Assembly: GCA_036337035.1 (NCBI GenBank)
Contig: JAYZFC010000002.1
Location: 16,138-80,137 of the forward strand
Length of the DNA: 64,000 nucleotides
DNA from: Pseudomonadota bacterium
Lineage (GTDB): Bacteria > Pseudomonadota > Gammaproteobacteria > Steroidobacterales > Rariloculaceae
Reading direction: 5' to 3'
Position numbers and translations under genes: made by a program. Numbering within the stretch: position 1 is the stretch's first letter; each line of letters starts with the position of its first letter. This document shows, piece after piece, positions 1 to 64,000 of the stretch. The notes beneath the pieces were generated by a model. It had not been told where the DNA came from. It saw only the letters and a program-made list of their open reading frames with translations, and did not search any database.

Positions 1-27
1 ATAATTAAATTTTATTAGTATAGGATT

Positions 28-2094
28 ATGAAAAATATTCATCTCCTTTTCTTATTGTTAACAATATCTGTATCTATTTATGCTCAGGATGACCATGACC
101 ATGATCATGATCATGACCATGACCATGACCATAACTTTAGTGAAGAGGTTATTGTTAGTAGCGTAGGTGAAAGACCTGCTAATGAAATAATTTCTAGTAC
201 CTATAATGTCCCCCACGAATTACTTGATAGAGCAATTAATTCAAATCTTGGTAACATTATTGAAAATGTTGTAGGTGTCAACTCGAGTAATTTTGGTAGA
301 GGCGTTGGCAAGCCTCAAATTAGAGGTTTAGGTGAATATAGGGTTAAAGTTTTAGAAAATGATCTCGCATCTGGTGACATGGCGGACAATGGTGCAGATC
401 ATCCGCATGCTTTTAATGTGCTTGCTTTTTCTAGAATAGAGGTACTAAAAGGCCCTGCTGCTCTAAGATATGGACCGTTCTCTGCTTCTGGTGTTATCAA
501 TATGTTATCAGAATACAAATTAATTGATGAAAATACACCTAGTTTTGGGGATATCATATATGGAAATAGCTCAGTAGCTGATGAAAACTCAATTCACTTT
601 CATTCATTACTTAGAAGTGGTAACTGGTTCTGGGGACTATCTGGTAACAAAAGAAATGGAAAAGACTATAAAATTCCTGGCTTTATGGAGACAGATGCTT
701 TGCATGCAAAACATGAAGATCAAGGAGAAACGGACACTAGAGTGTCAGGTACTGCAAAAAATACGGCGCTTAAAGAAGATGGAGTTAATTTTCATAACAC
801 ATGGTTAAGTAATAACAAAAAATTTACTTATTTTATTAATAGAAGTGAAGCAGGATTTGGTATTCCAGGGCATGAGCATGAGGAGGAAAATGAAAAAGAA
901 GAGTTAATGACTCTTGACATGGATAGAACCAGATATGGTTTTGAATATACTCAAGACATGAGTGGCTTTTTCAATAAATTTTCTTTTAATTCAGCCTTTG
1001 TCGATTATCAACATGCAGAACTAGAGGGTAATAAAGAAGTTTCTATATTTACCAATGATTCTAATAACATAAGAATAGAACTTACTTTTGACGGTTATAA
1101 CGCTCTTCCTGACCAGAAAGATCACCCTCTATCCTTTAATGGAGTTATTGGATTTTCCAACGAAAAAAACAACACAATAATAGCTGGAGAAGAAGCAGGA
1201 TATATCCCAAGCTTTAACCAATCTAGCGAAGCCTTGTACTTTATTCAAAATATAGAACATTCAAATCTTCTTTTTGAAATAGCTGCTCGATTTGAAAATA
1301 ACAAATTAAATCCTAAAGCTATCAATCTTAAAGAGAAAAATAAAAATAATAGTAATTATTCTATTGGAAGTGGTTTAAAGCTCTCAAATAATTCTTTGAT
1401 AGGCGTATCAATTTCAAAAAATTCAAGGGCTCCTAGTATTTCTGAGATTTATGCAGAAGGGGTGCATCATGATGCCGGAATATACGAAAAAGGAAATAGT
1501 TTATTAAAAAATGAAGATTCTATATCTACAGAAATATACTATAGATATAGTAACGATCTTTTTAATTTAAATGCTGCATACTTTAGCAATGACTTTAATA
1601 GCTTTATTTATAGACATATTACTAATATCAAAGTAGGTAAAATACCTGTAATTGAGTATAGGCAAAAAGGTGCAGAAATTTCTGGTACTGAACTTGAAAT
1701 TAGTTTTGATAACATAGCTCTAGGAAACTTTATTGTTTCTCATTCATTGATGATGTCTAAAATTAATGGAAAACTTAATAATGGTGCATACATACCGAGA
1801 ATCCCTCCTCTAAACTTTCAATATACGCTTGATGCAATGTCAGATAATTGGCTATATACACTTAGATATAAATATAGTGACAAACAAGACTCACTTGCTT
1901 TCAATGAAATGCTAACTGATTCTTATAATAGATTAGATTTTGAAGTTAGTTATAAAGCAAGCAATAATATATTTTTTATATTGCTTATGAGAAATATAGG
2001 TGATGAAGATATCAGAAATCATACTTCTTGGTTGAAAGATAAACTGCCAGAGCCTGGTAGAGATTATAATTTATCTGTTCAATATAGCTTCTAG
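28..2094 (+). CDS. TonB-dependent outer-membrane receptor with N-terminal (Asp-His)7 tract
   Basis: 688-aa ORF. Signal peptide MKNIHLLFLLLTISVSIYA/Q. Plug-like N-terminus (EEVIVSS, GKPQIRGLGEYRVKVL, IEVLKGPAALRYG). Barrel-type C-terminus ending NLSVQYSF with terminal aromatic. Confidence 0.85.
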   Translation: MKNIHLLFLLLTISVSIYAQDDHDHDHDHDHDHDHNFSEEVIVSSVGERPANEIISSTYNVPHELLDRAINSNLGNIIENVVGVNSSNFGRGVGKPQIRGLGEYRVKVLENDLASGDMADNGADHPHAFNVLAFSRIEVLKGPAALRYGPFSASGVINMLSEYKLIDENTPSFGDIIYGNSSVADENSIHFHSLLRSGNWFWGLSGNKRNGKDYKIPGFMETDALHAKHEDQGETDTRVSGTAKNTALKEDGVNFHNTWLSNNKKFTYFINRSEAGFGIPGHEHEEENEKEELMTLDMDRTRYGFEYTQDMSGFFNKFSFNSAFVDYQHAELEGNKEVSIFTNDSNNIRIELTFDGYNALPDQKDHPLSFNGVIGFSNEKNNTIIAGEEAGYIPSFNQSSEALYFIQNIEHSNLLFEIAARFENNKLNPKAINLKEKNKNNSNYSIGSGLKLSNNSLIGVSISKNSRAPSISEIYAEGVHHDAGIYEKGNSLLKNEDSISTEIYYRYSNDLFNLNAAYFSNDFNSFIYRHITNIKVGKIPVIEYRQKGAEISGTELEISFDNIALGNFIVSHSLMMSKINGKLNNGAYIPRIPPLNFQYTLDAMSDNWLYTLRYKYSDKQDSLAFNEMLTDSYNRLDFEVSYKASNNIFFILLMRNIGDEDIRNHTSWLKDKLPEPGRDYNLSVQYSF
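88..132 (+). repeat. In-frame hexanucleotide microsatellite (GAY-CAT)n encoding D(DH)7
   Basis: Read directly: GAT GAC CAT GAC CAT GAT CAT GAT CAT GAC CAT GAC CAT GAC CAT. It lies immediately after the predicted signal-peptide cleavage site of the receptor. Confidence 0.9.
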
Positions 2095-2116
2095 ATAATA
2101 ACAATAATATTATTAC

Positions 2117-2635
2117 TTACTTTAGCAGATTGCCTTCATCATCAAGATCTAAGCCAGTCTTTCTTGCTTGATCAAGCACTTTAGCTGGCCAGATCACATG
2201 GCCTGCATCCGTCCCACCTACAATTGTCATCATTAACGCATATTCTTTGCCAATGTTTCTAAAACTTCTCATAACACCTGCAGGAACGGAAACAATATCG
2301 AATGCGTTTAACTCAATTCTATTCTCCTCCTCATCACCCCAAAGTATCTCCCAATTACCTGACATAGCAAAAAAAACTTCTACTGTATCGTGAGAGTGAA
2401 GTGACGCACCTTTTTCTGCATTAGCTCCTATGTAAGTAACATTAAAACCTTCTACTGCTTTAATTGCTGGAGATAAGTTAATATCTTCTGTTACTCCTGA
2501 ACCAATTACAGTGAAAACATCTCTTTCCATGCCTGGAATAAGAGAATCTACAAAGGCTTTTTGCGTTGGCTTTAAATCATCAAAACGAGCTAGACGCTCA
2601 TTCATTTGCTCAGGTGTAAAAGTCTTAGATTTCAT
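2117..2635 (-). CDS. Cupin-domain protein (no export signal)
   Basis: 172 aa. Cupin motif 1 is SLHSHDTVEVFFAMSG (HxHx3E) and the motif 2 region is VPAGVMRSFRN. Its ATG overlaps the TGA of the upstream gene (ATGA at 2632-2635). Confidence 0.7.
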   Translation of the reverse strand: MKSKTFTPEQMNERLARFDDLKPTQKAFVDSLIPGMERDVFTVIGSGVTEDINLSPAIKAVEGFNVTYIGANAEKGASLHSHDTVEVFFAMSGNWEILWGDEEENRIELNAFDIVSVPAGVMRSFRNIGKEYALMMTIVGGTDAGHVIWPAKVLDQARKTGLDLDDEGNLLK

Positions 2636-4698
2636 CTAATTACGTACTCCCATATATTAGTAGCTTGCTCAAGAATAGCAGGTAGATCAGATTCAAGAAG
2701 ATAACCCTCTTCAATCAACTCTTTTGCCTCCTGAGAAAGTAAATCAAGATAGTGATCTAAGTTATCATACCTTTCTTCTACAGAAAGGCGGGGGTCTTCA
2801 TTAGATAATCTAGTTTCCCTATCTTTTGGAAAAGGTAAAAAAGAGCCTGACATATGTGAAACTGTGTCAGTTGGTCCGTAATCAGAATTATATAGATTCC
2901 AACCCGTATATGTTGCTAAAGGAACTATATGACCAAGAGTTTTAAGGCCACCAATTTCATTACCATCCTCATCTACTTGAGGAACAAAAACAGGAAACGC
3001 ATCACTCACTTCTGGTGGCTCTTTAGTGATGACTCCATCAGTTGCAAAAAAAGGTCCATAATCTACTCGGTAAGCTTTATGAGTTTTAGTTGGAAAATTT
3101 ATATTTGGTATTTTAGGAAAATTAACCATATCTGGCTCAACAAGAGTTCCGTCTTTCAAAAGCGGATATCTACTTGGTGGTGCTGGTATATCATTTGCAA
3201 CCCAGTCATTCATCCTTATCAATAGAGCACGCATTAGCCAAGAAAAATCATTTGGATTATTTAAGTTCTGCCCATTTGTCTGTGATGGAGGAAAGTCTGA
3301 AGGCAGATGTTGAGCGCCAGACAAATGATAAACTCTTGAATAATCATCTAGCATAGGTACATCAACTAATCCATCAACTGAAGTAGTTAAAAGCGAAACA
3401 ACCCTACCCCAATATTCATAAGAAGAATTTACATTATATACTTTAGGCATAAATGCTTCTGGTAAATGAGATAACACTCCATCAGTAATTCCAGTTAAAG
3501 GATCGGTTTGCTCAATATCTGTGAATGGAAAAATATCAGTAGGATAAAAGAAATTTAAAAAGGGATGAGCATCTCTTGAAGCTTGTCCAAATCTTAAATT
3601 AAAACTCCCTCTTGCAGCTCCACCAATTTGGGCAATTACTCCATCAAGAGCTTTTCTATTAGACTCATCTTCATTAAAACCCATATAGAGATAAGTCCTT
3701 AGCGTTCTTCCAGGTTGCGACATTCCATACGCAATAATATGATCTATAGAGTTTTCTGAAAGATTTAAGTCAGCTAAGGAGTCATATTTTAGAGCAGAAG
3801 CAGTATCGCGAATTGCAGCAAGACCTAAACCAATAATTTCAGGATTCTCTGATACATATACTACTTCATAAATTAGTTTGGGTTTAAAACCTGAGGACAA
3901 ATAAATTCTATCCATATCAGGAACTACCTTGCCTTGCTCTAATCTTGCAAAGCTCCATTGATCCCTTGCGATAATTCTTCTCTCTCCTTCAACAGAATCT
4001 CTAACAGTTAAAATATTTTCTGGTGAATCAGGATCAGAAACAGAGTATGGGATATGGCCTCTATCAGCCAAAGTCCTATCAAAAACCTCTGAAGTAACAA
4101 CAAAATCACTTCTAACCAAGCCTTCAATTGTATTTTCTGGATCTATTTTAGGAATAAAAATTCTCGATCCTGCTGTTCTACTGGCTGGCACATCAAATTG
4201 CCAACCTACCCAAAATAGAGAAAAACCATTTTCCATTAAAAAACCATCGCCAAAGTCTGACTCTATCGTTGGATTAGCAGCATCCCAATATTCTCCTCCT
4301 GTATAAACAACTCCACCATCGGTTGCATCAGCATGATTAAAAAAAGTTAGCATTCGTCTGGTACCTCGATTAGCAATACCAAGGAGCGTTGTTCCATTAG
4401 ACTTATCCATGTTTTTTGGTTTTAAAAAAGTAAAATTAGCCGAAAACTCAACCATACCTTGGGCGTTTAATGGAGCATATTCGATATCAACAATTTTATG
4501 ATTAACTAGGTTGGCTGGGTCAACTTCAAAAAAAATAGTGCCAAGAAACTTTTCATATGCGCCTGTTTCACCAAACTCATAACTATCAAGAACATCCTCA
4601 TGGATTTCTATATCAAAACCAACAACTTTTGCTTCTATAGTTGTGAATAATGAAAAAAGAAAAAAGAGAAATGTAATTTTTTTGAAATCAAGTTTCAT
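2632..4698 (-). CDS. Secreted uncharacterised protein, alpha/beta-hydrolase-like (tentative); paralogue of 17088..19064
   Basis: 688 aa. Sec signal MKLDFKKITFLFFLFSLFTTIEA/K. Colinear with the 658-aa ORF at 17088..19064; shared blocks are DRGHIPYSV, SQPGRTLRTYLYMGFN vs SQSGRLLRTFLYDGFN, and RLS.EERYDNLDHYL. The Ser sits in a small-x-Ser-x-small context like a nucleophile elbow. Family name is recalled from memory only. Confidence 0.6.
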   Translation of the reverse strand: MKLDFKKITFLFFLFSLFTTIEAKVVGFDIEIHEDVLDSYEFGETGAYEKFLGTIFFEVDPANLVNHKIVDIEYAPLNAQGMVEFSANFTFLKPKNMDKSNGTTLLGIANRGTRRMLTFFNHADATDGGVVYTGGEYWDAANPTIESDFGDGFLMENGFSLFWVGWQFDVPASRTAGSRIFIPKIDPENTIEGLVRSDFVVTSEVFDRTLADRGHIPYSVSDPDSPENILTVRDSVEGERRIIARDQWSFARLEQGKVVPDMDRIYLSSGFKPKLIYEVVYVSENPEIIGLGLAAIRDTASALKYDSLADLNLSENSIDHIIAYGMSQPGRTLRTYLYMGFNEDESNRKALDGVIAQIGGAARGSFNLRFGQASRDAHPFLNFFYPTDIFPFTDIEQTDPLTGITDGVLSHLPEAFMPKVYNVNSSYEYWGRVVSLLTTSVDGLVDVPMLDDYSRVYHLSGAQHLPSDFPPSQTNGQNLNNPNDFSWLMRALLIRMNDWVANDIPAPPSRYPLLKDGTLVEPDMVNFPKIPNINFPTKTHKAYRVDYGPFFATDGVITKEPPEVSDAFPVFVPQVDEDGNEIGGLKTLGHIVPLATYTGWNLYNSDYGPTDTVSHMSGSFLPFPKDRETRLSNEDPRLSVEERYDNLDHYLDLLSQEAKELIEEGYLLESDLPAILEQATNIWEYVIR

Positions 4699-4715
4699 AA
4701 TCTTCCTTTTAATAT

Positions 4716-5834
4716 CTAAATATCTCTACTTAATTTCAATAATCTAATTAAATTACCGCCAAGAATAGCTTCTTTTTCTGAATTATTAAGGAATTGAGAA
4801 TTTAAGATAAGATGCATAGTATCTGGCCAACCTAAAGGCATATCTGTTCCATAAACTACCTGACTTGGTCCCATCTCTGCTACTAGATGACGAAGACCTT
4901 CATCTGAAAAAACCATGGAATCAGCAAAAATTTGTGTCCTCAGGTACTCTCTCGGAGGCTTCTGATTCTTACAGTCATCAGCTTGAATTGGATCATTACC
5001 TATAAATTCCCCAGAAGAATTTCTAGCAGCACCTCCAAATGCATCGCAAGCTACATCTAGCCTTCCAAAATACGAGGGCAAGTAACCTCCTCCATGAGCT
5101 CCACAAATCTTAAGTCCTGGGAAACGGTCAAATGTTCCATCTAAGATAAACCTAGATAGAAGAAAACCCGTTTCAAGAGGATTGCCAACAATATTGCCTA
5201 AATCTCCACTAAAATCTAAGCCACCTTCTTTAACAATATTAACCGCATTCGCTGGATGCATAAAGACTGGCACATCAAGTTCTTCAGCTTTTGCCCAAAA
5301 TGGATCATACTTTTCTGATGCAGGAACTTCTCCCTCAACATGGCCACCAATAGAAGCACCCTTAAAGCCTAAAGTTTTCACAGCATACTCTAGTTGTTCA
5401 GCTGCCAGCTCTGGAAATTGAAGTGCTACAGAAGTCAACGCAACAAATCGATCAGGATAACGCTCTACCCAACGAGCAAATCCTTCATCTTGAACACGAA
5501 TAATATCTCTAGCTAAATCGTAATCTGCTCTATACCACCAGTATTGATTAGCACTAATAACTGAAACATCTATTCCCCACTCATTCATCAAATCAAGTCT
5601 TGATGGCTCCAATAATCTTGGACCTCCAATTCTTCTCTCAAGAGGAGTGCCGTTAATTACATTCTCAACTTCTTTAATTGAAGCATGAGCATGGATATCT
5701 ACAGTTTTAACTCTTTTCCCTGCTATATATATTTCTTTTCTTGTTTGAGAAAAAACAGAAGGAGAGGAAAATGAACCAATAGCACCTACTCCCAAAGCAT
5801 GAAGAAAATGTCGCCTATTTTTAATAATGCTCAT
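4716..5834 (-). CDS. Tat-exported amidohydrolase_2 family metal-dependent hydrolase/decarboxylase-like enzyme
   Basis: 372 aa. Twin-arginine leader KNRRHFLHALGVGAIGSFSSPSVFSQ. Blocks VDIHAHAS (HxH), FMHPAN, AHGGGYLPSY and VYGTDMP. Paralogue of 10144..11208. Confidence 0.75.
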   Translation of the reverse strand: MSIIKNRRHFLHALGVGAIGSFSSPSVFSQTRKEIYIAGKRVKTVDIHAHASIKEVENVINGTPLERRIGGPRLLEPSRLDLMNEWGIDVSVISANQYWWYRADYDLARDIIRVQDEGFARWVERYPDRFVALTSVALQFPELAAEQLEYAVKTLGFKGASIGGHVEGEVPASEKYDPFWAKAEELDVPVFMHPANAVNIVKEGGLDFSGDLGNIVGNPLETGFLLSRFILDGTFDRFPGLKICGAHGGGYLPSYFGRLDVACDAFGGAARNSSGEFIGNDPIQADDCKNQKPPREYLRTQIFADSMVFSDEGLRHLVAEMGPSQVVYGTDMPLGWPDTMHLILNSQFLNNSEKEAILGGNLIRLLKLSRDI

Positions 5835-5837
5835 TAT

Positions 5838-7103
5838 TTATTCTCCTGAAACAATTGGTGGTCCCATAAGAAAATCAGGGTTGGCCCCTTCTCTAGGAGT
5901 AAATTTTTGAACGCCACCTTTATTATCAACTTGGGCTAAATAAACATTACCCTCCTGATCAACACTCATCCCATGAACACCAGCAATGCCTCCAGGATAA
6001 TTACCATAGGATCCCCAAGAATATAGAAAGTTCCCGTCTAGATCATATTTTAAAATCTTATGTGTATTGCGATCAGCAGCCCAAAGATAACCATCCGCGG
6101 TAATATTAAATAAATGAAGATTTCCTACTGGGCCAACATTCCATTCAAAAAGATACTCACCATCTTCAGTAAAGACCTGAATTCTCTGATTAGCCCTATC
6201 ATTTACAAATACTCGATTTGTTTCTGGATCAACCGCAACACCATGGACGTTATTCATATAGCCAGGTCTTGTTTCATTAGGAGGGTTACCAGCTTGACCC
6301 CAAGAAGTTAAATAATTACCATCTTTATCAAACTTAACAATCCTAGTCCCGTTATATCCATCCGCTACTACAAAACTGCCATCAGGAAACCAATCCATGA
6401 AAGCAGGTCTATTAAAATGTGTTTCATCATCACCTGGTTGTCCGTAAGTTCCTATTGTCTGAAGGAGGGTTTTACCATCATTAGTAAATTTATGAATAAC
6501 ATGCTTATGATCATCAACTATCCAAACATTCTTTTCTTCGTCATATGGACTAATAGCTACAAAATGAGGCCTTTGAAGCATAGAATCCCACTGATTCCAA
6601 GCTTCAATTACATTACCTTCTCTATCAAAAACTAAAATACAATATTCCCATTTAGAGTCGACACCAAGTCTGCCTCCACCTTTGATCCAATTAATTACGC
6701 CATCTTCAGCTATATTGCCTGTCCCACCACCACTCGGTAAGCTTGCTCTTGTTGCATTTCTCCATACATTTGTAGGAGGAAATTGCATACTAGGTCCCAC
6801 CTCAGGCAGTCTTCTAGTTCCTGGATTAGAAACATCTGGCAGCAGACCTCTTTGAAGATAAAAAACTCTATCGGGGCTCTGTGCAAAAACACTTTGTCCC
6901 GCTCCAAATGTCCAGCCCTCTGCTCCAGGCAAACCAGAAATGTCTTTTGGCCAATCTATAACAACATCATAAGGGCCAAATGCATCCTGCCCTCCTATTT
7001 CACCAGGAATAGCAGCATAGCTTTGAGAAGCATCCTGTGAATACAAATAATTACTAATAAATAAAAAGCTAATAAAAAATAATATTTTTTTAACCTTGAA
7101 CAT
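5838..7103 (-). CDS. Secreted NHL-repeat beta-propeller protein
   Basis: 421 aa. Signal peptide ending NYLYS/Q. Repeated NHL-like blocks: YNGTRIVKFDKDGNYL, HGVAVDPETNRVFVNDRANQRIQVF, HGMSVDQEGNVYLAQ. Confidence 0.65.
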   Translation of the reverse strand: MFKVKKILFFISFLFISNYLYSQDASQSYAAIPGEIGGQDAFGPYDVVIDWPKDISGLPGAEGWTFGAGQSVFAQSPDRVFYLQRGLLPDVSNPGTRRLPEVGPSMQFPPTNVWRNATRASLPSGGGTGNIAEDGVINWIKGGGRLGVDSKWEYCILVFDREGNVIEAWNQWDSMLQRPHFVAISPYDEEKNVWIVDDHKHVIHKFTNDGKTLLQTIGTYGQPGDDETHFNRPAFMDWFPDGSFVVADGYNGTRIVKFDKDGNYLTSWGQAGNPPNETRPGYMNNVHGVAVDPETNRVFVNDRANQRIQVFTEDGEYLFEWNVGPVGNLHLFNITADGYLWAADRNTHKILKYDLDGNFLYSWGSYGNYPGGIAGVHGMSVDQEGNVYLAQVDNKGGVQKFTPREGANPDFLMGPPIVSGE

Positions 7104-7146
7104 AATTTTTCCCTCTAGATCTAATTTAACTTAATAATTACAGAAT

Positions 7147-8154
7147 TTACTCAAACCCTGCAAACTCAGGATCACAGTTATATTCTTGAATTGAGTATTC
7201 AGGAGTATAGTCAAGTTGCATTGTACCACTCCATGACTCAGCTAAATATTCTGGATCCTCCACAAGAATATCTACATTCATTCTATTACCTTCTTTGTTT
7301 AAATAAAAACGCTCTATAGTATGTTTTTTCGAACCGTTAGGTACACCCCTATCAAATGAAGAACGGTGATCTGCAAATAATACTGTATCAACAACCAATA
7401 CATCATCTTCCCAAAAACCAATCGAGTGTCCCTGATTAGTTCTTTCACCAGCTTCAGGATGACTTCTTCCATCCATATAAATGATTCTTTGGTTATCAAA
7501 AAATTCATTCTTAATGATTATCCTATCGTCCAATATATCAAATTCAGTTAGGTAGATAATCATGCCTCTTAACCAAGTCGGTGTAGGAGGAGGAACACAC
7601 TGAGCAATTGGGCTATGTAATCTATAATCATAGGAGCTCTTTGCTAAGGCAGCTTTGTCAGTCAATGAAGCTTCTGACATCGCCTTAGAGAACTCAATTA
7701 TTGTTGAACCCCTTCCTTTCCAGACCCCTTCAAAACTATCTGTAGTAGAAGTACCAATATAATCGCTCTCATCCTGAATGTATACTGAACCATCAGCTGT
7801 CTGAATATTGATCAACATAACATCATGATCTTGGGGGTCTCTATTTGGATAAGCTGTAGCTTGGACCAAATCACCTTCCTTAAGTAGATCTCTTGACCAG
7901 CCGCTTCTAGTCATAATCATGGTGCTCCCAATCTCTAACGCCCATTCAGCAATATCTCCATTACTATCAGGAGCCTCAACATAAATAGTCACATGAGGAT
8001 TTCTCCAAACATAATTTGTCACTACTCCCTGTAATGTTATTGTCTTAGTCTGATCATAACTAGCATCACTATGATGAGCATTAGATGAAACAACAAAGAA
8101 AAAGCTCAAACAGATAAAAAAACTAAAGAATCTAGTCATAATAACCTCAGCCAA
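7147..8154 (-). CDS. Secreted two-domain protein of unknown function (DUF6152-like N-terminus plus C-x-P-P / DGR-HP domain)
   Basis: 335 aa. Signal ending VVSSNA/HH. N-terminal HHSDASYD...WRNPHVTIYVE block (DUF6152-like, from memory). The C-terminal half (AQCVPPPTP, IIYMDGRSHPE, VDILVEDPEYL) is homologous to 23962..24750. Confidence 0.5.
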   Translation of the reverse strand: MAEVIMTRFFSFFICLSFFFVVSSNAHHSDASYDQTKTITLQGVVTNYVWRNPHVTIYVEAPDSNGDIAEWALEIGSTMIMTRSGWSRDLLKEGDLVQATAYPNRDPQDHDVMLINIQTADGSVYIQDESDYIGTSTTDSFEGVWKGRGSTIIEFSKAMSEASLTDKAALAKSSYDYRLHSPIAQCVPPPTPTWLRGMIIYLTEFDILDDRIIIKNEFFDNQRIIYMDGRSHPEAGERTNQGHSIGFWEDDVLVVDTVLFADHRSSFDRGVPNGSKKHTIERFYLNKEGNRMNVDILVEDPEYLAESWSGTMQLDYTPEYSIQEYNCDPEFAGFE

Positions 8155-8204
8155 TGTTTATTGAATTAAAAATCATATTATAAAAAGTTCAAAATAAAAA
8201 GTTG

Positions 8205-9011
8205 TTATAGTGCATTAAACTGGGCAATCTCAAAATGAATATTATTCATACCTTCAAAAAACATTAGCAAAGTTGTGCTTCCTGGTCGTGCAGGCCTAAT
8301 AACATATGGTTCATAGCCACTTTCCCTAATCCTAGCAACTAAATTATCCATATCATTTACAGAAAAGCCAAAATGATCTAATGAGCGACCTCTACTTGGT
8401 AAAATAGCTTGATCTGTTTCTGAAATATGGATCCAGATTCCTTCATATTTAATTATTTTAAGATCACTTATATCATCTTGAGGATAAGATTCTCCGCCAA
8501 AGATTTCTAAAAACCAATCTCTTAATAATGAACTATTTGTTGTAAATATATGAACATGATGAATGCCCTTATAAGTAGGATGCTCTAACAATTCTACTTT
8601 AGCTCCCCATGGATCTCTAAACATAGCTATCTGATTTGAAAGAATACCTTGCGTCGGTTGTAGCTCAATTGAGGCACCCATGATTTCTGCTTTTTCAAGC
8701 ATTAGAGGGACATTAGGAACTGCGAAACCAAAATGATGGATAGCACCACCCTCAAGAGAACCCGCTAGACCATTGTCTTGCATAGTAGCAATATTCCCAT
8801 GTGAATATGCAACTGAACCCATACCACCAGAAAAATCTCTTAACTCACCACCAAAGAGAGTTTGATACCATTCAGCACTAGCCTCTGGATCTGCTGATCT
8901 TAAGTGAACATGAGTGAAGCTTTGGCTATAAACAGGAAGAGAGCTTGATAAGAAAAAAAATAACAAGCTTGCTTTGAGTAAGCTAGTAATCGAAAAGTAT
9001 GATAAAAACAT
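8205..9011 (-). CDS. Secreted tandem VOC (glyoxalase/bleomycin-resistance/extradiol-dioxygenase) family protein
   Basis: 268 aa. Signal peptide ending SSSLPVYS/Q. Two VOC modules with His contexts THVHLRS, IHHFGFAVPN, HHVHIFT and LDHFGFSVND. Confidence 0.7.
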   Translation of the reverse strand: MFLSYFSITSLLKASLLFFFLSSSLPVYSQSFTHVHLRSADPEASAEWYQTLFGGELRDFSGGMGSVAYSHGNIATMQDNGLAGSLEGGAIHHFGFAVPNVPLMLEKAEIMGASIELQPTQGILSNQIAMFRDPWGAKVELLEHPTYKGIHHVHIFTTNSSLLRDWFLEIFGGESYPQDDISDLKIIKYEGIWIHISETDQAILPSRGRSLDHFGFSVNDMDNLVARIRESGYEPYVIRPARPGSTTLLMFFEGMNNIHFEIAQFNAL

Positions 9012-9220
9012 ATCTTTTACTCCCTATTTAAAAAAACTATATTAAAAAAGATAAATTTAAAAGAATTAATACTGTTATATATATATTGTTTTTAGATTGC
9101 TTTAAAGAAAAATTATTATAATATTTTAATATTAAGTAATGAAGTTTCTTAAAATTATGATAAATTCTTTACAAACATATCAATTTATCTTGTTAATTGA
9201 ATTTTAAGGAGCCATAAACA
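9012..9220. promoter_or_regulatory. Divergent promoter region (longest non-coding stretch in window)
   Basis: 209-nt very AT-rich gap between divergently oriented genes. AAGGAG at 9206..9211 lies 9 nt before ATG 9221. Several TATAAT-like hexamers occur (e.g. 9117..9122), but these are not discriminating in this composition. Confidence 0.5.
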
Positions 9221-10054
9221 ATGATTGAATTTGATGTTTCTGATTATACTAATATTAATCCTGCCCAATATGTAAATGAAAAAAGAAAACTACAAATAGA
9301 GCTACTCAAGCTACAAAAATGGGTGATTTCTCAAAAGAAAAATATAGCAATAGTTTTCGAAGGTCGTGATACAGCGGGTAAGACAGGAAGTATTTCAGTG
9401 CTGTCAAGATACCTAATTCCTTCAAATTTCAGGCTAGTCAAATTTGGTATACCAACAAAAAATGAATCAAGAAACTGGTTTAAGAGGTACGAGAATACAC
9501 TACCCAAAACAGGAGAAATAGTATTTTATGATAGATCTTGGTATACAAGAGCTCTTGTTGAAATTACCCTTGGATACTGTTCAAAATCTCAATATGCATA
9601 CTTTATGAAAAATGTTGTTGAGTGGGAAAAAAAATTAATAAATAAAGACACTACAATAATTAAGTTATATCTCTCGATTAATAAAGATATTCAACAAAAA
9701 AGATTTAAGAAAAGAATTTCTAGTCCTCTTGTTCACTGGAAAGTTAGTCAAACTGATATGAAAATGCTTAGAGAATGGGATTCTTTTACATTCTATAAGA
9801 ATGAAGTATTTAATAGAACTTCTCATAAAAAAGCTCCATGGATTATTTTAAATTCTAATATTAAAATGGTAGCAGTATTAAACGCTTTTAGATATGTCCT
9901 TGACCAATTTGATTACCCGAATAAAAAAATATCTACACCAAGGGCATGGTCAAAGAGTCTTAAAGCATATGAGCTTAAAGTTAACAATGTTTTATTTAGT
10001 AACCTTACATTTGAGCAATATCATGCTCTAAAAGGATTAGAAGATACAGTCTAA
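9221..10054 (+). CDS. ppk2: Polyphosphate kinase 2 family protein
   Basis: 277 aa. P-loop-like FEGRDTAGKTGSI plus PPK2 blocks FYDRSWYTRALVE and KAPWIILNSN. Confidence 0.85.
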   Translation: MIEFDVSDYTNINPAQYVNEKRKLQIELLKLQKWVISQKKNIAIVFEGRDTAGKTGSISVLSRYLIPSNFRLVKFGIPTKNESRNWFKRYENTLPKTGEIVFYDRSWYTRALVEITLGYCSKSQYAYFMKNVVEWEKKLINKDTTIIKLYLSINKDIQQKRFKKRISSPLVHWKVSQTDMKMLREWDSFTFYKNEVFNRTSHKKAPWIILNSNIKMVAVLNAFRYVLDQFDYPNKKISTPRAWSKSLKAYELKVNNVLFSNLTFEQYHALKGLEDTV

Positions 10055-10143
10055 TGACCTAAATAAGTTCATAATTATCAATTTTTATTGCTATTTAATC
10101 CTAAATTATGATCAAATCTAATCATTAATATGGAGAGAAGACA

Positions 10144-11208
10144 ATGTCAAATAGAAGAGAATTTATAAAAAAAATCAGTCATCTTGCAATAGGATTAAAC
10201 CTTCTTGCAGTAAGTTTTAACTTAATAGCTCAGCCTGAAAGGCTAGAGGTTACTCTAAATGGCAGCCGCATAAAAACAATAGATATTCATGCTCACCTTG
10301 TTGTTCCAGAAGTTGCGGACCTTCTTACTAATACAGTATTTAGCGAGATATCATTTGCTCCTTGGCAAGCACTGAGCTCTGACAGAATAGACCTAATGGA
10401 TGAAAGAGGTATTGATGTCCAGGCTCTTTCAATCAATAGATATTGGTGGTATGCAGCTGAACGTGACCTTGCTAGTAGAATTGTAAAGTTACACGACGAA
10501 CATTTAGCAAACTGGGTTAATCAACACCCTAATAGATTTGTTGCACTAAGTTCAGTTGCTCTTCAATACCCTGACCTTGCTGCACAACAATTAGAGTATG
10601 CTATGAATGAACTTGGCCATAAAGGAGCTTCAATAGGAGGACATGTGCTAGGCTCAAATCTTGCTGATCCAAAGTATGATGTATTTTGGGCTAAAGCAGA
10701 AGAATTGCAAGCACCTATCTTTATGCACCCGGATGGAGCTAAAAATGTTATTAAAGAAGGAAGTCTTTCTGGAAGAGGAGAATTAAATAATATAATCGGT
10801 AACCCCCTTGAAACAACTATATTTCTCTCACAGTTAATTTATGGTGGTGTCTTTGATCGGTTCCCTAACTTAAAAGTAGTAGCAGCTCATGGAGGTGGAT
10901 ATATGCCCTCTTACCTTGGTAGATCTGAAGTGGCTTGCCAAGTTAGGCCAAATGCTGACTGCTTAAATGAAAAAAATCCTAGCGACTATCTCAAAGAACA
11001 AATTTTTGTTGATACTATAGTTTTTGATCATGAAGGGTTAAGACATTTAGTAGCGACTGTAGGCTCTAGTCAAGTAGTGTACGGAACTGACGCTCCTTTC
11101 AATTGGCCAGATAGTATTGATACAGTAATGACTTCACCATCATTAAGCGACAGTGAGAAAGAAGCTATATTAGGCGGCAATTTGGGCAGATTATTGAAAA
11201 TAAAATAA
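10144..11208 (+). CDS. Tat-exported amidohydrolase_2 family enzyme (paralogue of 4716..5834)
   Basis: 354 aa. Leader MSNRREFIKKISHLAIGLNLLAVSFNLIAQ. Blocks IDIHAHL, FMHPDG, AHGGGYMPSY, VYGTDAP. Long colinear identity runs with 4716..5834 (e.g. RFVALSSVALQYPDLAAQQLEY vs RFVALTSVALQFPELAAEQLEY). Confidence 0.75.
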   Translation: MSNRREFIKKISHLAIGLNLLAVSFNLIAQPERLEVTLNGSRIKTIDIHAHLVVPEVADLLTNTVFSEISFAPWQALSSDRIDLMDERGIDVQALSINRYWWYAAERDLASRIVKLHDEHLANWVNQHPNRFVALSSVALQYPDLAAQQLEYAMNELGHKGASIGGHVLGSNLADPKYDVFWAKAEELQAPIFMHPDGAKNVIKEGSLSGRGELNNIIGNPLETTIFLSQLIYGGVFDRFPNLKVVAAHGGGYMPSYLGRSEVACQVRPNADCLNEKNPSDYLKEQIFVDTIVFDHEGLRHLVATVGSSQVVYGTDAPFNWPDSIDTVMTSPSLSDSEKEAILGGNLGRLLKIK

Positions 11209-11223
11209 ACTAGTTACATTCTT

Positions 11224-11967
11224 TTATTTATTTTTCTTTTTATTTAATATGGCATTAATAATATTCTGTGTGTTTTTCGTGCCTAAAAGATCTCTGAATT
11301 TTTGGTGTTCTCTTGCCATTCGGTCAGTAACAGATTCTTCTTCTGTGCAAAGCAACTTCTTAGTAAGGCATAAAGATTCTCTAGGTTTAGTAGTTAATAA
11401 GTTTGCTAAATTATTAACTTCATCTAATAAATTCTTTTCAGGACATATCTTAGAAATAAAGCCCATCTCTAGAGCTTCCTCTGAATAAAAAGGCTTTCCA
11501 AGCATTAATAACTCTGAAGCTTTTTTGTGACCAACTAATTTCGGAAGAAGTAAAGAAGCAGCAGCTTCAGGAACCAAACCAAGATCAATAAACGGAAAGC
11601 TAAAATAAGTATCTGGTGAAGAGTAAACAAAATCACAATGCAATAGCATTGTGGCACCAATACCAACAGCAACACCATTTACCGCAGCAACTATAGGTAA
11701 ACTTGAACTACTAATTGATTCAAGAAAGTTAATAACTGAGGGATTATAAGGGTCATTAATAAAGTCAAATAAATCATTACCTGAAGAAAAACTTCCTCCT
11801 GAGCCAGATAAAATAATAACACTCACTGATAAATCTGATTCAGCTTTGCTAATTTCATTAGAAGCAAAGTGATACATATCAGAAGTTAAGGCATTCTTCT
11901 TATCTGGATTATTAAATATAATACTTAATTTACCCTCTTCTTTTTTTAGAACGATCTTATCTGTCAT
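11224..11967 (-). CDS. Enoyl-CoA hydratase/isomerase (crotonase) family protein
   Basis: 247 aa. Crotonase blocks SGSGGSFSSGNDL, AAVNGVAVGIGATMLLHCDF, FPFIDLGLVPEAAAS. Confidence 0.8.
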   Translation of the reverse strand: MTDKIVLKKEEGKLSIIFNNPDKKNALTSDMYHFASNEISKAESDLSVSVIILSGSGGSFSSGNDLFDFINDPYNPSVINFLESISSSSLPIVAAVNGVAVGIGATMLLHCDFVYSSPDTYFSFPFIDLGLVPEAAASLLLPKLVGHKKASELLMLGKPFYSEEALEMGFISKICPEKNLLDEVNNLANLLTTKPRESLCLTKKLLCTEEESVTDRMAREHQKFRDLLGTKNTQNIINAILNKKKNK

Positions 11968-12075
11968 AAATAATTTTATTATTGATCTGTTATAATATTA
12001 GCTTTAATGTAATAGTACTGATTTTTTAATAAAAAAGATAATTTTGTTTATAATGTTTTTCTAGGTAACACAATT

Positions 12076-13686
12076 ATGATTTTAAAATTGAAGAAATTTT
12101 TTTTTGTTATTTCGCTTACATTTATAGCAATCTTATCTAGTCAGCTTTCATATCAAAAAGAAAATTATCCTGAAAATATAATTATTGGAAAACCAACTAA
12201 TAATTCAATAACGATTAGTATAATGGCTGAAGAAAACACAGCGATCTATATCGATTATGGCCTTGATAAAAGAAACTACACTAATAAAACAGAAATTATA
12301 CATTCCTCAAAAGATCAAACTTCGATATTTAATATAGATAATCTTATACCTAATACTAAATACTATTATAGTGTTAACTATAAAAACTTAGATAATGAAA
12401 AATTTTATGCTGGAGATATAAACTCTTTCTGGACTCAAAGATCTTTAGGCAGTTCATTTACTTTTGGAGTTCAAGGAGACTCCCACCCAGAAAGGCTTTG
12501 TGATGAATCTGGTTGGGGCACGAGTGTATCTGAGAGTCAAAGAATCTCAGGGGAAAGAAGAGGATGTATGTATGATCCAGAATTATATAGAAAAACCTTA
12601 GAAATGGTTGATGAAGACCGTCCAGATCTTTACTTTATGCTTGGCGATGATTTTAGCATTTCTGGATTATTACCAAATTATTTTCAAGGTGATGATAGTG
12701 GGTTCAGTCAAAGTATCGTTGATGATATTTATATTAATCAAAGAAATTTTCTTGGATTAATGGCAAATTCAACGGCACTCTTTCCTATAAATGGAAACCA
12801 TGAAGAGGCTAGGCTATCATTATTAAATACACCACTTCATAATTCTTCAATTTTTGCTGGTAATGCTAGAAAACGATATTTTCCTGTACCAATTCCAAAT
12901 ACATTTTATTCTGGCAATGAAAAACCTATTGAAGGAATCGGCCTACTAGGTGATTATTTTTCATTTACCTGGGGAGATGCATTATTTATATCAATTGACC
13001 CCTACTGGCATTCTCCTAGGATTGCTAAATCAATCGGAAGAATGGGTTCTGGTACTAATCCAGGATCTAGCACTGGTGGTATGAATGCTGGTACAGCAAA
13101 GGAGGATTATAAAATAAAATCATGGAATGAGGTAGAACAGGACTGGATAAGACTAACTCAATCCAGTGGAAATTTCTGGGAGGCAACGATAGGAGATGCT
13201 CAGTATCAATTTTTAAAAAAAACCCTAGAAGAAAGTGATGCAAAATATAAATTTATCTTTACACATCATATTTTTGGGACTGGCCGTGGAGGCATAGAAT
13301 TAGCAACTAAATACGAGTGGGGGGGATATAATAATCAAGGTAAATGGGAGTTTGACCAAAAACGCCCTTCATGGGAGCTTCCAATTCATCAATTACTGGT
13401 AAAACATGATGTTTCAATTGTCTTTCAAGGGCATGATCATTTATTTGCTAAACAAGAACTTGATGGAATTATATATCAATCAGTTCCAAACCCCGCTGAC
13501 CCCGCATATCAAGAAATCAACTTCCAAGCTTATAAAACAGGAGATCTTTTACCAGGTTCAGGATATCTAAATGTAGAAGTTTCTCCTGAAAATGTTAAAG
13601 TAACTTATAAAAGATCATATTTAGATAAAGATGAAACAGACAGTGCAATGCATGGTCAAATCGATTATCAATATACAATAAACTAA
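12076..13686 (+). CDS. Secreted metallophosphoesterase (purple-acid-phosphatase-like)
   Basis: 536 aa with an N-terminal hydrophobic leader. Calcineurin-like motif series GVQGDSHPE (GDxH), MLGDDFS (GDD), NGNHE, FTHH, QGHDH. The N-terminal beta-sandwich-like segment ends TKYYYSV. Confidence 0.8.
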   Translation: MILKLKKFFFVISLTFIAILSSQLSYQKENYPENIIIGKPTNNSITISIMAEENTAIYIDYGLDKRNYTNKTEIIHSSKDQTSIFNIDNLIPNTKYYYSVNYKNLDNEKFYAGDINSFWTQRSLGSSFTFGVQGDSHPERLCDESGWGTSVSESQRISGERRGCMYDPELYRKTLEMVDEDRPDLYFMLGDDFSISGLLPNYFQGDDSGFSQSIVDDIYINQRNFLGLMANSTALFPINGNHEEARLSLLNTPLHNSSIFAGNARKRYFPVPIPNTFYSGNEKPIEGIGLLGDYFSFTWGDALFISIDPYWHSPRIAKSIGRMGSGTNPGSSTGGMNAGTAKEDYKIKSWNEVEQDWIRLTQSSGNFWEATIGDAQYQFLKKTLEESDAKYKFIFTHHIFGTGRGGIELATKYEWGGYNNQGKWEFDQKRPSWELPIHQLLVKHDVSIVFQGHDHLFAKQELDGIIYQSVPNPADPAYQEINFQAYKTGDLLPGSGYLNVEVSPENVKVTYKRSYLDKDETDSAMHGQIDYQYTIN

Positions 13687-13706
13687 TTAATAAGGATTAA
13701 AACATT

Positions 13707-15131
13707 ATGAAAAGTTATAAAAATATTTTATCAATTATTTTGTCAGCTCTATTTTTAATTCCCCTGCTTGCTAAAAGCGGTCCTCAAGATGGAGCATTCC
13801 TTAGAACTGCTCAAATACTTGATGAGCCGAGAGGCTATTGTCTAGATATAGCTGGGTATGGTGAAACCATTCGAACTGAAGCAGCTTTAAGGTTTCATAC
13901 ATGTAAATATAAAGAACTAAATACAGATCAATATTTTGGACTTGGTTCATCAGATCAACAAATCTACGTACCTGCATATGACATCTGCCTTCATGCAACT
14001 AGTATCTCAGAAGGCTCTGAGTTATTTACTCAACCTTGTTCATCGATAGATAATCAAATATGGGATATATTTCCAAATGGTTTTATTAGTCCTGCATCTA
14101 ATCATAATTTATGCATAACAGCAGGAGCTGAATCTCGTAATGTTGGAACTTCTGGTGGTGACTGGTTAATTGATAATTATAGAGCTCGATCTGCTACTCT
14201 TGAGATCTGTGAGAATAACTCTGATTTCCAAGAGCTGCGTTGGGGGTATGATGCTGAACAGGAAAGAAGTTTTACAAACACAATTAGGTTAGGGGTGCCT
14301 GATGATATACAAGATTTAATTAATGAAGGGCCGCCCATGAATCGACCATTAAATGATGTGCTCCAAGGCCTTGAAAGAACCTATACTCCAGACGAATTAG
14401 AGATTACAGAAAATATTGCTTATGGGCCTAAAGAAAGAAATTTACTCAATGTTTATAGAGATTTATATCGAACAAATCGAGAGCCAGTTCCAGTCGTTAT
14501 CTATTTTCATGGTGGTGGCTTTGCAAGAGGTGGATTTGAAACTGCTCCAAATGTTCCTGCATATTTTGCAAGCCTAGGTATGGTCGGAGTCAATGCTACC
14601 TATAGTCTTATACCTGAAGCTAGATGGCCTGATGGGGCTGTTGATGTTGGAGCAGCAGTAAGTTGGGTTAGAGAAAATATTTCTGAATATGGTGGGGATC
14701 CAGAGCAAATTTATGTTATAGGATCATCTGCTGGAGCTCATAATGTCGCAACATATGTGTTTAGACCAGACGTGCTTCCAATAGGTACTCCTGAAGTAGC
14801 TGGTGCAATCCTAATATCTGGAATTTATTCATCTCCCCCGGGAGATGAATTACTATATTTTAGTGATACTATTGGTGATGAAGCTGCTATTATAAATAAT
14901 ATCAAAAGAACTAGCATTCCAACACTCATTGCTATAGCTGATAATGATATCCCTAGGGCAACGAATGACTTCACAAGCATAATTCACGATCTTAATATTA
15001 ATCACGGACATCTGCCTTCATTAATTCTAGTACAAGGACATAATCATACATCCTATACAAGAACGATAGGAACCGCTGATAAATACATGAGTGCTGAAAT
15101 ACTTGATTTTATTCTTAATAATAAAAATTAA
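13707..15131 (+). CDS. Secreted ricin-type lectin domain plus alpha/beta-hydrolase (esterase/lipase, HGGG type)
   Basis: 474 aa with a signal peptide. The N-terminal half has repeated C-containing trefoil-like blocks (YCLDIAG, ICLHATS, LCITAGA) and a Q-x-W (NQIWDI). The C-terminal half has the oxyanion motif YFHGGGF and nucleophile elbow GSSAGAH. Confidence 0.7.
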   Translation: MKSYKNILSIILSALFLIPLLAKSGPQDGAFLRTAQILDEPRGYCLDIAGYGETIRTEAALRFHTCKYKELNTDQYFGLGSSDQQIYVPAYDICLHATSISEGSELFTQPCSSIDNQIWDIFPNGFISPASNHNLCITAGAESRNVGTSGGDWLIDNYRARSATLEICENNSDFQELRWGYDAEQERSFTNTIRLGVPDDIQDLINEGPPMNRPLNDVLQGLERTYTPDELEITENIAYGPKERNLLNVYRDLYRTNREPVPVVIYFHGGGFARGGFETAPNVPAYFASLGMVGVNATYSLIPEARWPDGAVDVGAAVSWVRENISEYGGDPEQIYVIGSSAGAHNVATYVFRPDVLPIGTPEVAGAILISGIYSSPPGDELLYFSDTIGDEAAIINNIKRTSIPTLIAIADNDIPRATNDFTSIIHDLNINHGHLPSLILVQGHNHTSYTRTIGTADKYMSAEILDFILNNKN

Positions 15132-15511
15132 GTTAGTAGACTTCTAGTCTTTCTATAGCGCCATAGTGCTATTAGAAAGACTAGAAGCTCAGCTAAAATA
15201 ACAATCCATAAAGTGTTACTTGGAGCACCATCCGCAATAATGCTAATAACTCTTCCGAAAAGATAACTACCACACATAAAAATATAAATTAAATAAGTTA
15301 ATGGAATTAAATTTCTTTTAAATAGTGATACAAAAGAAAGCAGTCCAATAAAACAAAAAAAGCTATAGTTTGCTCTGATTTCGCTAAGAGATATTAATTC
15401 ATTTAGGCTAAATCCAACTAAAGAAGCTGCAGATAATGGGTCAATTAAACCTAATAATCCAAAACCTAGATATTCTATCCCAAAAATTATTAATATAAAC
15501 TTATCTATCAT
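15128..15511 (-). CDS. Small polytopic membrane protein (DUF4345-like, tentative)
   Basis: 127 aa with four hydrophobic segments. Its stop overlaps the convergent gene stop (TTAA at 15128-15131). Confidence 0.45.
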   Translation of the reverse strand: MIDKFILIIFGIEYLGFGLLGLIDPLSAASLVGFSLNELISLSEIRANYSFFCFIGLLSFVSLFKRNLIPLTYLIYIFMCGSYLFGRVISIIADGAPSNTLWIVILAELLVFLIALWRYRKTRSLLT

Positions 15512-15538
15512 TCCAGCTTAAAACCTCATAGGAGTTGA

Positions 15539-16132
15539 TTATATTTGGGGAATAAGTAAGCCATAATGAAGCCTTAGAGTCTTAACCTTACCAAACCATG
15601 GAATAGTAACAATATAAATATTATCAAACTCATCTCTCTCAATTATTGGGATATTTTTACTGCCATGTAATTCAACTATTAAATCCGAAATAATATCGCT
15701 ATGAGTTACTACTAGAATTATTTTTCCTTTATGCTGGCTTAATATTTCTCTCATGAAATCATCTACTTCGTATGGATTTCTGCTAATTGGAGAAATATCT
15801 AATCTAGAAGCTAAAGGTTCAGCTGTCTGAATTGTTCTTGCAGTTTCATCGACATAAATTTCATCAACACTCGCTATAACATCGATATCTTGAAGGACAT
15901 TAGCTAGCAAGATAGATCTTTCTATTCCCAATATACTGAGCGATGGATCAGAATTTTCCTCTAGACTTATCTGTGTATCAGCATGTTTAACAAAAATAAT
16001 AGTTGTTGTAGCTTGGGACTCGAGAAACCATGCTAGCGAAACACTCAATACAACAAAGAAAAGTATTGGCAGCAAGCGGAATCTTAATCTTCTTTTATTC
16101 TTGTTAGGTTTAATATTTTTTAAATCAGGCAA
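15539..16132 (-). CDS. Membrane-anchored histidine-phosphatase-superfamily protein (variant catalytic motif)
   Basis: 197 aa. Basic N-terminus plus one TM segment. IFVKHADT sits at the position of the RHG/RHA motif (Arg to Lys), and the C-terminal VVTHSDII block is typical of the fold. Confidence 0.5.
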   Translation of the reverse strand: MPDLKNIKPNKNKRRLRFRLLPILFFVVLSVSLAWFLESQATTTIIFVKHADTQISLEENSDPSLSILGIERSILLANVLQDIDVIASVDEIYVDETARTIQTAEPLASRLDISPISRNPYEVDDFMREILSQHKGKIILVVTHSDIISDLIVELHGSKNIPIIERDEFDNIYIVTIPWFGKVKTLRLHYGLLIPQI

Positions 16133-16156
16133 CTCTAGTTTTATCCATTATATAAA

Positions 16157-16444
16157 TTAATCTTCAGAATTTTCATCTACTATACTATATTCACCATCTA
16201 TTATCCTATCTGAAGAATTTTTATCTTTATTATGATGTTTATTTTTAGAATTTCTTATGCTTCGATTTCTAAAAAAGAAGAATAAAGATAGAAAACTAGC
16301 CAGTACTATAAATAACAGAAAAATGATAGCGCCCAGAAAAAATGTTGCAATAAAAGATACGATAACTAATAGAAAAAAAAACAATCTAATTAATGGATTG
16401 TTAGATGATCGTAATTTAAAATAATGCCTATTATTAAAAAACAT
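16157..16444 (-). CDS. Small membrane protein, unknown function
   Basis: 95 aa. Two Phe/Leu-rich hydrophobic segments followed by a basic then acidic tail. No recognisable motif. Confidence 0.4.
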   Translation of the reverse strand: MFFNNRHYFKLRSSNNPLIRLFFFLLVIVSFIATFFLGAIIFLLFIVLASFLSLFFFFRNRSIRNSKNKHHNKDKNSSDRIIDGEYSIVDENSED

Positions 16445-16522
16445 ATTTTTCCTAATATTTTAATGTTAATCTTAATACTAACGAATAAGTTTGCCTAGCA
16501 ATGTCTTTAAATAATTTTTCTA

Positions 16523-16612
16523 GGAGAGGTGGCAGAGCGGTCGAATGCGGCGGTCTTGAAAACCGTTGTCCGTTTGCGCGGACCGGGGGTTCGAATCCCT
16601 CCCTCTCCGCCA
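16523..16612 (+). tRNA. tRNA-Ser (anticodon UGA)
   Basis: GGAGAGG...CCTCTCC acceptor stem with encoded GCCA end. Anticodon arm GCGGT-CTTGAAA-ACCGT gives UGA. Long variable arm TGTCCGTTTGCGCGGACCG and T-arm GGGGGTTCGAATCCCTC. 90 nt. Confidence 0.9.
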
Positions 16613-16628
16613 GTTTTATAATAACTCT

Positions 16629-17072
16629 ATGAAATTAATTTTTTTAATACCCATATTTTTCTTTCTAATTAATACAAGTAAATCTGATGATAGCTTAAGT
16701 AGTTTTTTATGGAAAAATAGGCTTCTTCTTATTTTTTTAGATAATGAAGATACAGAAACTGTAGAATCTATATCTAGTAGTTTAAATAAATTAAGTTGTG
16801 ATTTGAACGATAGAGATATGTTAATTGGATGGTTTACTAATGAAAAACAGGAAATTAACAATATCCAAATAAATGATAATGAAATAAAAAATATCAAAAC
16901 ACGAGCAAAAATAAACAGCAATACTACAACTGTATTACTTATTGGTAAGGATGGAGGAATTAAGGCTAGGTACAATAATATGCCTGATCTAAAAGAGATA
17001 TTTTCATTAATTGATAGAATGCCTATGAGAAGATCTGAAATGAAAAAAAATAAGACTTTTTGTTCCTCTTAA
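16629..17072 (+). CDS. Secreted DUF4174-like protein (tentative)
   Basis: The track ORF starts at 16566 inside the tRNA, so I use ATG 16629 (MKLIFLIPIFFFLINTSKS signal). The WKNRLLLIF...DRDMLIGWF pattern resembles DUF4174 as I recall it. Confidence 0.5.
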   Translation: MKLIFLIPIFFFLINTSKSDDSLSSFLWKNRLLLIFLDNEDTETVESISSSLNKLSCDLNDRDMLIGWFTNEKQEINNIQINDNEIKNIKTRAKINSNTTTVLLIGKDGGIKARYNNMPDLKEIFSLIDRMPMRRSEMKKNKTFCSS

Positions 17073-17087
17073 AAAATAAAATAACTT

Positions 17088-19064
17088 TTATCTCCAATAT
17101 TTTTCAGCAGAAATCATCAAATAATCTAAATCTTCTTCAAGAATAAACCTTTTATCAATTAACTGTTCGCTATAATCTTTAAAAAGTCTCAAGTAGTGAT
17201 CCAAGTTATCGTACCTTTCTTCCAATGATAGTCTGGCATCTCCATTGTCTAAACGCTCAACTCTAGTTCTACTAAACGGAAGAACAAAACCTAAGCCTCC
17301 TTTTGGGCTATTTGGATACCATCCAGTGAAAGTTCCTATAGGTACAGAGATAAAGGGTGATTTTAAACCTCCTAATTCATTACCATCTATATCTACCTGA
17401 GGAATAAGAAAAGGCAAGGTTGATAATATTTGTGGCGGCTCAATTGTAATTACACCATTATGATTAAATGAAGTGCCATAATTAAGCTGATATCCTCTAC
17501 TAATATCTACTGGAACACTTAAATTTTTTAAAATTGGAAAATCTAATTCTTCTAATCTTACTAAGGTATTATCTAGTAACTTAGGATAGACAGAGCTAGG
17601 AGGCGAAGTATCTTTCTGAACCCAATCTGTCATAGCTATTAGCAAGCCTCTAAGAAACCATCGATAATTATTTGGATTACCTCGATTTATAGCGTGATAA
17701 TTTATAGAATCAAAACTTGATGGTACATGCTGCGTACCAGAAAAATGATATATCCTTGAATTTTTTAGATGATTAATATCTTTATCGCCATTAACGTTAG
17801 TATGTATTAAAGCAGCAGGACGCCTCCAATACTCAGTAGATGAATTAGTAAAAAATATTTTAGGGGAACCAGACTTACTATCATCGATAAGAGAGTCCTC
17901 CTTACCATCTAATGGATTAATCTGCTTAATATCAGAAAATGGAAAATGCGTACCTGGATAAAGATAACTTACATCTGTTGCTCTTGATGGCTGAGCGAAT
18001 CTGTGATTAAAGCTACCTCTAGAGCTCGCTCCTAAGTGAACCATCAAACCATCAAAAACTAATCTCCCTTTAATATCTAAATTAAAACCATCGTAAAGAA
18101 AAGTTCTTAATAACCTTCCACTTTGAGAAGAGCCAAAAGATATAGCCTGACTTACAGATGCTGGAAATATTTCATCAGTTTTATTATCATACTTTATGAA
18201 AGAAACTAGATCCCTAATTGAGGCTAAACCTAATCCTGCTACTGATGAATTTCCAGAATAATAAACTACCTCATAAACTCTATTAGGAGAAAATCCATCT
18301 TCTTTATAAATGTAATTTGGGTCACTAATAAAAATATTATCTTCAAGGTATCCAAATTTCCAAAGAGATTTATCGATAGCTACTCTTTCTCCATCTACAG
18401 GTTCTCTCTCTGTAAGAATATTTCTTTCATCATTAATATCTAAAACTGAATAAGGTATATGGCCCCTATCCCCCAATGAGTGAGAATAGCTCAATTCTTG
18501 AACCTGAAAGTCACTCCTAACTATTCCTTCAACAATGCCATTATCACTAGAAAGATTAGGTACATATGCCTTCAATAATATGTCTGACTTAGGTACATCA
18601 AATTGCCATCCCAAGAATAGAAGCGTATATCCACGATTTATAAGAAAATCTATACCAGTAGAATTATCATTCGGAACATCAAAATATGCTGATAAAGTTT
18701 TTTTTCCACGGTTTAAAATATCTACTAATAAAATACCATTTGATTTAGAGCTATCTTTTGGCCTCAATAAATGAAAATCTGATGAAAAAGTAACCGTATT
18801 TTTCTCTATTAAATTTATAGAAGCACGATCAATATCAACAATTAAGCTATTTTCTGATAGAGTAGGATCTAACTCAAAAAAAACCTTTCCTTCTATTAGC
18901 TCATAATTTATTTTTGATATGCCTTCATCCAAAACAGTATCAGTATAATCATATCTTTTATCTATACTAAAGCTAGCAACTTCGGCAAATATTTGTAATG
19001 AGAAAAATAGAGTAATAAAAAATAGACATACCAGTTTAAAAAAAATCATATTTTTATAATTCAC
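17088..19064 (-). CDS. Secreted uncharacterised protein, alpha/beta-hydrolase-like (tentative); paralogue of 2632..4698
   Basis: 658 aa with a signal peptide ending LQIFA/E. GTG 19064 overlaps the TGA of the upstream sulfatase (GTGA); the alternative ATG at 19049 is only 11 nt downstream of that stop. Shared blocks with 2632..4698 are listed there. Confidence 0.6.
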   Translation of the reverse strand: MNYKNMIFFKLVCLFFITLFFSLQIFAEVASFSIDKRYDYTDTVLDEGISKINYELIEGKVFFELDPTLSENSLIVDIDRASINLIEKNTVTFSSDFHLLRPKDSSKSNGILLVDILNRGKKTLSAYFDVPNDNSTGIDFLINRGYTLLFLGWQFDVPKSDILLKAYVPNLSSDNGIVEGIVRSDFQVQELSYSHSLGDRGHIPYSVLDINDERNILTEREPVDGERVAIDKSLWKFGYLEDNIFISDPNYIYKEDGFSPNRVYEVVYYSGNSSVAGLGLASIRDLVSFIKYDNKTDEIFPASVSQAISFGSSQSGRLLRTFLYDGFNLDIKGRLVFDGLMVHLGASSRGSFNHRFAQPSRATDVSYLYPGTHFPFSDIKQINPLDGKEDSLIDDSKSGSPKIFFTNSSTEYWRRPAALIHTNVNGDKDINHLKNSRIYHFSGTQHVPSSFDSINYHAINRGNPNNYRWFLRGLLIAMTDWVQKDTSPPSSVYPKLLDNTLVRLEELDFPILKNLSVPVDISRGYQLNYGTSFNHNGVITIEPPQILSTLPFLIPQVDIDGNELGGLKSPFISVPIGTFTGWYPNSPKGGLGFVLPFSRTRVERLDNGDARLSLEERYDNLDHYLRLFKDYSEQLIDKRFILEEDLDYLMISAEKYWR

Positions 19065-20503
19065 TCGCTGTTTCTAAGTGTTTCGATCTGTTGTTTTAGA
19101 GCTAAATAATTTTCTGATTGCTCTTCAGTCAGATCTCCTTCCAATAAGTTGTTATATTCATAAGGATCTGCTTGTAAATCATAAAAATGTTCTTCTAAAT
19201 TATTTCTTAATAATTTATAGCGGTGGTTTCGCATGGCGTAATCTGCTGTTGGTATGCCAATAAAGCCCCCTGGAAACATATCAGCATAAACCCACTCTCG
19301 TTGTGAAGGAGTATTTAAATCTTTTAAGATCGGTAAAAAACTCACAGAGTCTGTTGTCACTTCTTCAGGTACAGCTTCTTCAGGATCAATACCTGCCATT
19401 TCCATAATGGTGGCAAATAAATCAGTAGAATTAACAAGTGCGTCAGAGACACCATTTACAATCCCCGGTCCAGCAACAATCAAGGGCACATTAACACCGC
19501 CTTGATACATAGTCTGTTTAGCGTAATAAGGACGAAATGGTGATGAAACTATTCTTAAGTCTGTCCCATTATCACCCATAAAAATAACATAGGTATTGGC
19601 ACGAACTTCTGCAGATAAAGAATCTAAGATTCGACCGATTTGTGTATCCATAGCTTCAAGCATGGATTGGAAATAATCTGGGTTATCATAGCTAGGTACT
19701 GAATTTCTTCCAAGATGAGAATAATCAGACTGCCAGTGTTCTTCTGGAGAAAGATGCAAAGGGGTATGAGGTAAATTAAGTGCAAACCACAAAAACCAAG
19801 GATTGTCCTCCTGCTCGGCAATCCAATTAATAGCATCGTTTGTTTTATCCACAGGTGCATAACCAACAGTACCAATTACCTCACCATTGACTACCTTATT
19901 CCAAGAAAAATAGTTTTCTGGCGACCCAAAAGGCAAAGTAACAGCATGATCAAAGCCAACCAGATTGGGATGATCAATTCCTCCATTTTTATCATCTCCT
20001 AAGTGCCATTTACCAATTGCTGCAGTTTTGTAATTTAGATGATCATCAAATGCTTTAGGTAAAGTATATTCATCTAAGTCTAGACCTGCACGGGGAATGC
20101 TACTAAGGCTGTCTATTGCTTCTATACCTGAAAGACCTGGTCCTGGCTGATTACGCATACCTGGAGGAGATGGTACTGCCCATGCAGGTAAAGGAGGTGG
20201 ATCATCAAGCTGGAGCCCACCACCAGGACCACCAACAGGACGCCCTATTCCTGTTCTAAAGCCATATCTTCCAGTTAATAAAGTAGCTCTGGTTGGAGAG
20301 CAAACTGGTTGTGTCCAAAAATTATTAAAACGTATGCCTTCATTTGCTAATTGATCAAGGGTTGCTGTTGTTGCTGTGTCATCGCTCAAACCATAAGAGG
20401 CAAGAGTCTCGTTACCCATATCGTCACCGATGATCAATAAGATGTTCGGAGCTGAGTAGCAAAGGTTACTAAAAAAGAAAAGGATACAAAATTTTAATTT
20501 CAT
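19061..20503 (-). CDS. Secreted type I sulfatase, tandem copy A
   Basis: 480 aa. Signal MKLKFCILFFFSNLCYS/A. Metal site IIGDDMG. Formylglycine motif CSPTRATLLTGR. GKWHLG and FMGDNG blocks. Confidence 0.9.
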   Translation of the reverse strand: MKLKFCILFFFSNLCYSAPNILLIIGDDMGNETLASYGLSDDTATTATLDQLANEGIRFNNFWTQPVCSPTRATLLTGRYGFRTGIGRPVGGPGGGLQLDDPPPLPAWAVPSPPGMRNQPGPGLSGIEAIDSLSSIPRAGLDLDEYTLPKAFDDHLNYKTAAIGKWHLGDDKNGGIDHPNLVGFDHAVTLPFGSPENYFSWNKVVNGEVIGTVGYAPVDKTNDAINWIAEQEDNPWFLWFALNLPHTPLHLSPEEHWQSDYSHLGRNSVPSYDNPDYFQSMLEAMDTQIGRILDSLSAEVRANTYVIFMGDNGTDLRIVSSPFRPYYAKQTMYQGGVNVPLIVAGPGIVNGVSDALVNSTDLFATIMEMAGIDPEEAVPEEVTTDSVSFLPILKDLNTPSQREWVYADMFPGGFIGIPTADYAMRNHRYKLLRNNLEEHFYDLQADPYEYNNLLEGDLTEEQSENYLALKQQIETLRNSE

Positions 20504-20509
20504 AATAAT

Positions 20510-21943
20510 TTACTCGCTGTTTCTAAGTGTTTCGATCTGTTGTTTTAGGGCTAAGTAATTTTCTGATTGCTCTTCAGTCAGATCTCCTTCCAATAAGTTA
20601 TTATGCTCATAAGGGTCTGCTTGTAGATCATAAAAATTTTCTGCGGGTGTAGCTCTAAAATCTCTTAATAATTTATAGCGGTGATTACGCATTGCATATT
20701 CTGAAAATGGAATACCCTCAAAACCATAAAATCTATCAGCATAAACCCACTCTCGTTGTGAAGGAGCATTTAAATCTTTTAAGATCGGTAAAAAGCTCAC
20801 AGAGTCTGTTGTCACATCTTCAGGTACAGCTTCTTCAGGATCAATGCCTGCCATTTCCATAATGGTGGCAAATAAATCAGTAGAATTAACAAGTGCATCA
20901 GAGACACCATTTACAACCCCCGGTCCAGTGACAATCAAGGGCACATTAATACCGCCTTGAAAAACATATCCCTTAGTATTACCAGAATGAAATGGTGATG
21001 AAGCCATTCTTGTATCTGTTCCATTATCACTCATAAAAATAACATAGGTATTGGCACGAACTTCTGCAGATAAAGAATCTAATAACCGACCGATTTGTGT
21101 ATCCATAGCTTCAAGCATGGATTGGAAATAATCTGGGTTGTCATAGCTAGGCACTGAATTTCTTCCAAGATGGGAATAATCAGACTGCCAGTGTTCTTCT
21201 GGAGAAAAATGCAAAGGAGCATGAGGCAAATTAAGTGCAAACCACAAAAACCAAGGATTGTCCTCCTGCTCGGCAATCCAATTAATAGCATCGTTTGTTT
21301 TATCCACAGGTGCATAACCAACAGTACCGATTAGCTCACCATTGACTACCTTATGCCAAGAAAAATAATTTCCTGGACCACCGTTAGGCAAAGTAGCAGC
21401 ATGATCAAAGCCAACCAGATTGGGATGATCAATTCCTCCATTTTTATCATCTCCTAAGTGCCATTTACCAATTGCTGCAGTTTTGTAATTTAGATGATCA
21501 TCAAATGCTTTAGGTAAAGTATATTCATCCAAACTAAGGCCTAAACCAGGCACTCTTCTTAACCTCTCTATTTCTTCTATGCCTGTGCTCGGATTTGGTA
21601 TGAATCCCCTGCCTGGAGATGGTGTCGCCCATGCAGGTAATGGCAGTCGGTCTTCACTGATAGAAACAGAATTACGAGGGGTCCCTAAGCCTGTTCTAAA
21701 GCCATATCTTCCAGTTAATAAAGTAGCTCTGGTTGGAGAGCAAACTGGTTGTGTCCAAAAATTATTAAAACGTATGCCTTCATTTGCTAATTGATCAAGC
21801 GTTGCTGTTGTTGCTGTGTCATCGCTCAAACCATAAGAGGCAAGAGTCTCGTTACCCATATCATCACCGATGATTAATAAGATGTTCGGAGCTGAGTAGC
21901 AAAGGTTACTAAAAAAGAAAAGGATAAAAAATTTTAATTTCAT
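20510..21943 (-). CDS. Secreted type I sulfatase, tandem copy B
   Basis: 477 aa. Same signal peptide, CSPTRATLLTGR, GKWHLG and FMSDNG. TAA stop at 20510-20512, 6 nt upstream of copy A. Confidence 0.9.
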   Translation of the reverse strand: MKLKFFILFFFSNLCYSAPNILLIIGDDMGNETLASYGLSDDTATTATLDQLANEGIRFNNFWTQPVCSPTRATLLTGRYGFRTGLGTPRNSVSISEDRLPLPAWATPSPGRGFIPNPSTGIEEIERLRRVPGLGLSLDEYTLPKAFDDHLNYKTAAIGKWHLGDDKNGGIDHPNLVGFDHAATLPNGGPGNYFSWHKVVNGELIGTVGYAPVDKTNDAINWIAEQEDNPWFLWFALNLPHAPLHFSPEEHWQSDYSHLGRNSVPSYDNPDYFQSMLEAMDTQIGRLLDSLSAEVRANTYVIFMSDNGTDTRMASSPFHSGNTKGYVFQGGINVPLIVTGPGVVNGVSDALVNSTDLFATIMEMAGIDPEEAVPEDVTTDSVSFLPILKDLNAPSQREWVYADRFYGFEGIPFSEYAMRNHRYKLLRDFRATPAENFYDLQADPYEHNNLLEGDLTEEQSENYLALKQQIETLRNSE

Positions 21944-21950
21944 TAATAAT

Positions 21951-23420
21951 TTACTCGCTGTTTCTAAGTGTTTCGATCTGTTGTTTTAGAGCTAAATAAT
22001 TTTCTGATTGTTCTTCAGTTAGATCTCCTTCCAATAAGTTATTATTTTCATAAGGGTCTGCTTGTAGATCATAAAAATTTTCTTCTAGCTGATGTCTTAA
22101 TAATTTATAGCGGTGATTACGCATTGCATAATCTGCTGTTGGTATGCCTTCAAAAGAGCCAAAAAATGCATCAGCATAAACCCAATCTCGTTGTGAAGGA
22201 GTATTTAAATCTTTTAAGATCGGTAAAAAGCTCACAGAGTCTGTTGTCACATCTTCAGGTACAACTTCTTCAGGATCAATGCCTGCCATTTCCATAATGG
22301 TGGCAAATAAATCAGTAGAATTAACAAGTGCATTAGCAGTACCAATAGGTATATTAGGTCCTGTTACTATTAAAGGTACATTAACACCACCTTGAAAAAC
22401 AGATCCCTTAGATTTATCAGCAGAAAATGGTGGTGAAATTGATTGCCCAGTTGTTCCATTATCACCCATAAAAATAACATAGGTATTGGCACGAACTTCT
22501 GCAGATAAAGAATCTAAGATTCGGCCGATTTGTGTATCCATAGCTTCAAGCATGGATTTAAAATTGTCAGGAGAGTTTGATTGCCAATTTTCTTCTGGAG
22601 AAATATGCATTGGAGTATGAACAAGATTAAAAGCTAACCACAAAAACCAAGGGTTATCTTCCTGCTCAGCAATCCAATTAATAGCATCGTTTGTTTTATC
22701 CACGGGTGCATAACCAACGGTACCAGTTACTTCACCATTGACTACTTTGTTCCAAGAAAAATAATTTTCTGGGCCTCCCGCAGGCAAAGTAGCAGCATAA
22801 TCAAAACCAACCATGTTGGGATGATGGGCTGCTCCATTATTTATTCCACCTAAGTGCCATTTACCAATTGCTGCAGTTTTGTAATTTAGATGATTATCAA
22901 ATGCTTTAGGTAAGGTATATTCATCTAAGTCTAGACCTGGACGAGGAATAGGTCTCACCCTATCTATTTCTTCTATACCTGTAAGTGGGGCTCCCATAGC
23001 CCTATAACGCTGACCTCCTGAAGGAGTAAGTGGGGGTCCCATAGCCCTACCTCCTGAAGGAGTAAGTGGGGGTCCCATAGCCATACCTCCTGAAGGAGAT
23101 AGTGTTGCCCATGCAGGTAAAGGAGGTGGATCATCAAGCTCAAACCCTCCAGCAGGACGCCCTATTCCTGTTCTAAAGCCATATCTTCCAGTTAAAAGCG
23201 TAGCTCTGGTTGGAGAACAAACTGGCTGTGACCAAAAATTATTAAAGCGTATGCCTTCATTTGCTAATTGATCAAGCGTTGCTGTTGTTGCTGTGTCATC
23301 GCTCAAACCATAAGAGGCAAGAGTATCGTTACCCATATCATCACCGATGATTAATAAGATGTTCGGAGCTGAGTAGCAAAGGTTACTAAAAAAGAAAAGG
23401 ATAAAAAATTTTAATTTCAT
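21951..23420 (-). CDS. Secreted type I sulfatase, tandem copy C (carries internal 12-aa repeat insertion)
   Basis: 489 aa. Same signal peptide, CSPTRATLLTGR, GKWHLG and FMGDNG. Contains GGMAMGPPLTPSGGRAMGPPLTPSGGQRYRAMGAPLTG. Confidence 0.9.
   Translation of the reverse strand: MKLKFFILFFFSNLCYSAPNILLIIGDDMGNDTLASYGLSDDTATTATLDQLANEGIRFNNFWSQPVCSPTRATLLTGRYGFRTGIGRPAGGFELDDPPPLPAWATLSPSGGMAMGPPLTPSGGRAMGPPLTPSGGQRYRAMGAPLTGIEEIDRVRPIPRPGLDLDEYTLPKAFDNHLNYKTAAIGKWHLGGINNGAAHHPNMVGFDYAATLPAGGPENYFSWNKVVNGEVTGTVGYAPVDKTNDAINWIAEQEDNPWFLWLAFNLVHTPMHISPEENWQSNSPDNFKSMLEAMDTQIGRILDSLSAEVRANTYVIFMGDNGTTGQSISPPFSADKSKGSVFQGGVNVPLIVTGPNIPIGTANALVNSTDLFATIMEMAGIDPEEVVPEDVTTDSVSFLPILKDLNTPSQRDWVYADAFFGSFEGIPTADYAMRNHRYKLLRHQLEENFYDLQADPYENNNLLEGDLTEEQSENYLALKQQIETLRNSE
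22978..23100 (-). repeat. 36-nt in-frame tandem repeat inside sulfatase copy C
   Basis: Units 23014-23049 and 23050-23085 (cctcctgaaggagtaagtgggggtcccatagccCta / ...ccAta) differ at 1 of 36 positions. Degenerate partial copies flank them on both sides. The unit encodes GGxAMGPPLTPS. Confidence 0.85.
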
Positions 23421-23545
23421 TAGGCAGGTCTCTATGATTACAAAATTTTAAATTATTAATAAAAAACATTACAATAATAACTAACCTGTGTAACACTATA
23501 AAAAAAAAGTATAATTCTCAAATATTTAATGTGAGTTAAATCTTT

Positions 23546-23935
23546 ATGAAATTAATAAATTGCTTAAAGCTAGTCGCTCATTGGCCTATTAGATTAACCA
23601 TATCATTAACATATTTTGTACATGGGATAGGTAAACTACCTCATCCCGCCATTATTGATAATTTTGGAATTCCACCTGTCTTTGCATATTTTATAGCTTT
23701 TTGTGAGCTCTCAATCCCTTGCCTTCTAATAATTGGTGGTATTACTAGCATAAGATTATTTAATATTGAAGACTTCTTGACTAGATTAGGTGGCCTATTG
23801 ATTATATCTACAATGATTGGAGCAATTATAGTTGTACATAATTCTGCTTGGGATTACAGACATGAAGGAATGGAGTTTCAAGTTCTTATATTAAGTTGTG
23901 GTTTATATTTTCTATTGAGAGGCAATAAAGTATAA
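23546..23935 (+). CDS. DoxX-family membrane protein
   Basis: 129 aa with four hydrophobic segments. The RLTISLTYFVHGIGKL block is typical of DoxX as I recall it. Confidence 0.6.
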   Translation: MKLINCLKLVAHWPIRLTISLTYFVHGIGKLPHPAIIDNFGIPPVFAYFIAFCELSIPCLLIIGGITSIRLFNIEDFLTRLGGLLIISTMIGAIIVVHNSAWDYRHEGMEFQVLILSCGLYFLLRGNKV

Positions 23936-23961
23936 TTTATTGATGAGGGGTAAAAAATAAT

Positions 23962-24750
23962 ATGAAATTTTCTAGTGTATTTTTTTTAATACTGATTTTT
24001 TTTACAAATGCAGCCTATGCTCAGTATGGTACAGGCACGCCAACTGATGTTCAGCCTCGTGTGCTTGGTGACGCACCGATCAGAGATCTAAGTGGTGTTT
24101 GGGTAAGAACACCAAGAAGATTGTCACCAGAAAATGCCTTTATAAGTGGATCTACTTTCACACCTGAACCTCCTAAATTAACTGAATATGGTCAAGAGTT
24201 ACTTGACGCTTCAAAAAACTCTAATGCTGGAGATTTTGCATTAGTGGATACAAACGATCCAGTTTTAACTAAATGCTATCCGCCTGGCTTACCAAGAGTT
24301 TATCTACACCCATATCCTTTTCAGTTTGTTAACACGGATAAAGAAATAATTATCTTATATGAATATGATCATACTGTAAGAAGGGTGTATATTGATGGTA
24401 GACCTAATCTTGATGACCCTCCCCCATTATGGAATGGAAATTCTGTTGGCCAGTGGACAGATGATTATACTTTTGTTATCACTACAGTTGGTATAGATGA
24501 AAGAGCTTGGGTTGATAGATCAGGTATTCAGCATAGCGATCAATTAAAAATTACTGAAACATTTACAATAGTTGATAATCTTAATTTAACATTAGATATT
24601 CTAATGGAAGATCCTCTTGTTTTCGAAGAGCCGTGGGAAGCAGAAAGATGGTACATTACCCGAACTCCAGAACATTGGGAGATTAGCGAAATAAGTTGTG
24701 CCGGCGATTATCTTAATCACGCTGCATTTGAAGCTGTAATCACAAACTAA
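23962..24750 (+). CDS. Secreted protein of unknown function (C-x-P-P-G-x-P-R / DGR domain; paralogous to C-terminal half of 7147..8154)
   Basis: 262 aa. Signal ending TNAAYA/Q. Blocks LTKCYPPGLPRVY, VRRVYIDGRPN and LDILMEDPLVFEEPW parallel AQCVPPPTP, RIIYMDGRSHP and VDILVEDPEYLAESW. Confidence 0.5.
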   Translation: MKFSSVFFLILIFFTNAAYAQYGTGTPTDVQPRVLGDAPIRDLSGVWVRTPRRLSPENAFISGSTFTPEPPKLTEYGQELLDASKNSNAGDFALVDTNDPVLTKCYPPGLPRVYLHPYPFQFVNTDKEIIILYEYDHTVRRVYIDGRPNLDDPPPLWNGNSVGQWTDDYTFVITTVGIDERAWVDRSGIQHSDQLKITETFTIVDNLNLTLDILMEDPLVFEEPWEAERWYITRTPEHWEISEISCAGDYLNHAAFEAVITN

Positions 24751-24760
24751 TATAGCTTTC

Positions 24761-26074
24761 TTAAATTTCTCCCATAAGATAATTTGGGAGAAATGTAACT
24801 ATCTCAGGAAAAATTGATAGCAAAATAATAGTCAATACCATTATCAATGCATAAGGTATAGCTCCAAGAAGAACTTTAGTTAGATCAACATCAGGTGCTA
24901 TTCCATTAATAACATATAAATTTAAACCAACAGGTGGAGTAATAAGCCCAATTTCCATATTTATAGTCAAAATAACTGCAAACCAATAAGGATCAAAACC
25001 TGCTTGAGTGATAAGAGGTAATAATATAGGCGCTGTCATAACTATCACAGCAACGGGAGGCAAGAAAAAGCCAGCTAAAAGTAGAAAAATATTAACAGCA
25101 GCTAATAAAAACCATCTATTAAGCTCTAAGAGAGCTATCCACTCAGCGATAGATTGTGTCACAAATAAACTAGATAATGTATAGCTAAAAAGACTAGCTG
25201 CTGCAATGATCATCATAATCATAATGCTTTCGCGAGAGCTTTCTTTTAGTATATGCCAAATCTTCAAAGGATTTCTTACTTTATAAATAACAGCAATGAG
25301 GATAAAACACATCATCGCACCCACTCCTGCAGCTTCAGATGGGGTTGCAACACCGCCATATAGCACAAATAGAATCGCCAAGATCAAAAGTAAAAATGGT
25401 GCGACCTTTGGTATTAGTTCTAATTTCTCTTTAAATGAAAATTTTTTTTTGTTAAAGGCTGCTAAGTTATTATTTTTTGATCCATAAAAAATAGCCCAAA
25501 AAATAAAAAATAAAGTCAAAAGCAATCCTGGAATAATCCCTGATATAAATAAACGACCTATAGAAGTACCAGTTGAAATACCATAAACGATCATGGTAAC
25601 ACTTGGTGGAATTAAAATGCCTAGGGTACCTCCTGCTGCAATAGATCCAGTGGCAAGCTCATCTGAATAGCCTCTTTTTCTCATTTCAGGAATACCCATT
25701 TTCCCGATAGCTGCACAAGTAGCAGGAGAAGATCCGCTTAAGGCTGCAAAAATTGAGCAAGCAAAAATATTAGAAATAGCTAACCCACTTGGTACACGAT
25801 AGAGCCATCTTTCTAAGGCTCCATAAAGATCACTTGATGCTGGAGATGAGGCAATAGCACCACCCATTGCAATAAACATAGGAATAGATATAAGTGTAAA
25901 ATCTGATATGCCAGAAAAAAATAACTCACCTAAAAAATTTAGCGAGTAGAACCCTTCAAAAAACAACAAAAAGCTTATTGCTATAAAAATAAGACCAAAA
26001 GCAACAGGAATACCTGTTGCCAGAATAATAATAGTTGATAATGCAATTAAGCTTCCTATTTCTAAAGGGCTCAT
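24761..26074 (-). CDS. dctM: TRAP transporter large permease subunit
   Basis: 437 aa, about 12 TM segments, typical DctM blocks (IPMFIAMGG, GSSPATCAAIGKMGIPEM). Overlaps dctQ by 4 nt. Confidence 0.9.
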   Translation of the reverse strand: MSPLEIGSLIALSTIIILATGIPVAFGLIFIAISFLLFFEGFYSLNFLGELFFSGISDFTLISIPMFIAMGGAIASSPASSDLYGALERWLYRVPSGLAISNIFACSIFAALSGSSPATCAAIGKMGIPEMRKRGYSDELATGSIAAGGTLGILIPPSVTMIVYGISTGTSIGRLFISGIIPGLLLTLFFIFWAIFYGSKNNNLAAFNKKKFSFKEKLELIPKVAPFLLLILAILFVLYGGVATPSEAAGVGAMMCFILIAVIYKVRNPLKIWHILKESSRESIMIMMIIAAASLFSYTLSSLFVTQSIAEWIALLELNRWFLLAAVNIFLLLAGFFLPPVAVIVMTAPILLPLITQAGFDPYWFAVILTINMEIGLITPPVGLNLYVINGIAPDVDLTKVLLGAIPYALIMVLTIILLSIFPEIVTFLPNYLMGEI

Positions 26075-26598
26075 AATATGCCATCTTTAATAGAAGATTG
26101 CTTAAAAAGCTCTAGCTTATTAGTATAAATAGAATAAATATCAGCTAATAATTGTAAGGATAACAAACTAAAGCCTATAGCTAGAGGTAAAGTGGGTATC
26201 CATAAAGGAGGTGCCCATATTGAAGGGGTTCTCCAATCATTAATCCATGCCTCATAAAAATAAAACCAACTTGCCCAAGCCAAAATAACACATCCAAATA
26301 AAGATAAAAAAGATGAAAATATAGCTAGGTATTTTCTTGCGTTAGAATTTAAAAAATGTGGAACTAGATCAACATTTACATGACCTCGAGTTAAGAGTAC
26401 GTATGGACTACCAATTAAGGTTGCAGATACTACTGCAAAGATAACAAACTCATATTGCCAAATTGTAGATTGGCCTAAAATATATCTAATAAATACCATA
26501 TAGCAAACAACTACACAGGCGATTGCCAAAAGAAAGGCTGCTATTGCTCCACAAAGCCTAGATAAAAAATGAATAAAAGAAATAATCTTATCAATCAT
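26071..26598 (-). CDS. dctQ: TRAP transporter small permease subunit
   Basis: 175 aa, four TM segments, positioned between dctP and dctM. Confidence 0.8.
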   Translation of the reverse strand: MIDKIISFIHFLSRLCGAIAAFLLAIACVVVCYMVFIRYILGQSTIWQYEFVIFAVVSATLIGSPYVLLTRGHVNVDLVPHFLNSNARKYLAIFSSFLSLFGCVILAWASWFYFYEAWINDWRTPSIWAPPLWIPTLPLAIGFSLLSLQLLADIYSIYTNKLELFKQSSIKDGIL

Positions 26599-26606
26599 TC
26601 AAATAC

Positions 26607-27599
26607 CTATTCAACTGAAAGAGCTTGCCTGATTAGCTCTTCACCACCTTCAACCTCTTCTGAAAACACCCTATAGGAAGTCTCAATTGCAAGATTTTTC
26701 CAAAGTGAAGCCTGTTCAGAATCCATATGCACAACCTCTACTCCAGCATCACTAAAGGTTTTCTCCATATCTAAATCAAGTTGCTGCGCCTCTGCAAAAA
26801 AGAAATCTTCAGCTTTCTCTCCTGCTCTTAGCAATGCATTTTGTTGGTCTTCAGACAGTCGATCCCATTTTCTTTTTGAAACTAAAACTGGTTCATACAT
26901 AAACCATAAAGCATTGTTTCCAGGAGCTGTTAAGCATTGAGTATGTTCAAAAATTCTAAATGAGGTAAAACTTGCTGAACTTGTATTAGCAGCATCCAGA
27001 ACACCGGTCTGCATAGCTGTATAAATGTCAGAACTAGGCATAGCAGCAATAGAAGCACCAGCAGCTACTAACATTCTTTCAAAAGCCGCTCCTCCTGCTC
27101 TAATAACTTGCCCTTGTATATCATCTGGTTCAAGAATACATGCCTGTGATGAAACAAAACCTCCAGCCAGCCAAGCATCCGCAATAACAATAACGCCTGC
27201 TTCGTTTATTATCCTTCTAATTGAATCCATAAACTCTGAATTATTCAATCGTTTAGCATGTTCATGATTTTTTACTAAACCAGGCATCAATGTGGCATTA
27301 AACTGTGGGTGCCTCCCACTAGCATAAATTAGAGGTAAGGCAGTTATATCTAATTGCCCTCGCACAATGGCAGGCCATTGATCAGCTGCCTTAAATAAAG
27401 ATTGGCCAGAATAAATTCTAATTTGAAGATCAACATTTGCTAGCTCTACCTCTTCTGCAATGATCTGAACCATTTCATGCCTAATATCTCCCGAATTTCC
27501 TGGAAATTGATGGGACGCTCTAAGAGTAGTTTGAGGGCTAGAAACTTCTAGAAAAAATAAGCTAATAAAAGCTGTAAAAAAATAATTTCGATACAACAC
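26607..27599 (-). CDS. dctP: TRAP transporter periplasmic substrate-binding subunit
   Basis: The track ORF runs to GTG 27749. I prefer GTG 27597-27599 (V in KKVLYRNYFFTAFISLFFLEVSS): it gives a normal signal peptide, has GAGGGA 9-10 nt upstream, and removes a 29-nt head-to-head overlap with 27721..28113. DctP-like body follows (RASHQFPG...). Confidence 0.75.
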   Translation of the reverse strand: MLYRNYFFTAFISLFFLEVSSPQTTLRASHQFPGNSGDIRHEMVQIIAEEVELANVDLQIRIYSGQSLFKAADQWPAIVRGQLDITALPLIYASGRHPQFNATLMPGLVKNHEHAKRLNNSEFMDSIRRIINEAGVIVIADAWLAGGFVSSQACILEPDDIQGQVIRAGGAAFERMLVAAGASIAAMPSSDIYTAMQTGVLDAANTSSASFTSFRIFEHTQCLTAPGNNALWFMYEPVLVSKRKWDRLSEDQQNALLRAGEKAEDFFFAEAQQLDLDMEKTFSDAGVEVVHMDSEQASLWKNLAIETSYRVFSEEVEGGEELIRQALSVE

Positions 27600-27613
27600 T
27601 TTTTTTTCTTCCC

Positions 27614-27641
27614 TCTGTTTATTTTTAAATAATCTGTTTAT
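27614..27641. promoter_or_regulatory. Exact 9-nt direct repeat TCTGTTTAT x2 in divergent promoter region (candidate operator)
   Basis: TCTGTTTAT occurs at 27614-27622 and 27633-27641 (19 nt start to start), between dctP and the (GM)n gene. TATAAT at 27671-27676 and GGAG at 27709-27712 precede ATG 27721. Confidence 0.25.
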
Positions 27642-27720
27642 ACTAGAAACTAACTTTGATATTACCTTTGTATAATTATAACAAATATATTTAATATTAT
27701 TCGAAATTGGAGCAATAATT

Positions 27721-28113
27721 ATGAATTCTATTTTTAGCAAAATATTCACTTTTTTTCTAGCTTATCTTATAAGTGCTAGCTTTATCTGGGCTCAAAATGC
27801 CGGAATGGGTGGCATGGGCATGGGCATGGGTATGGGAGGAGCTAGATGTGTAATGCCTGATATGCCAACTGTGCCAGATGGGAATACAGCAACCGAAGAA
27901 GAGCTTATTGCAGCAGTGAATGAAGTTAAAAACTTCCAAGAGCTTAATGCTGCATTCAGAGAGTGTTTGGATAATCAAGAAAGAGCTTTTGGTGAAGAGA
28001 TACCTGAAAATGCCCTTAGAAGAATATTAGGTCAGTATAACGAATCTGTAGAAAATGAAGAAAATCTTGGCGCTCAAGTCAATGATGCAATAAGAGCATT
28101 TAGATCAAGATAA
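27721..28113 (+). CDS. Small secreted protein with (Gly-Met)n tract, unknown function
   Basis: 130 aa. Signal ending SFIWA/Q. GMGGMGMGMGMGG is encoded at 27802-27840. Two Cys (ARCVMPD, FRECLDN). Stop lies 1 nt before the next gene start. Confidence 0.5.
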   Translation: MNSIFSKIFTFFLAYLISASFIWAQNAGMGGMGMGMGMGGARCVMPDMPTVPDGNTATEEELIAAVNEVKNFQELNAAFRECLDNQERAFGEEIPENALRRILGQYNESVENEENLGAQVNDAIRAFRSR

Positions 28114-28114
28114 A

Positions 28115-29776
28115 ATGCAGAAACAATGGTCTTCTGTAATTCTATTTTCAGCATATCTGATAGGATGCTCTGGTAATAATGATCTTAATTCGTTAAATAT
28201 AGAAGATAAACCTAATAAACCAAACATACTAATAATTGTTGCTGATGACATAGGTTTTACAGATATTGGCTCTTTTGGTAGTGAAATTAATACTCCCAAT
28301 CTAGATAGATTGGCTCTTGAAGGAGTTCGCCTTAATAATCTTCATGCAAATTCCTCCTGTCAGCCTATGAGAGCAATGCTAATGACAGGAATGAGCCCTA
28401 GCTCAGTAATTCAGAATGGTCCACGGCTTCCCCGTTCAGGAGAAAGGGGTAACTGGATAAAACCAGAAGTTCCTATGCTTCAAGAAATGCTTAAACATGA
28501 AGGCTATTCAACTTATATGGCAGGTAAATGGGATCTTGGACCGCTTCCTGGGCATACCCCAATATCAAGAGGGTTTGATAGATATTTCACACAACTAAAT
28601 GGTTCAGCTAACTACTTTCCTGCACCGCTTCTATCTGAGGATGCAATGTACGAAGAAGATGGAATATCATTAGATTTCAAAGATTTACCAGATGACTTTT
28701 ATGCTACAAAACACTATACAGATAAGATGATTGAGTATCTTGAATCTCATAACCAAGATTCTCCATGGTTTGCTTTCGTTCCATATACAGCACCACATTG
28801 GCCGCTTATGTTGCCAGAAGACTGGTTAGATCGCTACAAAGGACAATATGAAGAAGGTTATGATGTACTTAGAAAAGAAAGATTTAAAAAGGCTACTGAA
28901 CTTGGCGTGCTCCCAAAAAATGCAAATCTTAATTCCTATAAGCCCACGGCTACTCTATGGAATGACTTAAGTATGGATGAAAAAATGAAGCTATCTAGAG
29001 CCCAAGAAATATTTTCTGGTATGGTTGAATACATGGACATGAGTATTGGAAGAATTATTCAAACTTTAGAATCAACAAATCAACTAGAAGATACTATTAT
29101 TATCTATACTGCAGATCATGGAGCATCTAGAGCAGATTATGCATTAAGCACAAACTTAAATCCCTATGACTCAAAAAATCTAGGCGGGCCGAGAATACCA
29201 TGGGATAAAATAAATAATAATATTGAAAACTTTGGATATAGTGATTCTTTTATTGATAGAGGCTTAGGATTTGCCACAGCAGCAACTGCACCATTTAAAG
29301 GTAGTAAGTCATTCTTAGATGAAGGTGGTTTGAGGGCTGCTGCATTTATCAGGTATCCTAAAGAAATTAAGGGTGGTGAAGTTGACTCTACCTTCCTAAC
29401 TATGATGGATTTTTTTCCAACATTTATAGATATAACTGACTCAAATTTTTTAAGTGAAGAGGATTATCAAGCACTTAAAGGAGATTCATTTTGGAAGTAT
29501 ATTACAAAACAAGCTAGCTCCTTCAGAGATGAAGATTTCTCAGCAGGATGGATCAGAGGTAATGATGCTCCAGCCGAAGGCCAAAATAATTTTGGTGGTG
29601 CATTAATCAAAGGTAAGTATAAGATTATTAATATGCCACAAGAAAGATTAGGGTCATATACAGAATGGAGACTTTATAATCTAGATGAAGATCCAGGTGA
29701 ACATAATGATCTGGCTAAAAATTATCCAAATATTGTTAACGATCTAGTAAATACGCTTCAATCAGACTGGCCTTAA
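28115..29776 (+). CDS. Lipoprotein type I sulfatase
   Basis: 553 aa. Lipobox LIGC. VADDIGFTDIGSFGS. Formylglycine motif CQPMRAMLMTG. GKWDLG and YTADHG. Confidence 0.85.
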   Translation: MQKQWSSVILFSAYLIGCSGNNDLNSLNIEDKPNKPNILIIVADDIGFTDIGSFGSEINTPNLDRLALEGVRLNNLHANSSCQPMRAMLMTGMSPSSVIQNGPRLPRSGERGNWIKPEVPMLQEMLKHEGYSTYMAGKWDLGPLPGHTPISRGFDRYFTQLNGSANYFPAPLLSEDAMYEEDGISLDFKDLPDDFYATKHYTDKMIEYLESHNQDSPWFAFVPYTAPHWPLMLPEDWLDRYKGQYEEGYDVLRKERFKKATELGVLPKNANLNSYKPTATLWNDLSMDEKMKLSRAQEIFSGMVEYMDMSIGRIIQTLESTNQLEDTIIIYTADHGASRADYALSTNLNPYDSKNLGGPRIPWDKINNNIENFGYSDSFIDRGLGFATAATAPFKGSKSFLDEGGLRAAAFIRYPKEIKGGEVDSTFLTMMDFFPTFIDITDSNFLSEEDYQALKGDSFWKYITKQASSFRDEDFSAGWIRGNDAPAEGQNNFGGALIKGKYKIINMPQERLGSYTEWRLYNLDEDPGEHNDLAKNYPNIVNDLVNTLQSDWP

Positions 29777-29821
29777 ATTTATTACAGGAATAAAGTTAAA
29801 AAAAATAATTTATATTTTAAA

Positions 29822-31522
29822 TTAAAGTTTTGAATGATTGATATACTCTAATAATAGATTTTTGTTTTCCCATTCTGATATTAATTGATTAAGAAGATCT
29901 GGATTCTCAGAAGCAAGATCATTATGTTCACCTGGATCTTCATCTAAGTTGAACAGCTTCCATTCATTTCCATCCCAATTAGAGCTACTTGAATTTGGTT
30001 CAGACCTTCCTCGAGCCGAAAATTTAATAATCTTATAATTTCCCATTATAAACGCCCCAAAACCTCTCGAGCTATTAACCCATCCTATACCTTGATTTTC
30101 AGATCTGACGTATTCTGATTCACCAATAATGAAAGGCCAAAAAGAATAGCCCAAAATATCATTAATTTCACGATCTTTATAATAACCAGCACCAGGATGT
30201 TCAGTGCCAGCAATATTTAAGAAAGATGGTAATATATCTATCATCCCCATAAGTTCATTGGTAACCCCTGGATCTATTAATTTTGGAAAATAAATAAATC
30301 CGGCTCCCCTTGTACCGCCTTCAGTTAAGCTGCCCTTATAAAATTTAAATGGAGCACTCGCGGCTTCGCCAAAACCAGTTCCATGATCAATAAAAGAGTT
30401 TGGTCTACCAAAATTTTCAAGGCTATTATTAAAATCCCTCCATCCACCAGTAACAGCTATTTGGTTTTCTGGATTCACGCCATAATCTGCTGCTGAACCA
30501 CCATGATCACTAACAAACATAATGACTGTATTATCTATTTCGCCAGACTCTTCAAGTAAATTAATAATTCTCCCCACACTCATATCCATATATTCAACCA
30601 TTCCAGCATAGATCTCTTGAGCTCTTGAATGTCTTGCCTGAGCTGAAGGGGTTAAGCTCTCCCAAGAAGCTGCAGTCGGCTCAAAATTCTCTAATGAGCC
30701 TCCGGGAGGAACAACGCCTAATTCTAAAGCTTTTTTGAATCGTTCAGCTCTAAGTAAATCATAACCTTCATCATACCTTCCATCATAACGATCTAACCAA
30801 TCATCTGGCAAACCTAGTGGCCAGTGTGGAGCTGTATAAGGTACATAAGCAAACCACGGAGATTCATTAGAGCTAGAAGAAATATACTCAATAATCTTAT
30901 CCGTGTAATACTCAGTTGCATAAAAATCTTCAGGTAGATCCTCATTAGCTAAAAGCTTGCCATTATCTTGATACGAATATGGGTACTGATAAATCCTCTC
31001 CTTAAAATGACTATTAGATGGTCCAGAATTTATAAATGAACGATCAAAACCTCTAGTAGAAGGATTGTGTCCTACTCTAGGCCCTAAATCCCACTTGCCT
31101 GCCATAAAAGTTTGATAACCAGCATCTTGAAGTAATTCAGGAAGTAATGCCCAATTTTCACTAACACCAATGCCTCTCTCACCTCCTCTATAAAGCTCAC
31201 CGCCAAAGATTGATTTTGTATTCTCTAATACTGCATCAGCCTCATAACTAGTCATCATTCTTGCCCGAGTAGTAAGGCAAGCTTCTGCCGTTCTAAAGTT
31301 AGTTAGCCTCATACCATTAAAAGCTAGAGTATCAAGATTAGGTGTAGAAATTTCACTGCCAAATGAACCTATATCACTATAGCCTAAATCATCTGCAACT
31401 ATAAAAAGTATATTGGGCCTTCCATCAGAGATAATATTTTGGGATTGGTTTATTTCTGGCGAACATCCAGAAAAAATTAGAGTAAAAGACACTAAAACTA
31501 TGCTTTTATAACTAGATAACAT
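29822..31522 (-). CDS. Lipoprotein type I sulfatase with non-canonical C-L-T-T-R maturation motif
   Basis: 566 aa. Lipobox FSGC. VADDLGYSDIGSFGS, GKWDLG, FVSDHG. The motif codons TGC CTT ACT ACT CGG are read on the minus strand at 31265-31279. Confidence 0.85.
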   Translation of the reverse strand: MLSSYKSIVLVSFTLIFSGCSPEINQSQNIISDGRPNILFIVADDLGYSDIGSFGSEISTPNLDTLAFNGMRLTNFRTAEACLTTRARMMTSYEADAVLENTKSIFGGELYRGGERGIGVSENWALLPELLQDAGYQTFMAGKWDLGPRVGHNPSTRGFDRSFINSGPSNSHFKERIYQYPYSYQDNGKLLANEDLPEDFYATEYYTDKIIEYISSSSNESPWFAYVPYTAPHWPLGLPDDWLDRYDGRYDEGYDLLRAERFKKALELGVVPPGGSLENFEPTAASWESLTPSAQARHSRAQEIYAGMVEYMDMSVGRIINLLEESGEIDNTVIMFVSDHGGSAADYGVNPENQIAVTGGWRDFNNSLENFGRPNSFIDHGTGFGEAASAPFKFYKGSLTEGGTRGAGFIYFPKLIDPGVTNELMGMIDILPSFLNIAGTEHPGAGYYKDREINDILGYSFWPFIIGESEYVRSENQGIGWVNSSRGFGAFIMGNYKIIKFSARGRSEPNSSSSNWDGNEWKLFNLDEDPGEHNDLASENPDLLNQLISEWENKNLLLEYINHSKL

Positions 31523-31567
31523 TATGCATTCCTTTGTTTAGAAAATGATTTAATTTAGATTAACTGA

Positions 31568-33772
31568 TTAATAACGAAAAGTCTTACTATATTTAATAGA
31601 AAACTGGGAATAAGTAGAATTAAATCTTGAAAAATTATCGAGTGTATTAGCGTTATGGTCAAAAACAAGGTAAAGATTTTCGCCAGCTTCTCGATTGAAT
31701 CTTAACCTTGTATTGAAACCTACATTAGATGATGTATTGTCATACTGTAATGAAGTATATAAATAAAGTCTATTTGTAAAATTATAGTTTGATGATATTT
31801 GAACTAATCGCGTTGTAAAATTACCATTGGGTAAATCAACATCATAGTTTTTTATACTACTAGATAAGAAAAACTTATTACTAGGTCTCCACCTAAGAGT
31901 TGCCTCTAAATCATTTCTTGTTCCATTATAGAATCCGCCTCCTTTTACAACTATCTTTGGAGAAAAGTTGCTGTTTTGAGAAAAGTCAGCTTCTATCTGC
32001 CACTCATCATAGCTGTGAGAACCAATTGGTACAATGACGCCTTTTGAAACCTCAAAAGGTTCAGTAAGAACTTCTGTAATTTTATTAAAAGCCACGCTGT
32101 AATTGTGACCAGATCTAGTAATTAATCTGATTGGTCTTATAAAACCATAATAACTTTCTAAATTACCAGTTTGGTCATTATTATGTGATTGAGTACTAAT
32201 AAACAACTCAGCACTTCTTATCCAAGGATGATTATCAAAATTCCTTCGATAACCACTCCACCACCTTACCCTTTTAAAGTCTTTTCGATTAACAAAGCCA
32301 AGAGCTGGGTTGTAGTTTTTTTCTACTACCTCATACTCAATTTTTCCTCTTATACCCTCTTCACCCTGAATTGCAAAGGTTACACCAAGTGTATCTTGAT
32401 CTTGATCTACTCCTGGAGTATCTGTTGCTGTGTACCATATATCCCCTTCAACCCTTTTAGAAGGATAAATAGATGTATTTCTATATCTAAAATCAAGTCC
32501 AGCTACTTTGTTATCTAAATTAGATCTTGGATTACCACTAGTAAATAATAACCCTATATTTGACTCATCTAAAACATTCGCCATAACTCTTGCTACAAAA
32601 AGATCTGACTTATCAAGTGATTGATGACTGTCTTGTTGAACACCAAGCACTCCAATGTTCAAACGGCCAGATCTACCCGTAAGCTTTAAACCTGAGTTGA
32701 TATCTATTGGCTGACCGGCAGCACTTAAACCAATTCTTCTTGTAAAAAAAGGATTTGCATTTCTATTCCACTGGTCATAATTGGCAAAGCTAAAAATATC
32801 CATATCTTGTAGAAAGAAGTTTCTTTTTTCAGGAAAAAAAAGTGAAAAACGGGTGAGATTAAGTTGTCGATCATCCACCTCAGTATCTGAAAAATCAGTA
32901 TTTAGCGTTAATACACCTGTCAATGTTGGATTAAACTTATAAAAAATATCTGCTGATGGCTCAACTGAACTTTCATTTTTGTTCTTAGCAAAATCCTTAT
33001 TTTGTTTTAAAGAAACAGAAGGAATAATATCTAATCCTAAACCTTGATTAATATCATTGAAGCCTTTAACAACACCAAAGCTATCTAAATTTGCATTGCG
33101 GTCAAATTCACTCCAAAAAACTCTCTCATTCTTTCGCCTAATTAATCTAACGAAATTAAAACCCCAATCAGGGTTACTAGGATCAAAATTGATAGATTTA
33201 AAAGGTATAGCTATTTCTGCAGACCAGCCCCATTCTGTTATTTGTGATTGAGCATACCAAATACCATTCCAGTTACTATTACCGGTAATTTTAGTGTCAA
33301 AAATGGATTCTTGTCTGGTACCTATTGCATTTAACCAAAAACTATAGCCAGAAGTCTTTTGATTAAAAGGATCAAGCCGAACACCTATGAGATCATCAGT
33401 AATAACGCCTGTATTGTGCGTCATTACTCTAGCAATAATTGCACTAGGATCAGAGTCTTCTAATCTAGCAGCAACATATAGAAAATCACTATCATAAGTA
33501 ACATAAAATGTAGTTTTTTCAGTTGGCTCTGATAAGTAAGCAGGGTCTACCTGAATAAAATCATCAATAATGGTTGCACTATTCCAAACATCATCGTCAA
33601 TAACACCATCAATAACTGGTGCAACCTCAGTTTTATAAATATTGGCTACCTTTAATGACTCATTTTGAGCAAAAACTGGTGAAATGAGAAAAAATAAAGT
33701 GGATAATTTAATTAATGTATTAAACTTAACAGCATAAAGTATATTTAAAAAATAACGGTGAATATGTTTCAT
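31568..33772 (-). CDS. Outer-membrane protein, CBM9-like N-terminal domain plus DUF5916-like beta-barrel (tentative)
   Basis: 734 aa. Signal ending SPVFA/Q. N-terminal VIDGVIDDDVWNSA block typical of CBM9-like modules. Alternating beta-strand pattern and C-terminal KYSKTFRY. Confidence 0.6.
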   Translation of the reverse strand: MKHIHRYFLNILYAVKFNTLIKLSTLFFLISPVFAQNESLKVANIYKTEVAPVIDGVIDDDVWNSATIIDDFIQVDPAYLSEPTEKTTFYVTYDSDFLYVAARLEDSDPSAIIARVMTHNTGVITDDLIGVRLDPFNQKTSGYSFWLNAIGTRQESIFDTKITGNSNWNGIWYAQSQITEWGWSAEIAIPFKSINFDPSNPDWGFNFVRLIRRKNERVFWSEFDRNANLDSFGVVKGFNDINQGLGLDIIPSVSLKQNKDFAKNKNESSVEPSADIFYKFNPTLTGVLTLNTDFSDTEVDDRQLNLTRFSLFFPEKRNFFLQDMDIFSFANYDQWNRNANPFFTRRIGLSAAGQPIDINSGLKLTGRSGRLNIGVLGVQQDSHQSLDKSDLFVARVMANVLDESNIGLLFTSGNPRSNLDNKVAGLDFRYRNTSIYPSKRVEGDIWYTATDTPGVDQDQDTLGVTFAIQGEEGIRGKIEYEVVEKNYNPALGFVNRKDFKRVRWWSGYRRNFDNHPWIRSAELFISTQSHNNDQTGNLESYYGFIRPIRLITRSGHNYSVAFNKITEVLTEPFEVSKGVIVPIGSHSYDEWQIEADFSQNSNFSPKIVVKGGGFYNGTRNDLEATLRWRPSNKFFLSSSIKNYDVDLPNGNFTTRLVQISSNYNFTNRLYLYTSLQYDNTSSNVGFNTRLRFNREAGENLYLVFDHNANTLDNFSRFNSTYSQFSIKYSKTFRY

Positions 33773-36700
33773 AAAAATAAAATAGTATATTTTGGTGTAA
33801 TTTCCTGCTTCATTTTATCAGGTTTTGCTGCGCTATTGTACCAAACTGCATGGATGAGGCAATTCTCTGTTATCTTTGGTACTTCAGAATTAGCTGTTGC
33901 AACTATTCTTTCAGCCTATATGGCAGGACTTGCTCTAGGCGCGGAAATTGCAGGTCGATATGTTGAAAAAATAAGAAGACCTATTTTATTCTATGGCATT
34001 CTTGAAGCAGCAATAGCTATCAGTGCACTATGCGTTCCATTCTTAATGGGCTTAGCAAGTTTATTATATATTAATTTTCTGGGTGATCAGCCAGCACCAG
34101 GTGATGCAAGCGGTCTTGGTCAATCAATATTTTATCTTGTAGTCGCTTTTTTAGTTCTAATTATTCCAACAGGCTGTATGGGTGCAACTCTACCTTTGCT
34201 AACAAAATATGTAGTAAGAAGTGAAGATCAAATTGGACCAAGAGTTGGCATGCTGTATGCCATGAACACGGCTGGAGCAATTGGCGGAACAACTACCGCT
34301 GGATTTTTATTGCTTCCTTTAATTGGCTTATCAGGAACAATATGGGTTGGTGTAGGAATTAATTTTTTAGTTTTTCTTATAGCAGCAGCAATTGCTAGAG
34401 AAATAAAAACGTCAACTGAAGAAAAAATTATAGAGCCAATAAAGAATAATACTAATAATATCTTTACTGATGCACCAAAATATAAGTGGATTTTACCTCT
34501 AATGTTGCTATCTGGCATGAATACTTTTACTTATGAAGTATTATGGACAAGATTATTAGGCCATATACTAGGAGGAAGCGTTGCTGCATTTTCAACTATG
34601 TTAGCCAGCTTCCTTTCAGGCATAGCAATTGGTAGCGCTATTGCATCTAGATTTTCAAAAATAAGAGAAAATTCGGTAAAAGTATTTATTTTTGTTCAAT
34701 GTGCTATAGCAATAACCTCTATCTTTGTTTATCAATACTTTGATTATCTTAATCCAGGTATGGGGCTTAATAGCAATATTATTATCGCATTTAGTATTTT
34801 AATGCCGGCTACTTTATTTATTGGGGCTACTTTTCCACTAGCTGTCAGAATGCTAGCTGACAATGAGAGAGTGGCAGCTCAAGCCTCTGCAAAGGTTTAT
34901 GCATGGAATACTTTTGGAGCCATCGCAGGTGCTGCAATAGCAGGGTTTTTCTTGATCCCATTACTTAAATATGAGGGCGCAATAAAGTTAGCAGTTAGTA
35001 TCAATTTATTTATTGCTCTACTTACTTCTCTTATTATTCTTAAAGAAAAAAGATTATTAACCTCATCTATAGGTTTTATTTTTCTAATTTCTTTATTTTT
35101 ATATAGACCAGATATGCCTGAAAATATTCTTAGAGCATCTTCAATTGTAGATAGAAGTGAAGGAGAAATTATCTATTATGATGTTGGCAGATCTGCTACG
35201 GTTATTGTTTTTGAAGAGGATGGTTTTTTAAACCTTAGAACAAATGGTTTGCCTGAAGCAGGTACTAATTTAAAAGGATCGCCACCATCAAAAAATAGTC
35301 AACAACTTCTAGCTACATTACCAGTATTAGCAAGACCTAATACATCTGAGATGTTAATAATTGGTTTTGGAGCTGGTGTTGCTGTTGAAGGTGTTCCATC
35401 TACTGTAAATAATATTGATGTTATTGAACTAGAGCCAAAGGTAATTGAGGCAAATAAAATTATTGGTAATAGCAGAGCCATAGACCCACTAAAAGATGAT
35501 CGTATAAATATTATCACTAATGATGCTAGAAGTGCCCTAGCTTTAACATCAAAAAAATATGATGCAATTGTTTCACAGCCCTCTCACCCTTGGACTGCAG
35601 GAGCGTCTCATCTATATACTCGTGAATTTATGAATTTAGCTAAAGATCATCTAAATCCAGATGGTATTTTTTTACAGTGGATGAATAGTCAATTCTTAAC
35701 TGAAGATCTCTTAAAGAGCCTTTGTGCAACTATGCTTGATGTTTATAGATTTGTAAGGGTGTATCAATGGGCACCTGAAGTTTTATTCTTTATAGGGTCA
35801 CAGCAGCCAATCAATCCTGAATATAATATGAGTATCACAGGAAGACCTGTGATAGATGATCCAGTTCATTATCTTGAAAGAGGAATAGGATCTGTGGAAG
35901 ACTTAGTAATAGCACTGAATATGGATCAAGAAAATATAAAAGAGTTTTCTAACGGGGCAAAGTTATTAACTGATAATATGAATCTTATGGCTACTGAATC
36001 TGGCCAAGCACAAGAAAGAGGAAAGGCTTTAAATTATAGAGATCTAGAAGATTTATTTTTACCCTATGACCCATTACTTCAAGATGAGAGCTTTCTTCAT
36101 AATAATTTTCCTATTGATCTAGAATTCTCCTATATTGCAGAAAGACTAGAAAACACTGGATTTAGGCAAAGAGCAATTACTTTAGGTAATGCTTTAGAAG
36201 CAAAAAATCTAAGTCAATCTTTGCTAGTAATTGCATTAGGTATGCAAAGACAAGGTCAAATAGAAGAATCTCAAAATCTACTAAGAAGATCATTAGAGGC
36301 AGATCCAACAAATGAACAAGCTCGCTTTAATATAGTTAAGCCATGGTTAGATAAAATAAATGATCCAGATACGCCAGATTATATAAAAGAAACTGCTAGT
36401 CAAATCAGAGGTTCAGCTGCAGCTGTTATAAAAGGATGGGAAGCTGTTTTACAAGAAAATTATAATTTATTGGTGGATTCAGATGAATTGATTGCAACTA
36501 CCAAAATAACTGACCAGTGGTATCTTGAATCAGTTAAGCTAAGAGCTGATTGGAGGATAAAAGTTAACAATCCTGAATACCAACCAGATCTTGCTAGAGA
36601 AGCAAGAAGAATCATTGATAATGCTATAGCAATTATTGATGATACAGAGCTTTATGGCTTAAGAATTTCAGCTGCTTATGTAGCTGAAGATATACCAGAA

Positions 36701-36943
36701 ATACTAGAGACTTCAAGAAGGTTAATTTATATTATCAACGGTGAAATTAATCTAGTAAAAGATGGCCTGTATAATATTACTACTGAAATAATTGATCGAA
36801 AAATTATTCAAATTGAAGCGCTTAAAATTGTTTTAAATGAAATGATAATAAATCAAGATGTTGATACATATGATATTGATAGCATAACGAATAATTTAGA
36901 TAATATTCTAGAAGAGCTTATAGATCTTAAGCTAATAGTTTAA
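33758..36943 (+). CDS. Fused polytopic-membrane / spermidine-synthase-like (class I SAM-fold) / TPR-like protein
   Basis: 1061 aa. N-terminal ~450 aa has many TM segments (SGFAALLYQTAWMRQFSVIFGTS). The middle has IGFGAGVAVEG, VIELEPKV, ITNDARSAL and SQPSHPW. The C-terminal ~350 aa is helical-repeat-like. GTG 33758 or ATG 33764 is the start. Confidence 0.7.
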   Translation: MNMFHKNKIVYFGVISCFILSGFAALLYQTAWMRQFSVIFGTSELAVATILSAYMAGLALGAEIAGRYVEKIRRPILFYGILEAAIAISALCVPFLMGLASLLYINFLGDQPAPGDASGLGQSIFYLVVAFLVLIIPTGCMGATLPLLTKYVVRSEDQIGPRVGMLYAMNTAGAIGGTTTAGFLLLPLIGLSGTIWVGVGINFLVFLIAAAIAREIKTSTEEKIIEPIKNNTNNIFTDAPKYKWILPLMLLSGMNTFTYEVLWTRLLGHILGGSVAAFSTMLASFLSGIAIGSAIASRFSKIRENSVKVFIFVQCAIAITSIFVYQYFDYLNPGMGLNSNIIIAFSILMPATLFIGATFPLAVRMLADNERVAAQASAKVYAWNTFGAIAGAAIAGFFLIPLLKYEGAIKLAVSINLFIALLTSLIILKEKRLLTSSIGFIFLISLFLYRPDMPENILRASSIVDRSEGEIIYYDVGRSATVIVFEEDGFLNLRTNGLPEAGTNLKGSPPSKNSQQLLATLPVLARPNTSEMLIIGFGAGVAVEGVPSTVNNIDVIELEPKVIEANKIIGNSRAIDPLKDDRINIITNDARSALALTSKKYDAIVSQPSHPWTAGASHLYTREFMNLAKDHLNPDGIFLQWMNSQFLTEDLLKSLCATMLDVYRFVRVYQWAPEVLFFIGSQQPINPEYNMSITGRPVIDDPVHYLERGIGSVEDLVIALNMDQENIKEFSNGAKLLTDNMNLMATESGQAQERGKALNYRDLEDLFLPYDPLLQDESFLHNNFPIDLEFSYIAERLENTGFRQRAITLGNALEAKNLSQSLLVIALGMQRQGQIEESQNLLRRSLEADPTNEQARFNIVKPWLDKINDPDTPDYIKETASQIRGSAAAVIKGWEAVLQENYNLLVDSDELIATTKITDQWYLESVKLRADWRIKVNNPEYQPDLAREARRIIDNAIAIIDDTELYGLRISAAYVAEDIPEILETSRRLIYIINGEINLVKDGLYNITTEIIDRKIIQIEALKIVLNEMIINQDVDTYDIDSITNNLDNILEELIDLKLIV

Positions 36944-39172
36944 ATGTTTTATAAAAAACAAGTCATTAAAGATCTACTGCTAATTGGCGGAGGTCACAGC
37001 CATATAAAAGTTATAAAATCTTTTGGCATGAATCCAATACCAGGCGTTAGATTAACTTTGATTAATCCTGATATGTATTCACTTTATTCAGGTATGTTGC
37101 CTGGTATTATTTCTGGACATTATAGTTTTGATGATGCTCATATAGATCTTATTAAATTAACAAGTTATTCAAATTGTAGGTTTATAAAAGGCAAAGTTAT
37201 AGGAATCCAGTCAGATAATAATAGAGTCATTATAGAAGGCCGGCCTCCTTTAACTTATGACCTTCTATCGATAAATTCAGGATCTAGTTCAAACTATAAA
37301 GAAATTGAAGATATTGATAGCATTGCAATACCAGTAAAACCAATTAATAGTTTTTTATCCCAATGGAAATATATTAAAAGCAAGATTAATAATTCAAAGA
37401 AAGATAGAAATATTGCAGTAATAGGAGGTGGAGCTGGAGGAGTAGAAATTATAACCGCAATGAGACATTCTTTAGGTGAAAAGAACAACCTAACTTTAAT
37501 TACAAAAGAAAATAAAATCCTTTCAGGTTTCCCAAAAAAAACAATTAATTATTTTGAGGATCACTTAAAAAAAAATAGCATTGAATTAATTAAAAATATA
37601 GAAGTAATAAAAATAACCAAAGGAAAGGTTATTAGTAAAAAAGAAGAAGAGTTTCTATTTGATGATATTTTTCTGGTAGCACAGACTGCTGGTCCTCAAT
37701 GGCTTAAGGAATCTAATTTAGACCTAAATGATGAAGGCTTCTTACTAGTTAATAATAAACTTCAATCATTAACAAAGGAAAATATTTTTGGATCAGGAGA
37801 TATTATAAAGTTTGATAAATATAATCTTAAGAAAGCAGGAGTCTATGCTGTAAGACAGGGCGATACATTAAATAAAAATATTAGAAACTTCTTTAAAAAA
37901 AGAAATTTAAATAAATACAAGCCACAAAAAAACTTTTTATCGATTATCACAATGGGGGGTAAGAATGCTGTTGTATCTAAATACTCTCTATCATTCAAAG
38001 GAAAATGGGTATGGCATTGGAAAAATTATATTGATAAGAATTTTATTTCCAAATTTACCAACCTTTCTCTTATTGAGATGAAAAGTGATGAAAAAATTCC
38101 AAAGATATTTCTTACTGAGGAGGTTAAAAAGCTAAATGATGATATGAGATGTGGCGGTTGCGGTGCTAAAGCTGCTAAAGAAATACTTAATTCAGCACTT
38201 GATGGCCTAAATATTAAAAAAAGGAATGATGTTGTGATAGGTCTCGATAATCCTGATGATGCCTCAATTATAAAAACACCAAAAGGAAAATTATCTACTA
38301 TTTCCTTAGATTTCTTTCCTCCTATGATCTCAGATCCATACTTATTTGGAAAAATAACTGCTCACCACTGTTTAAGTGATCTTTACGCAATGGGTGCTGA
38401 ACCTCAATCAGCCATGGCAATTGCTTGCCTTCCTTTGTGGCCAGAGCACAAGATCTCTGAAGAACTAAAATCTATGTTATTAGGATCTATAGAAATATTT
38501 AATGAAGAAAATACTCAATTAGTTGGAGGTCATACAAGTGAAGCAAATGAGTGTATATATGGCTTTTCTGTTACTGGTTTAATTGATAAAGATGAGATTT
38601 TAGCTAAATCTAAATTAAAGAAAGGGGATATTTTAGTTTTAACTAAAGCTATTGGAACTGGAACTATCCTTGCAGCTAATATGAGAGCAAAAGCAAAAGG
38701 GTTATGGGTTGATAAAGCAATAGAATCTATGTTGATCTCAAACAAAAAGTCAGTTGAAATAATTAAGAAATATGGTGGTACTGCTTGTACTGATATTACT
38801 GGCTTTGGTTTAATTGGTCACTTACTAGAAATGCTTGAAAAAAATCAACTAACAGCTAATATTAATCTTGAAAATATTCCAATATTAGATGGAGCAGATG
38901 AAACTATTTCTAAAAAAATTATCTCAACATTACAAGATAAGAATGAAAAATTTTCTAGATATATAAAAAATTGTTCTAAATTTAATAAATCACCAAATTA
39001 CAAATTACTTTTTGATCCACAAACAGCTGGTGGGATGTTAGCTGGAATTCCAAAAGATCATGTTGAAGACTGCTTAAACGATTTAACTAAAAATAACTAC
39101 ATAAATGCTAGAAAAATTGGAACCGTTGAAGAACAGACAAAAGTAAAAGAAAAAATATGTATTATAAAATAA
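36944..39172 (+). CDS. selD: Bifunctional FAD-dependent pyridine-nucleotide-disulfide-type oxidoreductase :: selenide, water dikinase
   Basis: 742 aa. N-terminal Rossmann motifs LLLIGGGHSH and IAVIGGGAGGVE. The C-terminal half has SelD motifs MRCGGCGAKA (Cys plus Lys), NPDDASII, SLDFFPP, LSDLYAMGA, VGGHTSE. ATG directly follows the TAA of the upstream gene. Confidence 0.85.
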   Translation: MFYKKQVIKDLLLIGGGHSHIKVIKSFGMNPIPGVRLTLINPDMYSLYSGMLPGIISGHYSFDDAHIDLIKLTSYSNCRFIKGKVIGIQSDNNRVIIEGRPPLTYDLLSINSGSSSNYKEIEDIDSIAIPVKPINSFLSQWKYIKSKINNSKKDRNIAVIGGGAGGVEIITAMRHSLGEKNNLTLITKENKILSGFPKKTINYFEDHLKKNSIELIKNIEVIKITKGKVISKKEEEFLFDDIFLVAQTAGPQWLKESNLDLNDEGFLLVNNKLQSLTKENIFGSGDIIKFDKYNLKKAGVYAVRQGDTLNKNIRNFFKKRNLNKYKPQKNFLSIITMGGKNAVVSKYSLSFKGKWVWHWKNYIDKNFISKFTNLSLIEMKSDEKIPKIFLTEEVKKLNDDMRCGGCGAKAAKEILNSALDGLNIKKRNDVVIGLDNPDDASIIKTPKGKLSTISLDFFPPMISDPYLFGKITAHHCLSDLYAMGAEPQSAMAIACLPLWPEHKISEELKSMLLGSIEIFNEENTQLVGGHTSEANECIYGFSVTGLIDKDEILAKSKLKKGDILVLTKAIGTGTILAANMRAKAKGLWVDKAIESMLISNKKSVEIIKKYGGTACTDITGFGLIGHLLEMLEKNQLTANINLENIPILDGADETISKKIISTLQDKNEKFSRYIKNCSKFNKSPNYKLLFDPQTAGGMLAGIPKDHVEDCLNDLTKNNYINARKIGTVEEQTKVKEKICIIK

Positions 39173-39176
39173 AAAA

Positions 39177-39207
39177 ATCCGCCCTAATTAAAAAAACTAG
39201 GGCGGAT
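39177..39207. terminator. Bidirectional intrinsic terminator hairpin
   Basis: Perfect 10-bp stem ATCCGCCCTA (39177-39186) / TAGGGCGGAT (39198-39207). It is flanked by an A-run on one side and a T/A-rich tract on the other, between convergent genes. It is the only GC-rich hairpin I saw in an intergenic gap. Confidence 0.75.
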
Positions 39208-39232
39208 ATATATTAGTATATAAAATTAAATA

Positions 39233-41845
39233 CTAATCAAAGTACCGTTGGTATCTAACAAAAGACTCGCTTGGTCTATTCAGATTAACAGCTGCATTAC
39301 CATTACCAGTAGAAAAAGAGCCATTAGAAGAATAAACTTCATTCGTAGCATTTCTAATACCAAAGGTAAGTGACCAATCTTCAGCCGCGCTGTTATATGT
39401 AGTGTTAAAGTTAACAACCCTATAAGCATCTTCTCTCATTAACATATGAGGTTCAAACTTAAATCTTTGAGCATCCATATACATATAATCAAGTCGAGAA
39501 GTAATATTACCACCTGAAACTAAAGGAATACGATGAGTTATACCAAACGTATAATTATTTTCAGGAGCGTAAGGAAGTACTGCTTCTGAAAGTGGAATAC
39601 ATGTCGTAGTAGGACAATTAGTCTTTGATACTAATGGTGTTGAAAGAGTGCTATCTGTATAACCCGGAGCATACCACAGGTATGTACCTGATTGCATAGC
39701 ATTACCAGCTAGCGAATCAATCTTTGCATCTAATAGGCCGACAGTAGCATCAACACGAAGAGTATCACTCACAATCCATAATGCCTCTAATTCGGCACCA
39801 GTTAGAATACCCTTACCAACATTCTCAATACCAGTTCCCCCACTTGCTAATCCTGCTGGTCTAGCGTTGACCTGCATATCATCGTAGGTAGAATTAAATA
39901 TCGCACCATTTAATCTTAAAGCACCGCCAAATAAATCAGCTTTAGCTCCAATCTCATAATTTGTTACGTATTCAGGTCTGAAAGCTGGCATAGGTTGAGG
40001 CATCCCTTCAGGGAAACGACTAGCAAAACCACCATCACGGAACCCTTTAGCAAAAGAGCCATAGATCATAGCAGTATCACTAATATCATAAACTAAGCTC
40101 AACATAGGATCGGTTTGCGTCCATTCAGCTGTACCCACTGCTTCTTCACAAATATCAGTAACCTTATCTCTTTCAATCCTTCCATCTCCATTTGAAGTTG
40201 GACCACCTGCTGGTTGAGGATTGTTTGCATTTGCAGGGCAATAGTCCCTATGAATAGTTACATCAAATGTTTTCTTATCAGTAGTTGTTCTAAGTCCGCC
40301 AGTTAAGTGAAGCCTATCTGAAATATGATAGGTTAACTGAGTAAAAAGAGCATTAGAGGTATTATCGATGTCTCGGGCAATACGCTGGAATTTTAAACCG
40401 CCCACTCCATCGTGCACTGCGTTCATACCACTAGCTCCAGTATAAACAGTACCTGGATGATAGCTCGTGTTTTGCTTACGGCCTTGAACCACCCACAAGC
40501 CATTTACACCAATTAATGATACGACCTCAGTACCTGTTTCTTTAAACAGATATGCACCAGCTGTGTAATCCAACCTGCCATCCATTGCTTGGCCAGTCAA
40601 CTGGAACTCTTGAGATCTTCCATCTTGGTGGAAATCATCATTAATATTAGAAAATATTGGGAGTGGGCTATAATCATGATCATTCATAAAGCTTGATTTA
40701 AAGCCACGATAAGCTGTAATCGACCTTAATGTACCATATGCAGTCTCTGTTTCTACTGTTAAGGCGCTGCCATAGGTAGTTAACCAATTTTCAGGTGTAT
40801 AATCCACATTACCATTCACATCATAATAAATGGCACCTGTTTCATAAACATCTACACCAGGATTATTTGCTTCACCATAACAAAGTTTGTTTGTGTTTCT
40901 TCCCTCTGCTGTTGCACAAGCTGCAACTCCTGAAAAAGATGCGCCGCCCATAGGTGTTGAAACATTCCACCAGTTACCTTGCATCAAGACAGAAACAAAT
41001 TCGCCTGTCGTAGTACCATCAGCACTATAAAGCGCTGCTGGAACTAAAGGAGCTGGGGCCGCCTTATTATGAGACCAATCTCCAGTAAGATTAACTCTTA
41101 AACTATCTGAAGGAGAAAATTCTAACTGGGCACGAACTGCCGAAGTATTATCATCGCCTAACCAAAGATTATCATAACTAGTAGCCTTAACATAACCGCC
41201 TCTAGTTCTTTGCATGATAGAAACCCTGGCTGCTAAGTCATCTACGGCTTCTATAGGTAGATTAAATGAAGCTCTAAGATTGCTATAACTGTTTTCACCA
41301 AATGAAATACTCACTTTTGATTCATAAGCGTCAGGATTAGGTCTTTTAGTCACTAAGTTAACTGCTCCAGCTAAAGTGTTCCTTCCAAAAAGCGTTCCCT
41401 GCGGGCCTCTTAAAACCTCTGCTCTTTCTAAATCAACAAGATCCATCATGCTTCCAATTGATCTAGCAACATAAACGCCATCAATGTAGATACCTACTGC
41501 TGGATCAGTGTTAATTACAAAATCTGATTGTCCAACACCACGCATAAAAATAGTTGGTGAAGCTGTTAGTCCACTTGTTTGCGATGCTGCCTCAATCATA
41601 ACATTTGGTGTTGCCTGTGCTAAATCATTAACATTCAACGCACCACGAAGATCAATCTCATCCTCTGTAAAAGCAGTAACTGCTATTGGAGTATCTTGAA
41701 GTGACTCTTCTCTTCTTCTAGCAGTAACCACTATCTCCTCAATTGCAAAAGCACCTCCCGTAGCTTGGGCAGATGCTTTATCGAAAGAAAAAAATAGTGG
41801 AAACAATACAACAGAAAAAAGAGCTGTATATCTCTTATAATTCAC
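39233..41845 (-). CDS. TonB-dependent outer-membrane receptor
   Basis: 870 aa. GTG start with AGGAGA 5 nt upstream. Signal ending DKASA/Q. Plug blocks EEIVVTARRREESLQDTPIAVTAF and VEVLRGPQGTLFGRNTLAGAVN. Long barrel. Confidence 0.9.
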   Translation of the reverse strand: MNYKRYTALFSVVLFPLFFSFDKASAQATGGAFAIEEIVVTARRREESLQDTPIAVTAFTEDEIDLRGALNVNDLAQATPNVMIEAASQTSGLTASPTIFMRGVGQSDFVINTDPAVGIYIDGVYVARSIGSMMDLVDLERAEVLRGPQGTLFGRNTLAGAVNLVTKRPNPDAYESKVSISFGENSYSNLRASFNLPIEAVDDLAARVSIMQRTRGGYVKATSYDNLWLGDDNTSAVRAQLEFSPSDSLRVNLTGDWSHNKAAPAPLVPAALYSADGTTTGEFVSVLMQGNWWNVSTPMGGASFSGVAACATAEGRNTNKLCYGEANNPGVDVYETGAIYYDVNGNVDYTPENWLTTYGSALTVETETAYGTLRSITAYRGFKSSFMNDHDYSPLPIFSNINDDFHQDGRSQEFQLTGQAMDGRLDYTAGAYLFKETGTEVVSLIGVNGLWVVQGRKQNTSYHPGTVYTGASGMNAVHDGVGGLKFQRIARDIDNTSNALFTQLTYHISDRLHLTGGLRTTTDKKTFDVTIHRDYCPANANNPQPAGGPTSNGDGRIERDKVTDICEEAVGTAEWTQTDPMLSLVYDISDTAMIYGSFAKGFRDGGFASRFPEGMPQPMPAFRPEYVTNYEIGAKADLFGGALRLNGAIFNSTYDDMQVNARPAGLASGGTGIENVGKGILTGAELEALWIVSDTLRVDATVGLLDAKIDSLAGNAMQSGTYLWYAPGYTDSTLSTPLVSKTNCPTTTCIPLSEAVLPYAPENNYTFGITHRIPLVSGGNITSRLDYMYMDAQRFKFEPHMLMREDAYRVVNFNTTYNSAAEDWSLTFGIRNATNEVYSSNGSFSTGNGNAAVNLNRPSESFVRYQRYFD

Positions 41846-41951
41846 ACTGTTCTCCTATAAAAAATTATTACTCTAACACTCTATCTTATATTCATATCTT
41901 TATCATTAAATTTCTAAAAAAAACAACATATTTTTGTAAAAAAACAACAAA

Positions 41952-42045
41952 TGGCGGAGGTGGATGGGAATCGAACCCACCACCCGATATTATTCAAGTC
42001 ACTGGTTTTGAAGACCAGGAGAGTCACCAGACTCCATTCACCTCC
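41952..42045 (-). tRNA. selC: tRNA-Sec (anticodon UCA)
   Basis: Minus-strand read: GGAGGTGAATGGAGTCTGGTGACTCTCCTGGTCTTCAAAACCAGTGACTTGAATAATATCGGGTGGTGGGTTCGATTCCCATCCACCTCCGCCA. 6-bp D-stem (GGAGTC/GACTCT) with a 4-nt loop. Anticodon arm CTGGT-CTTCAAA-ACCAG gives UCA. Long variable arm. 94 nt, 13 nt downstream of selB. Confidence 0.9.
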
Positions 42046-42058
42046 TCATTTTTAAAAA

Positions 42059-43594
42059 TTAAAACTTATTTTTGAGCCTTCTATAATCACCAAATCTTTC
42101 TGTTATACCAGTAGCGTCAAAATGCTCCATTATTGGTATCACTGATTTTCTAGAACTCGCTAATAAGTCCCTAACTTGAGAAATAGTAAATTTATCAGGA
42201 TATGGAAATTCTTGCTCTATAATTTTCTTTACTTTGTCTAAATTAATTCTATGAGTTAGATATTTTATTCTTCTATCATAAAGCTTTAAAGACACTAGCT
42301 TTCCTTGTTTTAGTAGCAAGCGATTCATTTGTTTGGCTATTTCGCTACCATCCAAAATATTCTCTTCAGATTCAATATTGTACTCAAGAGAAAGATATTT
42401 CTCTTCAATATTCTTAATCACTTCTAATTGATCTTTATCTAAATTAATATCTAATATGTCTTTTTTAGAGTGGTTTATTTTTTTTCTTGGTGTTAATACT
42501 TCTTTCTTAAAATCTTGTGTATCTATAATCTTAGTTATCTCACCTCCACCTATTGTTTTAGAAGGAGAAAATGATCTTATTACAAATTTTTCATGTTCAT
42601 GAGTTACAACAGGTGTATTGAAGAAAAACTTTACTAATGCTTCTTCACCTTGACTCAAAATATTTTTTTTACTTATTTTTATTCTAGCTGAAACATCTAA
42701 AGTACCAACTAGAACATGAACAATAGAATTATTTTTTAATCTACATGAGGGCCTTTCTAATATCTTAATCTTAGCTTCAAATGCTATAGTCTTCTTTAAA
42801 AAATTTTGTGAAGAAACGACATTGCCTCTATTTAAATTACTTATCTTTATCCCCCTAAGGTTAATTGCAACTCTTTGTCCTTTTTCTGCCTGAGGTACTT
42901 CCTTGTTATTAACATGAATACTTCTAATTGACAGCTTTTCTTCCTGTGGAAGTAAAATAACTTCACTCTTATTATCTAAATTTCCATGTCTTAAAGTACC
43001 AGTAACAATCGTTCCAAAACCCTGCTTGTGAAAAACTCTATCTATTGGAAGAAAAAAATTACTTTCAATGATTTCTTTTTTTTCAAAACTAGCGGCATCT
43101 TTAACAAGCAAGCCCTTTAAAGCATCTATTCCAGATCTGCTAATAGAAGATACTTCATGTAAATTGAAATTTTTTAAGAAAGTATCTTTCAAAAAGTTCT
43201 TAATTTTTTCTCGCTCTTTAATAATTTCATTTTTTGACAATAAATCTATTTTAGTTAAGACAACTATGCCTTTATTAATCCCTAGAACAGAAGCAATATC
43301 AAGATGTTCTATAGTTTGTGGCATGATTCCTTCATTCACTGCAATTACTAATAAAATACTACTAATCCCAGATGCCCCAGAAACCATATTTTTTATAAAA
43401 GATTCATGGCCAGGCAAATCAATTAAGTCTATAAATGTATTATTAGAATGAATATAAGCAAAGCCTGGAACAATAGAAAGCCCCCTTTCATGTTCTTCTT
43501 TTAAAAGATCTGTATCTATCCCAGTTAATGCTTTAACTAATGATGTCTTACCATGATCAACGTGGCCAAGCACACCAATTGACATATGTTTCAT
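42059..43594 (-). CDS. selB: Selenocysteine-specific translation elongation factor (short form)
   Basis: 511 aa. G-domain GHVDHGKTSL, DLPGHESF, TKID. EF-Tu-like domains II/III end near SPSKTIGGGEI (about residue 350), leaving only ~150 C-terminal residues. ATG shares one nt with the selA TGA. Confidence 0.85.
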   Translation of the reverse strand: MKHMSIGVLGHVDHGKTSLVKALTGIDTDLLKEEHERGLSIVPGFAYIHSNNTFIDLIDLPGHESFIKNMVSGASGISSILLVIAVNEGIMPQTIEHLDIASVLGINKGIVVLTKIDLLSKNEIIKEREKIKNFLKDTFLKNFNLHEVSSISRSGIDALKGLLVKDAASFEKKEIIESNFFLPIDRVFHKQGFGTIVTGTLRHGNLDNKSEVILLPQEEKLSIRSIHVNNKEVPQAEKGQRVAINLRGIKISNLNRGNVVSSQNFLKKTIAFEAKIKILERPSCRLKNNSIVHVLVGTLDVSARIKISKKNILSQGEEALVKFFFNTPVVTHEHEKFVIRSFSPSKTIGGGEITKIIDTQDFKKEVLTPRKKINHSKKDILDINLDKDQLEVIKNIEEKYLSLEYNIESEENILDGSEIAKQMNRLLLKQGKLVSLKLYDRRIKYLTHRINLDKVKKIIEQEFPYPDKFTISQVRDLLASSRKSVIPIMEHFDATGITERFGDYRRLKNKF

Positions 43595-44982
43595 CAGGAA
43601 AATATTTTCTCTAAAGCCTTGTATATATCTTGTACTTGATCCTCTCTTACTGCCCTAAGGTCAATATAAACAAAACCTGAATTAATCCTTGAAATAATTG
43701 GCGGCTCTGAATCTCTTAGCTGCTTAGCTAAATTATTAGCAGAAATTTTTAATGGCTCAAGCTTGATAACTGGTGAGGGTATTTTATTATTGGGTAGCGT
43801 ACCTCCACCAGAATAACTAAATCCATCTTCTATATAGTGTTTAATATTTTTTATATTCTTCAAAAGATCTGAAAGAAGGACTATTCTTTCTCTAACTTTA
43901 TCCTGATCTTCACAAATCATTCTTAAAGTTGGAATATCTTTTTTTGGATTATATGGGGGGAAATAAAGCCTTAAGGTCTCTGCCAGAGCAGCTAAACTCA
44001 GCTTATCAATCCTAAGAGCTCTAAGTAGAGGATTTTTTTTAATTAATGCTATTAGCTCTGCTCTACCCACCAAGATGCCAGATTGAGGGCCTCCTAATAA
44101 TTTATCCCCGCTAAAGCTAATTAAATCAACCCCTGCTTCTATACTTTTATGGATTGATGAACTAAGTCTAATATCATCATTAGAAAGTTCAACCAATGAG
44201 CCACATCCTAAATCTTCAATTGTTATTATTTCCTTATTGTGAGCTAGACTCGTAATTTCTTTAATATCAGGCTTAGAGGTGTGGCCATATAATTTATAAT
44301 TACTAGGATGAACAACTAAAATTGCCTTTGATCTTTCAGTTAATGCAGTCCTATAGTCACTAAGAGCAGTAATATTAGTTGTACCAACTTCTATCATATT
44401 AGCGCCACTTTGCTTAATGACATCAGGCATACGAAATGAGTCACCAATTTCAACTAACTCGCCTCTAGATATAACCACTTCTTGATCTTTAGCAAAAGAA
44501 TTTATCGCTAACATAAATGCTGCGGCACAATTATTTACAACAATTGCTGCCTCTGCTCCAGTTAGTTTAGTTATTAAAGACTCAACATGTTTATACCTTG
44601 AAGAGCGCTCACCTTTATCTAAACTATATTCTAAATTAGAATAGTTTCTAGCAACCTTATTCATCTCTAAAATCGCTTGATCTGCTAGGCACGCCCTACC
44701 CAGATTTGTATGCAAAATAACTCCTGTTGCATTTATTACCGGCCTAAAGCTTTTCTTTCTTTTATCTAATAATTCATCACGCAATCTATTTAAATAGTCT
44801 TGGTTATCAAAAATGGGCAAATAATATGAGCCTTCTTTAACTAATTTTCTGTAATGAGATAAATGGCTCCTCATAACATCAGCTACCTCAGAGTGAGAAA
44901 ATTCATTAGATAATCTCTTTCCTATATCTGAACTCAACCAGCTATCAATCGATGGAATTTTTCTCAAAAGTTCTTTAATCAT
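43594..44982 (-). CDS. selA: L-seryl-tRNA(Sec) selenium transferase
   Basis: 462 aa. The PLP-lysine block FSGDKLLGGPQSGI is typical of SelA. ATG overlaps the TGA of the upstream membrane-protein gene (ATGA at 44979-44982). Confidence 0.9.
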   Translation of the reverse strand: MIKELLRKIPSIDSWLSSDIGKRLSNEFSHSEVADVMRSHLSHYRKLVKEGSYYLPIFDNQDYLNRLRDELLDKRKKSFRPVINATGVILHTNLGRACLADQAILEMNKVARNYSNLEYSLDKGERSSRYKHVESLITKLTGAEAAIVVNNCAAAFMLAINSFAKDQEVVISRGELVEIGDSFRMPDVIKQSGANMIEVGTTNITALSDYRTALTERSKAILVVHPSNYKLYGHTSKPDIKEITSLAHNKEIITIEDLGCGSLVELSNDDIRLSSSIHKSIEAGVDLISFSGDKLLGGPQSGILVGRAELIALIKKNPLLRALRIDKLSLAALAETLRLYFPPYNPKKDIPTLRMICEDQDKVRERIVLLSDLLKNIKNIKHYIEDGFSYSGGGTLPNNKIPSPVIKLEPLKISANNLAKQLRDSEPPIISRINSGFVYIDLRAVREDQVQDIYKALEKIFS

Positions 44983-45704
44983 TGTTTCGACTTTCTATCA
45001 TATAAGAAAAATGGAAGATAAATTAAAAAAAAGATACCAATACCTATAATAATGTAAAAAGGGATCTGGTAAGGAGGATTAGGCATAAAATTAGTTATAT
45101 TAGTCCCTCCTGGTAAATCTATTAAATACCAATAATTAGCTGGATTACCAGGTGCAAAAAAATTAATAGTCAAATTAATAATGTAAATAAAAATAACCAT
45201 GGCTAAACTAATTGGTATTACTTTTAATAATGATTGAAAGTTAGGGCGCATTTTAAAAACTATTGCGGAATAAGAAATGCCCAACCACATAAGCCAATGT
45301 CCAAAAAAGAATAATATAAATTGAATATCAGGAAATCCTAAAATTATATCTGGTTGAGTATTTGCCATCAAACCGCCTGAAATTCCCCAAAAAAAAGCAA
45401 TTTCAAAGAAAATCTTTCTTTTAGTTAATAAAAAAATAGCAATAGTAAATGAAGAGAAGTGGCAAAGATGCAAAGGCAACATATTGAGTATTGAAAAAGA
45501 CTCAGGCCATAAAAAAGGATAGTAGATCGGCTTTGCTAGTTCATTAAGAATAAGTAAGCAGGCTAATAAATTACCAAGACTATTTTTTAATTTATCGTTA
45601 TAAGGCAATAGGAGCCAAGGAAATAGCAAAACTGATATAAATATCAATGCCAATACAGTTAAATGGTCAAAACCAAATATTTGAAATGGAGCAATTGTTT
45701 TCAT
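44979..45704 (-). CDS. Polytopic membrane protein of unknown function, first gene of the selA-selB-selC string (YwaF/TIGR02206-like, tentative)
   Basis: 241 aa with about 7 hydrophobic segments. N-terminal FGFDHLTVLALIF, internal LPLHLCHFSSF. Translationally coupled to selA. Confidence 0.5.
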   Translation of the reverse strand: MKTIAPFQIFGFDHLTVLALIFISVLLFPWLLLPYNDKLKNSLGNLLACLLILNELAKPIYYPFLWPESFSILNMLPLHLCHFSSFTIAIFLLTKRKIFFEIAFFWGISGGLMANTQPDIILGFPDIQFILFFFGHWLMWLGISYSAIVFKMRPNFQSLLKVIPISLAMVIFIYIINLTINFFAPGNPANYWYLIDLPGGTNITNFMPNPPYQIPFYIIIGIGIFFLIYLPFFLYDRKSKQ

Positions 45705-45788
45705 CTATATATTTCTGCTCAAGCGCTATAATAAAAATATTGTTTAGTTTAGAGTATTTTATGAGAAACTGTATAATTATTTTCTTAT

Positions 45789-45812
45789 ATTTAGGTAAAA
45801 ATATACCTAAAT
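45789..45812. promoter_or_regulatory. Perfect 9-bp inverted repeat ATTTAGGTA-N6-TACCTAAAT (candidate operator or 5' UTR hairpin)
   Basis: Arms at 45789-45797 and 45804-45812. Lies 12 nt downstream of a perfect TATAAT (45772-45777) and 30 nt upstream of ATG 45843. Confidence 0.3.
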
Positions 45813-45842
45813 TTAGCTACTTTTAATTTTAGTGGAAAAAAT

Positions 45843-47036
45843 ATGGCTAATAAAAAAGTTATCGATTACAAAAGCGGTCGGCATTTTTTACAGGTTCCAG
45901 GGCCAACTAATGTGCCTGACAGAATTATCCAAGCAATAGCTAAACCAACAATAGATCATAGGGGGCCAGCTTTCTCAGAGCTTGTTCTTAATATAATTCC
46001 CAGACTAAAAAAAATATTTAATACAGATTCACCAATAATGATTTACCCAAGTTCTGCAACTGGTAGTTGGGAATCAAGTATCGTCAATACTCTAAGCCCT
46101 AAAGATAAAATTATGATGTTTGATAGTGGTGATTTTGCTCTTAAATGGAAAATTGTTGCTGAAAGATTTGGTCTAGAGATTATTTATGTACCTTGTAATT
46201 GGAGAGAGGGTATAGACCCAAATGTGATTGAAGAACTGCTCAAAAAAGATACAAAACAAGAAATTAAATCAGTAATGGTTGTTCATAATGAAACATCAAC
46301 TGGGGTTGCCAATTCAATGAAAGAGATTAGGGAAGCAATCAACCAATCGAGGCATCCAGCATTGCTAATGGTTGATGCTGTTTCTTCGGCTTTCTCAATC
46401 GAGTATCTTCAAGATGAATGGGATGTAGATGTAACAATTGCTGGATCTCAAAAAGGACTAATGTTGCCCCCTGGTTTATCATTTAATGTAGTAAGTGAAA
46501 AAGCTCTTAATGCTCATAAAAAAGCAAGCTTGCCAAAAAGCTACTGGAATTGGTCAGATGTGTTACCTTCAAACGAAACTGGATTTTATCCATACACCCC
46601 AGCTACAACTTTACTTTTTGGCTTAAAAGAAGCTCTCATTATGATAGAGGAAGAAGGTATGGAAAATATCTATAAACGACATTATCATCATTCTCAAGCA
46701 ACTCAAAAAGCAGTAAAAGCATGGGGATTAGAAAATCATTGTTCAATTCCTAAAAAAAGTAGTCACACGGTAACCACAGTAAAAATACCAGAAAACTATA
46801 GTGCTAATAATCTTCGTTCAGTAATTCTTGAAGAATTTGATATGTCATTAGGAACTGGTCTTGGAAAATTAATAGATAAAGTATTTAGAATAGGTCATTT
46901 AGGTAGCTTTAATGATCTAATGCTCTTAGGTACTCTTTCAGGAGTTGAAATGGGGCTTGAGCTAGCCAATGTTCCACATAATAAAGGGGGCGTTCAAGCT
47001 GCAATGAGTTATTTAATATCTAATAAAAATAATTAA
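45843..47036 (+). CDS. Class V PLP-dependent aminotransferase (serine-glyoxylate / alanine-glyoxylate type)
   Basis: 397 aa. N-terminal VPGPTNVPDRI, HNETSTGV, and the PLP-lysine block AGSQKGLMLPPGLSF. Confidence 0.8.
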   Translation: MANKKVIDYKSGRHFLQVPGPTNVPDRIIQAIAKPTIDHRGPAFSELVLNIIPRLKKIFNTDSPIMIYPSSATGSWESSIVNTLSPKDKIMMFDSGDFALKWKIVAERFGLEIIYVPCNWREGIDPNVIEELLKKDTKQEIKSVMVVHNETSTGVANSMKEIREAINQSRHPALLMVDAVSSAFSIEYLQDEWDVDVTIAGSQKGLMLPPGLSFNVVSEKALNAHKKASLPKSYWNWSDVLPSNETGFYPYTPATTLLFGLKEALIMIEEEGMENIYKRHYHHSQATQKAVKAWGLENHCSIPKKSSHTVTTVKIPENYSANNLRSVILEEFDMSLGTGLGKLIDKVFRIGHLGSFNDLMLLGTLSGVEMGLELANVPHNKGGVQAAMSYLISNKNN

Positions 47037-47055
47037 ATAACAATCGATTTAACTA

Positions 47056-48540
47056 ATGGGGGTCATCATGAAAATAATATTATGCATATCAAAGATTGTC
47101 AGTTTATTTATTTGTATTTCTTCTTTATCGGTTGCGCAGGAATTTCAAATTTATGGCGAGACCAATTTTGAAGCAAGTGGAAATCATGAAGCTCATAAGA
47201 AATTTATAGAAGGTTTATTACAGCTCCATAACTTTGAATATGACGATGCGAGGAATAGTTTTTTATTAGCTCAAGATATTGATCCAGATTTTGTTATGGC
47301 CTATTGGGGAGAAGCATTAACTTTTGAGCACCCACTGTGGAGTAGACATAATTTACAAGCTTCAAGAAATGCCTTGGCAAAAATAGCTCAATCAAAAGAA
47401 GAAAGAATAAACAAAGCAATAACTGAGAGAGAGAAACATTATATAGAATCTATAGAAATTCTATTTGGTGAAGGTAGCCAAGAAGAAAGAGAAATAAATT
47501 ACTCATTAAAATTAAAAGAAATTTATGAACAATATCCTGATGATCTTGATGCTGCAGCCTTCTATGCTTTATCGCTTATCACAATTAGTCACGAAGGTAG
47601 AGATTTTTCGCTGTATATGAGGGCTGGCGCTATAACAGAAGATATTTTATTAATTAATCCAAGGCATCCAGGTGCACTTCATTACGCCATTCATTCCTAT
47701 GATGATCCAATCCATGCTCCTCTAGGGCTTAGAGCTGCAAAAACTTATGTTGAAGTAGCGCCTTCTGCTGTTCATGCACTTCATATGGGTTCACACATCT
47801 ACTTTGCCTTAGGCATGTGGGAATTAGGAACAGAGAGGAATACTCGTTCTTTCGAGGAGGCAATTGCAAGAAGAGCAAGCCCCGACGATCCCTATGGAAA
47901 CCAGGCATACCACGCTTTAACTTGGTTAATCTACTCACTAAACCAAGAGGGTAAACATGATCAAGCTGCAGAAAAATTATCGATAATAGAAAAACAAATG
48001 AAGCTTCATAATAGAGTTATGGATAGACAAAATTTTATTGCTGGCAGATCATCTTACCTTATCGATACTCAAGATTGGCTTGGTCACTTTGCTAAAATTG
48101 AGGTTAATTATGAAGGTTTATCTCCTTATTTCGTCTCGACAGATCAATATATTCAAGGAGTAATAGCACTCAAAAATAAAGACTTAGAAAGCGCGTTAGT
48201 TGCTTTACAAAATATTAATGGTTCAGAGCCAATTCAAACAAAAAGCAGGTCAGCAATGGCGCCAAGATTAATGCATCTATCACTAGAAGCTCAAATAGAG
48301 CTTATTAAAGGAAATGAAAAAATTGCAATAGATTTAATGCAGCAGGCAGTAGAAATGGAATTAAGTGTCTCACCTGAATATGGCCCACCAGTTCCGGTTC
48401 AACCTACAGCAGAACTACTAGGAAATATATACCTTATACTAGACAAAAAAACTCTAGCTAAAGAGTCATATGAAGAATCCCTAAAAAATACTTTTGGTAG
48501 ACTAATATCAGAAAATGGACTTAAAAAATCTATAGAATAA
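47056..48540 (+). CDS. Secreted all-helical (TPR-like) protein, unknown function
   Basis: 494 aa. Signal ending SSLSVA/Q. Helical-repeat-like composition and a His-rich conserved-looking block HPGALHYAIHSYDDPIHA...HALHMGSH. Confidence 0.4.
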   Translation: MGVIMKIILCISKIVSLFICISSLSVAQEFQIYGETNFEASGNHEAHKKFIEGLLQLHNFEYDDARNSFLLAQDIDPDFVMAYWGEALTFEHPLWSRHNLQASRNALAKIAQSKEERINKAITEREKHYIESIEILFGEGSQEEREINYSLKLKEIYEQYPDDLDAAAFYALSLITISHEGRDFSLYMRAGAITEDILLINPRHPGALHYAIHSYDDPIHAPLGLRAAKTYVEVAPSAVHALHMGSHIYFALGMWELGTERNTRSFEEAIARRASPDDPYGNQAYHALTWLIYSLNQEGKHDQAAEKLSIIEKQMKLHNRVMDRQNFIAGRSSYLIDTQDWLGHFAKIEVNYEGLSPYFVSTDQYIQGVIALKNKDLESALVALQNINGSEPIQTKSRSAMAPRLMHLSLEAQIELIKGNEKIAIDLMQQAVEMELSVSPEYGPPVPVQPTAELLGNIYLILDKKTLAKESYEESLKNTFGRLISENGLKKSIE

Positions 48541-48605
48541 ATAAATCTAAATTATACAAATTATGCTAGTTTCAATTTCTAAATGAAAAGAAATCAAAAA
48601 AAATC

Positions 48606-49724
48606 TTAACTTGTAGTATCTGAATCGATAGGCAATTCAATTTCCTTTGCTAGCTGAGCTGATTTGTCCATAGCCATAGTTAACATCAAATTTCTATGCC
48701 CTTCTTCTGCGGTCGCATGTGGTGTATCAATATCATATAAAATTCTTGTAAACCAAGATATAGTTTCCTCTTTCATAGGTCCCCAAAATTGATTATTCCA
48801 AATATCACCAGGAGGATAGCTTGTAAGAAAATCAACATGGCGCTCCATAGGAGGTTGAAAATTATTAGTAGTATAACCAGCTGGTAAAGGCTCTTCAGTC
48901 GCTAAAATTAAATCCCTATGCGTATCCTCAACATCTATAACACCTTTTGATCCAACTATACCTATCTCCAATCCGTAAACAGAACCAGGCCATACTGATG
49001 GTAGGCCCCAGCTAATATTCATTGAAAAAATGCTTCCGTCATCCATAGTAAAAAGACCAAAAGTTGAATCTTTTGTTCCTAAATGAGAAAGTGCTTTCTC
49101 TGTAGATCTTGCATATACAGAAATTGGATTCTTACCTTCCATAAGCCACATAGACATATCCAGACTATGAGTTCCAGAAACTACCATAGGAGTTAAATTA
49201 TCTCTATTCTTAGTCTTCGAAATAGTAGCAATAGGAACCATGCGGTTCATTAAAGCGCGAGTAATAACAGAATGGACATCACCTATTTGTCCGTTAGAAA
49301 TTCTCTCTTTAATTGCCAAAAATCTTCTTCTAAACCTTTGGGTGTATCCTACACACGCATCTACTTTATTCTGTTTTAATGCATTAATAATCGATAATGA
49401 CTCACTTATATCGGTAGCTAGAGGCTTCTCAACAAAAATTTTATGATTATGCTCAATTGCTAAAAGTGTTGGCTCTGTATGACAATTTTCATCTGTAAGA
49501 ATCATAGCGGCATTAACTTCAGGACGCCTTAATAACTCTGACATATCAGTTGTAAAGTAATCCGCTTTAATATCTTTCGCTAACTTATTTCCAAGATCCT
49601 TATTTAAATCACATAAGCCAATCCATTCCACTCCTGGATAATCTCTAGCGATACTAGATCTTATTCTTCCAATAGTTCCACACCCAATAACCGCTAAGCC
49701 AATTTTTTTTGAATCATTACTCAC
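48606..49724 (-). CDS. Gfo/Idh/MocA family NAD(P)-dependent oxidoreductase
   Basis: 372 aa. Rossmann IGLAVIGCGTIGR, and EKPLATD typical of the family. GTG start overlaps the tctA TGA (GTGA). Confidence 0.8.
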   Translation of the reverse strand: MSNDSKKIGLAVIGCGTIGRIRSSIARDYPGVEWIGLCDLNKDLGNKLAKDIKADYFTTDMSELLRRPEVNAAMILTDENCHTEPTLLAIEHNHKIFVEKPLATDISESLSIINALKQNKVDACVGYTQRFRRRFLAIKERISNGQIGDVHSVITRALMNRMVPIATISKTKNRDNLTPMVVSGTHSLDMSMWLMEGKNPISVYARSTEKALSHLGTKDSTFGLFTMDDGSIFSMNISWGLPSVWPGSVYGLEIGIVGSKGVIDVEDTHRDLILATEEPLPAGYTTNNFQPPMERHVDFLTSYPPGDIWNNQFWGPMKEETISWFTRILYDIDTPHATAEEGHRNLMLTMAMDKSAQLAKEIELPIDSDTTS

Positions 49725-51217
49725 AAGACACCTTTTTTATTATTAAAAATACCATCATAAAATGTATACAAAACTACAAATAGAAGAATCGTTCCAAGTT
49801 TTCTATCCCATAAAACACTAATAAAGCCTTGATCCTGAAAAACTAAAAGAGCGCGCCTAAAATTCTCATCAGCTAATGGTCCCAAAATTATTGCTAATAC
49901 TATAGGAGCTAAAGGAAAATTTAAACGAAAAAGAATATATCCTATGACTCCAGAAATAAGCATTACATATACATCAAAATAATTAAAATTAACTGCGAAT
50001 GATCCAAGAACACAAATTGGGATGATTAAAGGCATTAATATAGCTTTTGGAAAATTAAATAGTTTAACACATGGTTTAATTAACAATATTGCCATGCCAT
50101 ACATAAAAAAATTCGCGATTATAAGGCCAAGATAAATATAGAAAATTAAGCCTGGATTTTCTGTTTGGATTAATGGCCCAACCACAACATTCTTCAATTC
50201 GAGTGCTGCCAAAATAGCAGCTGCAGCGGCGTTACCTGGAATACCTAAAGCCAAGGTTGGTAACATTGATCCTCCAACATTTGCATTATTTGCTACCTCT
50301 GAACAAACAATTGCCTCATAACTACCTTTTCCCCATTTTTTCCTTTCTTTTTTACTTGCTCTTCTTCTACCAATATCATAAGAGAAGAAAGATGCTATAT
50401 TAGCACCTGCTCCAGGAATAGCGCCTACCAAAGTCCCTATTAGCCCAGAACGTATACTAGGCTTGGCATATTTAATGAGCGTTTTAAATGAGGGTAAAAT
50501 ATTGCTAACTGCCGAGGTTTGGTTTGAGTTATCTCTTTGAGGAAGAACCCTAAGAATTTCAGTTAAACCAAATAATCCAATCAATACAGGTATAAAGCTA
50601 ATTCCATCTTCTAGATTATATGAATTAAAACTAAATCTAGGAACACCGTGGATAGAATCGAGGCCAACAAATGAAATAATTAAACCTATACAACCAGCAA
50701 TCCAACCTTTTAACGGAGATTCTCTAGAAGACATGGAGCCACAGATTGCTATACCCCAAATAGACAGTAAAAACATCTCCCAAGATCTAAACTGAAGAGC
50801 AAAAAATAAAATAGCTGGAATTAAGGCAATCAACAAAATAATACCAATCCAGTTTCCTAGAAATGAAGCCGAGATCGCAGTACCTAAAGCTAGGCCTCCT
50901 TCTCCTTTTTTAGCTAGGATATTACCCTCAAGCATTGTAGGGACTGCATCAGGCGTGCCCGGTATATTCAAAAGAACTGCAGATATAGCGCCGCCAAAAA
51001 CACATCCAGTATATACACCTAACATAAAAAAAATGGCGACTGATTGAGTCATTCCAATGGTTAATCCAATCAGCAAAGTCATTGCCATCGTTGTTGATAA
51101 CCCAGGCATAGCTCCCCACAAGATTCCTAATGTGACTCCAGATAAGCATGCAAACCATAAGATAGGATTATTTAAGATATAAAATAATTGATCCTGAACT
51201 TGTAAAAAAACTTCCAT
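49721..51217 (-). CDS. tctA: Tripartite tricarboxylate transporter large permease
   Basis: 498 aa, polytopic. Blocks LGILWGAMPGLSTTMAM, IPGTPDAVPT, LALGIPGNAAAAA. Confidence 0.9.
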   Translation of the reverse strand: MEVFLQVQDQLFYILNNPILWFACLSGVTLGILWGAMPGLSTTMAMTLLIGLTIGMTQSVAIFFMLGVYTGCVFGGAISAVLLNIPGTPDAVPTMLEGNILAKKGEGGLALGTAISASFLGNWIGIILLIALIPAILFFALQFRSWEMFLLSIWGIAICGSMSSRESPLKGWIAGCIGLIISFVGLDSIHGVPRFSFNSYNLEDGISFIPVLIGLFGLTEILRVLPQRDNSNQTSAVSNILPSFKTLIKYAKPSIRSGLIGTLVGAIPGAGANIASFFSYDIGRRRASKKERKKWGKGSYEAIVCSEVANNANVGGSMLPTLALGIPGNAAAAAILAALELKNVVVGPLIQTENPGLIFYIYLGLIIANFFMYGMAILLIKPCVKLFNFPKAILMPLIIPICVLGSFAVNFNYFDVYVMLISGVIGYILFRLNFPLAPIVLAIILGPLADENFRRALLVFQDQGFISVLWDRKLGTILLFVVLYTFYDGIFNNKKGVL

Positions 51218-51227
51218 TAAAATTCTC

Positions 51228-51758
51228 TTAAAAATATCCAGGCATCAATATGCCAAAACCGTATCTAAAAATAGCTGATAAACTTTCAACAAAAATAAAC
51301 ACAATAGAGAAACATCTTAATATTTTTTTATCCCAAAATATTTTCACAATAATAGTGATCATAATTGTAGAAATAATTTGAAAACTACTTAGCCTATAAT
51401 CAAATAAAATAATTGGCACAATAAACTCAAATCTAGTGAAGCCAACTGTAAAGACATAAATAGAAATTAATGCTAATAAAAGAAAAGTTCTCTTATTTTC
51501 TTGAGTAATATCTAATTCAAAATCGAGCTTTCTTAACTTGAAAAAGCCATTTGATCTTATTGCTTGTATGGCAAGCAAGATAGAAAGAAATAATAGTGCT
51601 AACGAGGCAATAAAAGGCAATAATCCAGGAGCAGTATAAATACTTCCAGGAACATCTAAATTAAGAGATAAAACCATTACTATAATTGAGAAAATAGAAA
51701 GCACTAGAGCGCTTAAAAGATCCTTAAAGAAATCATTACTTTTTCTTTCGTCAATCAC
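51228..51758 (-). CDS. tctB: Tripartite tricarboxylate transporter small membrane subunit
   Basis: 176 aa, 4-5 TM segments, located between tctC and tctA, with an 8-nt overlap with tctC. Confidence 0.7.
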   Translation of the reverse strand: MIDERKSNDFFKDLLSALVLSIFSIIVMVLSLNLDVPGSIYTAPGLLPFIASLALLFLSILLAIQAIRSNGFFKLRKLDFELDITQENKRTFLLLALISIYVFTVGFTRFEFIVPIILFDYRLSSFQIISTIMITIIVKIFWDKKILRCFSIVFIFVESLSAIFRYGFGILMPGYF

Positions 51759-52833
51759 CCTCTAATTCCTCTAAAGGCTGATAGTTAATAGGAGGCCACC
51801 ATAAATGAAACTCTTCTGGTGAAGGAAGGTTTAAGATAGCTGGAGATCTTGCCTCTGGTATAGCCAGTCTTTCAAATGTCGCTGCTGATATAACTTCCAA
51901 CTCTGCTGCCCTTCTGTCAGCTTCACTTCCAAGAACTAGATCTAATTTAAAGTTTCTACTTGCTAAAAAATCTCTAAAGCCCTTAGAGTTAGCTGCATTA
52001 ATAAATGCTTCTTGTAATTGAATGATTATATCTATCGGTGTATCTCTTCTAATACCAAGATTATAGTTACCATTAGGCGGAAGCTGCTCGTTAACAGAAG
52101 ATAAAAAATTATATATAGAGGGCAAAATAATGCTATTTGAGAGAGAGATATCATTTGGGCTAGTTTGCTGAATTGAATCTAATTGTCCAGATTGAAAAAA
52201 CTGAATATGTTCGTGTATTCCACCTCCTGCAATATCAACTTCTCCATTAATTCCTGCCAGAGTTGCTAATCTTCCACTTCCATAAGGTATATATTTAAGC
52301 TCTATTCCTGCAGAATGAGCAACAACTGCAGCTAATTCATGCCATTGACCGCCAGTACCAGATGTAGAAATAGTTATTTCACCAGGAGCCTCTCTTGCGG
52401 CTGCAACAATATCATTAAAATTTTTAAATCTGGAATCAGGGCGTACAGCCCAACTACCAGTATTTGAAGCTGCTTGCATAAAATACCAATCTTCCCAAGA
52501 AATAGAGTCATCTCCACCACTTATTCTAGAATATTTATTAAAATTTGATGCTCCTAATAAAGTATAGCCATCATTCCTTTTGTTCAAAACATAGCGGGTA
52601 GCTAAAGCTCCAGCTCCACCAGGCCTATTAACAATGTTTATTCTCCAACCTGTAGCTTCACTCATTTCCTTTGCTAGCGCGCGCAGAACCGTATCAGTTC
52701 CTCCACCAGTAGAGTACATAACCACAATCGTGATTGGTCGATCTGGCCAATCTGCTATAGCATGGCTTATATAGAAGTAAGCACCAAAAAAAAAGATAAG
52801 CAGATAAAATTTTTTAAGATTTTTTATTCTCAT
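51751..52833 (-). CDS. tctC: Tripartite tricarboxylate transporter substrate-binding protein (Bug family)
   Basis: The track ORF extends to 52956. I prefer ATG 52831-52833 (MRIKNLKKFYLLIFFFGAYFYISHAIA signal) with GGAAG upstream. Mature start DWPDRPITIVV and blocks GGGTD, NRPGGAG. Confidence 0.8.
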   Translation of the reverse strand: MRIKNLKKFYLLIFFFGAYFYISHAIADWPDRPITIVVMYSTGGGTDTVLRALAKEMSEATGWRINIVNRPGGAGALATRYVLNKRNDGYTLLGASNFNKYSRISGGDDSISWEDWYFMQAASNTGSWAVRPDSRFKNFNDIVAAAREAPGEITISTSGTGGQWHELAAVVAHSAGIELKYIPYGSGRLATLAGINGEVDIAGGGIHEHIQFFQSGQLDSIQQTSPNDISLSNSIILPSIYNFLSSVNEQLPPNGNYNLGIRRDTPIDIIIQLQEAFINAANSKGFRDFLASRNFKLDLVLGSEADRRAAELEVISAATFERLAIPEARSPAILNLPSPEEFHLWWPPINYQPLEELEGD

Positions 52834-52970
52834 TAGCTTCCTAAAGATATAAGAGTTTCCAGCCTCCTTCAAGTGGTTAAAAAAATAATTTATAAGGATT
52901 GAAAAAATAGTATAATCAACTACTATCATAATAATTAAGATTAATAACCTACACATAAAGGAGATTAGTT

Positions 52971-54254
52971 ATGGCCAACTTTGGCATAGGTGGAGTTGAT
53001 TGGCAACAAAGAGTTAACTGGGAACGTATGAGAACCTATCGACTTGAAAGAGCAAGAGATCATATGAAAAAACATGGTTTAAGCGCTCTAGTATTGATGT
53101 ACGACGAAAATATTCGCTATGTTACAGCTACGATGACTCCAGGTTGGTGTCGGCTAAAACCAGGACTAAGGTATGCAATGTTATGTGGAGATGATGCTCC
53201 AGTAATTTTTGAGCAGGGAGATATTGGAATGCAGATCAAGAGGCACTCCCCTTGGATACCCCCAGAAAATGTTCGCTATTCCTATGCATGGATTAAAGGA
53301 GCTGCTGGTCCTGCTTCTAAGCAACAAGTAGGTAAATTTGTTAAAGCAGTAAAACAAGAAATGAAAAAAAGCGGTGTTGCTGGTGGAAAAGTTGGAGTTG
53401 ATTTTGTTGATATTAATCTTATGAAGGCTTTCGAAGAAGAAGGAATTGACTGGACTGATGGAATGACTCCAATGATGGAATCAAGAGCAGTTAAAAATGT
53501 AGATGAACAAGAATGCTTCAGAATGGTTGGAGCTATTGGCGATGCTGCTCATTGGGAAACAATGAAGTTTCTTAGACCCGGTATCACTGAAAACCAAGTT
53601 ACTGCTCATATAATGAAATTCTTATACGATATTCCTGGTATAGAAGATGTTGAAGACGTTATTGTTTCATCAGGGCCAAATACTTGGCCAAACTGGAGAA
53701 ATTTCTCAGATCGTATAATTAAGCCAGGTGATATTGTCTTTATGGATTTAGCTGCTCTAACTTGGAATGGCTATAAATCATGCTATTACAGAACTTATTG
53801 TGTTGGCAAAGAACCAAGTGAGCAACAAAAAGAGACTTATGCTACTGCCTTGGATTGGCTCTATAAAGCTATTAATGAGGTAAAACCAGGAGCGACTACT
53901 AGAGATATTGCCTCTGTATGGCCTTCCTCAAAAGAAGTTTGGGGTTATGAAGAAGAAGATCAAGCAGCCGCAAATCTCTGGGGCCATGGGCTTGGGCTTG
54001 CTCAATATGACCCCCCTGTAATTTCAAGAATATGGTCTTTAGATCATCCTATAGAAATTCAGGAAGGAATGACATTTGCTCTAGAAACTCAGCATGGGAT
54101 CCCTTTTGAATATGGTGTTAGGATTGAAGAAATGCTTATTGTTCACTCTGATCATACAGAAATTGTTTCTAATTTCCCTGTAGAAAAGATAACTGTAGTT
54201 GATCCAATTTCAGGCTACGCTGCACCAGATTCTAGAGATAGAAAACTAGTGTAA
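52971..54254 (+). CDS. M24-fold (creatinase/prolidase-like) hydrolase with variant metal site
   Basis: 427 aa. AAGGAG at 52958-52963. Creatinase-like N-domain. Pita-bread domain with FMDL (Asp259), GYKSCYYRT (Cys271 where the second Asp is expected), WGHGLGL, FALETQ, VRIEE. Confidence 0.75.
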   Translation: MANFGIGGVDWQQRVNWERMRTYRLERARDHMKKHGLSALVLMYDENIRYVTATMTPGWCRLKPGLRYAMLCGDDAPVIFEQGDIGMQIKRHSPWIPPENVRYSYAWIKGAAGPASKQQVGKFVKAVKQEMKKSGVAGGKVGVDFVDINLMKAFEEEGIDWTDGMTPMMESRAVKNVDEQECFRMVGAIGDAAHWETMKFLRPGITENQVTAHIMKFLYDIPGIEDVEDVIVSSGPNTWPNWRNFSDRIIKPGDIVFMDLAALTWNGYKSCYYRTYCVGKEPSEQQKETYATALDWLYKAINEVKPGATTRDIASVWPSSKEVWGYEEEDQAAANLWGHGLGLAQYDPPVISRIWSLDHPIEIQEGMTFALETQHGIPFEYGVRIEEMLIVHSDHTEIVSNFPVEKITVVDPISGYAAPDSRDRKLV

Positions 54255-54282
54255 AATACTAAAATAATAGGGTCTTGATTAT

Positions 54283-55563
54283 ATGAAAAACTTAATCATT
54301 CCTCTCAGTTCGAAAGAGGCGATGGATCCTGTTCGTTTTGGTCCAAAAGCTGCAAATCTTTCAGCGCTTGGATTTCAAGATATTCCTACTCCTGGGGGAT
54401 ACTGTCTCGATGCAGAAGCATATAGAATTCAAATAAAACACCTTAAACTTGAAAAAGCTGCTAAAGGTGTATTTTCTGCAGAAGACGCTAAAGCTAGAAG
54501 ATTTGCTTTAGATATGAAAATAGGTCTACTAGATAACCCAATTAAAGAGGAAATATCTAATCAATTAATTAGTATCTGGAATAAAATTAATACCGAAGAA
54601 AATAAAGGAGTCGTTGTCCGTTCTTCAGCATTAGTTGAAGATAGATATGGCTCTAGCTTTGCCGGTCAATTTGAAAGTTTTTTAGGTATAGATAATATTG
54701 AAGACTTTTTTACATCTATTCGTTCATGCTGGTGTGCGCTTTGGTCTACAAGAGCCTTAAGATATATGGCAACTCATGATGTTGACGCAGCGGATACTGC
54801 TATGGGATTAATAATTCAGCCTCTTATTGATGCTAAAGTTTCTGGAGGAGGTCTTAGTAAAACTTCAGAAGGAAATATGTCAATAAGTGCAACCTCGGGG
54901 CTTGGTACTTTGATAGCGCAAGGTGAAGTAGTACCAGATAGATATGAACTTACAAGAGAAGGTGAAATTACTGATATTGTTTTAGGAAATACGTCTCATA
55001 ACCTTACATGTGGTCATGGCTCAGAAAAGGTAAATAAAAAAACTAATAGGATTCCTGAGAAGCCCTATCTAAATGAAATAGAGCTGACTGAACTTTCAAA
55101 ATACTTATTGGAAGCAGAAAATGTTACTAATGGACCAACTGAAATCGAATGGGCTATGGATGAAAATGGTATAAAACTTGTACAAGCAAGACCTCTGCAT
55201 GTAGAAGAACCTCATACAGTCGATGAGGTATGGGAAAAAAAACCAAGACTTAGGGGTCACCCAGCTGGAGTTGGATGGGATACAGGAAAGGCATGTGTAA
55301 TTAACTGTGAATGCGAGTTATCAAGAGTCGCTCCTGGTGATGTGTTGGTAACAAGAGTAGCAAGTCCTGCCCTTAGCCAAATATTACCCCAGGTTTCAGC
55401 GGTTGTAGCCGAGCTTGGAGGAAGCACCTCACATCTTGCATCGTTAGCTAGAGAAAGAGGTATACCAATGGTTTTAGGTGTTGCTAATGCAACAAGATCA
55501 ATTCCAGATAAATCCACAGTAGCAGTAGATGGAGTAGCTGGTATCGTTAGATGGATGGAGTAA
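54283..55563 (+). CDS. Two-domain PEP-synthase-like protein (ATP-grasp PPDK_N domain plus phosphohistidine swivel domain, no PEP/pyruvate TIM barrel)
   Basis: 426 aa. N-terminal FGPKAANLSAL...PTPGGYCL, VVVRSSALVEDRYGSSFAGQFESFLG. C-terminal swivel block GDVLVTRVASP...AELGGSTSHLASLARERGIPMV with the T-S-H phospho-His motif. Confidence 0.75.
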   Translation: MKNLIIPLSSKEAMDPVRFGPKAANLSALGFQDIPTPGGYCLDAEAYRIQIKHLKLEKAAKGVFSAEDAKARRFALDMKIGLLDNPIKEEISNQLISIWNKINTEENKGVVVRSSALVEDRYGSSFAGQFESFLGIDNIEDFFTSIRSCWCALWSTRALRYMATHDVDAADTAMGLIIQPLIDAKVSGGGLSKTSEGNMSISATSGLGTLIAQGEVVPDRYELTREGEITDIVLGNTSHNLTCGHGSEKVNKKTNRIPEKPYLNEIELTELSKYLLEAENVTNGPTEIEWAMDENGIKLVQARPLHVEEPHTVDEVWEKKPRLRGHPAGVGWDTGKACVINCECELSRVAPGDVLVTRVASPALSQILPQVSAVVAELGGSTSHLASLARERGIPMVLGVANATRSIPDKSTVAVDGVAGIVRWME

Positions 55564-55570
55564 ATTTAAT

Positions 55571-56560
55571 ATGACAAATAAATTTAAAGTTGTACTTACT
55601 GACTATGTTTGGGAGTCTATAGAAATAGAAAAAAATATCTTAGGCGATGTTGCAGATATAGTTGCCTTACAGGTAGCTGATACAAATTCTTTTTTTCCCG
55701 AATCAGAAAATTGTGATGCTCTTCTTAATACTTATGCTGGACCAATAACAGAAGAAGTAATGCTAAAAATGCCAAATTGTAAAATTATAGCTCGGTATGG
55801 AATTGGAGTAGATACAATTGACCTGAAAGCAGCCACTAAGGCAGGGATCATAGTGACTAATAATCCTACTTACTGTATTGAAGAAGTTGCTGAACATACT
55901 ATTGCTATGCTTTTATCGTCAGCAAGAAAGATTTCTTTCTACGATAGGACGGTTAGAAATGGTGAATGGGCAGTTCCTCCAGGAAAACCAATTTATAGGA
56001 TAGCAGGAAGTACTTTAGGTCTCATTGGTTACGGAAATATTGCTAGGAGAGTAGCTACAGCTGCTAAAGGTCTAGAGATGAATGTAATTTATTCAGATCC
56101 TTTTGTTGAAGAAGGTCAATTTGAAACGCCTGGGAAAAAAGTTGAAATGTCAGAGTTATTAGCTAATTCCGACTTCATATGTATACACGCTCCATTAATT
56201 GATCAAACACGATATATGATTAATGAAAATGCATTTTCGCAAATGAAAAATTCAGCTATTGTTATTAATTGCTCTAGAGGGCCAATTATTCATACTGAAG
56301 ATCTGATAAATGCTCTAGATAATAATAAAATATCTGGTTGTGCATTAGATACAACAGATCCAGAGCCCTTACCAGAAAAGCATGCTCTAAGAAATAGAGA
56401 AAATGTAATTATAAATCCTCATGCAGCTTGGTATAGCGAGCAAGCAATGGTTAGATTGCAAGAAGGAGCGCCTAATGAAGTTCTAATGGCTCTAACTGGA
56501 AAGTGGCCAAATAATGTAGTAAATAAAGAGGTTAAAAATAATAATAGAGCAGGTATATGA
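55571..56560 (+). CDS. D-isomer-specific 2-hydroxyacid dehydrogenase family protein
   Basis: 329 aa. NAD motif GLIGYGNIARRVA and catalytic contexts INCSRGPII, ALDTTDPEP, NPHAAWYS. Confidence 0.85.
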   Translation: MTNKFKVVLTDYVWESIEIEKNILGDVADIVALQVADTNSFFPESENCDALLNTYAGPITEEVMLKMPNCKIIARYGIGVDTIDLKAATKAGIIVTNNPTYCIEEVAEHTIAMLLSSARKISFYDRTVRNGEWAVPPGKPIYRIAGSTLGLIGYGNIARRVATAAKGLEMNVIYSDPFVEEGQFETPGKKVEMSELLANSDFICIHAPLIDQTRYMINENAFSQMKNSAIVINCSRGPIIHTEDLINALDNNKISGCALDTTDPEPLPEKHALRNRENVIINPHAAWYSEQAMVRLQEGAPNEVLMALTGKWPNNVVNKEVKNNNRAGI

Positions 56561-56565
56561 AACGC

Positions 56566-57459
56566 TTAATTATTTTTTAATTTTTTTACTATCTCATAAA
56601 CTGCTGCCGTATCCTCACTTCCTAAGCCTTCTTCTAGAGCCTTGCTATATATATCTTTAGCTGCTTCAAAGGTTGGCGAGATTAAATCATGATTATCTAT
56701 AAAATTAGAGATAAGTTCCATATCCTTTTTCCAAATATCAATTTTCATGGTAGCAGGCTTGTATTTACCCTTAACCATCATTGGTGCCCTCATTTCAAAC
56801 ATTCTAGAACTTCCTGCTCCTGAACCAATGATGTCACATATAGTATGAGGATCTAATCCTCCTTTCAGACCTAAGGATATGGCTTCTGCTGCTACAACAT
56901 TATGGACATGGACTAATAAATTAGCTATTAACTTCATCTTAGTTCCATTTCCATATTCTCCTAGAAAATATTGTACTCTAGAAAATCCTTTAAAAATATC
57001 TAGAAAATTATTATAGCCTTCTTCATCACCACTTGCGTAAATTGCTAAATCACGATCTAATGCTTGAGCGCCTGTTCCGCTTAACGGACAATCAAGCATC
57101 ACAATATTATTTCTTAATAAAATATTATAGCTTTCCTGTTTAGAAGTAATAGGAAAAGTGCTTAATTCAGCAACTAAGATCTTTCTATCTTTTATACTAT
57201 TCGATTGAATTATTTGTTGAGAAAAAAAATCTAAAGCCTCAACTGTAGGTAAGCTAGTTAAAATATAATCTGCCTTTTGAGAAATTTCATCAATAGATTT
57301 AACTATCTTAACTCCATAAGCCTCAGCTTTCTTCAGCTGATTTAAAGCTATATCAAAACCAAAAACCGTAAAACCAGACTTAACTAAATTTTGAGATATG
57401 GCGCCTCCCATTATCCCTAAACCTACAACTCCAACATATTTAGATCTATCTATATTCAT
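56566..57459 (-). CDS. 3-hydroxyisobutyrate/6-phosphogluconate-dehydrogenase-like NAD(P) oxidoreductase
   Basis: 297 aa. N-terminal VGVVGLGIMGGAISQNL, and a mid-protein GNGTKMKLIANLL block typical of the HIBADH family. Confidence 0.85.
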   Translation of the reverse strand: MNIDRSKYVGVVGLGIMGGAISQNLVKSGFTVFGFDIALNQLKKAEAYGVKIVKSIDEISQKADYILTSLPTVEALDFFSQQIIQSNSIKDRKILVAELSTFPITSKQESYNILLRNNIVMLDCPLSGTGAQALDRDLAIYASGDEEGYNNFLDIFKGFSRVQYFLGEYGNGTKMKLIANLLVHVHNVVAAEAISLGLKGGLDPHTICDIIGSGAGSSRMFEMRAPMMVKGKYKPATMKIDIWKKDMELISNFIDNHDLISPTFEAAKDIYSKALEEGLGSEDTAAVYEIVKKLKNN

Positions 57460-57463
57460 TAAA

Positions 57464-58441
57464 TTATTTACTTACTCTTATTGAGTTAACCAACTTACTA
57501 TAATCAATTGATTGTTGTTGTCTTACCTCTTCATAATCAACGCCGTCCATATACTCAACATTTTCACCCATCTGTCTCATGGTATCAATGTAGCGCTGAT
57601 CGTTTTGTAGCTCCTTTAATGCTTTTCTCACTTTTAATAGTCTATCTTTTGGCATTTCAATTGGCGCCATAACTATTCTATGAATAAAACCAGTTGTTGC
57701 TGACAAACCAATCTCAGTAAATGATGGAACATTGGCAATTTGTCTTTCTTGCCCAGCAGTGGCAAGAATCCTTATTCTTCCTGACTTAACATCTTCAGCT
57801 ACAGTAGCTGGAAAAGCCATAGAAATATCAACATCTCCCGACAGAAGTGCTGCTTTAGCTGGACCGCCACCTCTATAAGGAATCATCCTAAATCTAAGAT
57901 CTAAGTTTTGCATTATCTCCCATTCTGGAACAAATAATGCTGCCCAAAGACCGCTATGGGAAATTCTTAATTTACCAGGTCGAAGCTTTGCATCACTCTC
58001 AACATCATCCCATGTTTTATAAGGCCCATCTCCTCTAACAATAATTGCAATCTGTCCATAATTTATTCTAGCAACCGGAACTAAATCCTCATTAGTATCA
58101 TAATGATCATTAGGGAAGGTAAACTGATGTAGTTGGTCACGATAATTATCTGTAAAAACTAAAGTATAGCCATCTGGTACTGATCTAATTGCCTCCAAAG
58201 TACCCTTCTGACCAGCCTGTCCAGGAACTAACTTTATTAACATTTGCTGGCCTAAATAATCAGAGAGGTAACTAGTAAAAACTCTAGCAGTTAAATCATT
58301 AGAACCGCCAGCTGCATAAGGTGTAATTAAAGTTATTGGTTTCTCTGGGTAATCAGCATTTAAAGAACCAACAAAAAAATTACTCAAAAAAAATAAAAGA
58401 ATAGGGCATAACTTAAAAAAATATTTAAAACTAATTTTCAT
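57464..58441 (-). CDS. tctC: Tripartite tricarboxylate transporter substrate-binding protein (Bug family)
   Basis: 325 aa. Signal ending GSLNA/D. YPEKPITLITPYAAGGSND. One-nt overlap with the tctA stop. Confidence 0.85.
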   Translation of the reverse strand: MKISFKYFFKLCPILLFFLSNFFVGSLNADYPEKPITLITPYAAGGSNDLTARVFTSYLSDYLGQQMLIKLVPGQAGQKGTLEAIRSVPDGYTLVFTDNYRDQLHQFTFPNDHYDTNEDLVPVARINYGQIAIIVRGDGPYKTWDDVESDAKLRPGKLRISHSGLWAALFVPEWEIMQNLDLRFRMIPYRGGGPAKAALLSGDVDISMAFPATVAEDVKSGRIRILATAGQERQIANVPSFTEIGLSATTGFIHRIVMAPIEMPKDRLLKVRKALKELQNDQRYIDTMRQMGENVEYMDGVDYEEVRQQQSIDYSKLVNSIRVSK

Positions 58442-59937
58442 TAATTTGATGCCCTCTTTCTAAATCGATTCATCCTAATTCCTAAAAAAGTACCTATTAA
58501 TGGAGTTAAAATCAATATTATAGTCATACCAATTCTTTCATTTAATGCAAAGCTGATCCAATCACTTCCTGCTAGAGCTAAAGTTTGTCCAAAAGTATAT
58601 TCTAGTTCTCTCCCTAGAATAAATCCCATAACCATAGGAGCAACATCAAATTTAGATTCCCTAGCTGCTATCCCTACTAAGCCGAACAATATCAAAGTTA
58701 ATATATCGAAAGGATTAGACCTCGCTAAATAAGTTCCTGCAAAAGCAAGCATTATAGTAATAGGAATTAAAAGTGATTTTTTTATTGTTACAATTCGTGC
58801 AAAAAATGGAATAGTAATATAGCCAATCATTAAAAATAAAAAATTAGCTAAAACCATTGCAATTAATATAGCGAAAACTATATCTCCACTTGATTCTAAT
58901 AAAGTTGGACCAGGTCTTAGTCCTTGCATCATAAAGGCACCTAGCAATAAAGCAGTTACAGCATCTCCTGGTATTCCCAGAGTTAATAAAGGGACCATAG
59001 TTGGTCCATTAACTGCATTATTTGCTGCCTCAGCAGCTGCAACTCCATTGAGCTCTCCTTTACCAAACTTCTCAGGTTGGCTTGACGAATTCTTAGCAGC
59101 AATATATCCCATCATTGCAGCTATTGGTTGGCCGAGACCAGGAATGATTCCTATACCAGTACCAATAAAAGTAGACCTAAAGATTGTTTTAAGAGATTTT
59201 TTTAATTCATTTAATCCAAGTTTATCGCCAATAAATTTTGATACCTTCTCTCTTGATATATCGCCTTCTTTAGCAGCACCAAAAATTTCAGGCAACGCAA
59301 AAAGACCAATTAATATTGGAATTAAATGAAAACCGTCATAAAGTTCTGAAGTGCCAAAAGTATATCTTGGCATTGAAGAAAATGGATCTGCTCCTATAAA
59401 GCCAACCCATATCCCTATACCAAGCATTATCAATCCCTTTATAACTGGACCAGTAGCAGTAACAGCAATAATAACTAAGCTTAAAAACATTACTGATGCT
59501 ATTTCAGGTGGGCCAAAGCTTAGAACTAAAGCAGCAACTGGGATAATCATAAAAAGAGTAAAAAGATCGCTAAAAAGATCTGATATCGCTGAAGCAAATA
59601 GACTCATTTCTAACGCTTTTCTAGGTTGGCCCTTTCTAGTTAATGCATATCCATCTTGGACTGTGGCTATCGAAGCTCCAGTACCCGGCATAGAAATTAA
59701 TATAGCTGGAACACTACCTCCATATATACCTCCTTTATATACTCCTATTAAAAAAGGAATACCTATTAAGGGATCGCCTACAATAAAAGATATTGGTACT
59801 AGTACCGACATACCCATAGATGTTGTGAAACCAGGTAGAGAACCCATAAGCATACCTAATAACAGGCCTCCGCTTATCCAAATAAAAGTATCAATCCTTA
59901 GTGCTAATTCTAACCCTGTAATTAAATTCTCAATCAT
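58441..59937 (-). CDS. tctA: Tripartite tricarboxylate transporter large permease
   Basis: 498 aa, polytopic. LGMLMGSLPGFTTSMGM, MPGTGASIAT, LTLGIPGDAVTALL. Confidence 0.9.
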   Translation of the reverse strand: MIENLITGLELALRIDTFIWISGGLLLGMLMGSLPGFTTSMGMSVLVPISFIVGDPLIGIPFLIGVYKGGIYGGSVPAILISMPGTGASIATVQDGYALTRKGQPRKALEMSLFASAISDLFSDLFTLFMIIPVAALVLSFGPPEIASVMFLSLVIIAVTATGPVIKGLIMLGIGIWVGFIGADPFSSMPRYTFGTSELYDGFHLIPILIGLFALPEIFGAAKEGDISREKVSKFIGDKLGLNELKKSLKTIFRSTFIGTGIGIIPGLGQPIAAMMGYIAAKNSSSQPEKFGKGELNGVAAAEAANNAVNGPTMVPLLTLGIPGDAVTALLLGAFMMQGLRPGPTLLESSGDIVFAILIAMVLANFLFLMIGYITIPFFARIVTIKKSLLIPITIMLAFAGTYLARSNPFDILTLILFGLVGIAARESKFDVAPMVMGFILGRELEYTFGQTLALAGSDWISFALNERIGMTIILILTPLIGTFLGIRMNRFRKRASN

Positions 59938-59939
59938 AT

Positions 59940-60470
59940 CTATACTGTAGGTAGATTTTGTAAAATGGGGTTAAGCAATTTTTGTATAAAGTCTATTTCT
60001 GGTAGCTGGGTCCTTAATACATGTGTAACCAATATATAAAAAGTTATAGGAATAAAAATACTCATTATAATAATTTGAAATATATTTCTATTGCCTAATA
60101 AAATTGACGTAAAAGACATTAAAATAAACATAGTTATTATAAATCCTAACTTAGTTAAGACTAATGCTGAAATAATAGTTAAAATAATAAATAATGTTTG
60201 TCTTAAAAGCTTAGAATCTTCTTCTTTGATCTTTTGATTGGCTGAGTGAAATTTAGAATTGTTTGATAACTCTATATATAAAAAAATAGAAGATACTATA
60301 GAAACTAAAATAAGGATAAGGTTAGGGAACACTCTTGGGTTCATAGCAAGAATATCTTCTCCAAGAAAAATAGGAGTTAAATCTATAAGAGAATTTCTAA
60401 AAAATAGAGCCGTTATAGCCATAAATAAAACAATGGCTGTAAAAATTATATCAGCACGAAATTTAAACAT
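59940..60470 (-). CDS. tctB: Tripartite tricarboxylate transporter small membrane subunit
   Basis: 176 aa, 4-5 TM segments, immediately upstream of tctA (2-nt gap). The assignment rests mainly on position and topology. Confidence 0.65.
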   Translation of the reverse strand: MFKFRADIIFTAIVLFMAITALFFRNSLIDLTPIFLGEDILAMNPRVFPNLILILVSIVSSIFLYIELSNNSKFHSANQKIKEEDSKLLRQTLFIILTIISALVLTKLGFIITMFILMSFTSILLGNRNIFQIIIMSIFIPITFYILVTHVLRTQLPEIDFIQKLLNPILQNLPTV

Positions 60471-60493
60471 CCAACTTCAAAAAAATTAAATGA

Positions 60494-61552
60494 TTATGCA
60501 ACTGCTGTAGATAAATTTAGCTTATTAAGAGGTAGGTCAACTGCCTTATTTGATTCATCTGATAAATCTGCAGCCATATAAACTTCCATTACTCCTTTAG
60601 CATGTTCAGCTGATACCATGACAGGGCGATCAAAACATACTGCCTCTAAATAATGTATAGTCTCATTATGCATTGGACCAGCAAATACATGGCCAAGTGG
60701 CTCACCAGGCATTGAAGACATGGGTAGCTGTATCCCATTATCTAAAGAATTAAAAATTACATCTCTATGAGTATCATCTACAACAAGCATTCCGTCCGTA
60801 CCTAAAACCTCTACCCATGTTCCTGAATAATTTGGGTAACCTGGGGGCATATTCCATCCTGCACCAATGCTCAGAACAACTCCATTATCCATAGTAATAA
60901 GTATCCATTGGGAATCAGCTGAACCAGTTACCTCTTGCATAGCTCCGAAAGCGCTTTGAGAATAGACACGGACAGGCTTAGCTGGCTCCATACACCATAG
61001 AACAAAATCTAAATCATGAGTTGCTTCCATAGCAGCTGGCGATAACTTAACCCTACTACTGATTTTTTTACCTAGGCCTCTTGTTATATGCCTACTTACT
61101 AATGCTGAAACCGGTCTCCCAATCTTATTTTCATCAATACATTTCTTTATATAAGCAAATTTTGGATTAAATCTTTGAGAATACCCAATAGCAAATTTTA
61201 ATTTATTCTTTGAGCTAATTTCTATCAGCTCATCAGCTTCATCCAAGGTTAATGCTAAAGGTTTCTCAAGAAAAACATGCTTTCCTGACTCTAAAGATTC
61301 CTTGGCCATTGGGTAATGGGTTGTTTCTGGTGTAGCTGAAATTATTATTGTATCTAAGTTCTTATTAGAAATAAGCTCTTTATAATCTACTGTTGAGTAT
61401 GTTGGGTGTACCTCTTTTTTAACCTCTTCTAGTCTATCCTGATTTATTTCAGCTATATGCAATTCATTAACTATTGGGCTTGACGAGCAACTATTAGCTC
61501 TTATACCGCCACACCAACCAGTGCCTATAATACCTACATTAATTTTACCCAT
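60494..61552 (-). CDS. Gfo/Idh/MocA family NAD(P)-dependent oxidoreductase
   Basis: 352 aa. Rossmann VGIIGTGWCGGIR and EKPLALT. Confidence 0.8.
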   Translation of the reverse strand: MGKINVGIIGTGWCGGIRANSCSSSPIVNELHIAEINQDRLEEVKKEVHPTYSTVDYKELISNKNLDTIIISATPETTHYPMAKESLESGKHVFLEKPLALTLDEADELIEISSKNKLKFAIGYSQRFNPKFAYIKKCIDENKIGRPVSALVSRHITRGLGKKISSRVKLSPAAMEATHDLDFVLWCMEPAKPVRVYSQSAFGAMQEVTGSADSQWILITMDNGVVLSIGAGWNMPPGYPNYSGTWVEVLGTDGMLVVDDTHRDVIFNSLDNGIQLPMSSMPGEPLGHVFAGPMHNETIHYLEAVCFDRPVMVSAEHAKGVMEVYMAADLSDESNKAVDLPLNKLNLSTAVA

Positions 61553-61611
61553 AACAAATCTACTCCAAAAATCTCATAATTTAGTTCAATAATAATTCTA
61601 TCCTAATACAC

Positions 61612-62928
61612 CTACAAGAGTAAATTTGGCAACCATAAAGACAAATTTGGAAAAAGCATTATTAATGAAGCAATTAAAAGTATCATAAGCCAATATGGAA
61701 TTGAGCCTTTAAAAATATCAGATAATGTCACGTCAGGATCAGGCACTGAGGCCTTTACAGTAAACACTAATAAGCCCATTGGAGGGGTCAACAAGCCTGC
61801 TTCAATAACCAATATTCCATAGATTGCAAAAACAATCTCATTAATGCCGGCAGTAGCAGCAATAGGCACAAAGATAGGGACAGTTAATAAAATAATAGAA
61901 ATTGAATCTACTAATGCACCCAAAAGCAACCAGATAACGGTCATAATAATTATTACCATTAATACAGATAAGCCAGTATCTAAAAAAAGAGTCTGTAACA
62001 TATTTATACCGCCACTAACTGCAAGTAGTTTTGCATACATGGAGCCAGCAATCAGAAGAAACATTATTGGAGCAGTTGATCTCCCGGCATTAAAAATAGC
62101 TTCTTTGAATGCTTGGAATCTCATCCCTTTTATAAAACCAAGTATAATGCTGCCAAGAACTCCAAAGCCTGCTGCCTCTGTTGGTGTAAAAACTCCTAAC
62201 CAAATTCCTCCTAAAACTAAAACTATGAGAGAAAAAATTCCTATGGCGCTTACTATTCCTGAATCTTTTGAAGACTGATTATCAAAAGAAAGCTTAGAAT
62301 CTATTATAGGAGCTATAGACGGGTTTCTTATTGCCATAAATACGCAATATAATATAAAGGTTAGTCCTAATAACAAACCTGGGACTACTCCAGCAAAAAA
62401 TAAAGCCCCTACCGAAGCTTCGGTCAGTATAGCCCAAACAATTAATAAAATACTTGGAGGAATAAGCATACCTAAACATCCACAACCAGTTATTACTCCA
62501 AGTGCATATGATTTATCGTATCCTGCTTTTCTCATCTCGGGGTAAGCTATTCGACTAAAAGTTGCAGCTGCAGCTATTGATACTCCTGACACAGCAGCAA
62601 AGGCTGCATTACCGATTACAGTTGCTGCAGCTAACCTTCCAGGAAGGCGTTTTAAGGCCTTATCACAAGTTAAATAAAGATCATTTGCTGCACCAGAACG
62701 ACTTATGATTTCTCCCATCAACATAAATAGTGGAATTACTGCTAAAGTGTTACTCCTAATAGAATCATACGCAGTAGAGCCAAGTACTGACAAAGCTATA
62801 CTTAAATCTCCATAACTCAAGTAAACTCCAATTACACTTGCAATTCCCAAAGAAATACCAATATGTATACCTAAAATCACAAATATAAATAGCATTGCTA
62901 AAGAATAAAAAACTACTTCGGGTCCCAT
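61612..62928 (-). CDS. dctM: TRAP transporter large permease subunit
   Basis: 438 aa, polytopic. IPLFMLMGE and SGVSIAAAATFSRIAYPEM are typical DctM blocks. Confidence 0.9.
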   Translation of the reverse strand: MGPEVVFYSLAMLFIFVILGIHIGISLGIASVIGVYLSYGDLSIALSVLGSTAYDSIRSNTLAVIPLFMLMGEIISRSGAANDLYLTCDKALKRLPGRLAAATVIGNAAFAAVSGVSIAAAATFSRIAYPEMRKAGYDKSYALGVITGCGCLGMLIPPSILLIVWAILTEASVGALFFAGVVPGLLLGLTFILYCVFMAIRNPSIAPIIDSKLSFDNQSSKDSGIVSAIGIFSLIVLVLGGIWLGVFTPTEAAGFGVLGSIILGFIKGMRFQAFKEAIFNAGRSTAPIMFLLIAGSMYAKLLAVSGGINMLQTLFLDTGLSVLMVIIIMTVIWLLLGALVDSISIILLTVPIFVPIAATAGINEIVFAIYGILVIEAGLLTPPMGLLVFTVKASVPDPDVTLSDIFKGSIPYWLMILLIASLIMLFPNLSLWLPNLLL

Positions 62929-62956
62929 AATATTTCTCTAATATATAAATTAATAA

Positions 62957-63472
62957 CTACGCTTCTTGATTGTTAAATTTTGGCTTGCCAGAACAATCAA
63001 GATATAAAATATGTAAATAAACAAAGGCAGAAAATAAAGAAGTCAAAACCACTAAAAATCTAATTGGATATGTTGGAACCCTAAGTGCTCCCTCCCCTTC
63101 GTATTCACTTACACCTAAAGCTTCAATAGCTGGGCCCCAAGCGCTTAAAGCAGTTCCAATAAAAAATATGAAGCCAAAAATATTAGCTATAGATCTTAAT
63201 ATTTTTTTCCAATCATCTCCAACAGAACCCAAAAGCAGAGTTGTACGAATCATTCCATCATTATAAATAGCGAATGGTAGTTGCAAAAAAGTTATAGCTA
63301 CCACTGAATTTTTAATTATCTCAGTAGCACCAAGAAGAGGAAGGCTAAAAAAATATCTGCCCATAACATCTATAAAAATAACTAAGGCTAAAACAATTAC
63401 CCAAAAAGCAGAAATTATATGTATAGTTCTTGTAATTTTTTCTGTCATTATTTTATTTAAACATCTACCCAT
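62957..63472 (-). CDS. dctQ: TRAP transporter small permease subunit
   Basis: 171 aa, four TM segments, immediately upstream of dctM. Confidence 0.75.
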   Translation of the reverse strand: MGRCLNKIMTEKITRTIHIISAFWVIVLALVIFIDVMGRYFFSLPLLGATEIIKNSVVAITFLQLPFAIYNDGMIRTTLLLGSVGDDWKKILRSIANIFGFIFFIGTALSAWGPAIEALGVSEYEGEGALRVPTYPIRFLVVLTSLFSAFVYLHILYLDCSGKPKFNNQEA

Positions 63473-64000
63473 TTTTTTGATTTAACAGATTGAGCAATTG
63501 CTTCAAGAACGGCAACATTCTCTACTCGCTGCTCATTGGTAAATCTATATAGCTTATTATTAATAACTGCATCAGCCCATTCTTCTAAATTAGCTCTAAC
63601 TGGATCTTTAGCGCCAAATGTCTTTGAATGTTGCTTTCCATCCATACCACATGTTATTAAATGCGTTTTACCTCCATGTTGTGGATGTGAATCATCTCTT
63701 GCTTCAATCCACATTTTACTTCCAAAAACCGTAAATCTGCCATAATAAGGGGTAGCTGAAATAGCGCCCAAAAAGCCTGTGGCTCCGTTTTTAAATTTTA
63801 GTTCCACATTGACAATATCACCTGTGGGTAAATCAAGAACTCTCTGAGCTGATTGAGCAGCAAGAGATTCAATCGGTCCAAACATTGAAATAAAAAGATC
63901 AGTTAAATGAACTCCCATGCCAGTCATACCAGCTGCTGGCGCTTCTTCGTGAGATCCTCTCCAATTATCTGACTCTACAGATGCAAAAATACTATGAGAA
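63457..64000 (-). CDS. Gfo/Idh/MocA family oxidoreductase, C-terminal part (5' end beyond window)
   Basis: The frame stays open upstream of the track Met to the window edge (...SHSIFASVESDNWRGSHEEAPAAGMTGMGVHLTD). The C-terminal alpha/beta domain is typical of the family. 16-nt overlap with dctQ. Confidence 0.7.
   Translation of the reverse strand, partial: SHSIFASVESDNWRGSHEEAPAAGMTGMGVHLTDLFISMFGPIESLAAQSAQRVLDLPTGDIVNVELKFKNGATGFLGAISATPYYGRFTVFGSKMWIEARDDSHPQHGGKTHLITCGMDGKQHSKTFGAKDPVRANLEEWADAVINNKLYRFTNEQRVENVAVLEAIAQSVKSKKWVDV

Follow-up and report, generated by a model that had tools for sequence, protein, structure and literature searches.

A run of six co-oriented genes on the minus strand of the window (the whole 64,000-nucleotide stretch of DNA that was analyzed) encodes mostly exported proteins, and raises the question of whether these act in one periplasmic pathway and, if not, what keeps them together. 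The preliminary description saw in them a candidate catabolic pathway converging on a TonB receptor. We find that the six-gene set is a real operon of an uncultured marine gammaproteobacterium and that it contains a conserved three-gene core, a His-His-tipped barrel protein (gene 2), a lyase (gene 3) similar to peptidyl-alpha-hydroxyglycine alpha-amidating lyase (PAL), the peptide-amidating enzyme of animals, and a serine hydrolase (gene 5). This core is previously undescribed.

Organization of the operon

Between 2117 and 9011, the minus strand holds six ORFs at almost exactly the coordinates first proposed, spaced, with mechanical ORF starts, by gaps of 50, 43, 3, and 17 nt and a single 4-nt overlap. 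All six products score above the curated Pfam cut-offs, and the search supports each of the domains assigned before. For gene 2, the start codon seems to have been mis-called. Its mechanical ORF (7147-8154, minus strand, 335 aa) begins with TTG; from the sequence, the true start is most likely the ATG at 8139, given a GAGG 7 nt upstream and a methionine (M6) that is invariant in 21 homologues. This start makes the gap between the VOC gene and gene 2 65 nt.

The N-termini of five of the six products are signal-peptide-like (four Sec and one Tat) by hydrophobicity and a -3/-1 heuristic, and the cupin lacks such a signal. All five export signals are kept in orthologues, with AxA-type cleavage sites in those of the NHL and Abhydrolase_10 proteins, so that heuristic and conservation agree with the export pattern originally described.

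The VOC and PPK2 genes diverge from an AT-rich intergenic stretch (9012..9220) that probably holds the operon promoter. In it, TTGATA-18-CATAAT (9183-9154, minus strand; 10 of 12 matches) lies upstream of the VOC gene and is the highest-scoring minus-strand promoter-like site within 1900-9400; the number of promoter-like sites in the region is not above that in shuffled sequence. No terminator-like site was found inside the operon, and the six genes are probably transcribed as a single unit. The MAG TMED78 shares the 3-nt gap and the 4-nt overlap with the window, suggesting translational coupling.

Gene order across genomes

TMED78 is the closest genome, with protein identities of 66 to 95%. 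All six genes together with the TonB receptor are found only there and in one nearly identical contig from a metagenome (L004, L087). Across more distant Gammaproteobacteria, just three genes stay together, in the order gene 2, NHL propeller, Abhydrolase_10 (L001-L003, L005, L006, L009, L013, and L088). The hosts of this triad include Rariloculaceae MAGs and one MAG labeled Rhodospirillaceae; orthologue identity at these loci is 48 to 57% for gene 2 and 62 to 70% for Abhydrolase_10, and the order is kept across lineages separated by 40 to 50% sequence divergence. L003, L005, and L006 also carry a split version, made up of a small DUF6152 gene, a C-domain gene, and an NHL gene, beside the fused one. 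Thus, homologues do colocalize in distant loci as far as the triad is concerned, whereas the full set is confined to close relatives, and the neighborhood comparison speaks against the six genes as a conserved unit. With only close relatives to confirm it, the order of all six genes offers little evidence on whether the VOC protein, the amidohydrolase, and the cupin are functionally coupled.

Parts of the arrangement are seen elsewhere. The NHL gene lies immediately upstream of Abhydrolase_10 in L089, L106, and L125 as well, and a search anchored on the NHL gene found DUF6152 or C-domain genes adjacent in two of four distant orthologues. Outside close relatives, the amidohydrolase and cupin recur sporadically: an NHL-amidohydrolase pair is present in L038, in L086 and L090, the amidohydrolase and Abhydrolase_10 are 2 to 2.3 kb apart, and L089, the sole other cupin locus beyond the TMED78 lineage, has a cupin orthologue (E 2e-44) after Abhydrolase_10. 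The VOC gene is specific to that lineage and missing from every other related locus examined; it and the cupin gene are the least conserved operon partners. Searches of Pfam, NCBIfam, PDB sequences and folds, and the literature gave no characterized pathway or family-level function, in keeping with the earlier remark that no known pathway could be named.

Proteins of the conserved core

Gene 2 (7147..8139, minus strand) encodes an exported two-domain protein, a DUF6152 OB fold (Pfam 89.3 bits, residues 22 to 110) followed by an FABP/lipocalin-like barrel. Among its homologues, a variable hydrophobic N-terminus leads into an invariant Ala and HHS; cleavage is predicted between SNA and HHS and would leave a mature N-terminus of His-His-Ser. 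An HH right behind an AxA cleavage site is near-universal among DUF6152 domains. Residues invariant in 21 homologues include H27, H28, S29, N52-P53-H54, W71, E74, C186, C327, and H232, and the conserved charged or His residues of the barrel are E217, D220, R223, R230, and H232. The AF2 model has a pLDDT of 86, with low confidence (pLDDT <50) at residues 19 to 28, the N-terminal His region. The initial "DUF6152-like" label overlooked both the invariant N-terminal His-His and the lipocalin-like barrel.

We take gene 2 to resemble the histidine-brace families (LPMOs, CopC, YcnI, and PmoB), whose metal site includes an N-terminal His freed by signal peptidase, in that it is exported and has an invariant first-residue His after a predicted AxA cleavage. 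It differs from them in having an OB domain rather than an Ig-like or cupredoxin-like sandwich and two consecutive His residues, the metal role of which is putative. No Pfam match to the C-terminal domain appeared even at E<=10; the domain has matches in 3,922 50%-identity clusters (E<=1e-3). Foldseek places the gene 2 model with OB folds and CRABP/FABP barrels (TM to target, 0.55 to 0.65), and the C-domain barrel superimposes on CRABP2, FABP5, and CRBP1 with a probability of 1.0 (TM to target, 0.52 to 0.65), without sequence similarity (12 to 16% identity). Unlike the FABPs and lipocalins, it is periplasmic, has a conserved Cys pair (C186/C327), and is fused to an OB domain. The gene 2 family shows big tandem expansions, with 11 copies in L063. 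Most of 80 two-domain DUF6152 loci are without NHL and Abhydrolase_10 genes, and their neighbors are mixed (MBL-fold proteins, sulfatases, oxidoreductases, peptidases, and TRAP/TTT transporter components).

Gene 3 (5838..7103, minus strand, 421 aa) encodes an exported six-bladed NHL propeller (Pfam NHL, 42.7 bits), as was first described; what had been overlooked is its specific likeness to PAL, a Zn lyase (EC 4.3.2.5). It matches rat PAL (PDB 3FVZ) with an E value of 3.9e-20. Rat PAL H585, Y654, H690, and R706 align with its H180, Y250, H287, and R303, and H786 aligns with H377 in a segment alignment, making H180, H287, and H377 candidate Zn ligands and Y250 and R303 candidate catalytic residues. 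The three Zn-type His residues, the Tyr, and the Arg are at near-equal spacing (70, 37, 16, and 74 residues, versus 69, 36, 16, and 80 in rat PAL), and conservation of each is 90% or higher among 30 family members with identities down to 24%. Orthologues are at least 60% identical across phyla; several are named "peptidylamidoglycolate lyase" by JGI and some "sugar lactone lactonase YvrE," and weak SGL/Lactonase matches accompany the NHL match in Pfam.

Like the lyase domain of animal PAM (3FVZ) and bacterial ExiPAL, gene 3 is a six-bladed propeller, and its predicted periplasmic location is extracytoplasmic, as is that of animal PAL in the secretory pathway. Unlike animal PAM, it lacks a PHM copper monooxygenase, whether as a domain or as a gene alongside, and the operon is without an oxidase able to make a PAL-type hydroxylated substrate. 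It further differs from PAL in an additional N-terminal region of about 150 residues and in its operon partners, a DUF6152-barrel protein and a serine hydrolase. ExiPAL, which is active, uses the same His3/Tyr/Arg residue set, and no natural role is known for bacterial PALs (PMC10900485). It is chiefly for this last reason that we consider the system a lead of moderate interest.

Gene 5 (2632..4698, minus strand, 688 aa) encodes an exported Abhydrolase_10 protein (Pfam 103.3 bits) with a beta-rich N-terminal domain and an alpha/beta-hydrolase domain. The nucleophile elbow reads G325-M-S327-Q-P-G330-R; S327 and H464 are invariant, and in the AF2 model (pLDDT 86.4, pTM 0.89) S327 sits at a strand-turn-helix. 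A PDB sequence search found no relative. A wider search gave 3,452 hits, with identity staying at 50% or more across Gammaproteobacteria, Acidobacteria, and Gemmatimonadota, and about 65 of 80 metagenome Abhydrolase_10 loci are without any operon partner.

Additions to the core

Gene 4 (4716..5834, minus strand, 372 aa) occupies what in other genomes is the spacer between the NHL and Abhydrolase_10 genes. It encodes a Tat-exported Amidohydro_2 enzyme (Pfam 120 bits, a full-length match) of the ACMSD/LigW decarboxylase branch, with ACMSD (3e-29) and LigW (1e-25) as its best PDB relatives, along with gamma-resorcylate and salicylate decarboxylases; its similarity to solved enzymes reaches only about 25 to 30%. 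The HxH motif, the two further His residues, and the Asp of this branch are present: the H-x-H motif can be read directly as DIHAHA, and H193, H247, R258, and D331 are invariant in nine relatives, with the Arg 11 residues past the catalytic His, as in ACMSD. Its twin-arginine motif (NRRHFLHAL) is kept in orthologues (DRRSFLK, NRREFLK, and DRRTFLK) and in the paralogue within the window, unlike the characterized members of the branch, which to our knowledge are cytoplasmic.

Gene 1 (8205..9011, minus strand, 268 aa) encodes an exported tandem VOC (glyoxalase-fold) protein (Pfam Glyoxalase, 52.5 bits; Glyoxalase_4 also matched). Its signal peptide is probably cleaved between VYS and QSFTHVH, and in the TMED78 orthologue a clear-cut signal peptide, MTKPKLITLIFFLFLFTCPAFS, precedes the same QSFTHVH. 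At 66% identity to that orthologue, it is the fastest-evolving member of the operon. Gene 6 (2117..2635, minus strand, 172 aa), which overlaps gene 5 by 4 nt, encodes a small cytoplasmic Cupin_2 protein (Pfam 32.3 bits) that has neither a hydrophobic N-terminus nor a signal peptide by our heuristic and is 93% identical to its TMED78 orthologue.

The TonB receptor and paralogues in the window

The convergent neighbor of the operon (28..2094, plus strand) is a TonB-dependent receptor (Pfam Plug and TonB_dep_Rec_b-barrel) with a (DH)7 tract behind its signal peptide. In NCBIfam it comes closest to ZnuD (198 bits, far under the cut-off of 950). Being convergent, it is not cotranscribed with the operon, and it is syntenic only in TMED78 and L087 and missing from the other triad loci. 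It is probably a metal importer and merely a neighbor, outside the system, and the proposed convergence of the operon on it is probably incidental. As in PUL-like clusters and other periplasmic catabolic loci linked to TonB receptors, exported hydrolytic enzymes lie beside a TonB-dependent receptor; unlike there, the receptor is convergent, ZnuD-like, not conserved with the core genes, and without a SusD partner or regulator.

Operon components do recur in the window, as the preliminary description noted, although three of them rather than two. A Tat-signal amidohydrolase (NRREFIKK; 10144..11208, plus strand), 52% identical to gene 4, lies beside PPK2 and is syntenic in TMED78 too. An Abhydrolase_10 paralogue with 41% identity to gene 5 (17088..19064, minus strand) ends a tight operon that also holds three sulfatases (19061-23420), to which it is translationally coupled. 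The third, a stand-alone exported paralogue of the gene 2 C-terminal barrel (23962..24750, plus strand; 31% identity over 160 aa, E 2e-14), adjoins a DoxX gene; as a candidate VOC paralogue it was rejected, being unrelated to the VOC protein. Exported hydrolases are abundant in the window (five sulfatases, a ricin-lectin esterase, a metallophosphatase, and a CBM9 protein).

Possible functions of the system

We favor, at about an even chance, a modular system built around the triad that takes organic matter apart in the periplasm, and not a fixed six-step pathway. The recurrence of components as paralogues in the window and at other loci bears out the original notion of a modular toolkit. Counting against this reading are the many Abhydrolase_10 and DUF6152 loci without the partner genes, the different contexts of the paralogues in the window, the lack of an oxidase, the weak fold matches of gene 5, and the low model confidence at the His-His terminus of gene 2. 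It is less probable, if still plausible, that the operon is a cotranscribed "shelf" of independent exported enzymes, sharing a promoter and a compartment but acting on different substrates in no joint pathway. Synteny of just three of the six genes beyond the close relative, the other partners of these families in the window (three sulfatases, PPK2, and DoxX), its wealth of exported hydrolases, and the heterogeneous neighbors of the DUF6152 family would all be expected of such a shelf. The retention of triad order over 40 to 50% divergence, the recurrence of the split paralogous form, the gap and overlap preserved in TMED78, and the strong constraint on NHL and Abhydrolase_10 across phyla would not.

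Unlikely, in our estimate, is the processing of side chains or uronates on sulfated or esterified polysaccharide fragments, a scheme in which Abhydrolase_10 would cleave carbohydrate esters, the propeller and amidohydrolase would open sugar lactones, and the cupin would isomerize sugars or keto-uronates. The top PDB fold matches of gene 5 are CE15 glucuronoyl esterases (E 3e-4), MHETase, and CE7 acetyl-xylan esterases, but all are weak (TM 0.2 to 0.3). The coupling of its paralogue to three sulfatases, the sulfatases near two-domain DUF6152 genes in 10 of 80 loci, and the lactonase-type matches and names of the propeller point the same way. However, the propeller keeps the PAL His3/Tyr/Arg set, whereas SMP30-type lactonases have carboxylate ligands instead; the nearest solved relatives of the amidohydrolase are ACMSD and LigW and not LigI or fuconolactonase-type lactonases; and the operon has no glycoside hydrolase, polysaccharide lyase, or SusD. 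The aromatic ring cleavage and decarboxylation hinted at earlier seems very unlikely. Here the VOC protein would serve as an extradiol dioxygenase and the cupin as another dioxygenase, decarboxylation of the ACMSD/LigW type would fall to the amidohydrolase, and the hydrolase would act on meta-cleavage products. The relatives of the amidohydrolase suit this scheme, as do weak VOC matches to catechol 2,3-dioxygenase and HpaD models and a weak cupin match to the C-terminal cupin of quercetin 2,3-dioxygenase (E 1e-3). Yet the VOC protein reaches just 23.8 bits with the TIGR03211 model, where the cut-off is 320, and has no significant dioxygenase relative in the PDB; the VOC and cupin genes have the narrow distribution described above; the cupin is cytoplasmic, while the remaining products are exported; ring-hydroxylating oxygenases, dehydrogenases, and regulators are lacking; and the core fits no known meta-cleavage pathway. 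Least probable of all is periplasmic metal handling tied to the ZnuD-like receptor, with the His-His OB protein as metallochaperone or buffer for adjacent Zn enzymes. CusF is a small periplasmic OB-like metallochaperone, and the invariant His-His N-terminus and NPH motif of gene 2, the (DH)7 tract of the receptor, and SCO1 and YHYH genes some 7 kb away from the L003 triad are consistent with such a role; the restriction of receptor synteny to the TMED78 lineage, the tandem expansions and ligand-binding-barrel fusion, atypical of a metallochaperone, and stand-alone barrel paralogues without the His residues argue against it.

For the modular dismantling system, we infer reactions, step order, metal binding by the His-His pair, and substrate class from gene structure, domains, conserved signals and residues, and synteny. 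We imagine a stepwise periplasmic breakdown of a partly hydrophobic, ester- or amide-linked compound of dissolved organic matter. Gene 2, its His-His exposed by signal peptidase, may hold the ligand and is probably metal dependent. The NHL propeller would be a lyase splitting carbinolamide-type C-N (possibly C-O) bonds to give an amide and glyoxylate or an analogous carbonyl, and the Abhydrolase_10 serine hydrolase could be an esterase or amidase. Between the two, the Tat-exported ACMSD-type metal enzyme, a lineage addition, might act as a decarboxylase or hydratase on a carboxylated intermediate. The exported tandem VOC protein would be a lineage addition at the front of the operon, and the cytoplasmic cupin one at its end, possibly acting on the imported product.

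Operon structure and export signals

Six minus-strand ORFs occupy positions 2117-9011, spaced as the preliminary description had it, leaving intervals of 50, 43, 3, and 17 nt and overlapping once, by 4 nt. Each product matched a Pfam family above the curated cutoff: a tandem Glyoxalase/VOC protein (gene 1, 8205-9011), a DUF6152 domain on residues 22-110 of a 335-aa ORF (gene 2, 7147-8154), an NHL propeller (gene 3, 5838-7103), an Amidohydro_2 protein (gene 4, 4716-5834), an Abhydrolase_10 protein (gene 5, 2632-4698), and a Cupin_2 protein (gene 6, 2117-2635). An NCBIfam search added a functional assignment for none of the six. The start of gene 2 is most likely the ATG at 8139, given a GAGG 7 nt upstream and a Met that is invariant in 21 homologues.

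A PPK2 gene is divergent from the VOC gene. The 209-nt AT-rich spacer between them contains the region's best promoter-like sequence for the minus strand, at 9183-9154. In general, the promoter and terminator scans were statistically uninformative; promoter-like sites in the region were no more frequent than in shuffled sequence, and the terminator scan found no terminator-like site within the six-gene run. At the other end, the cupin gene and a TonB receptor gene are convergent across a 22-nt spacer (2095-2116). This spacer holds a perfect AT-only palindrome, AATAATATTATT, and no G+C-rich terminator hairpin is present there.

Signal peptides were judged by hydrophobicity and a −3/−1 heuristic, together with conservation in homologues. 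By these measures, five of the six products have signal-like N termini, bearing out the earlier proposal of four Sec-type exports and one by the twin-arginine (Tat) route; the cupin had no signal-peptide-like N terminus by the heuristic. In gene 2 homologues, a variable hydrophobic N terminus and an AxA-type site are followed directly by an invariant His-His-Ser, and in orthologues of NHL and Abhydrolase_10, AxA sites precede a mature sequence that is conserved. The VOC orthologue in TMED78, the closest related metagenome-assembled genome (MAG), has a textbook Sec signal that ends in AFS, with QSFTHVH following. For Tat export, we looked for an S/T-R-R-x-F-L-K motif leading into a hydrophobic stretch and an AxA-type cleavage site. 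All three can be read in the gene 4 product, which begins with NRRHFLHALGVGAIGSFSSPSVFS, followed past the predicted cleavage point by QT. The motif reads NRRHFL in gene 4, NRREFIKK in its paralogue within the window, and DRRSFLK, DRRTFLK, or NRREFLK in orthologues. Taken as a whole, the six genes are an operon of mostly exported enzymes.

Conservation of gene order

A gene 2 profile found 524 relatives in GTDB (one genome per species), and an Abhydrolase_10 profile found 538 in JGI metagenomes; 80 loci were fetched from each set (L-numbers below), and ORFs called in all of them were searched with the window's proteins. The full arrangement was seen only in the MAG "Gammaproteobacteria bacterium TMED78" (L004) and on one nearly identical contig from a metagenome (L087), in the order amidohydrolase paralogue, PPK2, VOC, gene 2, NHL, amidohydrolase, Abhydrolase_10, cupin, and two TonB receptors. 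Identity to the window in that lineage is 66% for VOC, 79% for gene 2, 91% for NHL, 95% for the amidohydrolase, 89% for Abhydrolase_10, 93% for the cupin, and 85% for the TonB receptor. With a single lineage behind it, the full set cannot count as independent support for coupling.

What is conserved farther afield is a core of gene 2, the PAL-like lyase encoded by gene 3 (PAL, peptidyl-alpha-hydroxyglycine alpha-amidating lyase), and Abhydrolase_10. Of the six genes, exactly these three are kept, in the order gene 2 (48 to 57% identity), NHL (70 to 75%), and Abhydrolase_10 (62 to 70%), at L001/L002, L003, L005, L006, L009, L013, and L088, which include Candidatus Rariloculaceae and a MAG labeled Rhodospirillaceae; a spacer of ~100 nt takes the place that the amidohydrolase has in the window. 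At L003, L005, and L006, a split paralogous form, consisting of a small DUF6152 gene, a gene for the C-terminal barrel of gene 2 (C-domain), and an NHL gene, is divergent beside the fused one. When sampling was anchored on NHL, DUF6152 or C-domain genes adjoined it in two of four distant orthologues (60 to 69% identity). Partial arrangements were also found sporadically: an NHL-amidohydrolase pair (L038), an amidohydrolase 2 to 2.3 kb from Abhydrolase_10 (L086 and L090), NHL followed by Abhydrolase_10 and the cupin (L089), and NHL directly upstream of Abhydrolase_10 (L106 and L125).

Several features of these loci are worth recording. The triad of a Rariloculaceae-like MAG is followed, ~3 to 5 kb downstream, by SCO1/SenC and YHYH genes (L003:17777-19757), with two more NHL-type genes alongside; SCO1/SenC proteins handle copper. 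A metallo-beta-lactamase (MBL)-fold (Lactamase_B) protein of ~485 to 540 aa adjoins the PAL-like NHL gene at three of four sampled distant loci (L167, L169, and L170), and MBL-fold genes come third among gene families in the fetched DUF6152 two-domain loci, behind DUF6152 itself and NHL, with 19 genes spread over 16 of the 80 loci.

The PAL-like lyase

The product of gene 3 is a six-bladed NHL beta-propeller (42.7 bits in Pfam) that phmmer matched to the rat PAL catalytic core (PDB 3FVZ; E value of 3.9e-20 over 189 residues), its second-best PDB relative. The HMMER alignment pairs rat H585, Y654, H690, and R706 with H180, Y250, H287, and R303, and a segment alignment supplies H377 as the counterpart of rat H786. 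The three predicted zinc ligands (H180, H287, and H377, versus H585, H690, and H786) and the putative catalytic Tyr and Arg (Y250 in ADGYNGTR and R303 in NDRANQR, versus Y654 and R706) all have rat counterparts. The successive spacings of the five residues, 70/37/16/74, compare with 69/36/16/80 in rat, and each of the five reaches at least 90% conservation across 30 family members with identities as low as 24%. Several orthologues are labeled "peptidylamidoglycolate lyase" by JGI pipelines. The bacterial PAL ExiPAL has the same kind of site (H95, H210, H309, Y178, and R225), and bacterial enzymes with demonstrated PAL activity have been described as having unclear natural functions (PMC10900485). 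Judged by sequence, gene 3 belongs with the PALs in every respect that we tested. No Cu2_monooxygen-type domain, which would point to a partner like the PHM hydroxylase of animal PAM, was among the operon's Pfam matches.

The DUF6152-barrel protein

In gene 2, DUF6152 (PF19649; 89.3 bits versus a cutoff of 27) covers residues 22-110 only, and the other ~200 residues form a separate domain without a Pfam model. In the first half, H27-H28-S29, N52-P53-H54, W71, and E74 are invariant in 21 homologues, H27-H28-S29 being the first residues past the predicted cleavage site; in the second half, C186, C327, E217, D220, R223, R230, and H232 are invariant, and H243 nearly so. A His-His directly behind an AxA site is near universal among DUF6152 domains of the fetched loci. 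In an AlphaFold2 model (pLDDT of 86), domain 1 matched OB folds by Foldseek (SSB, PriB, and the LysRS anticodon domain), and domain 2 matched CRABP, FABP, and CRBP barrels with a probability of 1.0 and a TM score to the target of 0.52 to 0.65. A PDB sequence search with the family profile found no relative, and relaxed Pfam searches with each domain alone gave nothing new, the C-domain having no match even at an E value of ≤10.

The C-domain (7150-7743, minus strand) is itself abundant: of 1.84 billion representatives searched, 3,922 clusters at 50% identity matched it (E value of ≤1e-3). Three forms exist, one fused to DUF6152 (~330 to 350 aa), one alone (~220 to 265 aa), and one doubled (~450 to 530 aa). 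Very large DUF6152 tandem arrays were seen at L062, L083, and L066, and L063:1-13606, from the Rhodospirillaceae-labeled MAG Ww577, carries 11 two-domain or split copies in ~13 kb; this one MAG accounts for at least eight of the separate loci in the top 80.

A mature N-terminal His is a hallmark of histidine-brace proteins (LPMO, CopC, and YcnI type), and gene 2 has an invariant His-His behind its predicted cleavage site. Any likeness to those proteins would be in position only, not in fold: the domain is OB-like and has no sequence match to any solved protein.

The amidohydrolase and the Abhydrolase_10 protein

Gene 4 (Amidohydro_2, 120 bits versus a cutoff of 26.4) is closest in the PDB to ACMSD (3e-29) and then LigW (1e-25). 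The metal ligands of such decarboxylases (HxH, His, and Asp) and their catalytic His have candidates here: an HxH motif can be read in DIHAHA, and H193, H247, D331, and R258 are invariant, the last an Arg 11 residues past the catalytic His. The protein sits firmly within the ACMSD branch, where Tat export is unusual; the branch also includes hydratases (LigJ) and hydrolases.

Gene 5 scored 103.3 bits against Abhydrolase_10 (PF20091; cutoff of 23). G325-x-S327-Q-x-G330-R and H464 are invariant, and the model places S327 between a strand (320-326) and a helix (328-338), in a strand-turn-helix arrangement. Homologues with at least 50% identity occur in Gammaproteobacteria, Acidobacteria, and Gemmatimonadota (3,452 matches), and no solved relative was found by sequence. 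Foldseek matches to CE15, MHETase, and CE7 esterases were weak (TM score of 0.2 to 0.3), and for that reason CE15 was dropped and gene 5 was left without any named esterase family. An exact look-up of the window's protein returned no record, literature searches on DUF6152, Abhydrolase_10, and PF20091 found no paper, and one combining PAL, NHL, and periplasm found nothing relevant. In the lyase, the amidohydrolase, and the hydrolase alike, the predicted catalytic residues are intact.

The VOC protein, the cupin, and the TonB receptor

Genes 1 and 6 encode generic VOC and cupin proteins without informative relatives. The VOC protein scored 52.5 bits in Pfam, and its sole PDB match was a 126-aa glyoxalase-family protein (E value of 0.007). 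As a type I extradiol dioxygenase it was rejected, with 23.8 bits versus 320 for TIGR03211 and 21.5 versus 321 for HpaD.

The TonB-dependent receptor (28-2094, plus strand) has a (DH)7 tract, DDHDHDHDHDHDHDHN, directly behind its signal peptide. NF038289 (ZnuD) was the best-scoring NCBIfam model, at 197.8 bits against a cutoff of 950, and this identity was rejected. In TMED78, a second receptor, 60% identical, adjoins the first; outside that lineage, no TonB receptor was found beside the triad. Since it is convergent and missing from the other triad loci, we exclude the receptor from the system.

Function of the locus

We give about an even chance to the general reading that these genes form a modular periplasmic catabolic system around the conserved triad; any specific order of reactions is far less likely. 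In such a system, the His-His terminus of gene 2 may bind a metal and its barrel may hold a partly hydrophobic ligand, the PAL-like lyase would cleave a carbinolamide-type C-N (or C-O) bond, and Abhydrolase_10 would hydrolyze an ester or amide. The Tat enzyme might decarboxylate or hydrate a carboxylated intermediate, and the cytoplasmic cupin might act on an imported product.

The main rival is that these are independent exoenzymes, merely cotranscribed, and we give this about one chance in four. About 65 of the 80 Abhydrolase_10 loci (44 to 52% identity, largely from soil) had none of the partners, and most gene 2 paralogues lie among tandem copies of themselves, as many as 11 at L063, with mixed neighbors (MBL-fold proteins, sulfatases, Ldh_2, GFO/IDH/MocA, aldo-keto reductases, S41 peptidases, and DctP/TctC); set beside this is the unvarying order of the triad. 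For carbohydrate processing, aromatic ring cleavage, or metal handling, there are some hints in each case and more evidence against.

One can also envision, as a long shot, that the DUF6152-barrel proteins are a large family of periplasmic metalloproteins, hitherto undescribed, which, with the adjacent PAL-like zinc lyase, make up a bacterial functional analogue of the animal PHM/PAL pair. The His-His terminus generated by signal peptidase would bind Cu or another redox metal, the barrel would hold the organic ligand, and the protein would oxidize a C-H next to N (or O); the lyase would then split the resulting carbinolamide, and Abhydrolase_10 would process the amide or ester product. If true, this would provide a natural function for bacterial PALs and a new periplasmic route for stripping N and C from dissolved organic matter.

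We rate the locus as a variation on known kinds, periplasmic catabolic operons and bacterial PAL-like enzymes; as suspected at the outset, our searches turned up no description of a system with this combination. What this locus and its relatives provide is a recurring genomic setting for a PAL-like lyase, whose conserved operon partners are an OB-plus-barrel protein tipped by His-His and a member of a very widespread, uncharacterized serine hydrolase family (Abhydrolase_10), with all three core proteins predicted to be exported to the periplasm. They also bring to light a large domain family without a Pfam model, the C-terminal barrel of gene 2. A functional partnership would offer concrete, clonable candidates for studying how uncultured bacteria of sea and soil process organic matter extracytoplasmically; otherwise, this is just another unannotated secreted-enzyme operon.

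Paralogues and other genes in the window

Recurrence of operon components in the window is real, and it extends to three of them rather than the two originally proposed. Gene 4 has a paralogue at 10144-11208 (52% identity), gene 5 has one at 17088-19064 (41% identity), and 23962-24750 (plus strand) encodes a stand-alone, exported paralogue of the gene 2 C-domain (31% identity over 160 residues; E value of 2e-14). The last was considered as a second VOC gene and rejected; it has no VOC relation. When every ORF of the window was searched with phmmer, no additional copy turned up.

The Abhydrolase_10 paralogue is the last gene of a minus-strand run (17088-23420) with three sulfatases, separated by gaps of 7 and 6 nt and then a 4-nt overlap. 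This tight operon links at least one member of the Abhydrolase_10 family to sulfated substrates, and another two sulfatase genes are found at 28115-29776 and 29822-31522. At 12076-15131 (plus strand), an exported purple-acid-phosphatase-like metallophosphoesterase and an esterase fused to a ricin-B lectin domain fit a region specialized in extracytoplasmic degradation.

Selenocysteine machinery is found at 36944-39172 (plus strand), 42059-43594 (minus strand), and 43594-44982 (minus strand), with SelB and SelA adjacent and a 742-aa protein in which a pyridine-nucleotide-disulfide oxidoreductase domain is fused to AIRS/AIRS_C (SelD-like) domains. Selenoprotein synthesis in this organism is probable, and some in-frame TGA codons of the genome may then be read through. 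A 1,061-aa ORF at 33758-36943 (plus strand) joins an MFS transporter domain to a spermidine/spermine-synthase-like domain.

Follow-up and report, generated by a model that had tools for sequence, protein, structure and literature searches.

The window analysed here is a stretch of 64,000 nucleotides from a contig of a marine metagenome-assembled genome (MAG) deposited at NCBI. On the minus strand, between positions 19061 and 23420, it possesses three intact open reading frames (ORFs) of S1 formylglycine-type sulfatases in head to tail tandem orientation, at exactly the limits given in the original prediction. The genes are designated C, B and A from the first to the last of the array (Table 1). 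They show 81-85% amino acid identity with each other, and the Pfam Sulfatase domain (PF00884) was detected in all of them with E values of 1e-40 to 1e-42 and scores of 137-147 bits against a curated cutoff of 25. The repeat unit of the array is composed of one gene and its spacer. On the basis of the 6-7 nt spacers, the three sulfatase genes are predicted to form one operon and are probably co-transcribed. The Abhydrolase_10 gene situated downstream of A lies outside the repeat and is probably co-transcribed with the array. Scans for promoters and terminators revealed weak sigma-70-like matches, at the level of chance (27 hits against 25.5 expected). A tblastn search of the whole window with copy A identified the three array genes and two distantly related sulfatases only. 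The array is situated in a catabolic region with many sulfatase and transporter genes, and its host is an uncultured gammaproteobacterium of marine origin.

Table 1. Features of the sulfatase array and its flanks. Positions are those of the window.
Feature	Position	Strand	Remarks
Sulfatase copy C, MEE2683551.1, 489 aa	21951-23420	-	First gene of array; Pfam Sulfatase + SGSH_C; exact NCBI MAG protein match
Sulfatase copy B, MEE2683550.1, 477 aa	20510-21943	-	Pfam Sulfatase + SGSH_C; exact NCBI MAG protein match; identical to P0002
Sulfatase copy A, MEE2683549.1, 480 aa	19061-20503	-	Last gene of array; Pfam Sulfatase + SGSH_C; exact NCBI MAG protein match
Spacer C/B, ATTATTA, 7 nt	21944-21950	-	Same junction in L004, L011, L012 and L013
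Spacer B/A, ATTATT, 6 nt	20504-20509	-	
Presumed promoter region	23421-23545	-	Sole sizeable non-coding stretch upstream of array
Abhydrolase_10 gene	17088-19064	-	ORF + Pfam; listed GTG start overlaps stop codon of A
5' homogenised tract, codons 1-85	C 23166-23420; B 21689-21943; A 20249-20503	-	DNA identity 95-98%, dS 0.08-0.16
V1, Pro/Gly-rich insertion after FGly motif	C 22938-23165 (residues 86-161); B 21542-21688; A 20087-20248	-	
36-nt tandem repeat in V1 of C, 2.4 units	23013-23098	-	Encodes SGG(M/R)AMGPPLTP; TRF score 165, 98% matches
V2, loop directly after K165/H167 (after GKWHLG)	C 22728-22847; B 21332-21451; A 19877-19996	-	
V3, after sulfate-binding His246	C 22557-22667; B 21122-21271; A 19667-19816	-	13-codon indel
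V4, loop between D311/N312 and K329 + next strand	C 22326-22466; B 20891-21031; A 19436-19576	-	
V5, loop of C-terminal subdomain	C 22071-22175; B 20630-20740; A 19181-19285	-	

The CSPTR motif (C68-S-P-T-R72) was found to be invariant in A, B, C and 116 relatives, and C68 aligned to Cys58 of AMOR_S1_16A (9FO1) in the HMMER alignment. The calcium ligands D27, D28, D311 and N312 (D18, D19, D263 and N264 of 9FO1) and the sulfate-binding residues K165, H167, H246 and K329 (K123, H125, H201 and K287 of 9FO1) were also invariant across the three copies. The full catalytic set is kept in A, B and C. The AlphaFold2 model of copy A had a pLDDT of 90.9 and a pTM of 0.92, and the best 50 PDB matches of this model in Foldseek were all S1 sulfatases, with E values down to 2e-28. 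The copies are predicted to be secreted Cys-type (formylglycine-dependent) S1 sulfatases. No Pfam match to FGE or anSME was found among the 34 window ORFs run.

The closest solved S1 sulfatases are AMOR_S1_16A and PsS1_19B (6PSM), with 24-27% identity and a TM of about 0.7. The alpha/beta/alpha core, the C-terminal subdomain, the CSPTR motif, the calcium ligands and the sulfate-binding Lys/His residues are common to these enzymes and the array copies, while a Pro/Gly-rich insertion of 50-75 residues after the formylglycine (FGly) motif distinguishes the latter. The sulfate (S) site does not vary throughout the S1 family, while differences between the solved subfamily members lie in the 0-subsite residues which set the substrate preference. 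In S1_16 structures the variable part is formed by the loops around the ligand site, and the pocket residues Trp79, His125 and His149 (AMOR_S1_16A numbering) are conserved (PMC11760155). Among these residues, His125 is present in the array copies as H167, and the Trp79 region is unaligned, with the V1 insertion in its place. The position of His149 is occupied by Ser194 in copy A and by Gly in the other two. On the basis of this replacement, the unaligned Trp79 region and the 27% identity to 9FO1, membership in SulfAtlas S1_16 was rejected.

Comparison of the three copies revealed a fine-grained mosaic. Near-identical segments, situated both at the ends and in the interior of the genes, are interrupted by at least five divergent blocks. 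The 5' tract contains the signal peptide, the calcium ligands D27/D28 and the CSPTR motif with C68. Near-identical ends had been predicted; this holds for the first 87 codons, with 95.4-97.7% DNA identity between copies, and was somewhat overstated for the 3' end, where the last 38 codons show 93.9-94.7% DNA identity and one amino acid difference. With a dS of 0.26-0.33 and a dN/dS of 0.03-0.04, the protein identity at the 3' end appears to be owed more to purifying selection, and this end is the weakest case of homogenisation and not clearly homogenised. The similarity is not restricted to the termini as originally described, as the interior conserved segments are equally similar (91-100% DNA identity). 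The differences are clustered beyond chance: the longest identical runs were 133 nt in A-B (about 47 nt expected), 95 nt in B-C and 68 nt in A-C, whereas permutation gave mean values of 36-47 nt (p <0.0002, 0.0002 and 0.0044, respectively).

Three internal variable blocks had been noticed in the original prediction. All of them are real and correspond to V1, V4a and V5a, but at least three more (V2, V3 and V4b/V5b) had been overlooked. Each copy possesses divergent blocks of its own, with its private sites clustered along the gene (105 C-private, 64 B-private and 53 A-private sites). The sites that distinguish the three copies are likewise the variable ones in 112 relatives of ~60% identity, with an entropy of 1.80 against 0.86 bits (p 2e-20). 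In V1, the DNA identity between copies is 58-77% and dN/dS is 0.78-0.99. The repeat noted earlier in copy C was confirmed as the 36-nt tandem repeat of this block, and it is one unit shorter in L004_1 and L011_2, genes from related contigs. The pLDDT of V1 in the copy A model is low except near the conserved PLPAWA. V1 may simply be a relaxed linker, given its dN/dS close to 1, the low confidence of the model in this block and the slippage of its repeat. In V3, pS reaches 0.68-0.77 (saturated) for A-C and B-C, with a dN/dS of about 0.1, and in V4 the DNA identity between types is 63-72%.

To locate the blocks relative to the pocket, the HMMER alignment to 9FO1 was combined with the residues that the paper describing this structure names. 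His149 of 9FO1, which adjoins the 0-subsite sugar, aligns to Ser194 of A in V2. V4 aligns to the 'specific loop 266-276' of 9FO1, which holds Glu270. The sugar-recognising Asn369/Gln370 of 9FO1 align to P411/G412 of A in V5. Four of the five blocks align to pocket-forming elements of 9FO1, V2, V4a and V5 by homology and V1 by position only, and to this extent the substrate-facing loops of the original prediction are supported.

Divergence along the genes was found to be far from uniform. The pooled dS between copies was 0.09-0.17 in the conserved blocks and 0.44-0.64 in the variable blocks, which is 4-5 times higher. Similarly, silent differences at codons for identical amino acids were enriched ~4-fold in the variable blocks (Fisher p 3e-5 to 6e-6). 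The dN/dS was 0.10-0.13 in the conserved blocks, reached 0.7-1.0 in V1 and V4 against about 0.1 in the core, and never exceeded 1 in any block. McDonald-Kreitman-type tests for adaptive divergence gave inconsistent results (p 0.35, 0.023 and 0.28), and no claim of positive selection is therefore made; the diversifying selection suggested originally did not find support in these data.

To place the array among its relatives, genome and metagenome contigs were compared. A scan of genome contigs gave three loci, of which only TMED78 is close, and a scan of metagenome contigs gave relatives of about 60% identity. Every variable-block allele of the array recurs in other samples or metagenomes at 92-100% DNA identity, while the types are 58-77% identical to each other. 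Because the variants recur at this level and within-type dN/dS is 0.16-0.49, the blocks represent old, discrete and constrained haplotypes; they are stable, and 'hypervariable', as they were first called, does not describe them. The block combination of copy C is matched by the independent diverged contig gene L004_1, with 92-98% identity in every variable block, and the block linkage of A or B is reproduced in full by no independent contig. Tandem arrays or broken ends were found in five other assemblies (L004, L011, L012, L013 and a relic in L014), and contig L003 ends inside a sulfatase copy. The syntenic locus L005 has a single copy with B-type V1/V2 and other types elsewhere. In related populations the block haplotypes are combined differently, and the number of copies ranges from 1 to at least 3. 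Several of these mosaic relatives are short low-coverage contigs and possible assembly chimeras, as the paralogs share exact tracts of 50-133 nt.

The genealogy of the copies differs between segments. In the first 252 nt, eight sites group the sequences by genome (C with B of the window, and L004_1 with L004_2p), two group them by type and none shows the third pattern, a small sample of 10 informative sites in which L004_2p is a partial copy at a contig end. As eight sites group by genome against two by type, this stretch shows concerted evolution. In agreement with it, dS in the 5' block was 0.06-0.12 for paralogs within a genome against 0.23-0.26 for genes of the same type between genomes, and the relation is reversed in the variable blocks, with 0.16 for genes of the same type against 0.62-0.64 for paralogs. 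Over the conserved blocks, paralogs are no more diverged in dS than same-type genes of different strains (0.11-0.30). In quartet site patterns, the conserved blocks hold the genome-specific sites, with 14 such sites against 3 that show the third pattern. The nearest neighbour of a sequence changes from block to block, resulting in conflicting genealogies. A PHI-like test gave 0.19 against 0.44 under permutation (p<1/2000), and four-gamete incompatibilities were widespread (10,580 site pairs). Gene conversion homogenising the ends, as proposed in the original prediction, is supported by the dS contrast and the 5' site pattern; homogenisation also extends into the interior of the genes and is least evident at the 3' end.

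The reading which we favour, with a probability of about two in three, is that old paralogs with different pocket loops have had their cores homogenised by interlocus gene conversion or unequal crossing-over. The starting point would be a tandem array of three old S1 sulfatase paralogs. Homologous exchange between the copies, by either or both of these routes, would repeatedly overwrite the well-conserved segments, namely the first 255 nt of the genes and four core segments in the interior, and would thereby hold their DNA identity at 91-100%. The exchange would spare five or six segments coding for loops, which would remain as discrete haplotypes of ancient divergence, maintained under purifying selection. 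The majority of these segments directly follow catalytic residues or align to pocket-forming elements of the solved homolog. The escape could occur when divergence blocks heteroduplex formation or when converted variants are selected against.

Among the other explanations, a recent triplication followed by import of the divergent segments from other strains or species through homologous recombination, with the conserved parts reflecting recent descent, is considered unlikely. The circulation of the same block types in other populations in many combinations, the mixed types of the single-copy locus L005 and the strong recombination signal of the PHI-like test are in line with it. However, L004_1 is a complete type-C gene at the same first position in a diverged strain, and the type-C paralog consequently predates the strain split; the genome-specific substitutions common to paralogs in the conserved blocks moreover require exchange within the array. 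Import and within-array exchange are not mutually exclusive. An assembly artefact, in which the metagenome assembler strung together strain variants of one or two genes or mis-joined paralogs, is quite improbable. The window comes from a MAG, the related contigs L003 and L004 break inside the array, L011 and L012 differ in block combinations though they belong to the same population, and L012 begins with a Nextera adapter. Against these points stand the stop-ATTATT(A)-ATG junctions in four other independent assemblies, the intactness of all three ORFs, the presence of each variable-block type exactly once in the array, and the linkage within C that is matched in the diverged strain; the longest exact repeat between copies (133 nt) is resolvable by large k-mers or paired reads.

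Two further explanations, one invoking selection after a recent triplication and the other divergence with no exchange at all, are both disfavoured. Positive (diversifying) selection rapidly changing the substrate-facing loops of recently triplicated genes would agree with the variable blocks adjoining catalytic residues, with the elevated dN/dS of V1 and V4, and with the one McDonald-Kreitman-type test at p=0.023. The excess of silent divergence in the blocks is, however, beyond the reach of selection on amino acids, V3 is saturated at silent sites with a low dN/dS, no block exceeds a dN/dS of 1, two of the three tests were non-significant, and the block alleles are conserved across samples with low within-type dN/dS; this explanation is very improbable. 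The least probable is that old paralogs diverged without any exchange, the conserved parts being held by strong purifying selection while the loops drifted. The catalytic residues of the conserved blocks, the low dN/dS of these blocks and the state of the 3' end would fit. But purifying selection acting on the protein leaves silent differences in place, and the low paralog dS in conserved blocks relative to same-type genes between strains, the genome-specific silent changes common to paralogs and the four-gamete incompatibilities all speak against it.

Mosaic divergence by interlocus gene conversion has been described for the three tandem HMA4 copies of Arabidopsis halleri (bioRxiv 10.1101/2025.10.29.685298), interlocus gene conversion in tandem paralogs is also known from mammalian TLR1/TLR6 (PMC2077338), and concerted evolution is documented in prokaryotes (PMC6053082). 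The sulfatase array resembles the known gene-conversion cases in having three tandem copies, in the alternation of homogenised and divergent tracts, in paralogs being closer than orthologs within converted segments, and in a varying copy number as expected under unequal crossing-over. It differs from them in encoding a catabolic enzyme of an uncultured marine bacterial lineage, in the coincidence of its unconverted segments with loops around the active site, and in the re-assortment of its block haplotypes among environmental populations. A literature search on sulfatases and gene conversion found nothing bacterial. The array clearly exemplifies an evolutionary process that is already known, with no new mechanism.

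In Neisseria pilE/pilS and opa, Borrelia vlsE and diversity-generating retroelements (DGRs), a conserved framework flanks discrete variable cassettes which recombine among copies. The array shares with these systems the conserved framework around discrete variable blocks. Unlike them, the array consists of three complete genes, each in expressible form, and the variants are few, old and conserved, with no sign of programmed high-frequency variation. A silent-cassette system was rejected, as tblastn of copy A against the window showed no silent partial cassettes, and a DGR was rejected, as no reverse transcriptase was present among the 34 window ORFs run through Pfam.

Under the favoured reading of homogenised cores and retained loops, we infer different substrate or subsite specificities for the three enzymes, in line with the small array of specificities suggested originally. 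A more far-reaching form of it, which we regard as unlikely, is a natural loop-shuffling system in which a small pool of old haplotypes of the active-site loops, with at least 3-4 types for each of five positions, is re-assorted by recombination within arrays and between strains. If true, a marine population would possess combinatorial sulfatase specificities on one homogenised scaffold, in a catabolic enzyme and not in a surface antigen.

Such arrays also carry a warning for metagenomics. They break contigs, as in L003 and L004, and may yield chimeric gene models; sulfatase counts and 'alleles' in MAG catalogues can therefore be wrong. Marine heterotrophs possess many sulfatases whose substrates are mostly unknown, and the origin of new specificities is poorly documented. 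The locus is a compact natural experiment: a single scaffold is used, the catalytic residues are intact, and each pocket loop exists in three or four discrete variants. These variants point directly to residues to be swapped for mapping specificity in this uncharacterised clade of S1 sulfatases. For a bacterial enzyme, the locus illustrates the known principle that homogenisation by gene conversion is balanced against retained functional divergence.

Three S1 formylglycine-type sulfatase genes, designated C, B and A in the order of their transcription along the minus strand, form a tandem array. The spacers are only 7 nt (C-B, ATTATTA) and 6 nt (B-A, ATTATT) long, so the repeat unit is one gene plus its spacer. 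The three products match Pfam Sulfatase (137-147 bits, cutoff 25) and SGSH_C, and are identical to consecutive NCBI proteins on a 'Pseudomonadota bacterium' MAG contig of 319,185 bp. The closest named relative is Gammaproteobacteria bacterium TMED78, and MAGs of Rariloculaceae and Woeseiaceae have the next-closest homologs (~60% identity).

Features of the array and its surroundings, with the blocks in which the copies diverge
Feature	Position	Strand	Remarks
Abhydrolase_10 gene	17088-19064		next downstream of A; listed GTG start overlaps A stop codon
Sulfatase copy A	19061-20503	minus	intact ORF, 480 aa, MEE2683549.1
Sulfatase copy B	20510-21943	minus	intact ORF, 477 aa, MEE2683550.1
Sulfatase copy C	21951-23420	minus	intact ORF, 489 aa, MEE2683551.1
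Non-coding stretch	23421-23545		sole sizeable one upstream of array
TRAP transporter	24761-27749		
742-aa fusion	36944-39172		pyridine-nucleotide-disulphide oxidoreductase + AIRS/AIRS_C domains
tRNA-SeC	41952-42045	minus	
SelB	42059-43594		
SelA	43594-44982		
Block V1	A residues 86-140		
Block V2	residues 169-203		
Block V3	residues 239-280		includes 13-codon indel
Block V4a/V4b	residues 310-356		
Block V5	residues 407-450		

Judged from its gene content, the context of the array is catabolic, with a TRAP transporter, two more sulfatases, a CBM9/DUF5916 protein, TonB-dependent receptors and esterases. The two additional sulfatases (553 and 566 aa) are distantly related and lie beside the CBM9/DUF5916 protein (734 aa) at 28115-33772, an arrangement kept in the related contig L004. 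Together with the transporter they suggest that the locus serves the use of sulfated substrates. A complete selenocysteine toolkit, some 14 kb away from the array, occupies 36944-45000; the 742-aa fusion protein in it looks like SelD by its domains. An unusual 1061-aa fusion of MFS transporter and spermine/spermidine synthase domains was found at 33758-36943. On the other side, tRNA-Ser(TGA) at 16523-16612 overlaps the listed TTG start of a 168-aa ORF (16566-17072), whose true start probably lies further downstream.

The proteins are 81-85% identical pairwise, and the divergence is arranged as a mosaic. The near-identical ends claimed in the original prediction were borne out, with DNA identity of 95.4-97.7% over codons 1-87 and 93.9-94.7% over the final 38 codons, where a single amino-acid change was found. 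The three variable blocks it had placed after RTG.G and around SSPF...K..Q and AD.F.G.F.GIP all exist, but codon alignment of A, B and C gave a finer picture of at least five. The picture of identical termini and a variable interior is too coarse, since the blocks alternate with interior segments of 91-100% DNA identity. Private sites (105 in C, 64 in B and 53 in A) are strongly clustered along the gene. The longest runs of perfect identity are 133 nt (A-B), 95 nt (B-C) and 68 nt (A-C), against permutation means of 36-47 nt (p<0.0002, 0.0002 and 0.0044, respectively). The repeat noted earlier in copy C spans 23013-23098 and consists of 2.4 tandem units of 36 nt, one more than related genes carry. 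V1 of copy A has a tandem repeat as well (unit of 12 nt, 2.1 units, 20217-20241; CCACCAACAGGA), which codes for a GGPGGG stretch; a tendency of V1 to slip thus seems to extend beyond copy C.

Other samples supplied eight related contigs for comparison. L004 (24.5 kb, JGI) is syntenic, sharing DctPQM, a 262-aa gene and DoxX; its type-C gene comes first and a second copy begins 7 nt on, at the contig end. Tandem copies are also present in L011 (three), L012 (two) and L013 (two), and the TMED78 contig (L003) breaks inside a sulfatase copy. L005 (9.7 kb) has a single copy with synteny on both flanks. Directly downstream of that copy, where the array has Abhydrolase_10, L005 has a DUF6152 gene, indicating that the array flank was rearranged between strains; the window holds a second Abhydrolase_10 paralog (2632-4698, 688 aa) and a DUF6152 gene (7147-8154) 10-15 kb away. 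In L014, what follows the stop of a full-length sulfatase (1427-1500) is a 5'-end relic from another copy, an 18-codon frame reading MKLKIFLLFFLCIVRIFY before a stop, with unrelated sequence beyond. It resembles what the deletion of an array member would leave behind. The ~60%-identity relatives are mostly single-copy, although in L002, a Woeseiaceae contig, a second copy stands in tandem.

For each allele of the variable blocks in A, B and C, another sample has a match of 92-100% DNA identity, while the types are mutually only 58-77% identical. Within a type, dN/dS is 0.16-0.49. The blocks are therefore discrete, persistent and constrained haplotypes, for which the earlier term 'hypervariable' is the wrong word.

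Silent divergence between the paralogs was the decisive measure for the two explanations offered originally, conversion homogenising the ends and diversifying selection on substrate-facing loops. Pooled conserved blocks showed dS of 0.09-0.17 and dN/dS of 0.10-0.13, against 0.44-0.64 and 0.39-0.47 in pooled variable blocks. Even among codons for the same amino acid, silent differences are ~4x commoner in variable blocks (Fisher p 3e-5, 3e-6 and 6e-6). Such silent divergence marks the blocks as old sequence and not as the outcome of fast recent amino-acid change on a young duplication. Diversifying selection was not demonstrated, as dN/dS exceeded 1 in no block of the A/B/C comparisons and McDonald-Kreitman-type contrasts between types were inconsistent (p 0.35, 0.023 and 0.28). 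V1 comes near 1 (0.78-0.99); V3 has saturated pS (0.68-0.77) with dN/dS ~0.1. Homogenisation by conversion is supported by the heterogeneity in dS and by sites at the 5' end. The 3' end is the odd one among the conserved parts (dS 0.26-0.33, dN/dS 0.03-0.04), and protein identity there looks mainly the result of purifying selection.

In the first 252 nt, eight informative sites group the genes by genome (window pair versus L004 pair), two by type and none in the third way. Here paralogs differ by a dS of 0.06-0.12 and same-type genes from the two genomes by 0.23-0.26; in the variable blocks the order is reversed (0.16 for same-type genes, 0.62-0.64 for paralogs). A quartet including L004_1 and L005_s gave 14 genome-specific against 3 third-pattern sites in conserved blocks. 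Across seven full-length genes, a PHI-like test gave 0.19 versus 0.44 permuted (p<1/2000), and 10,580 site pairs failed the four-gamete test. These sequence patterns show concerted evolution where it is testable, though on few sites. A cassette or DGR (diversity-generating retroelement) system was rejected, because no silent copies turned up in the window and none of the 34 window ORFs run against Pfam is a reverse transcriptase.

Some apparent recombinants may instead be chimeras of assembly. Short-read assemblers can mis-thread the stretches of 50-133 nt that are identical between the paralogs, and the window is itself a MAG contig. Single blocks of L011 and L012 are up to 100% identical to the window, yet these contigs combine the blocks differently. 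L012 (ENA NODE_7074, ERZ12295432) opens, in positions 1-45, with the Nextera transposase adapter TCGTCGGCAGCGTCAGATGTGTATAAGAGACAG just before the start codon of the sulfatase gene, which is adapter contamination in a deposited public assembly. Block linkage in C is independently confirmed by L004_1, and that in A piecewise by L013_1p (V1-V4) and L015_1 (V4-V5); for B, the related contigs gave no end-to-end confirmation. Most likely, a secreted Cys-type S1 sulfatase is represented here by old paralogs, and interlocus gene conversion and/or unequal crossing-over would have homogenised their core segments time and again. The pocket-loop segments would remain diverged either because divergence blocks exchange or because selection acts against converted variants. 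Unequal exchange would explain why copy number ranges from 1 to at least 3, as well as the L014 relic and the re-assorted block combinations. The pattern of mosaic tandem paralogs under interlocus conversion is already known, a like array being HMA4 (bioRxiv 10.1101/2025.10.29.685298), and concerted evolution is documented in prokaryotes (PMC6053082). No such case in bacterial sulfatases came up in a literature search.

A confident AlphaFold2 model was obtained for A (pLDDT 90.9, pTM 0.92); V1 alone is weak, bar its conserved PLPAWA segment. Foldseek with this model retrieved S1 sulfatases only, the best being PsS1_19B (6PSM) and AMOR_S1_16A (9FO1) at 24-27% identity and TM ~0.7. Membership in S1_16 was rejected, as the signature His149 is absent. 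Blocks were mapped by HMMER alignment to 9FO1 and the residues named in PMC11760155, hence at the level of sequence. The calcium ligands D27/D28/D311/N312, the formylglycine position C68 and the sulfate-site residues K165/H167/H246/K329 are invariant in A, B and C. V2 begins two residues past H167 and includes the site aligned to His149 (Ser in A, Gly in B and C), which in 9FO1 adjoins the 0-subsite sugar (PMC11760155). V4a, the loop bounded by D311/N312 and K329, aligns to the 9FO1 'specific loop 266-276' with Glu270, while V5 aligns to Asn369/Gln370, further sugar-recognising residues (PMC11760155). V1 stands where 9FO1 holds the pocket-wall Trp79, a positional correspondence only, and V3 starts immediately after H246 in the sequence. 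The predicted substrate-facing placement is supported by homology for V2, V4a and V5, and by position only for V1. Sites differing among A, B and C are also variable among 112 relatives of ~60% identity (entropy 1.80 vs 0.86 bits, p 2e-20). The sulfate (S) site does not vary across the S1 family, and solved subfamily members show differences in the 0-subsite residues, which dictate substrate preference (bioRxiv 10.1101/2021.07.23.453482); in S1_16 structures the variable part is the loop regions around the ligand-binding site (PMC11760155). Given where the blocks lie and that selection within types is purifying, the A, B and C enzymes may differ in substrate or subsite preference.

Follow-up and report, generated by a model that had tools for sequence, protein, structure and literature searches.

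The window, by which we mean the whole stretch of 64,000 nucleotides that was analyzed, encodes two copies of a large protein. We refer to the copy that lies directly downstream of a set of sulfatase genes as copy A and to the other as copy B. The features at the two gene ends and around them are as follows.

17088..19049, minus strand: copy A coding sequence, with 653 aa if it starts at the ATG (19049) and 658 aa if it starts at the GTG (19064) (ORF list and translation)
18984..19049, minus strand: predicted Sec signal peptide of copy A, residues 1 to 22, MIFFKLVCLFFITLFFSLQIFA, with cleavage before EV (translation, by eye)
19061..19064, minus strand: GTGA overlap of copy A with the sulfatase gene upstream (19061..20503), whose TGA stop shares nucleotides with the candidate GTG start, read in the sequence as ...agcgaGTGAatt...
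19061-20503, 20510-21943, and 21951-23420, minus strand: tandem array of three Cys-type sulfatase genes, located upstream of copy A (Pfam Sulfatase and SGSH_C)
2632..4698, minus strand: copy B coding sequence, 688 aa, a PF20091 member (ORF translation, Pfam)
2632..2635, minus strand: ATGA overlap, in which the stop of copy B lies on the start of a cupin gene at 2117..2635 (sequence read)

The original prediction was that a protein of about 670 aa is present twice in the window, and this was borne out: copy A and copy B are 41% identical over 669 residues (E = 1e-165). This similarity is far beyond chance and, judged by sequence comparison, the two are divergent paralogues. There was no third copy in the 64,000-nt window. 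Three colinear motifs that had been named, DRGHIPYSV, SQxGR..LRT.LY.GFN, and RLS.EERYDNLDHYL, were each found in both copies, and the gene junctions were also as described: the GTG of copy A overlaps the sulfatase TGA, the ATG at 19049 is 11 nt downstream of that stop, and copy B shares an ATGA with the cupin gene. The 4-nt overlaps, or the 11-nt gap, suggest that each copy may be translationally coupled to its neighbor. Copy A is 100% identical to a database protein (P0001; NCBI MEE2683548.1). The NCBI gene call begins at the ATG (653 aa) and the Tara gene call at the GTG (658 aa); because the two calls disagree, both starts are possible. The N terminus of copy B also looks like a Sec signal (MKLDFKKITFLFFLFSLFTTIEA, with cleavage before KV). 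By eye, n-, h-, and c-regions and an A-x-A-like cleavage site can be made out in both copies, and the sites, between IFA and EV in copy A and between IEA and KV in copy B, have no lipobox Cys. A promoter and terminator scan of the 16- to 24-kb region was indistinguishable from shuffled sequence.

The original prediction pointed to a Pfam family of alpha/beta hydrolases of this type. That family exists, as PF20091 (Abhydrolase_10), and it matches copy A with 106.5 bits and copy B with 103.3 bits (E = 2e-30), four to five times the curated gathering cutoff of 23 bits. Membership is thus demonstrated, and both sequences already carry the NCBI label "alpha/beta hydrolase domain-containing protein." More than 2,300 full-length homologues, all with PF20091, were found at a query coverage of 92 to 100%. 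By profile search, the family comprises 11,036 clusters (50% identity) at E ≤ 1e-3 and 2,178 at E ≤ 1e-30, and its members occur commonly among Acidobacteriota, Gemmatimonadota, and marine Gammaproteobacteria. The Pfam match aligns only profile positions of about 128 to 428, and roughly the N-terminal 250 residues of copies A and B, with an Asn-Arg-Gly loop described below among them, lie outside it. No other Pfam family matched either copy at E ≤ 1, and PF00135 is thus absent; no NCBIfam model matched copy A or copy B. Searches of the literature and the PDB returned no characterized PF20091 member, paper, or solved structure. Literature searches on PF20091, DUF6152, and the elbow motif gave nothing relevant, and a PDB sequence search, queried both with one protein and with a profile of the family, yielded a single chance match (E = 1.4). 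Fusions of PF20091 with Peptidase_S51 occur (P0184). Copies A and B are ordinary further members of a known, uncharacterized family.

An AlphaFold model of copy A (pLDDT 84.1, pTM 0.88) was combined with conservation counts over 121 diverse relatives to locate the following residues, numbered in copy A from the ATG.

18117..18134, minus strand: nucleophile elbow Gly306-Ser-Ser308-Gln-Ser-Gly311 of copy A, with the Ser308 codon at 18126..18128 (model and conservation, codons checked)
17832..17834, minus strand: Glu406, the likeliest catalytic acid, three residues past strand 397-403 (model, conservation)
17727..17729, minus strand: His441, the predicted catalytic His, in the loop after strand 431-436 (G-T-Q-H) (model, codon checked)
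18705..18713, minus strand: Asn113-Arg114-Gly115 loop, candidate oxyanion hole, after strand 106-111 (model, codons checked)
3718..3720, 3415..3417, and 3307..3309, minus strand: equivalents in copy B, Ser327, Glu428, and His464, respectively (alignment to copy A, codons checked)

In the model, strand 301-307 leads to Ser308 and then to helix 309-319, which is a classic nucleophile elbow. Ser308 and Gly306 are each retained in 120 of the 121 relatives and Gln309 in 118. The Ser of the S-Q-x-G-R segment had been put forward as a candidate nucleophile, and it remains the predicted one, with the strand-Ser-helix arrangement and its conservation behind it. The elbow reads G-S-S-Q-S-G in copy A and G-M-S-Q-P-G in copy B; the Pro at position 5 of the latter is unusual in nucleophile elbows and departs from Sm-x-Ser-x-Sm-Sm. 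His441 is kept in 119/121 relatives. Position 406, which in the model comes after the next-but-one strand from the elbow, is acidic in every one of them (115 Glu, 6 Asp), with two rival acids close behind, Asp424 (at least 97% conserved) and Asp333 (98% acidic). Judged on the model, the catalytic acid is most likely Glu406, with Asp424 and Asp333 as the alternatives. Asp373, in the conserved F-P-F-S-D block, was also considered and was rejected, as it is retained in only 56 of the 121. The original prediction would have been refuted by a model with no catalytic triad; candidate triad residues do occur in the canonical order, Ser308, then Glu406, then His441, the last of these following the final core strand. 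The Asn113-Arg114-Gly115 loop is retained in 118 to 120 relatives, and from its position it is likely the oxyanion hole.

Because the Ser, the His, and the acid are 98 to 100% conserved and the model has the elbow, copies A and B are most likely active hydrolases. We predict that they are most likely Ser-His-Glu hydrolases, and probably esterases. In such a mechanism, His441 would activate Ser308 and the acid, likeliest Glu406, would orient His441. Ser308 would then attack a carbonyl, more likely that of an ester than that of an amide, with the Asn-Arg-Gly loop as the likely oxyanion hole. Beta-rich insertions (residues ~150 to 270) and a C-terminal extension (~460 to 653) around the core probably shape a substrate pocket specific to the family.

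We compared the model with known structures. The top-ranked Foldseek matches in the PDB were nearly all alpha/beta hydrolases, with esterases and lipases leading (probability up to 0.98), and the fold is demonstrated. The matches include 1gz7, 3h2g, CE7 and CE15 esterases, and sterol esterases; because they are weak (TM 0.2 to 0.4, E of at least 2e-4), they do not reveal the class of substrate. Candida rugosa lipase 1gz7 is the best match to the copy A model (E = 2e-4, probability 0.98). The fungal lipase and cholinesterase-type esterases (1gz7; Ophiostoma piceae sterol esterase 4be9; PF00135) resemble the copies in being large and in having insertions. PF00135-type carboxylesterases use a Ser-Glu-His triad in which the Glu comes shortly after strand beta7, and the proposed position of Glu406 agrees with this. 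However, identity to PF00135 enzymes is about 10%, TM is 0.20 to 0.24, and the elbow motif and insertions are unlike theirs; the window proteins are nonmembers. The second-best structural match is Xanthomonas oryzae LipA (3h2g; E = 3e-4, TMt 0.31), a secreted, cell-wall-degrading bacterial esterase with an extra ligand-binding module and an elbow of the G-x-S-Q-G type. LipA has 387 residues, whereas the copies have about 650, and at 10% identity there is no sequence-level relationship. The CE15 glucuronoyl esterases (6gry, 6hsw) and CE7 acetyl xylan esterases (7xmj, 1vlq) are weak matches (E = 1e-3 to 7e-3, TM 0.2 to 0.4). CE15 enzymes have a conserved Arg beside the nucleophile, and Arg312, which follows the elbow of copy A and is kept in 109/121 relatives, is comparable to it. 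However, the CE15 motif G-C-S-R-x-G is missing from the copies, which have G-x-S-Q-x-G-R instead, and no carbohydrate-active genes are adjacent. Our preferred reading, which we hold to be fairly probable, is that both genes encode exported serine hydrolases with an alpha/beta-hydrolase fold that belong to PF20091 and are likely periplasmic.

We then considered the genes around the two copies. The features of the copy-B operon, and one gene near copy A that is related to it, are as follows.

7147..8139, minus strand: DUF6152 protein, of the family that is the most recurrent PF20091 neighbor (Pfam PF19649)
5838..7103, minus strand: NHL-repeat beta-propeller, the second recurrent neighbor (Pfam NHL/SGL)
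4716..5834, minus strand: Amidohydro_2 enzyme directly upstream of copy B, with a Tat-like signal, RRHFLHALG (Pfam, N terminus)
23962..24750, plus strand: 262-aa protein, some 5 kb away from copy A, with homology to the DUF6152-family C-terminal domain (tblastn)

By eye, copy A, copy B, and their operon neighbors have signal-peptide-like N termini, the cupin excepted. The 262-aa protein matches proteins of locus L094, which carries a close copy-B orthologue (tblastn E = 1e-22 and 2e-13), and it has no Pfam or NCBIfam match. We surveyed the neighbors of 88 independent homologue loci within 10 kb by all-ORF clustering and HMM searches. DUF6152-family genes were present in 13/88 loci, often in 2 to 6 copies apiece, and NHL/SGL propellers were beside PF20091 genes in 10/88; both are raw counts. 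One or both types occurred within 10 kb at 17 loci, and the copy-B operon has both. The order DUF6152-NHL-Abhydrolase_10 was seen again in a JGI contig. In a second locus, L095, the copy-B orthologue has an Amidohydro_2 orthologue (60% identity) at a distance of about 2 kb. A 164-aa protein found beside the PF20091 gene (ABH10) in L086, L088, L092, and L003 has no homologue in the window. The propeller of the ABH10-SGL fusion P0213 is only weakly similar to the NHL neighbor (E = 5e-4 to 0.01), which gives weak support for a shared propeller family. DUF6152 proteins have an invariant His-His at the predicted mature N terminus, which raised the idea of an LPMO-like copper oxidase. This idea was dropped, as the predicted structure (pLDDT 89.6) is unlike LPMOs; its closest resemblance is to OB folds and FABP/CRABP barrels, so that an OB-like domain followed by an FABP/calycin-like barrel is predicted. 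The DUF6152 N terminus may still hold a metal site.

The surroundings of copy A form a sulfatase island, which comprises five sulfatases together with a TRAP transporter. All three tandem sulfatases have a CSPTR motif and near-identical signal peptides, and the two that were compared, sulfatase copies A and B, are 84% identical. This setting had been offered as a clue to function, and copy A could work specifically with the three sulfatases and remove an acyl or ester group from a shared sulfated substrate (e.g., an acetylated sulfated glycan, a sulfated phenolic ester, or a sterol or lipid sulfate ester) before or after desulfation. Such a role would fit the position of copy A, which shares its strand with the last sulfatase and, depending on the start codon, either overlaps it by 4 nt or begins 11 nt after it, the sulfatases and transporter around it, and the synteny with the sulfatases that is retained in relatives at 94 to 100% identity. 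L094 likewise has a sulfatase and a TRAP transporter. However, that sulfatase is only 22 to 24% identical to those of the window and was rejected as their orthologue. The closest match to copy A beyond its own species is 47 to 48% identical, the arrangement is confined to one species-level lineage, and no sulfatase context of copy A was seen outside its species among the homologue loci examined. The window's annotated ORFs include no glycoside hydrolase or polysaccharide genes. The enrichment of sulfatase or TonB-receptor neighbors that the clue called for did not materialize: there is a sulfatase within 10 kb in 3/88 loci, and window-type TonB receptors are found in 5. Thus, the sulfatase link is peculiar to this organism and is not a property of PF20091, and the clue fails; we regard a dedicated partnership with the sulfatases as unlikely. 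DUF6152 and NHL/SGL proteins, not sulfatases, are the real recurrent partners of PF20091 genes.

We give a similarly low probability to the copies being serine peptidases or amidases of the alpha/beta-hydrolase type, like those of S9, S15, and S33, that trim periplasmic peptides. The weak Foldseek matches include prolyl oligopeptidase and oligopeptidase B, a multidomain size of about 650 aa is like that of S9/S15 enzymes, P0184 is fused to a peptidase domain, and Peptidase_S15 and M24 genes are close to the L095 orthologue. However, lipases and carbohydrate esterases rank best, with the peptidase matches at a probability of 0.4 to 0.8 and TM of 0.15 to 0.18. There is no match to peptidase Pfam families at E ≤ 1, and the recurrent partners are lactonase-like propellers and ligand-binding barrels rather than peptide transporters.

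The content of the copy-B operon could also suggest that copy B hydrolyzes C-C bonds or lactones in aromatic ring cleavage, alongside the cupin, the Amidohydro_2 enzyme, and a dioxygenase of the VOC/glyoxalase type. The operon does encode a glyoxalase/VOC protein weakly similar to catechol 2,3-dioxygenase beside the other two, and Tannase, Lactonase, and LigAB genes are near DUF6152 genes elsewhere. However, the glyoxalase, cupin, and Amidohydro_2 neighbors recur in 0, 1, and 1 of 84 to 88 loci, respectively, and Pfam detects no similarity of the copies to BphD-type hydrolase families. Known meta-cleavage pathways are cytoplasmic, whereas the copy-B operon proteins are, by their signal-like N termini, exported. 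We therefore consider this role for copy B very improbable. That the copies are noncatalytic binding proteins on a retained hydrolase fold has nothing specific in its favor beyond being true of some alpha/beta-fold proteins generally, and the retention of the Ser, His, and acid in the relatives and in both window copies makes it hardly credible.

Exported serine hydrolases of PF20091 thus remain our preferred reading of both genes. Copy B would be the mainstream orthologue, with orthologues at 55 to 69% identity in many metagenomes, in what appears to be the typical family context of an exported-protein cassette with DUF6152, the NHL propeller, and Amidohydro_2. Copy A would be a divergent paralogue that was put at the end of a tandem sulfatase operon in this lineage only. 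More speculatively, and with considerable doubt, PF20091, DUF6152, and NHL/SGL proteins might form an undescribed but widespread periplasmic module that captures and hydrolyzes hydrophobic or aromatic esters or lactones of dissolved organic matter in marine Gammaproteobacteria and soil Acidobacteria, with copy A recruited for sulfated versions.

The window brings no new type of system. PF20091 is a large family (~11,000 clusters), and the candidate residues Ser308, Glu406, and His441, the Asn-Arg-Gly loop, and the partners DUF6152 and NHL/SGL are pointers for its characterization. If the three-partner periplasmic catabolic module is real, it would add modestly to the picture of how organic matter is processed by oligotrophic bacteria of the sea and the soil.

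The window carries two paralogous genes for secreted-type proteins:

17088..19064, minus strand: copy A, 658 aa from GTG
2632..4698, minus strand: copy B, 688 aa

Their products share 41% identity across 669 residues (E value, 1e-165), and the conserved blocks quoted in the original prediction are common to both in their alignment. We searched the window for a third copy and found none. As had been claimed, each copy overlaps a neighbor: the sequence reads GTGA where the GTG of copy A meets the TGA that ends the upstream sulfatase gene (19061..20503), and ATGA where the stop of copy B runs into the first codon of the cupin gene (2117..2635). These overlaps suggest that either copy may be translationally coupled with its neighbor. 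Copy A has an alternative ATG at 19049, 11 nt past the sulfatase stop; the 653-aa ATG form is NCBI MEE2683548.1, and the 658-aa GTG form is a Tara gene call. By inspection only, both N-termini resemble Sec signal peptides, with a hydrophobic core followed by IFA|EV (copy A) or IEA|KV (copy B).

Both copies match a single Pfam family, PF20091 (Abhydrolase_10, "Alpha/beta hydrolase domain"), scoring 106.5 bits (copy A) and 103.3 bits (copy B), where the cutoff is 23; this is the family that the original prediction had tentatively suggested. No other Pfam family was found in either copy at an E value of ≤1, and no NCBIfam model matched. The searches scored over 2,300 homologues of copy A and over 3,400 of copy B; among the matches listed for both, every homologue carried PF20091, and the sole names were "hypothetical protein" and "alpha/beta hydrolase domain-containing protein." An exhaustive search with a family profile, over 1.84 billion cluster representatives, gave 11,036 clusters at an E value of ≤1e-3 and 2,178 at ≤1e-30. 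The genome matches were mostly metagenome-assembled genomes of Acidobacteriota (Bryobacterales and Vicinamibacterales), Longimicrobiales, Gammaproteobacteria, Rhodospirillaceae, and Verrucomicrobia. By sequence, no PDB chain matched either a single-protein query or a 44-sequence profile, and a full-text literature search by PF20091 accession, name, InterPro number, and elbow motif found no paper. Thus, with only generic names, no PDB match by sequence, and no paper found, PF20091 is a known and annotated yet uncharacterized family.

We modeled copy A with AlphaFold2 on a 44-sequence alignment (mean pLDDT, 84.1; pTM, 0.88) and counted conservation in 121 diverse full-length cluster representatives. 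With residues numbered from the ATG at 19049, the model places the following:

strand 301-307, Ser308, helix 309-319: nucleophile elbow, motif G-S-S-Q-S-G
strand 397-403, then Glu406: candidate catalytic acid
strand 431-436, then His441: predicted catalytic histidine

These residues follow the canonical order of nucleophile, acid, and histidine. Ser308 is kept in 120/121 representatives and His441 in 119/121, and the residue at position 406 is always acidic (115 Glu and 6 Asp). The equivalents in copy B are all present (Ser327, Glu428, and His464). The Asn113-Arg114-Gly115 loop after strand 106-111, kept in 118 to 120 of the 121, is by its usual location a candidate oxyanion-hole loop. Asp373, in the conserved F-P-F-S-D block, was rejected as a catalytic residue because it is kept in just 56/121. 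Asp424 (≥97% conserved) and Asp333 (98% acidic) are, from their conservation, possible alternative acids to Glu406. In the model, the alpha/beta core is decorated with a beta-rich insertion (~150-270) and a C-terminal extension (~460-653). Foldseek matches to the PDB were weak (best E value, 2e-4; TM, 0.2 to 0.4), and the top-ranked ones were nearly all alpha/beta hydrolases. Candida rugosa lipase, Xanthomonas LipA esterase, CE7 and CE15 esterases, sterol esterases, and brefeldin A esterase led the list, whereas prolyl oligopeptidases ranked lower. We read copy A as a putatively active hydrolase with a Ser-His-Glu triad, whose substrates are most likely carboxylic esters.

Each copy is nearer to proteins of other organisms (41 to 48% identity for copy A and 44 to 51% for copy B) than to the other copy (42%). 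Copy B has many orthologues at 55 to 69% identity, whereas the best match of copy A outside its own species is 47 to 48%. Copy B is therefore the mainstream orthologue in the usual family context, and copy A is an old paralogue, evolving faster, that came to lie behind the sulfatases.

Copy A closes a run with three sulfatase genes on the minus strand, within a larger island holding two further sulfatases and a TRAP DctPQM transporter; the list below adds a nearby 262-aa protein:

19061-23420, minus strand: three tandem Cys-type sulfatases with near-identical signal peptides and the CSPTR formylglycine motif in all three (84% identity between the two copies compared)
24761-27749, minus strand; 28115-29776, plus strand; 29822-31522, minus strand: other segments of the island
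23962..24750, plus strand: 262-aa protein without a Pfam or NCBIfam match, ~5 kb from copy A

We saw no formylglycine-generating enzyme in the annotated open reading frames (ORFs), which span ~1 to 56.5 kb of the window. Elsewhere, between the PF20091 copies, a further exported esterase (13707-15131, plus strand) combines a ricin-B lectin domain with a hydrolase of the Abhydrolase_3/BD-FAE type. A 1061-aa protein (33758-36943, plus strand) joins a major facilitator superfamily transporter domain to a spermine/spermidine synthase domain. Selenium genes lie at 36944-39172 (plus strand) and 42059-44982 (minus strand), with SelA and SelB adjacent; a 742-aa protein among them is a fusion of a pyridine-nucleotide-disulfide oxidoreductase domain with AIRS/AIRS_C (SelD-like) domains.

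The original prediction had taken the linkage to sulfatases as a hint of function, and had proposed enrichment of sulfatase or TonB-receptor neighbors among homologues as a test. We searched window-protein profiles or sequences against all ORFs of 88 independent loci, with ≤10 kb on each side of a PF20091 gene (80 GTDB species representatives, the rest contigs of closer relatives; contigs of the window's own species were left out).

Neighbors within 10 kb of PF20091 genes, in loci out of 88
Sulfatase: 3
Window-type TonB receptor: 5
Amidohydro_2: 1
DctM (TRAP transporter): 5
NHL propeller: 10
DUF6152-family protein (PF19649): 13, often with 2 to 6 copies per locus
DUF6152 or NHL: 17

Two additional TonB receptors are visible in the Pfam tables of these loci, and there are also ~10 acidobacterial OMP_b-brl_4 receptors, a type abundant in those genomes. 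In an 84-locus scan, a glyoxalase neighbor occurred in 0/84 and a cupin neighbor in 1/84. One locus, L094, has a sulfatase beside a 66%-identical copy B orthologue; this sulfatase shares only 22 to 24% identity with those of the window. The copy A arrangement is repeated only in same-species contigs (94 to 100% identity). Judged by the test that the original prediction set, association with sulfatases and TonB receptors is not supported as a trait of the family. The original prediction is partly supported: its hydrolase family and nucleophile stand, as does the order of the triad, but its sulfatase-related function fails to generalize.

Enrichment of DUF6152 and NHL proteins near PF20091 genes is qualitative and concentrated in the closest relatives (loci L002-L005, L086, L088, L089, L092, and L094). 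The window order of DUF6152, NHL, and Abhydrolase_10 recurs in a JGI contig that also carries, close by, genes for a tannase, a lactonase, and an IclR regulator. In four loci (L086 and L088, both 9407-9901; L092, 2441-2935; L003, 9401-9886), a conserved 164-aa exported protein with no Pfam match is encoded upstream of the PF20091 gene and divergently from it; in the first three, an NHL/SGL propeller follows this protein. The window has no homologue of it.

Genes for predicted exported proteins make up the copy B run, which reads glyoxalase/VOC, DUF6152, NHL propeller, Amidohydro_2 (Tat-like signal), copy B, and cupin. In and around it lie the following:

28-2094, plus strand: TonB-dependent receptor, divergent from the operon, with an (Asp-His)x8 repeat right after the signal peptide
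4716-5834, minus strand, and 10144-11208, plus strand: Amidohydro_2 paralogues with Tat-like N-termini (RRHFL and RREFI)
7147-8139, minus strand: DUF6152 protein of the operon

The receptor repeat suggests metal binding. Both Amidohydro_2 paralogues are ~60% identical to a gene (14009-15070) ~2 kb from the copy B orthologue in locus L095.

DUF6152 proteins have an invariant His-His-Ser immediately past the predicted signal-peptide cleavage site (alignment A2), an invariant N-P-H motif, and a pair of conserved Cys residues. Modeled with AlphaFold (pLDDT, 89.6), the structure has a weak likeness to the OB fold, then to an FABP/CRABP (calycin)-like barrel. We rejected an assignment as lytic polysaccharide monooxygenase (LPMO), as the predicted structure is unlike LPMO. 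From the model, they may be periplasmic ligand-binding proteins, with a metal site possible. Often, a single locus has 2 to 6 paralogues; these observations cover the window protein and loci L002-L005, L086, L089, and L094. Homology to the C-terminal domain of DUF6152-family proteins links the 262-aa protein near copy A to them (E value of 1e-22 to a 278-aa L094 protein), so even copy A has a partner-family member nearby; since Pfam does not match it, this domain also occurs alone, outside the Pfam model.

The NHL protein resembles lactonase-type six-bladed propellers, with likeness to ScyF below the cutoff. In other organisms, PF20091 is fused to Exo_endo_phos (twice), Peptidase_S51, an SGL propeller, or PEGA/CarboxypepD_reg (P0171, P0190, P0184, P0213, P0209, and P0202). 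One gene call among these six proteins joins PF20091 to a sodium:solute symporter; some of the fusions may be gene-calling artifacts. The fused SGL propeller is weakly similar to the neighboring NHL propellers.

Copies A and B are new members of a family already known and uncharacterized. The DUF6152 model, the NHL likeness, and the domain fusions hint at small hydrophobic, aromatic, or lactone/ester compounds in the periplasm as substrates. We suggest, tentatively and with considerable doubt, that PF20091, DUF6152-family proteins, and NHL/SGL propellers might form an undescribed periplasmic catabolic module.
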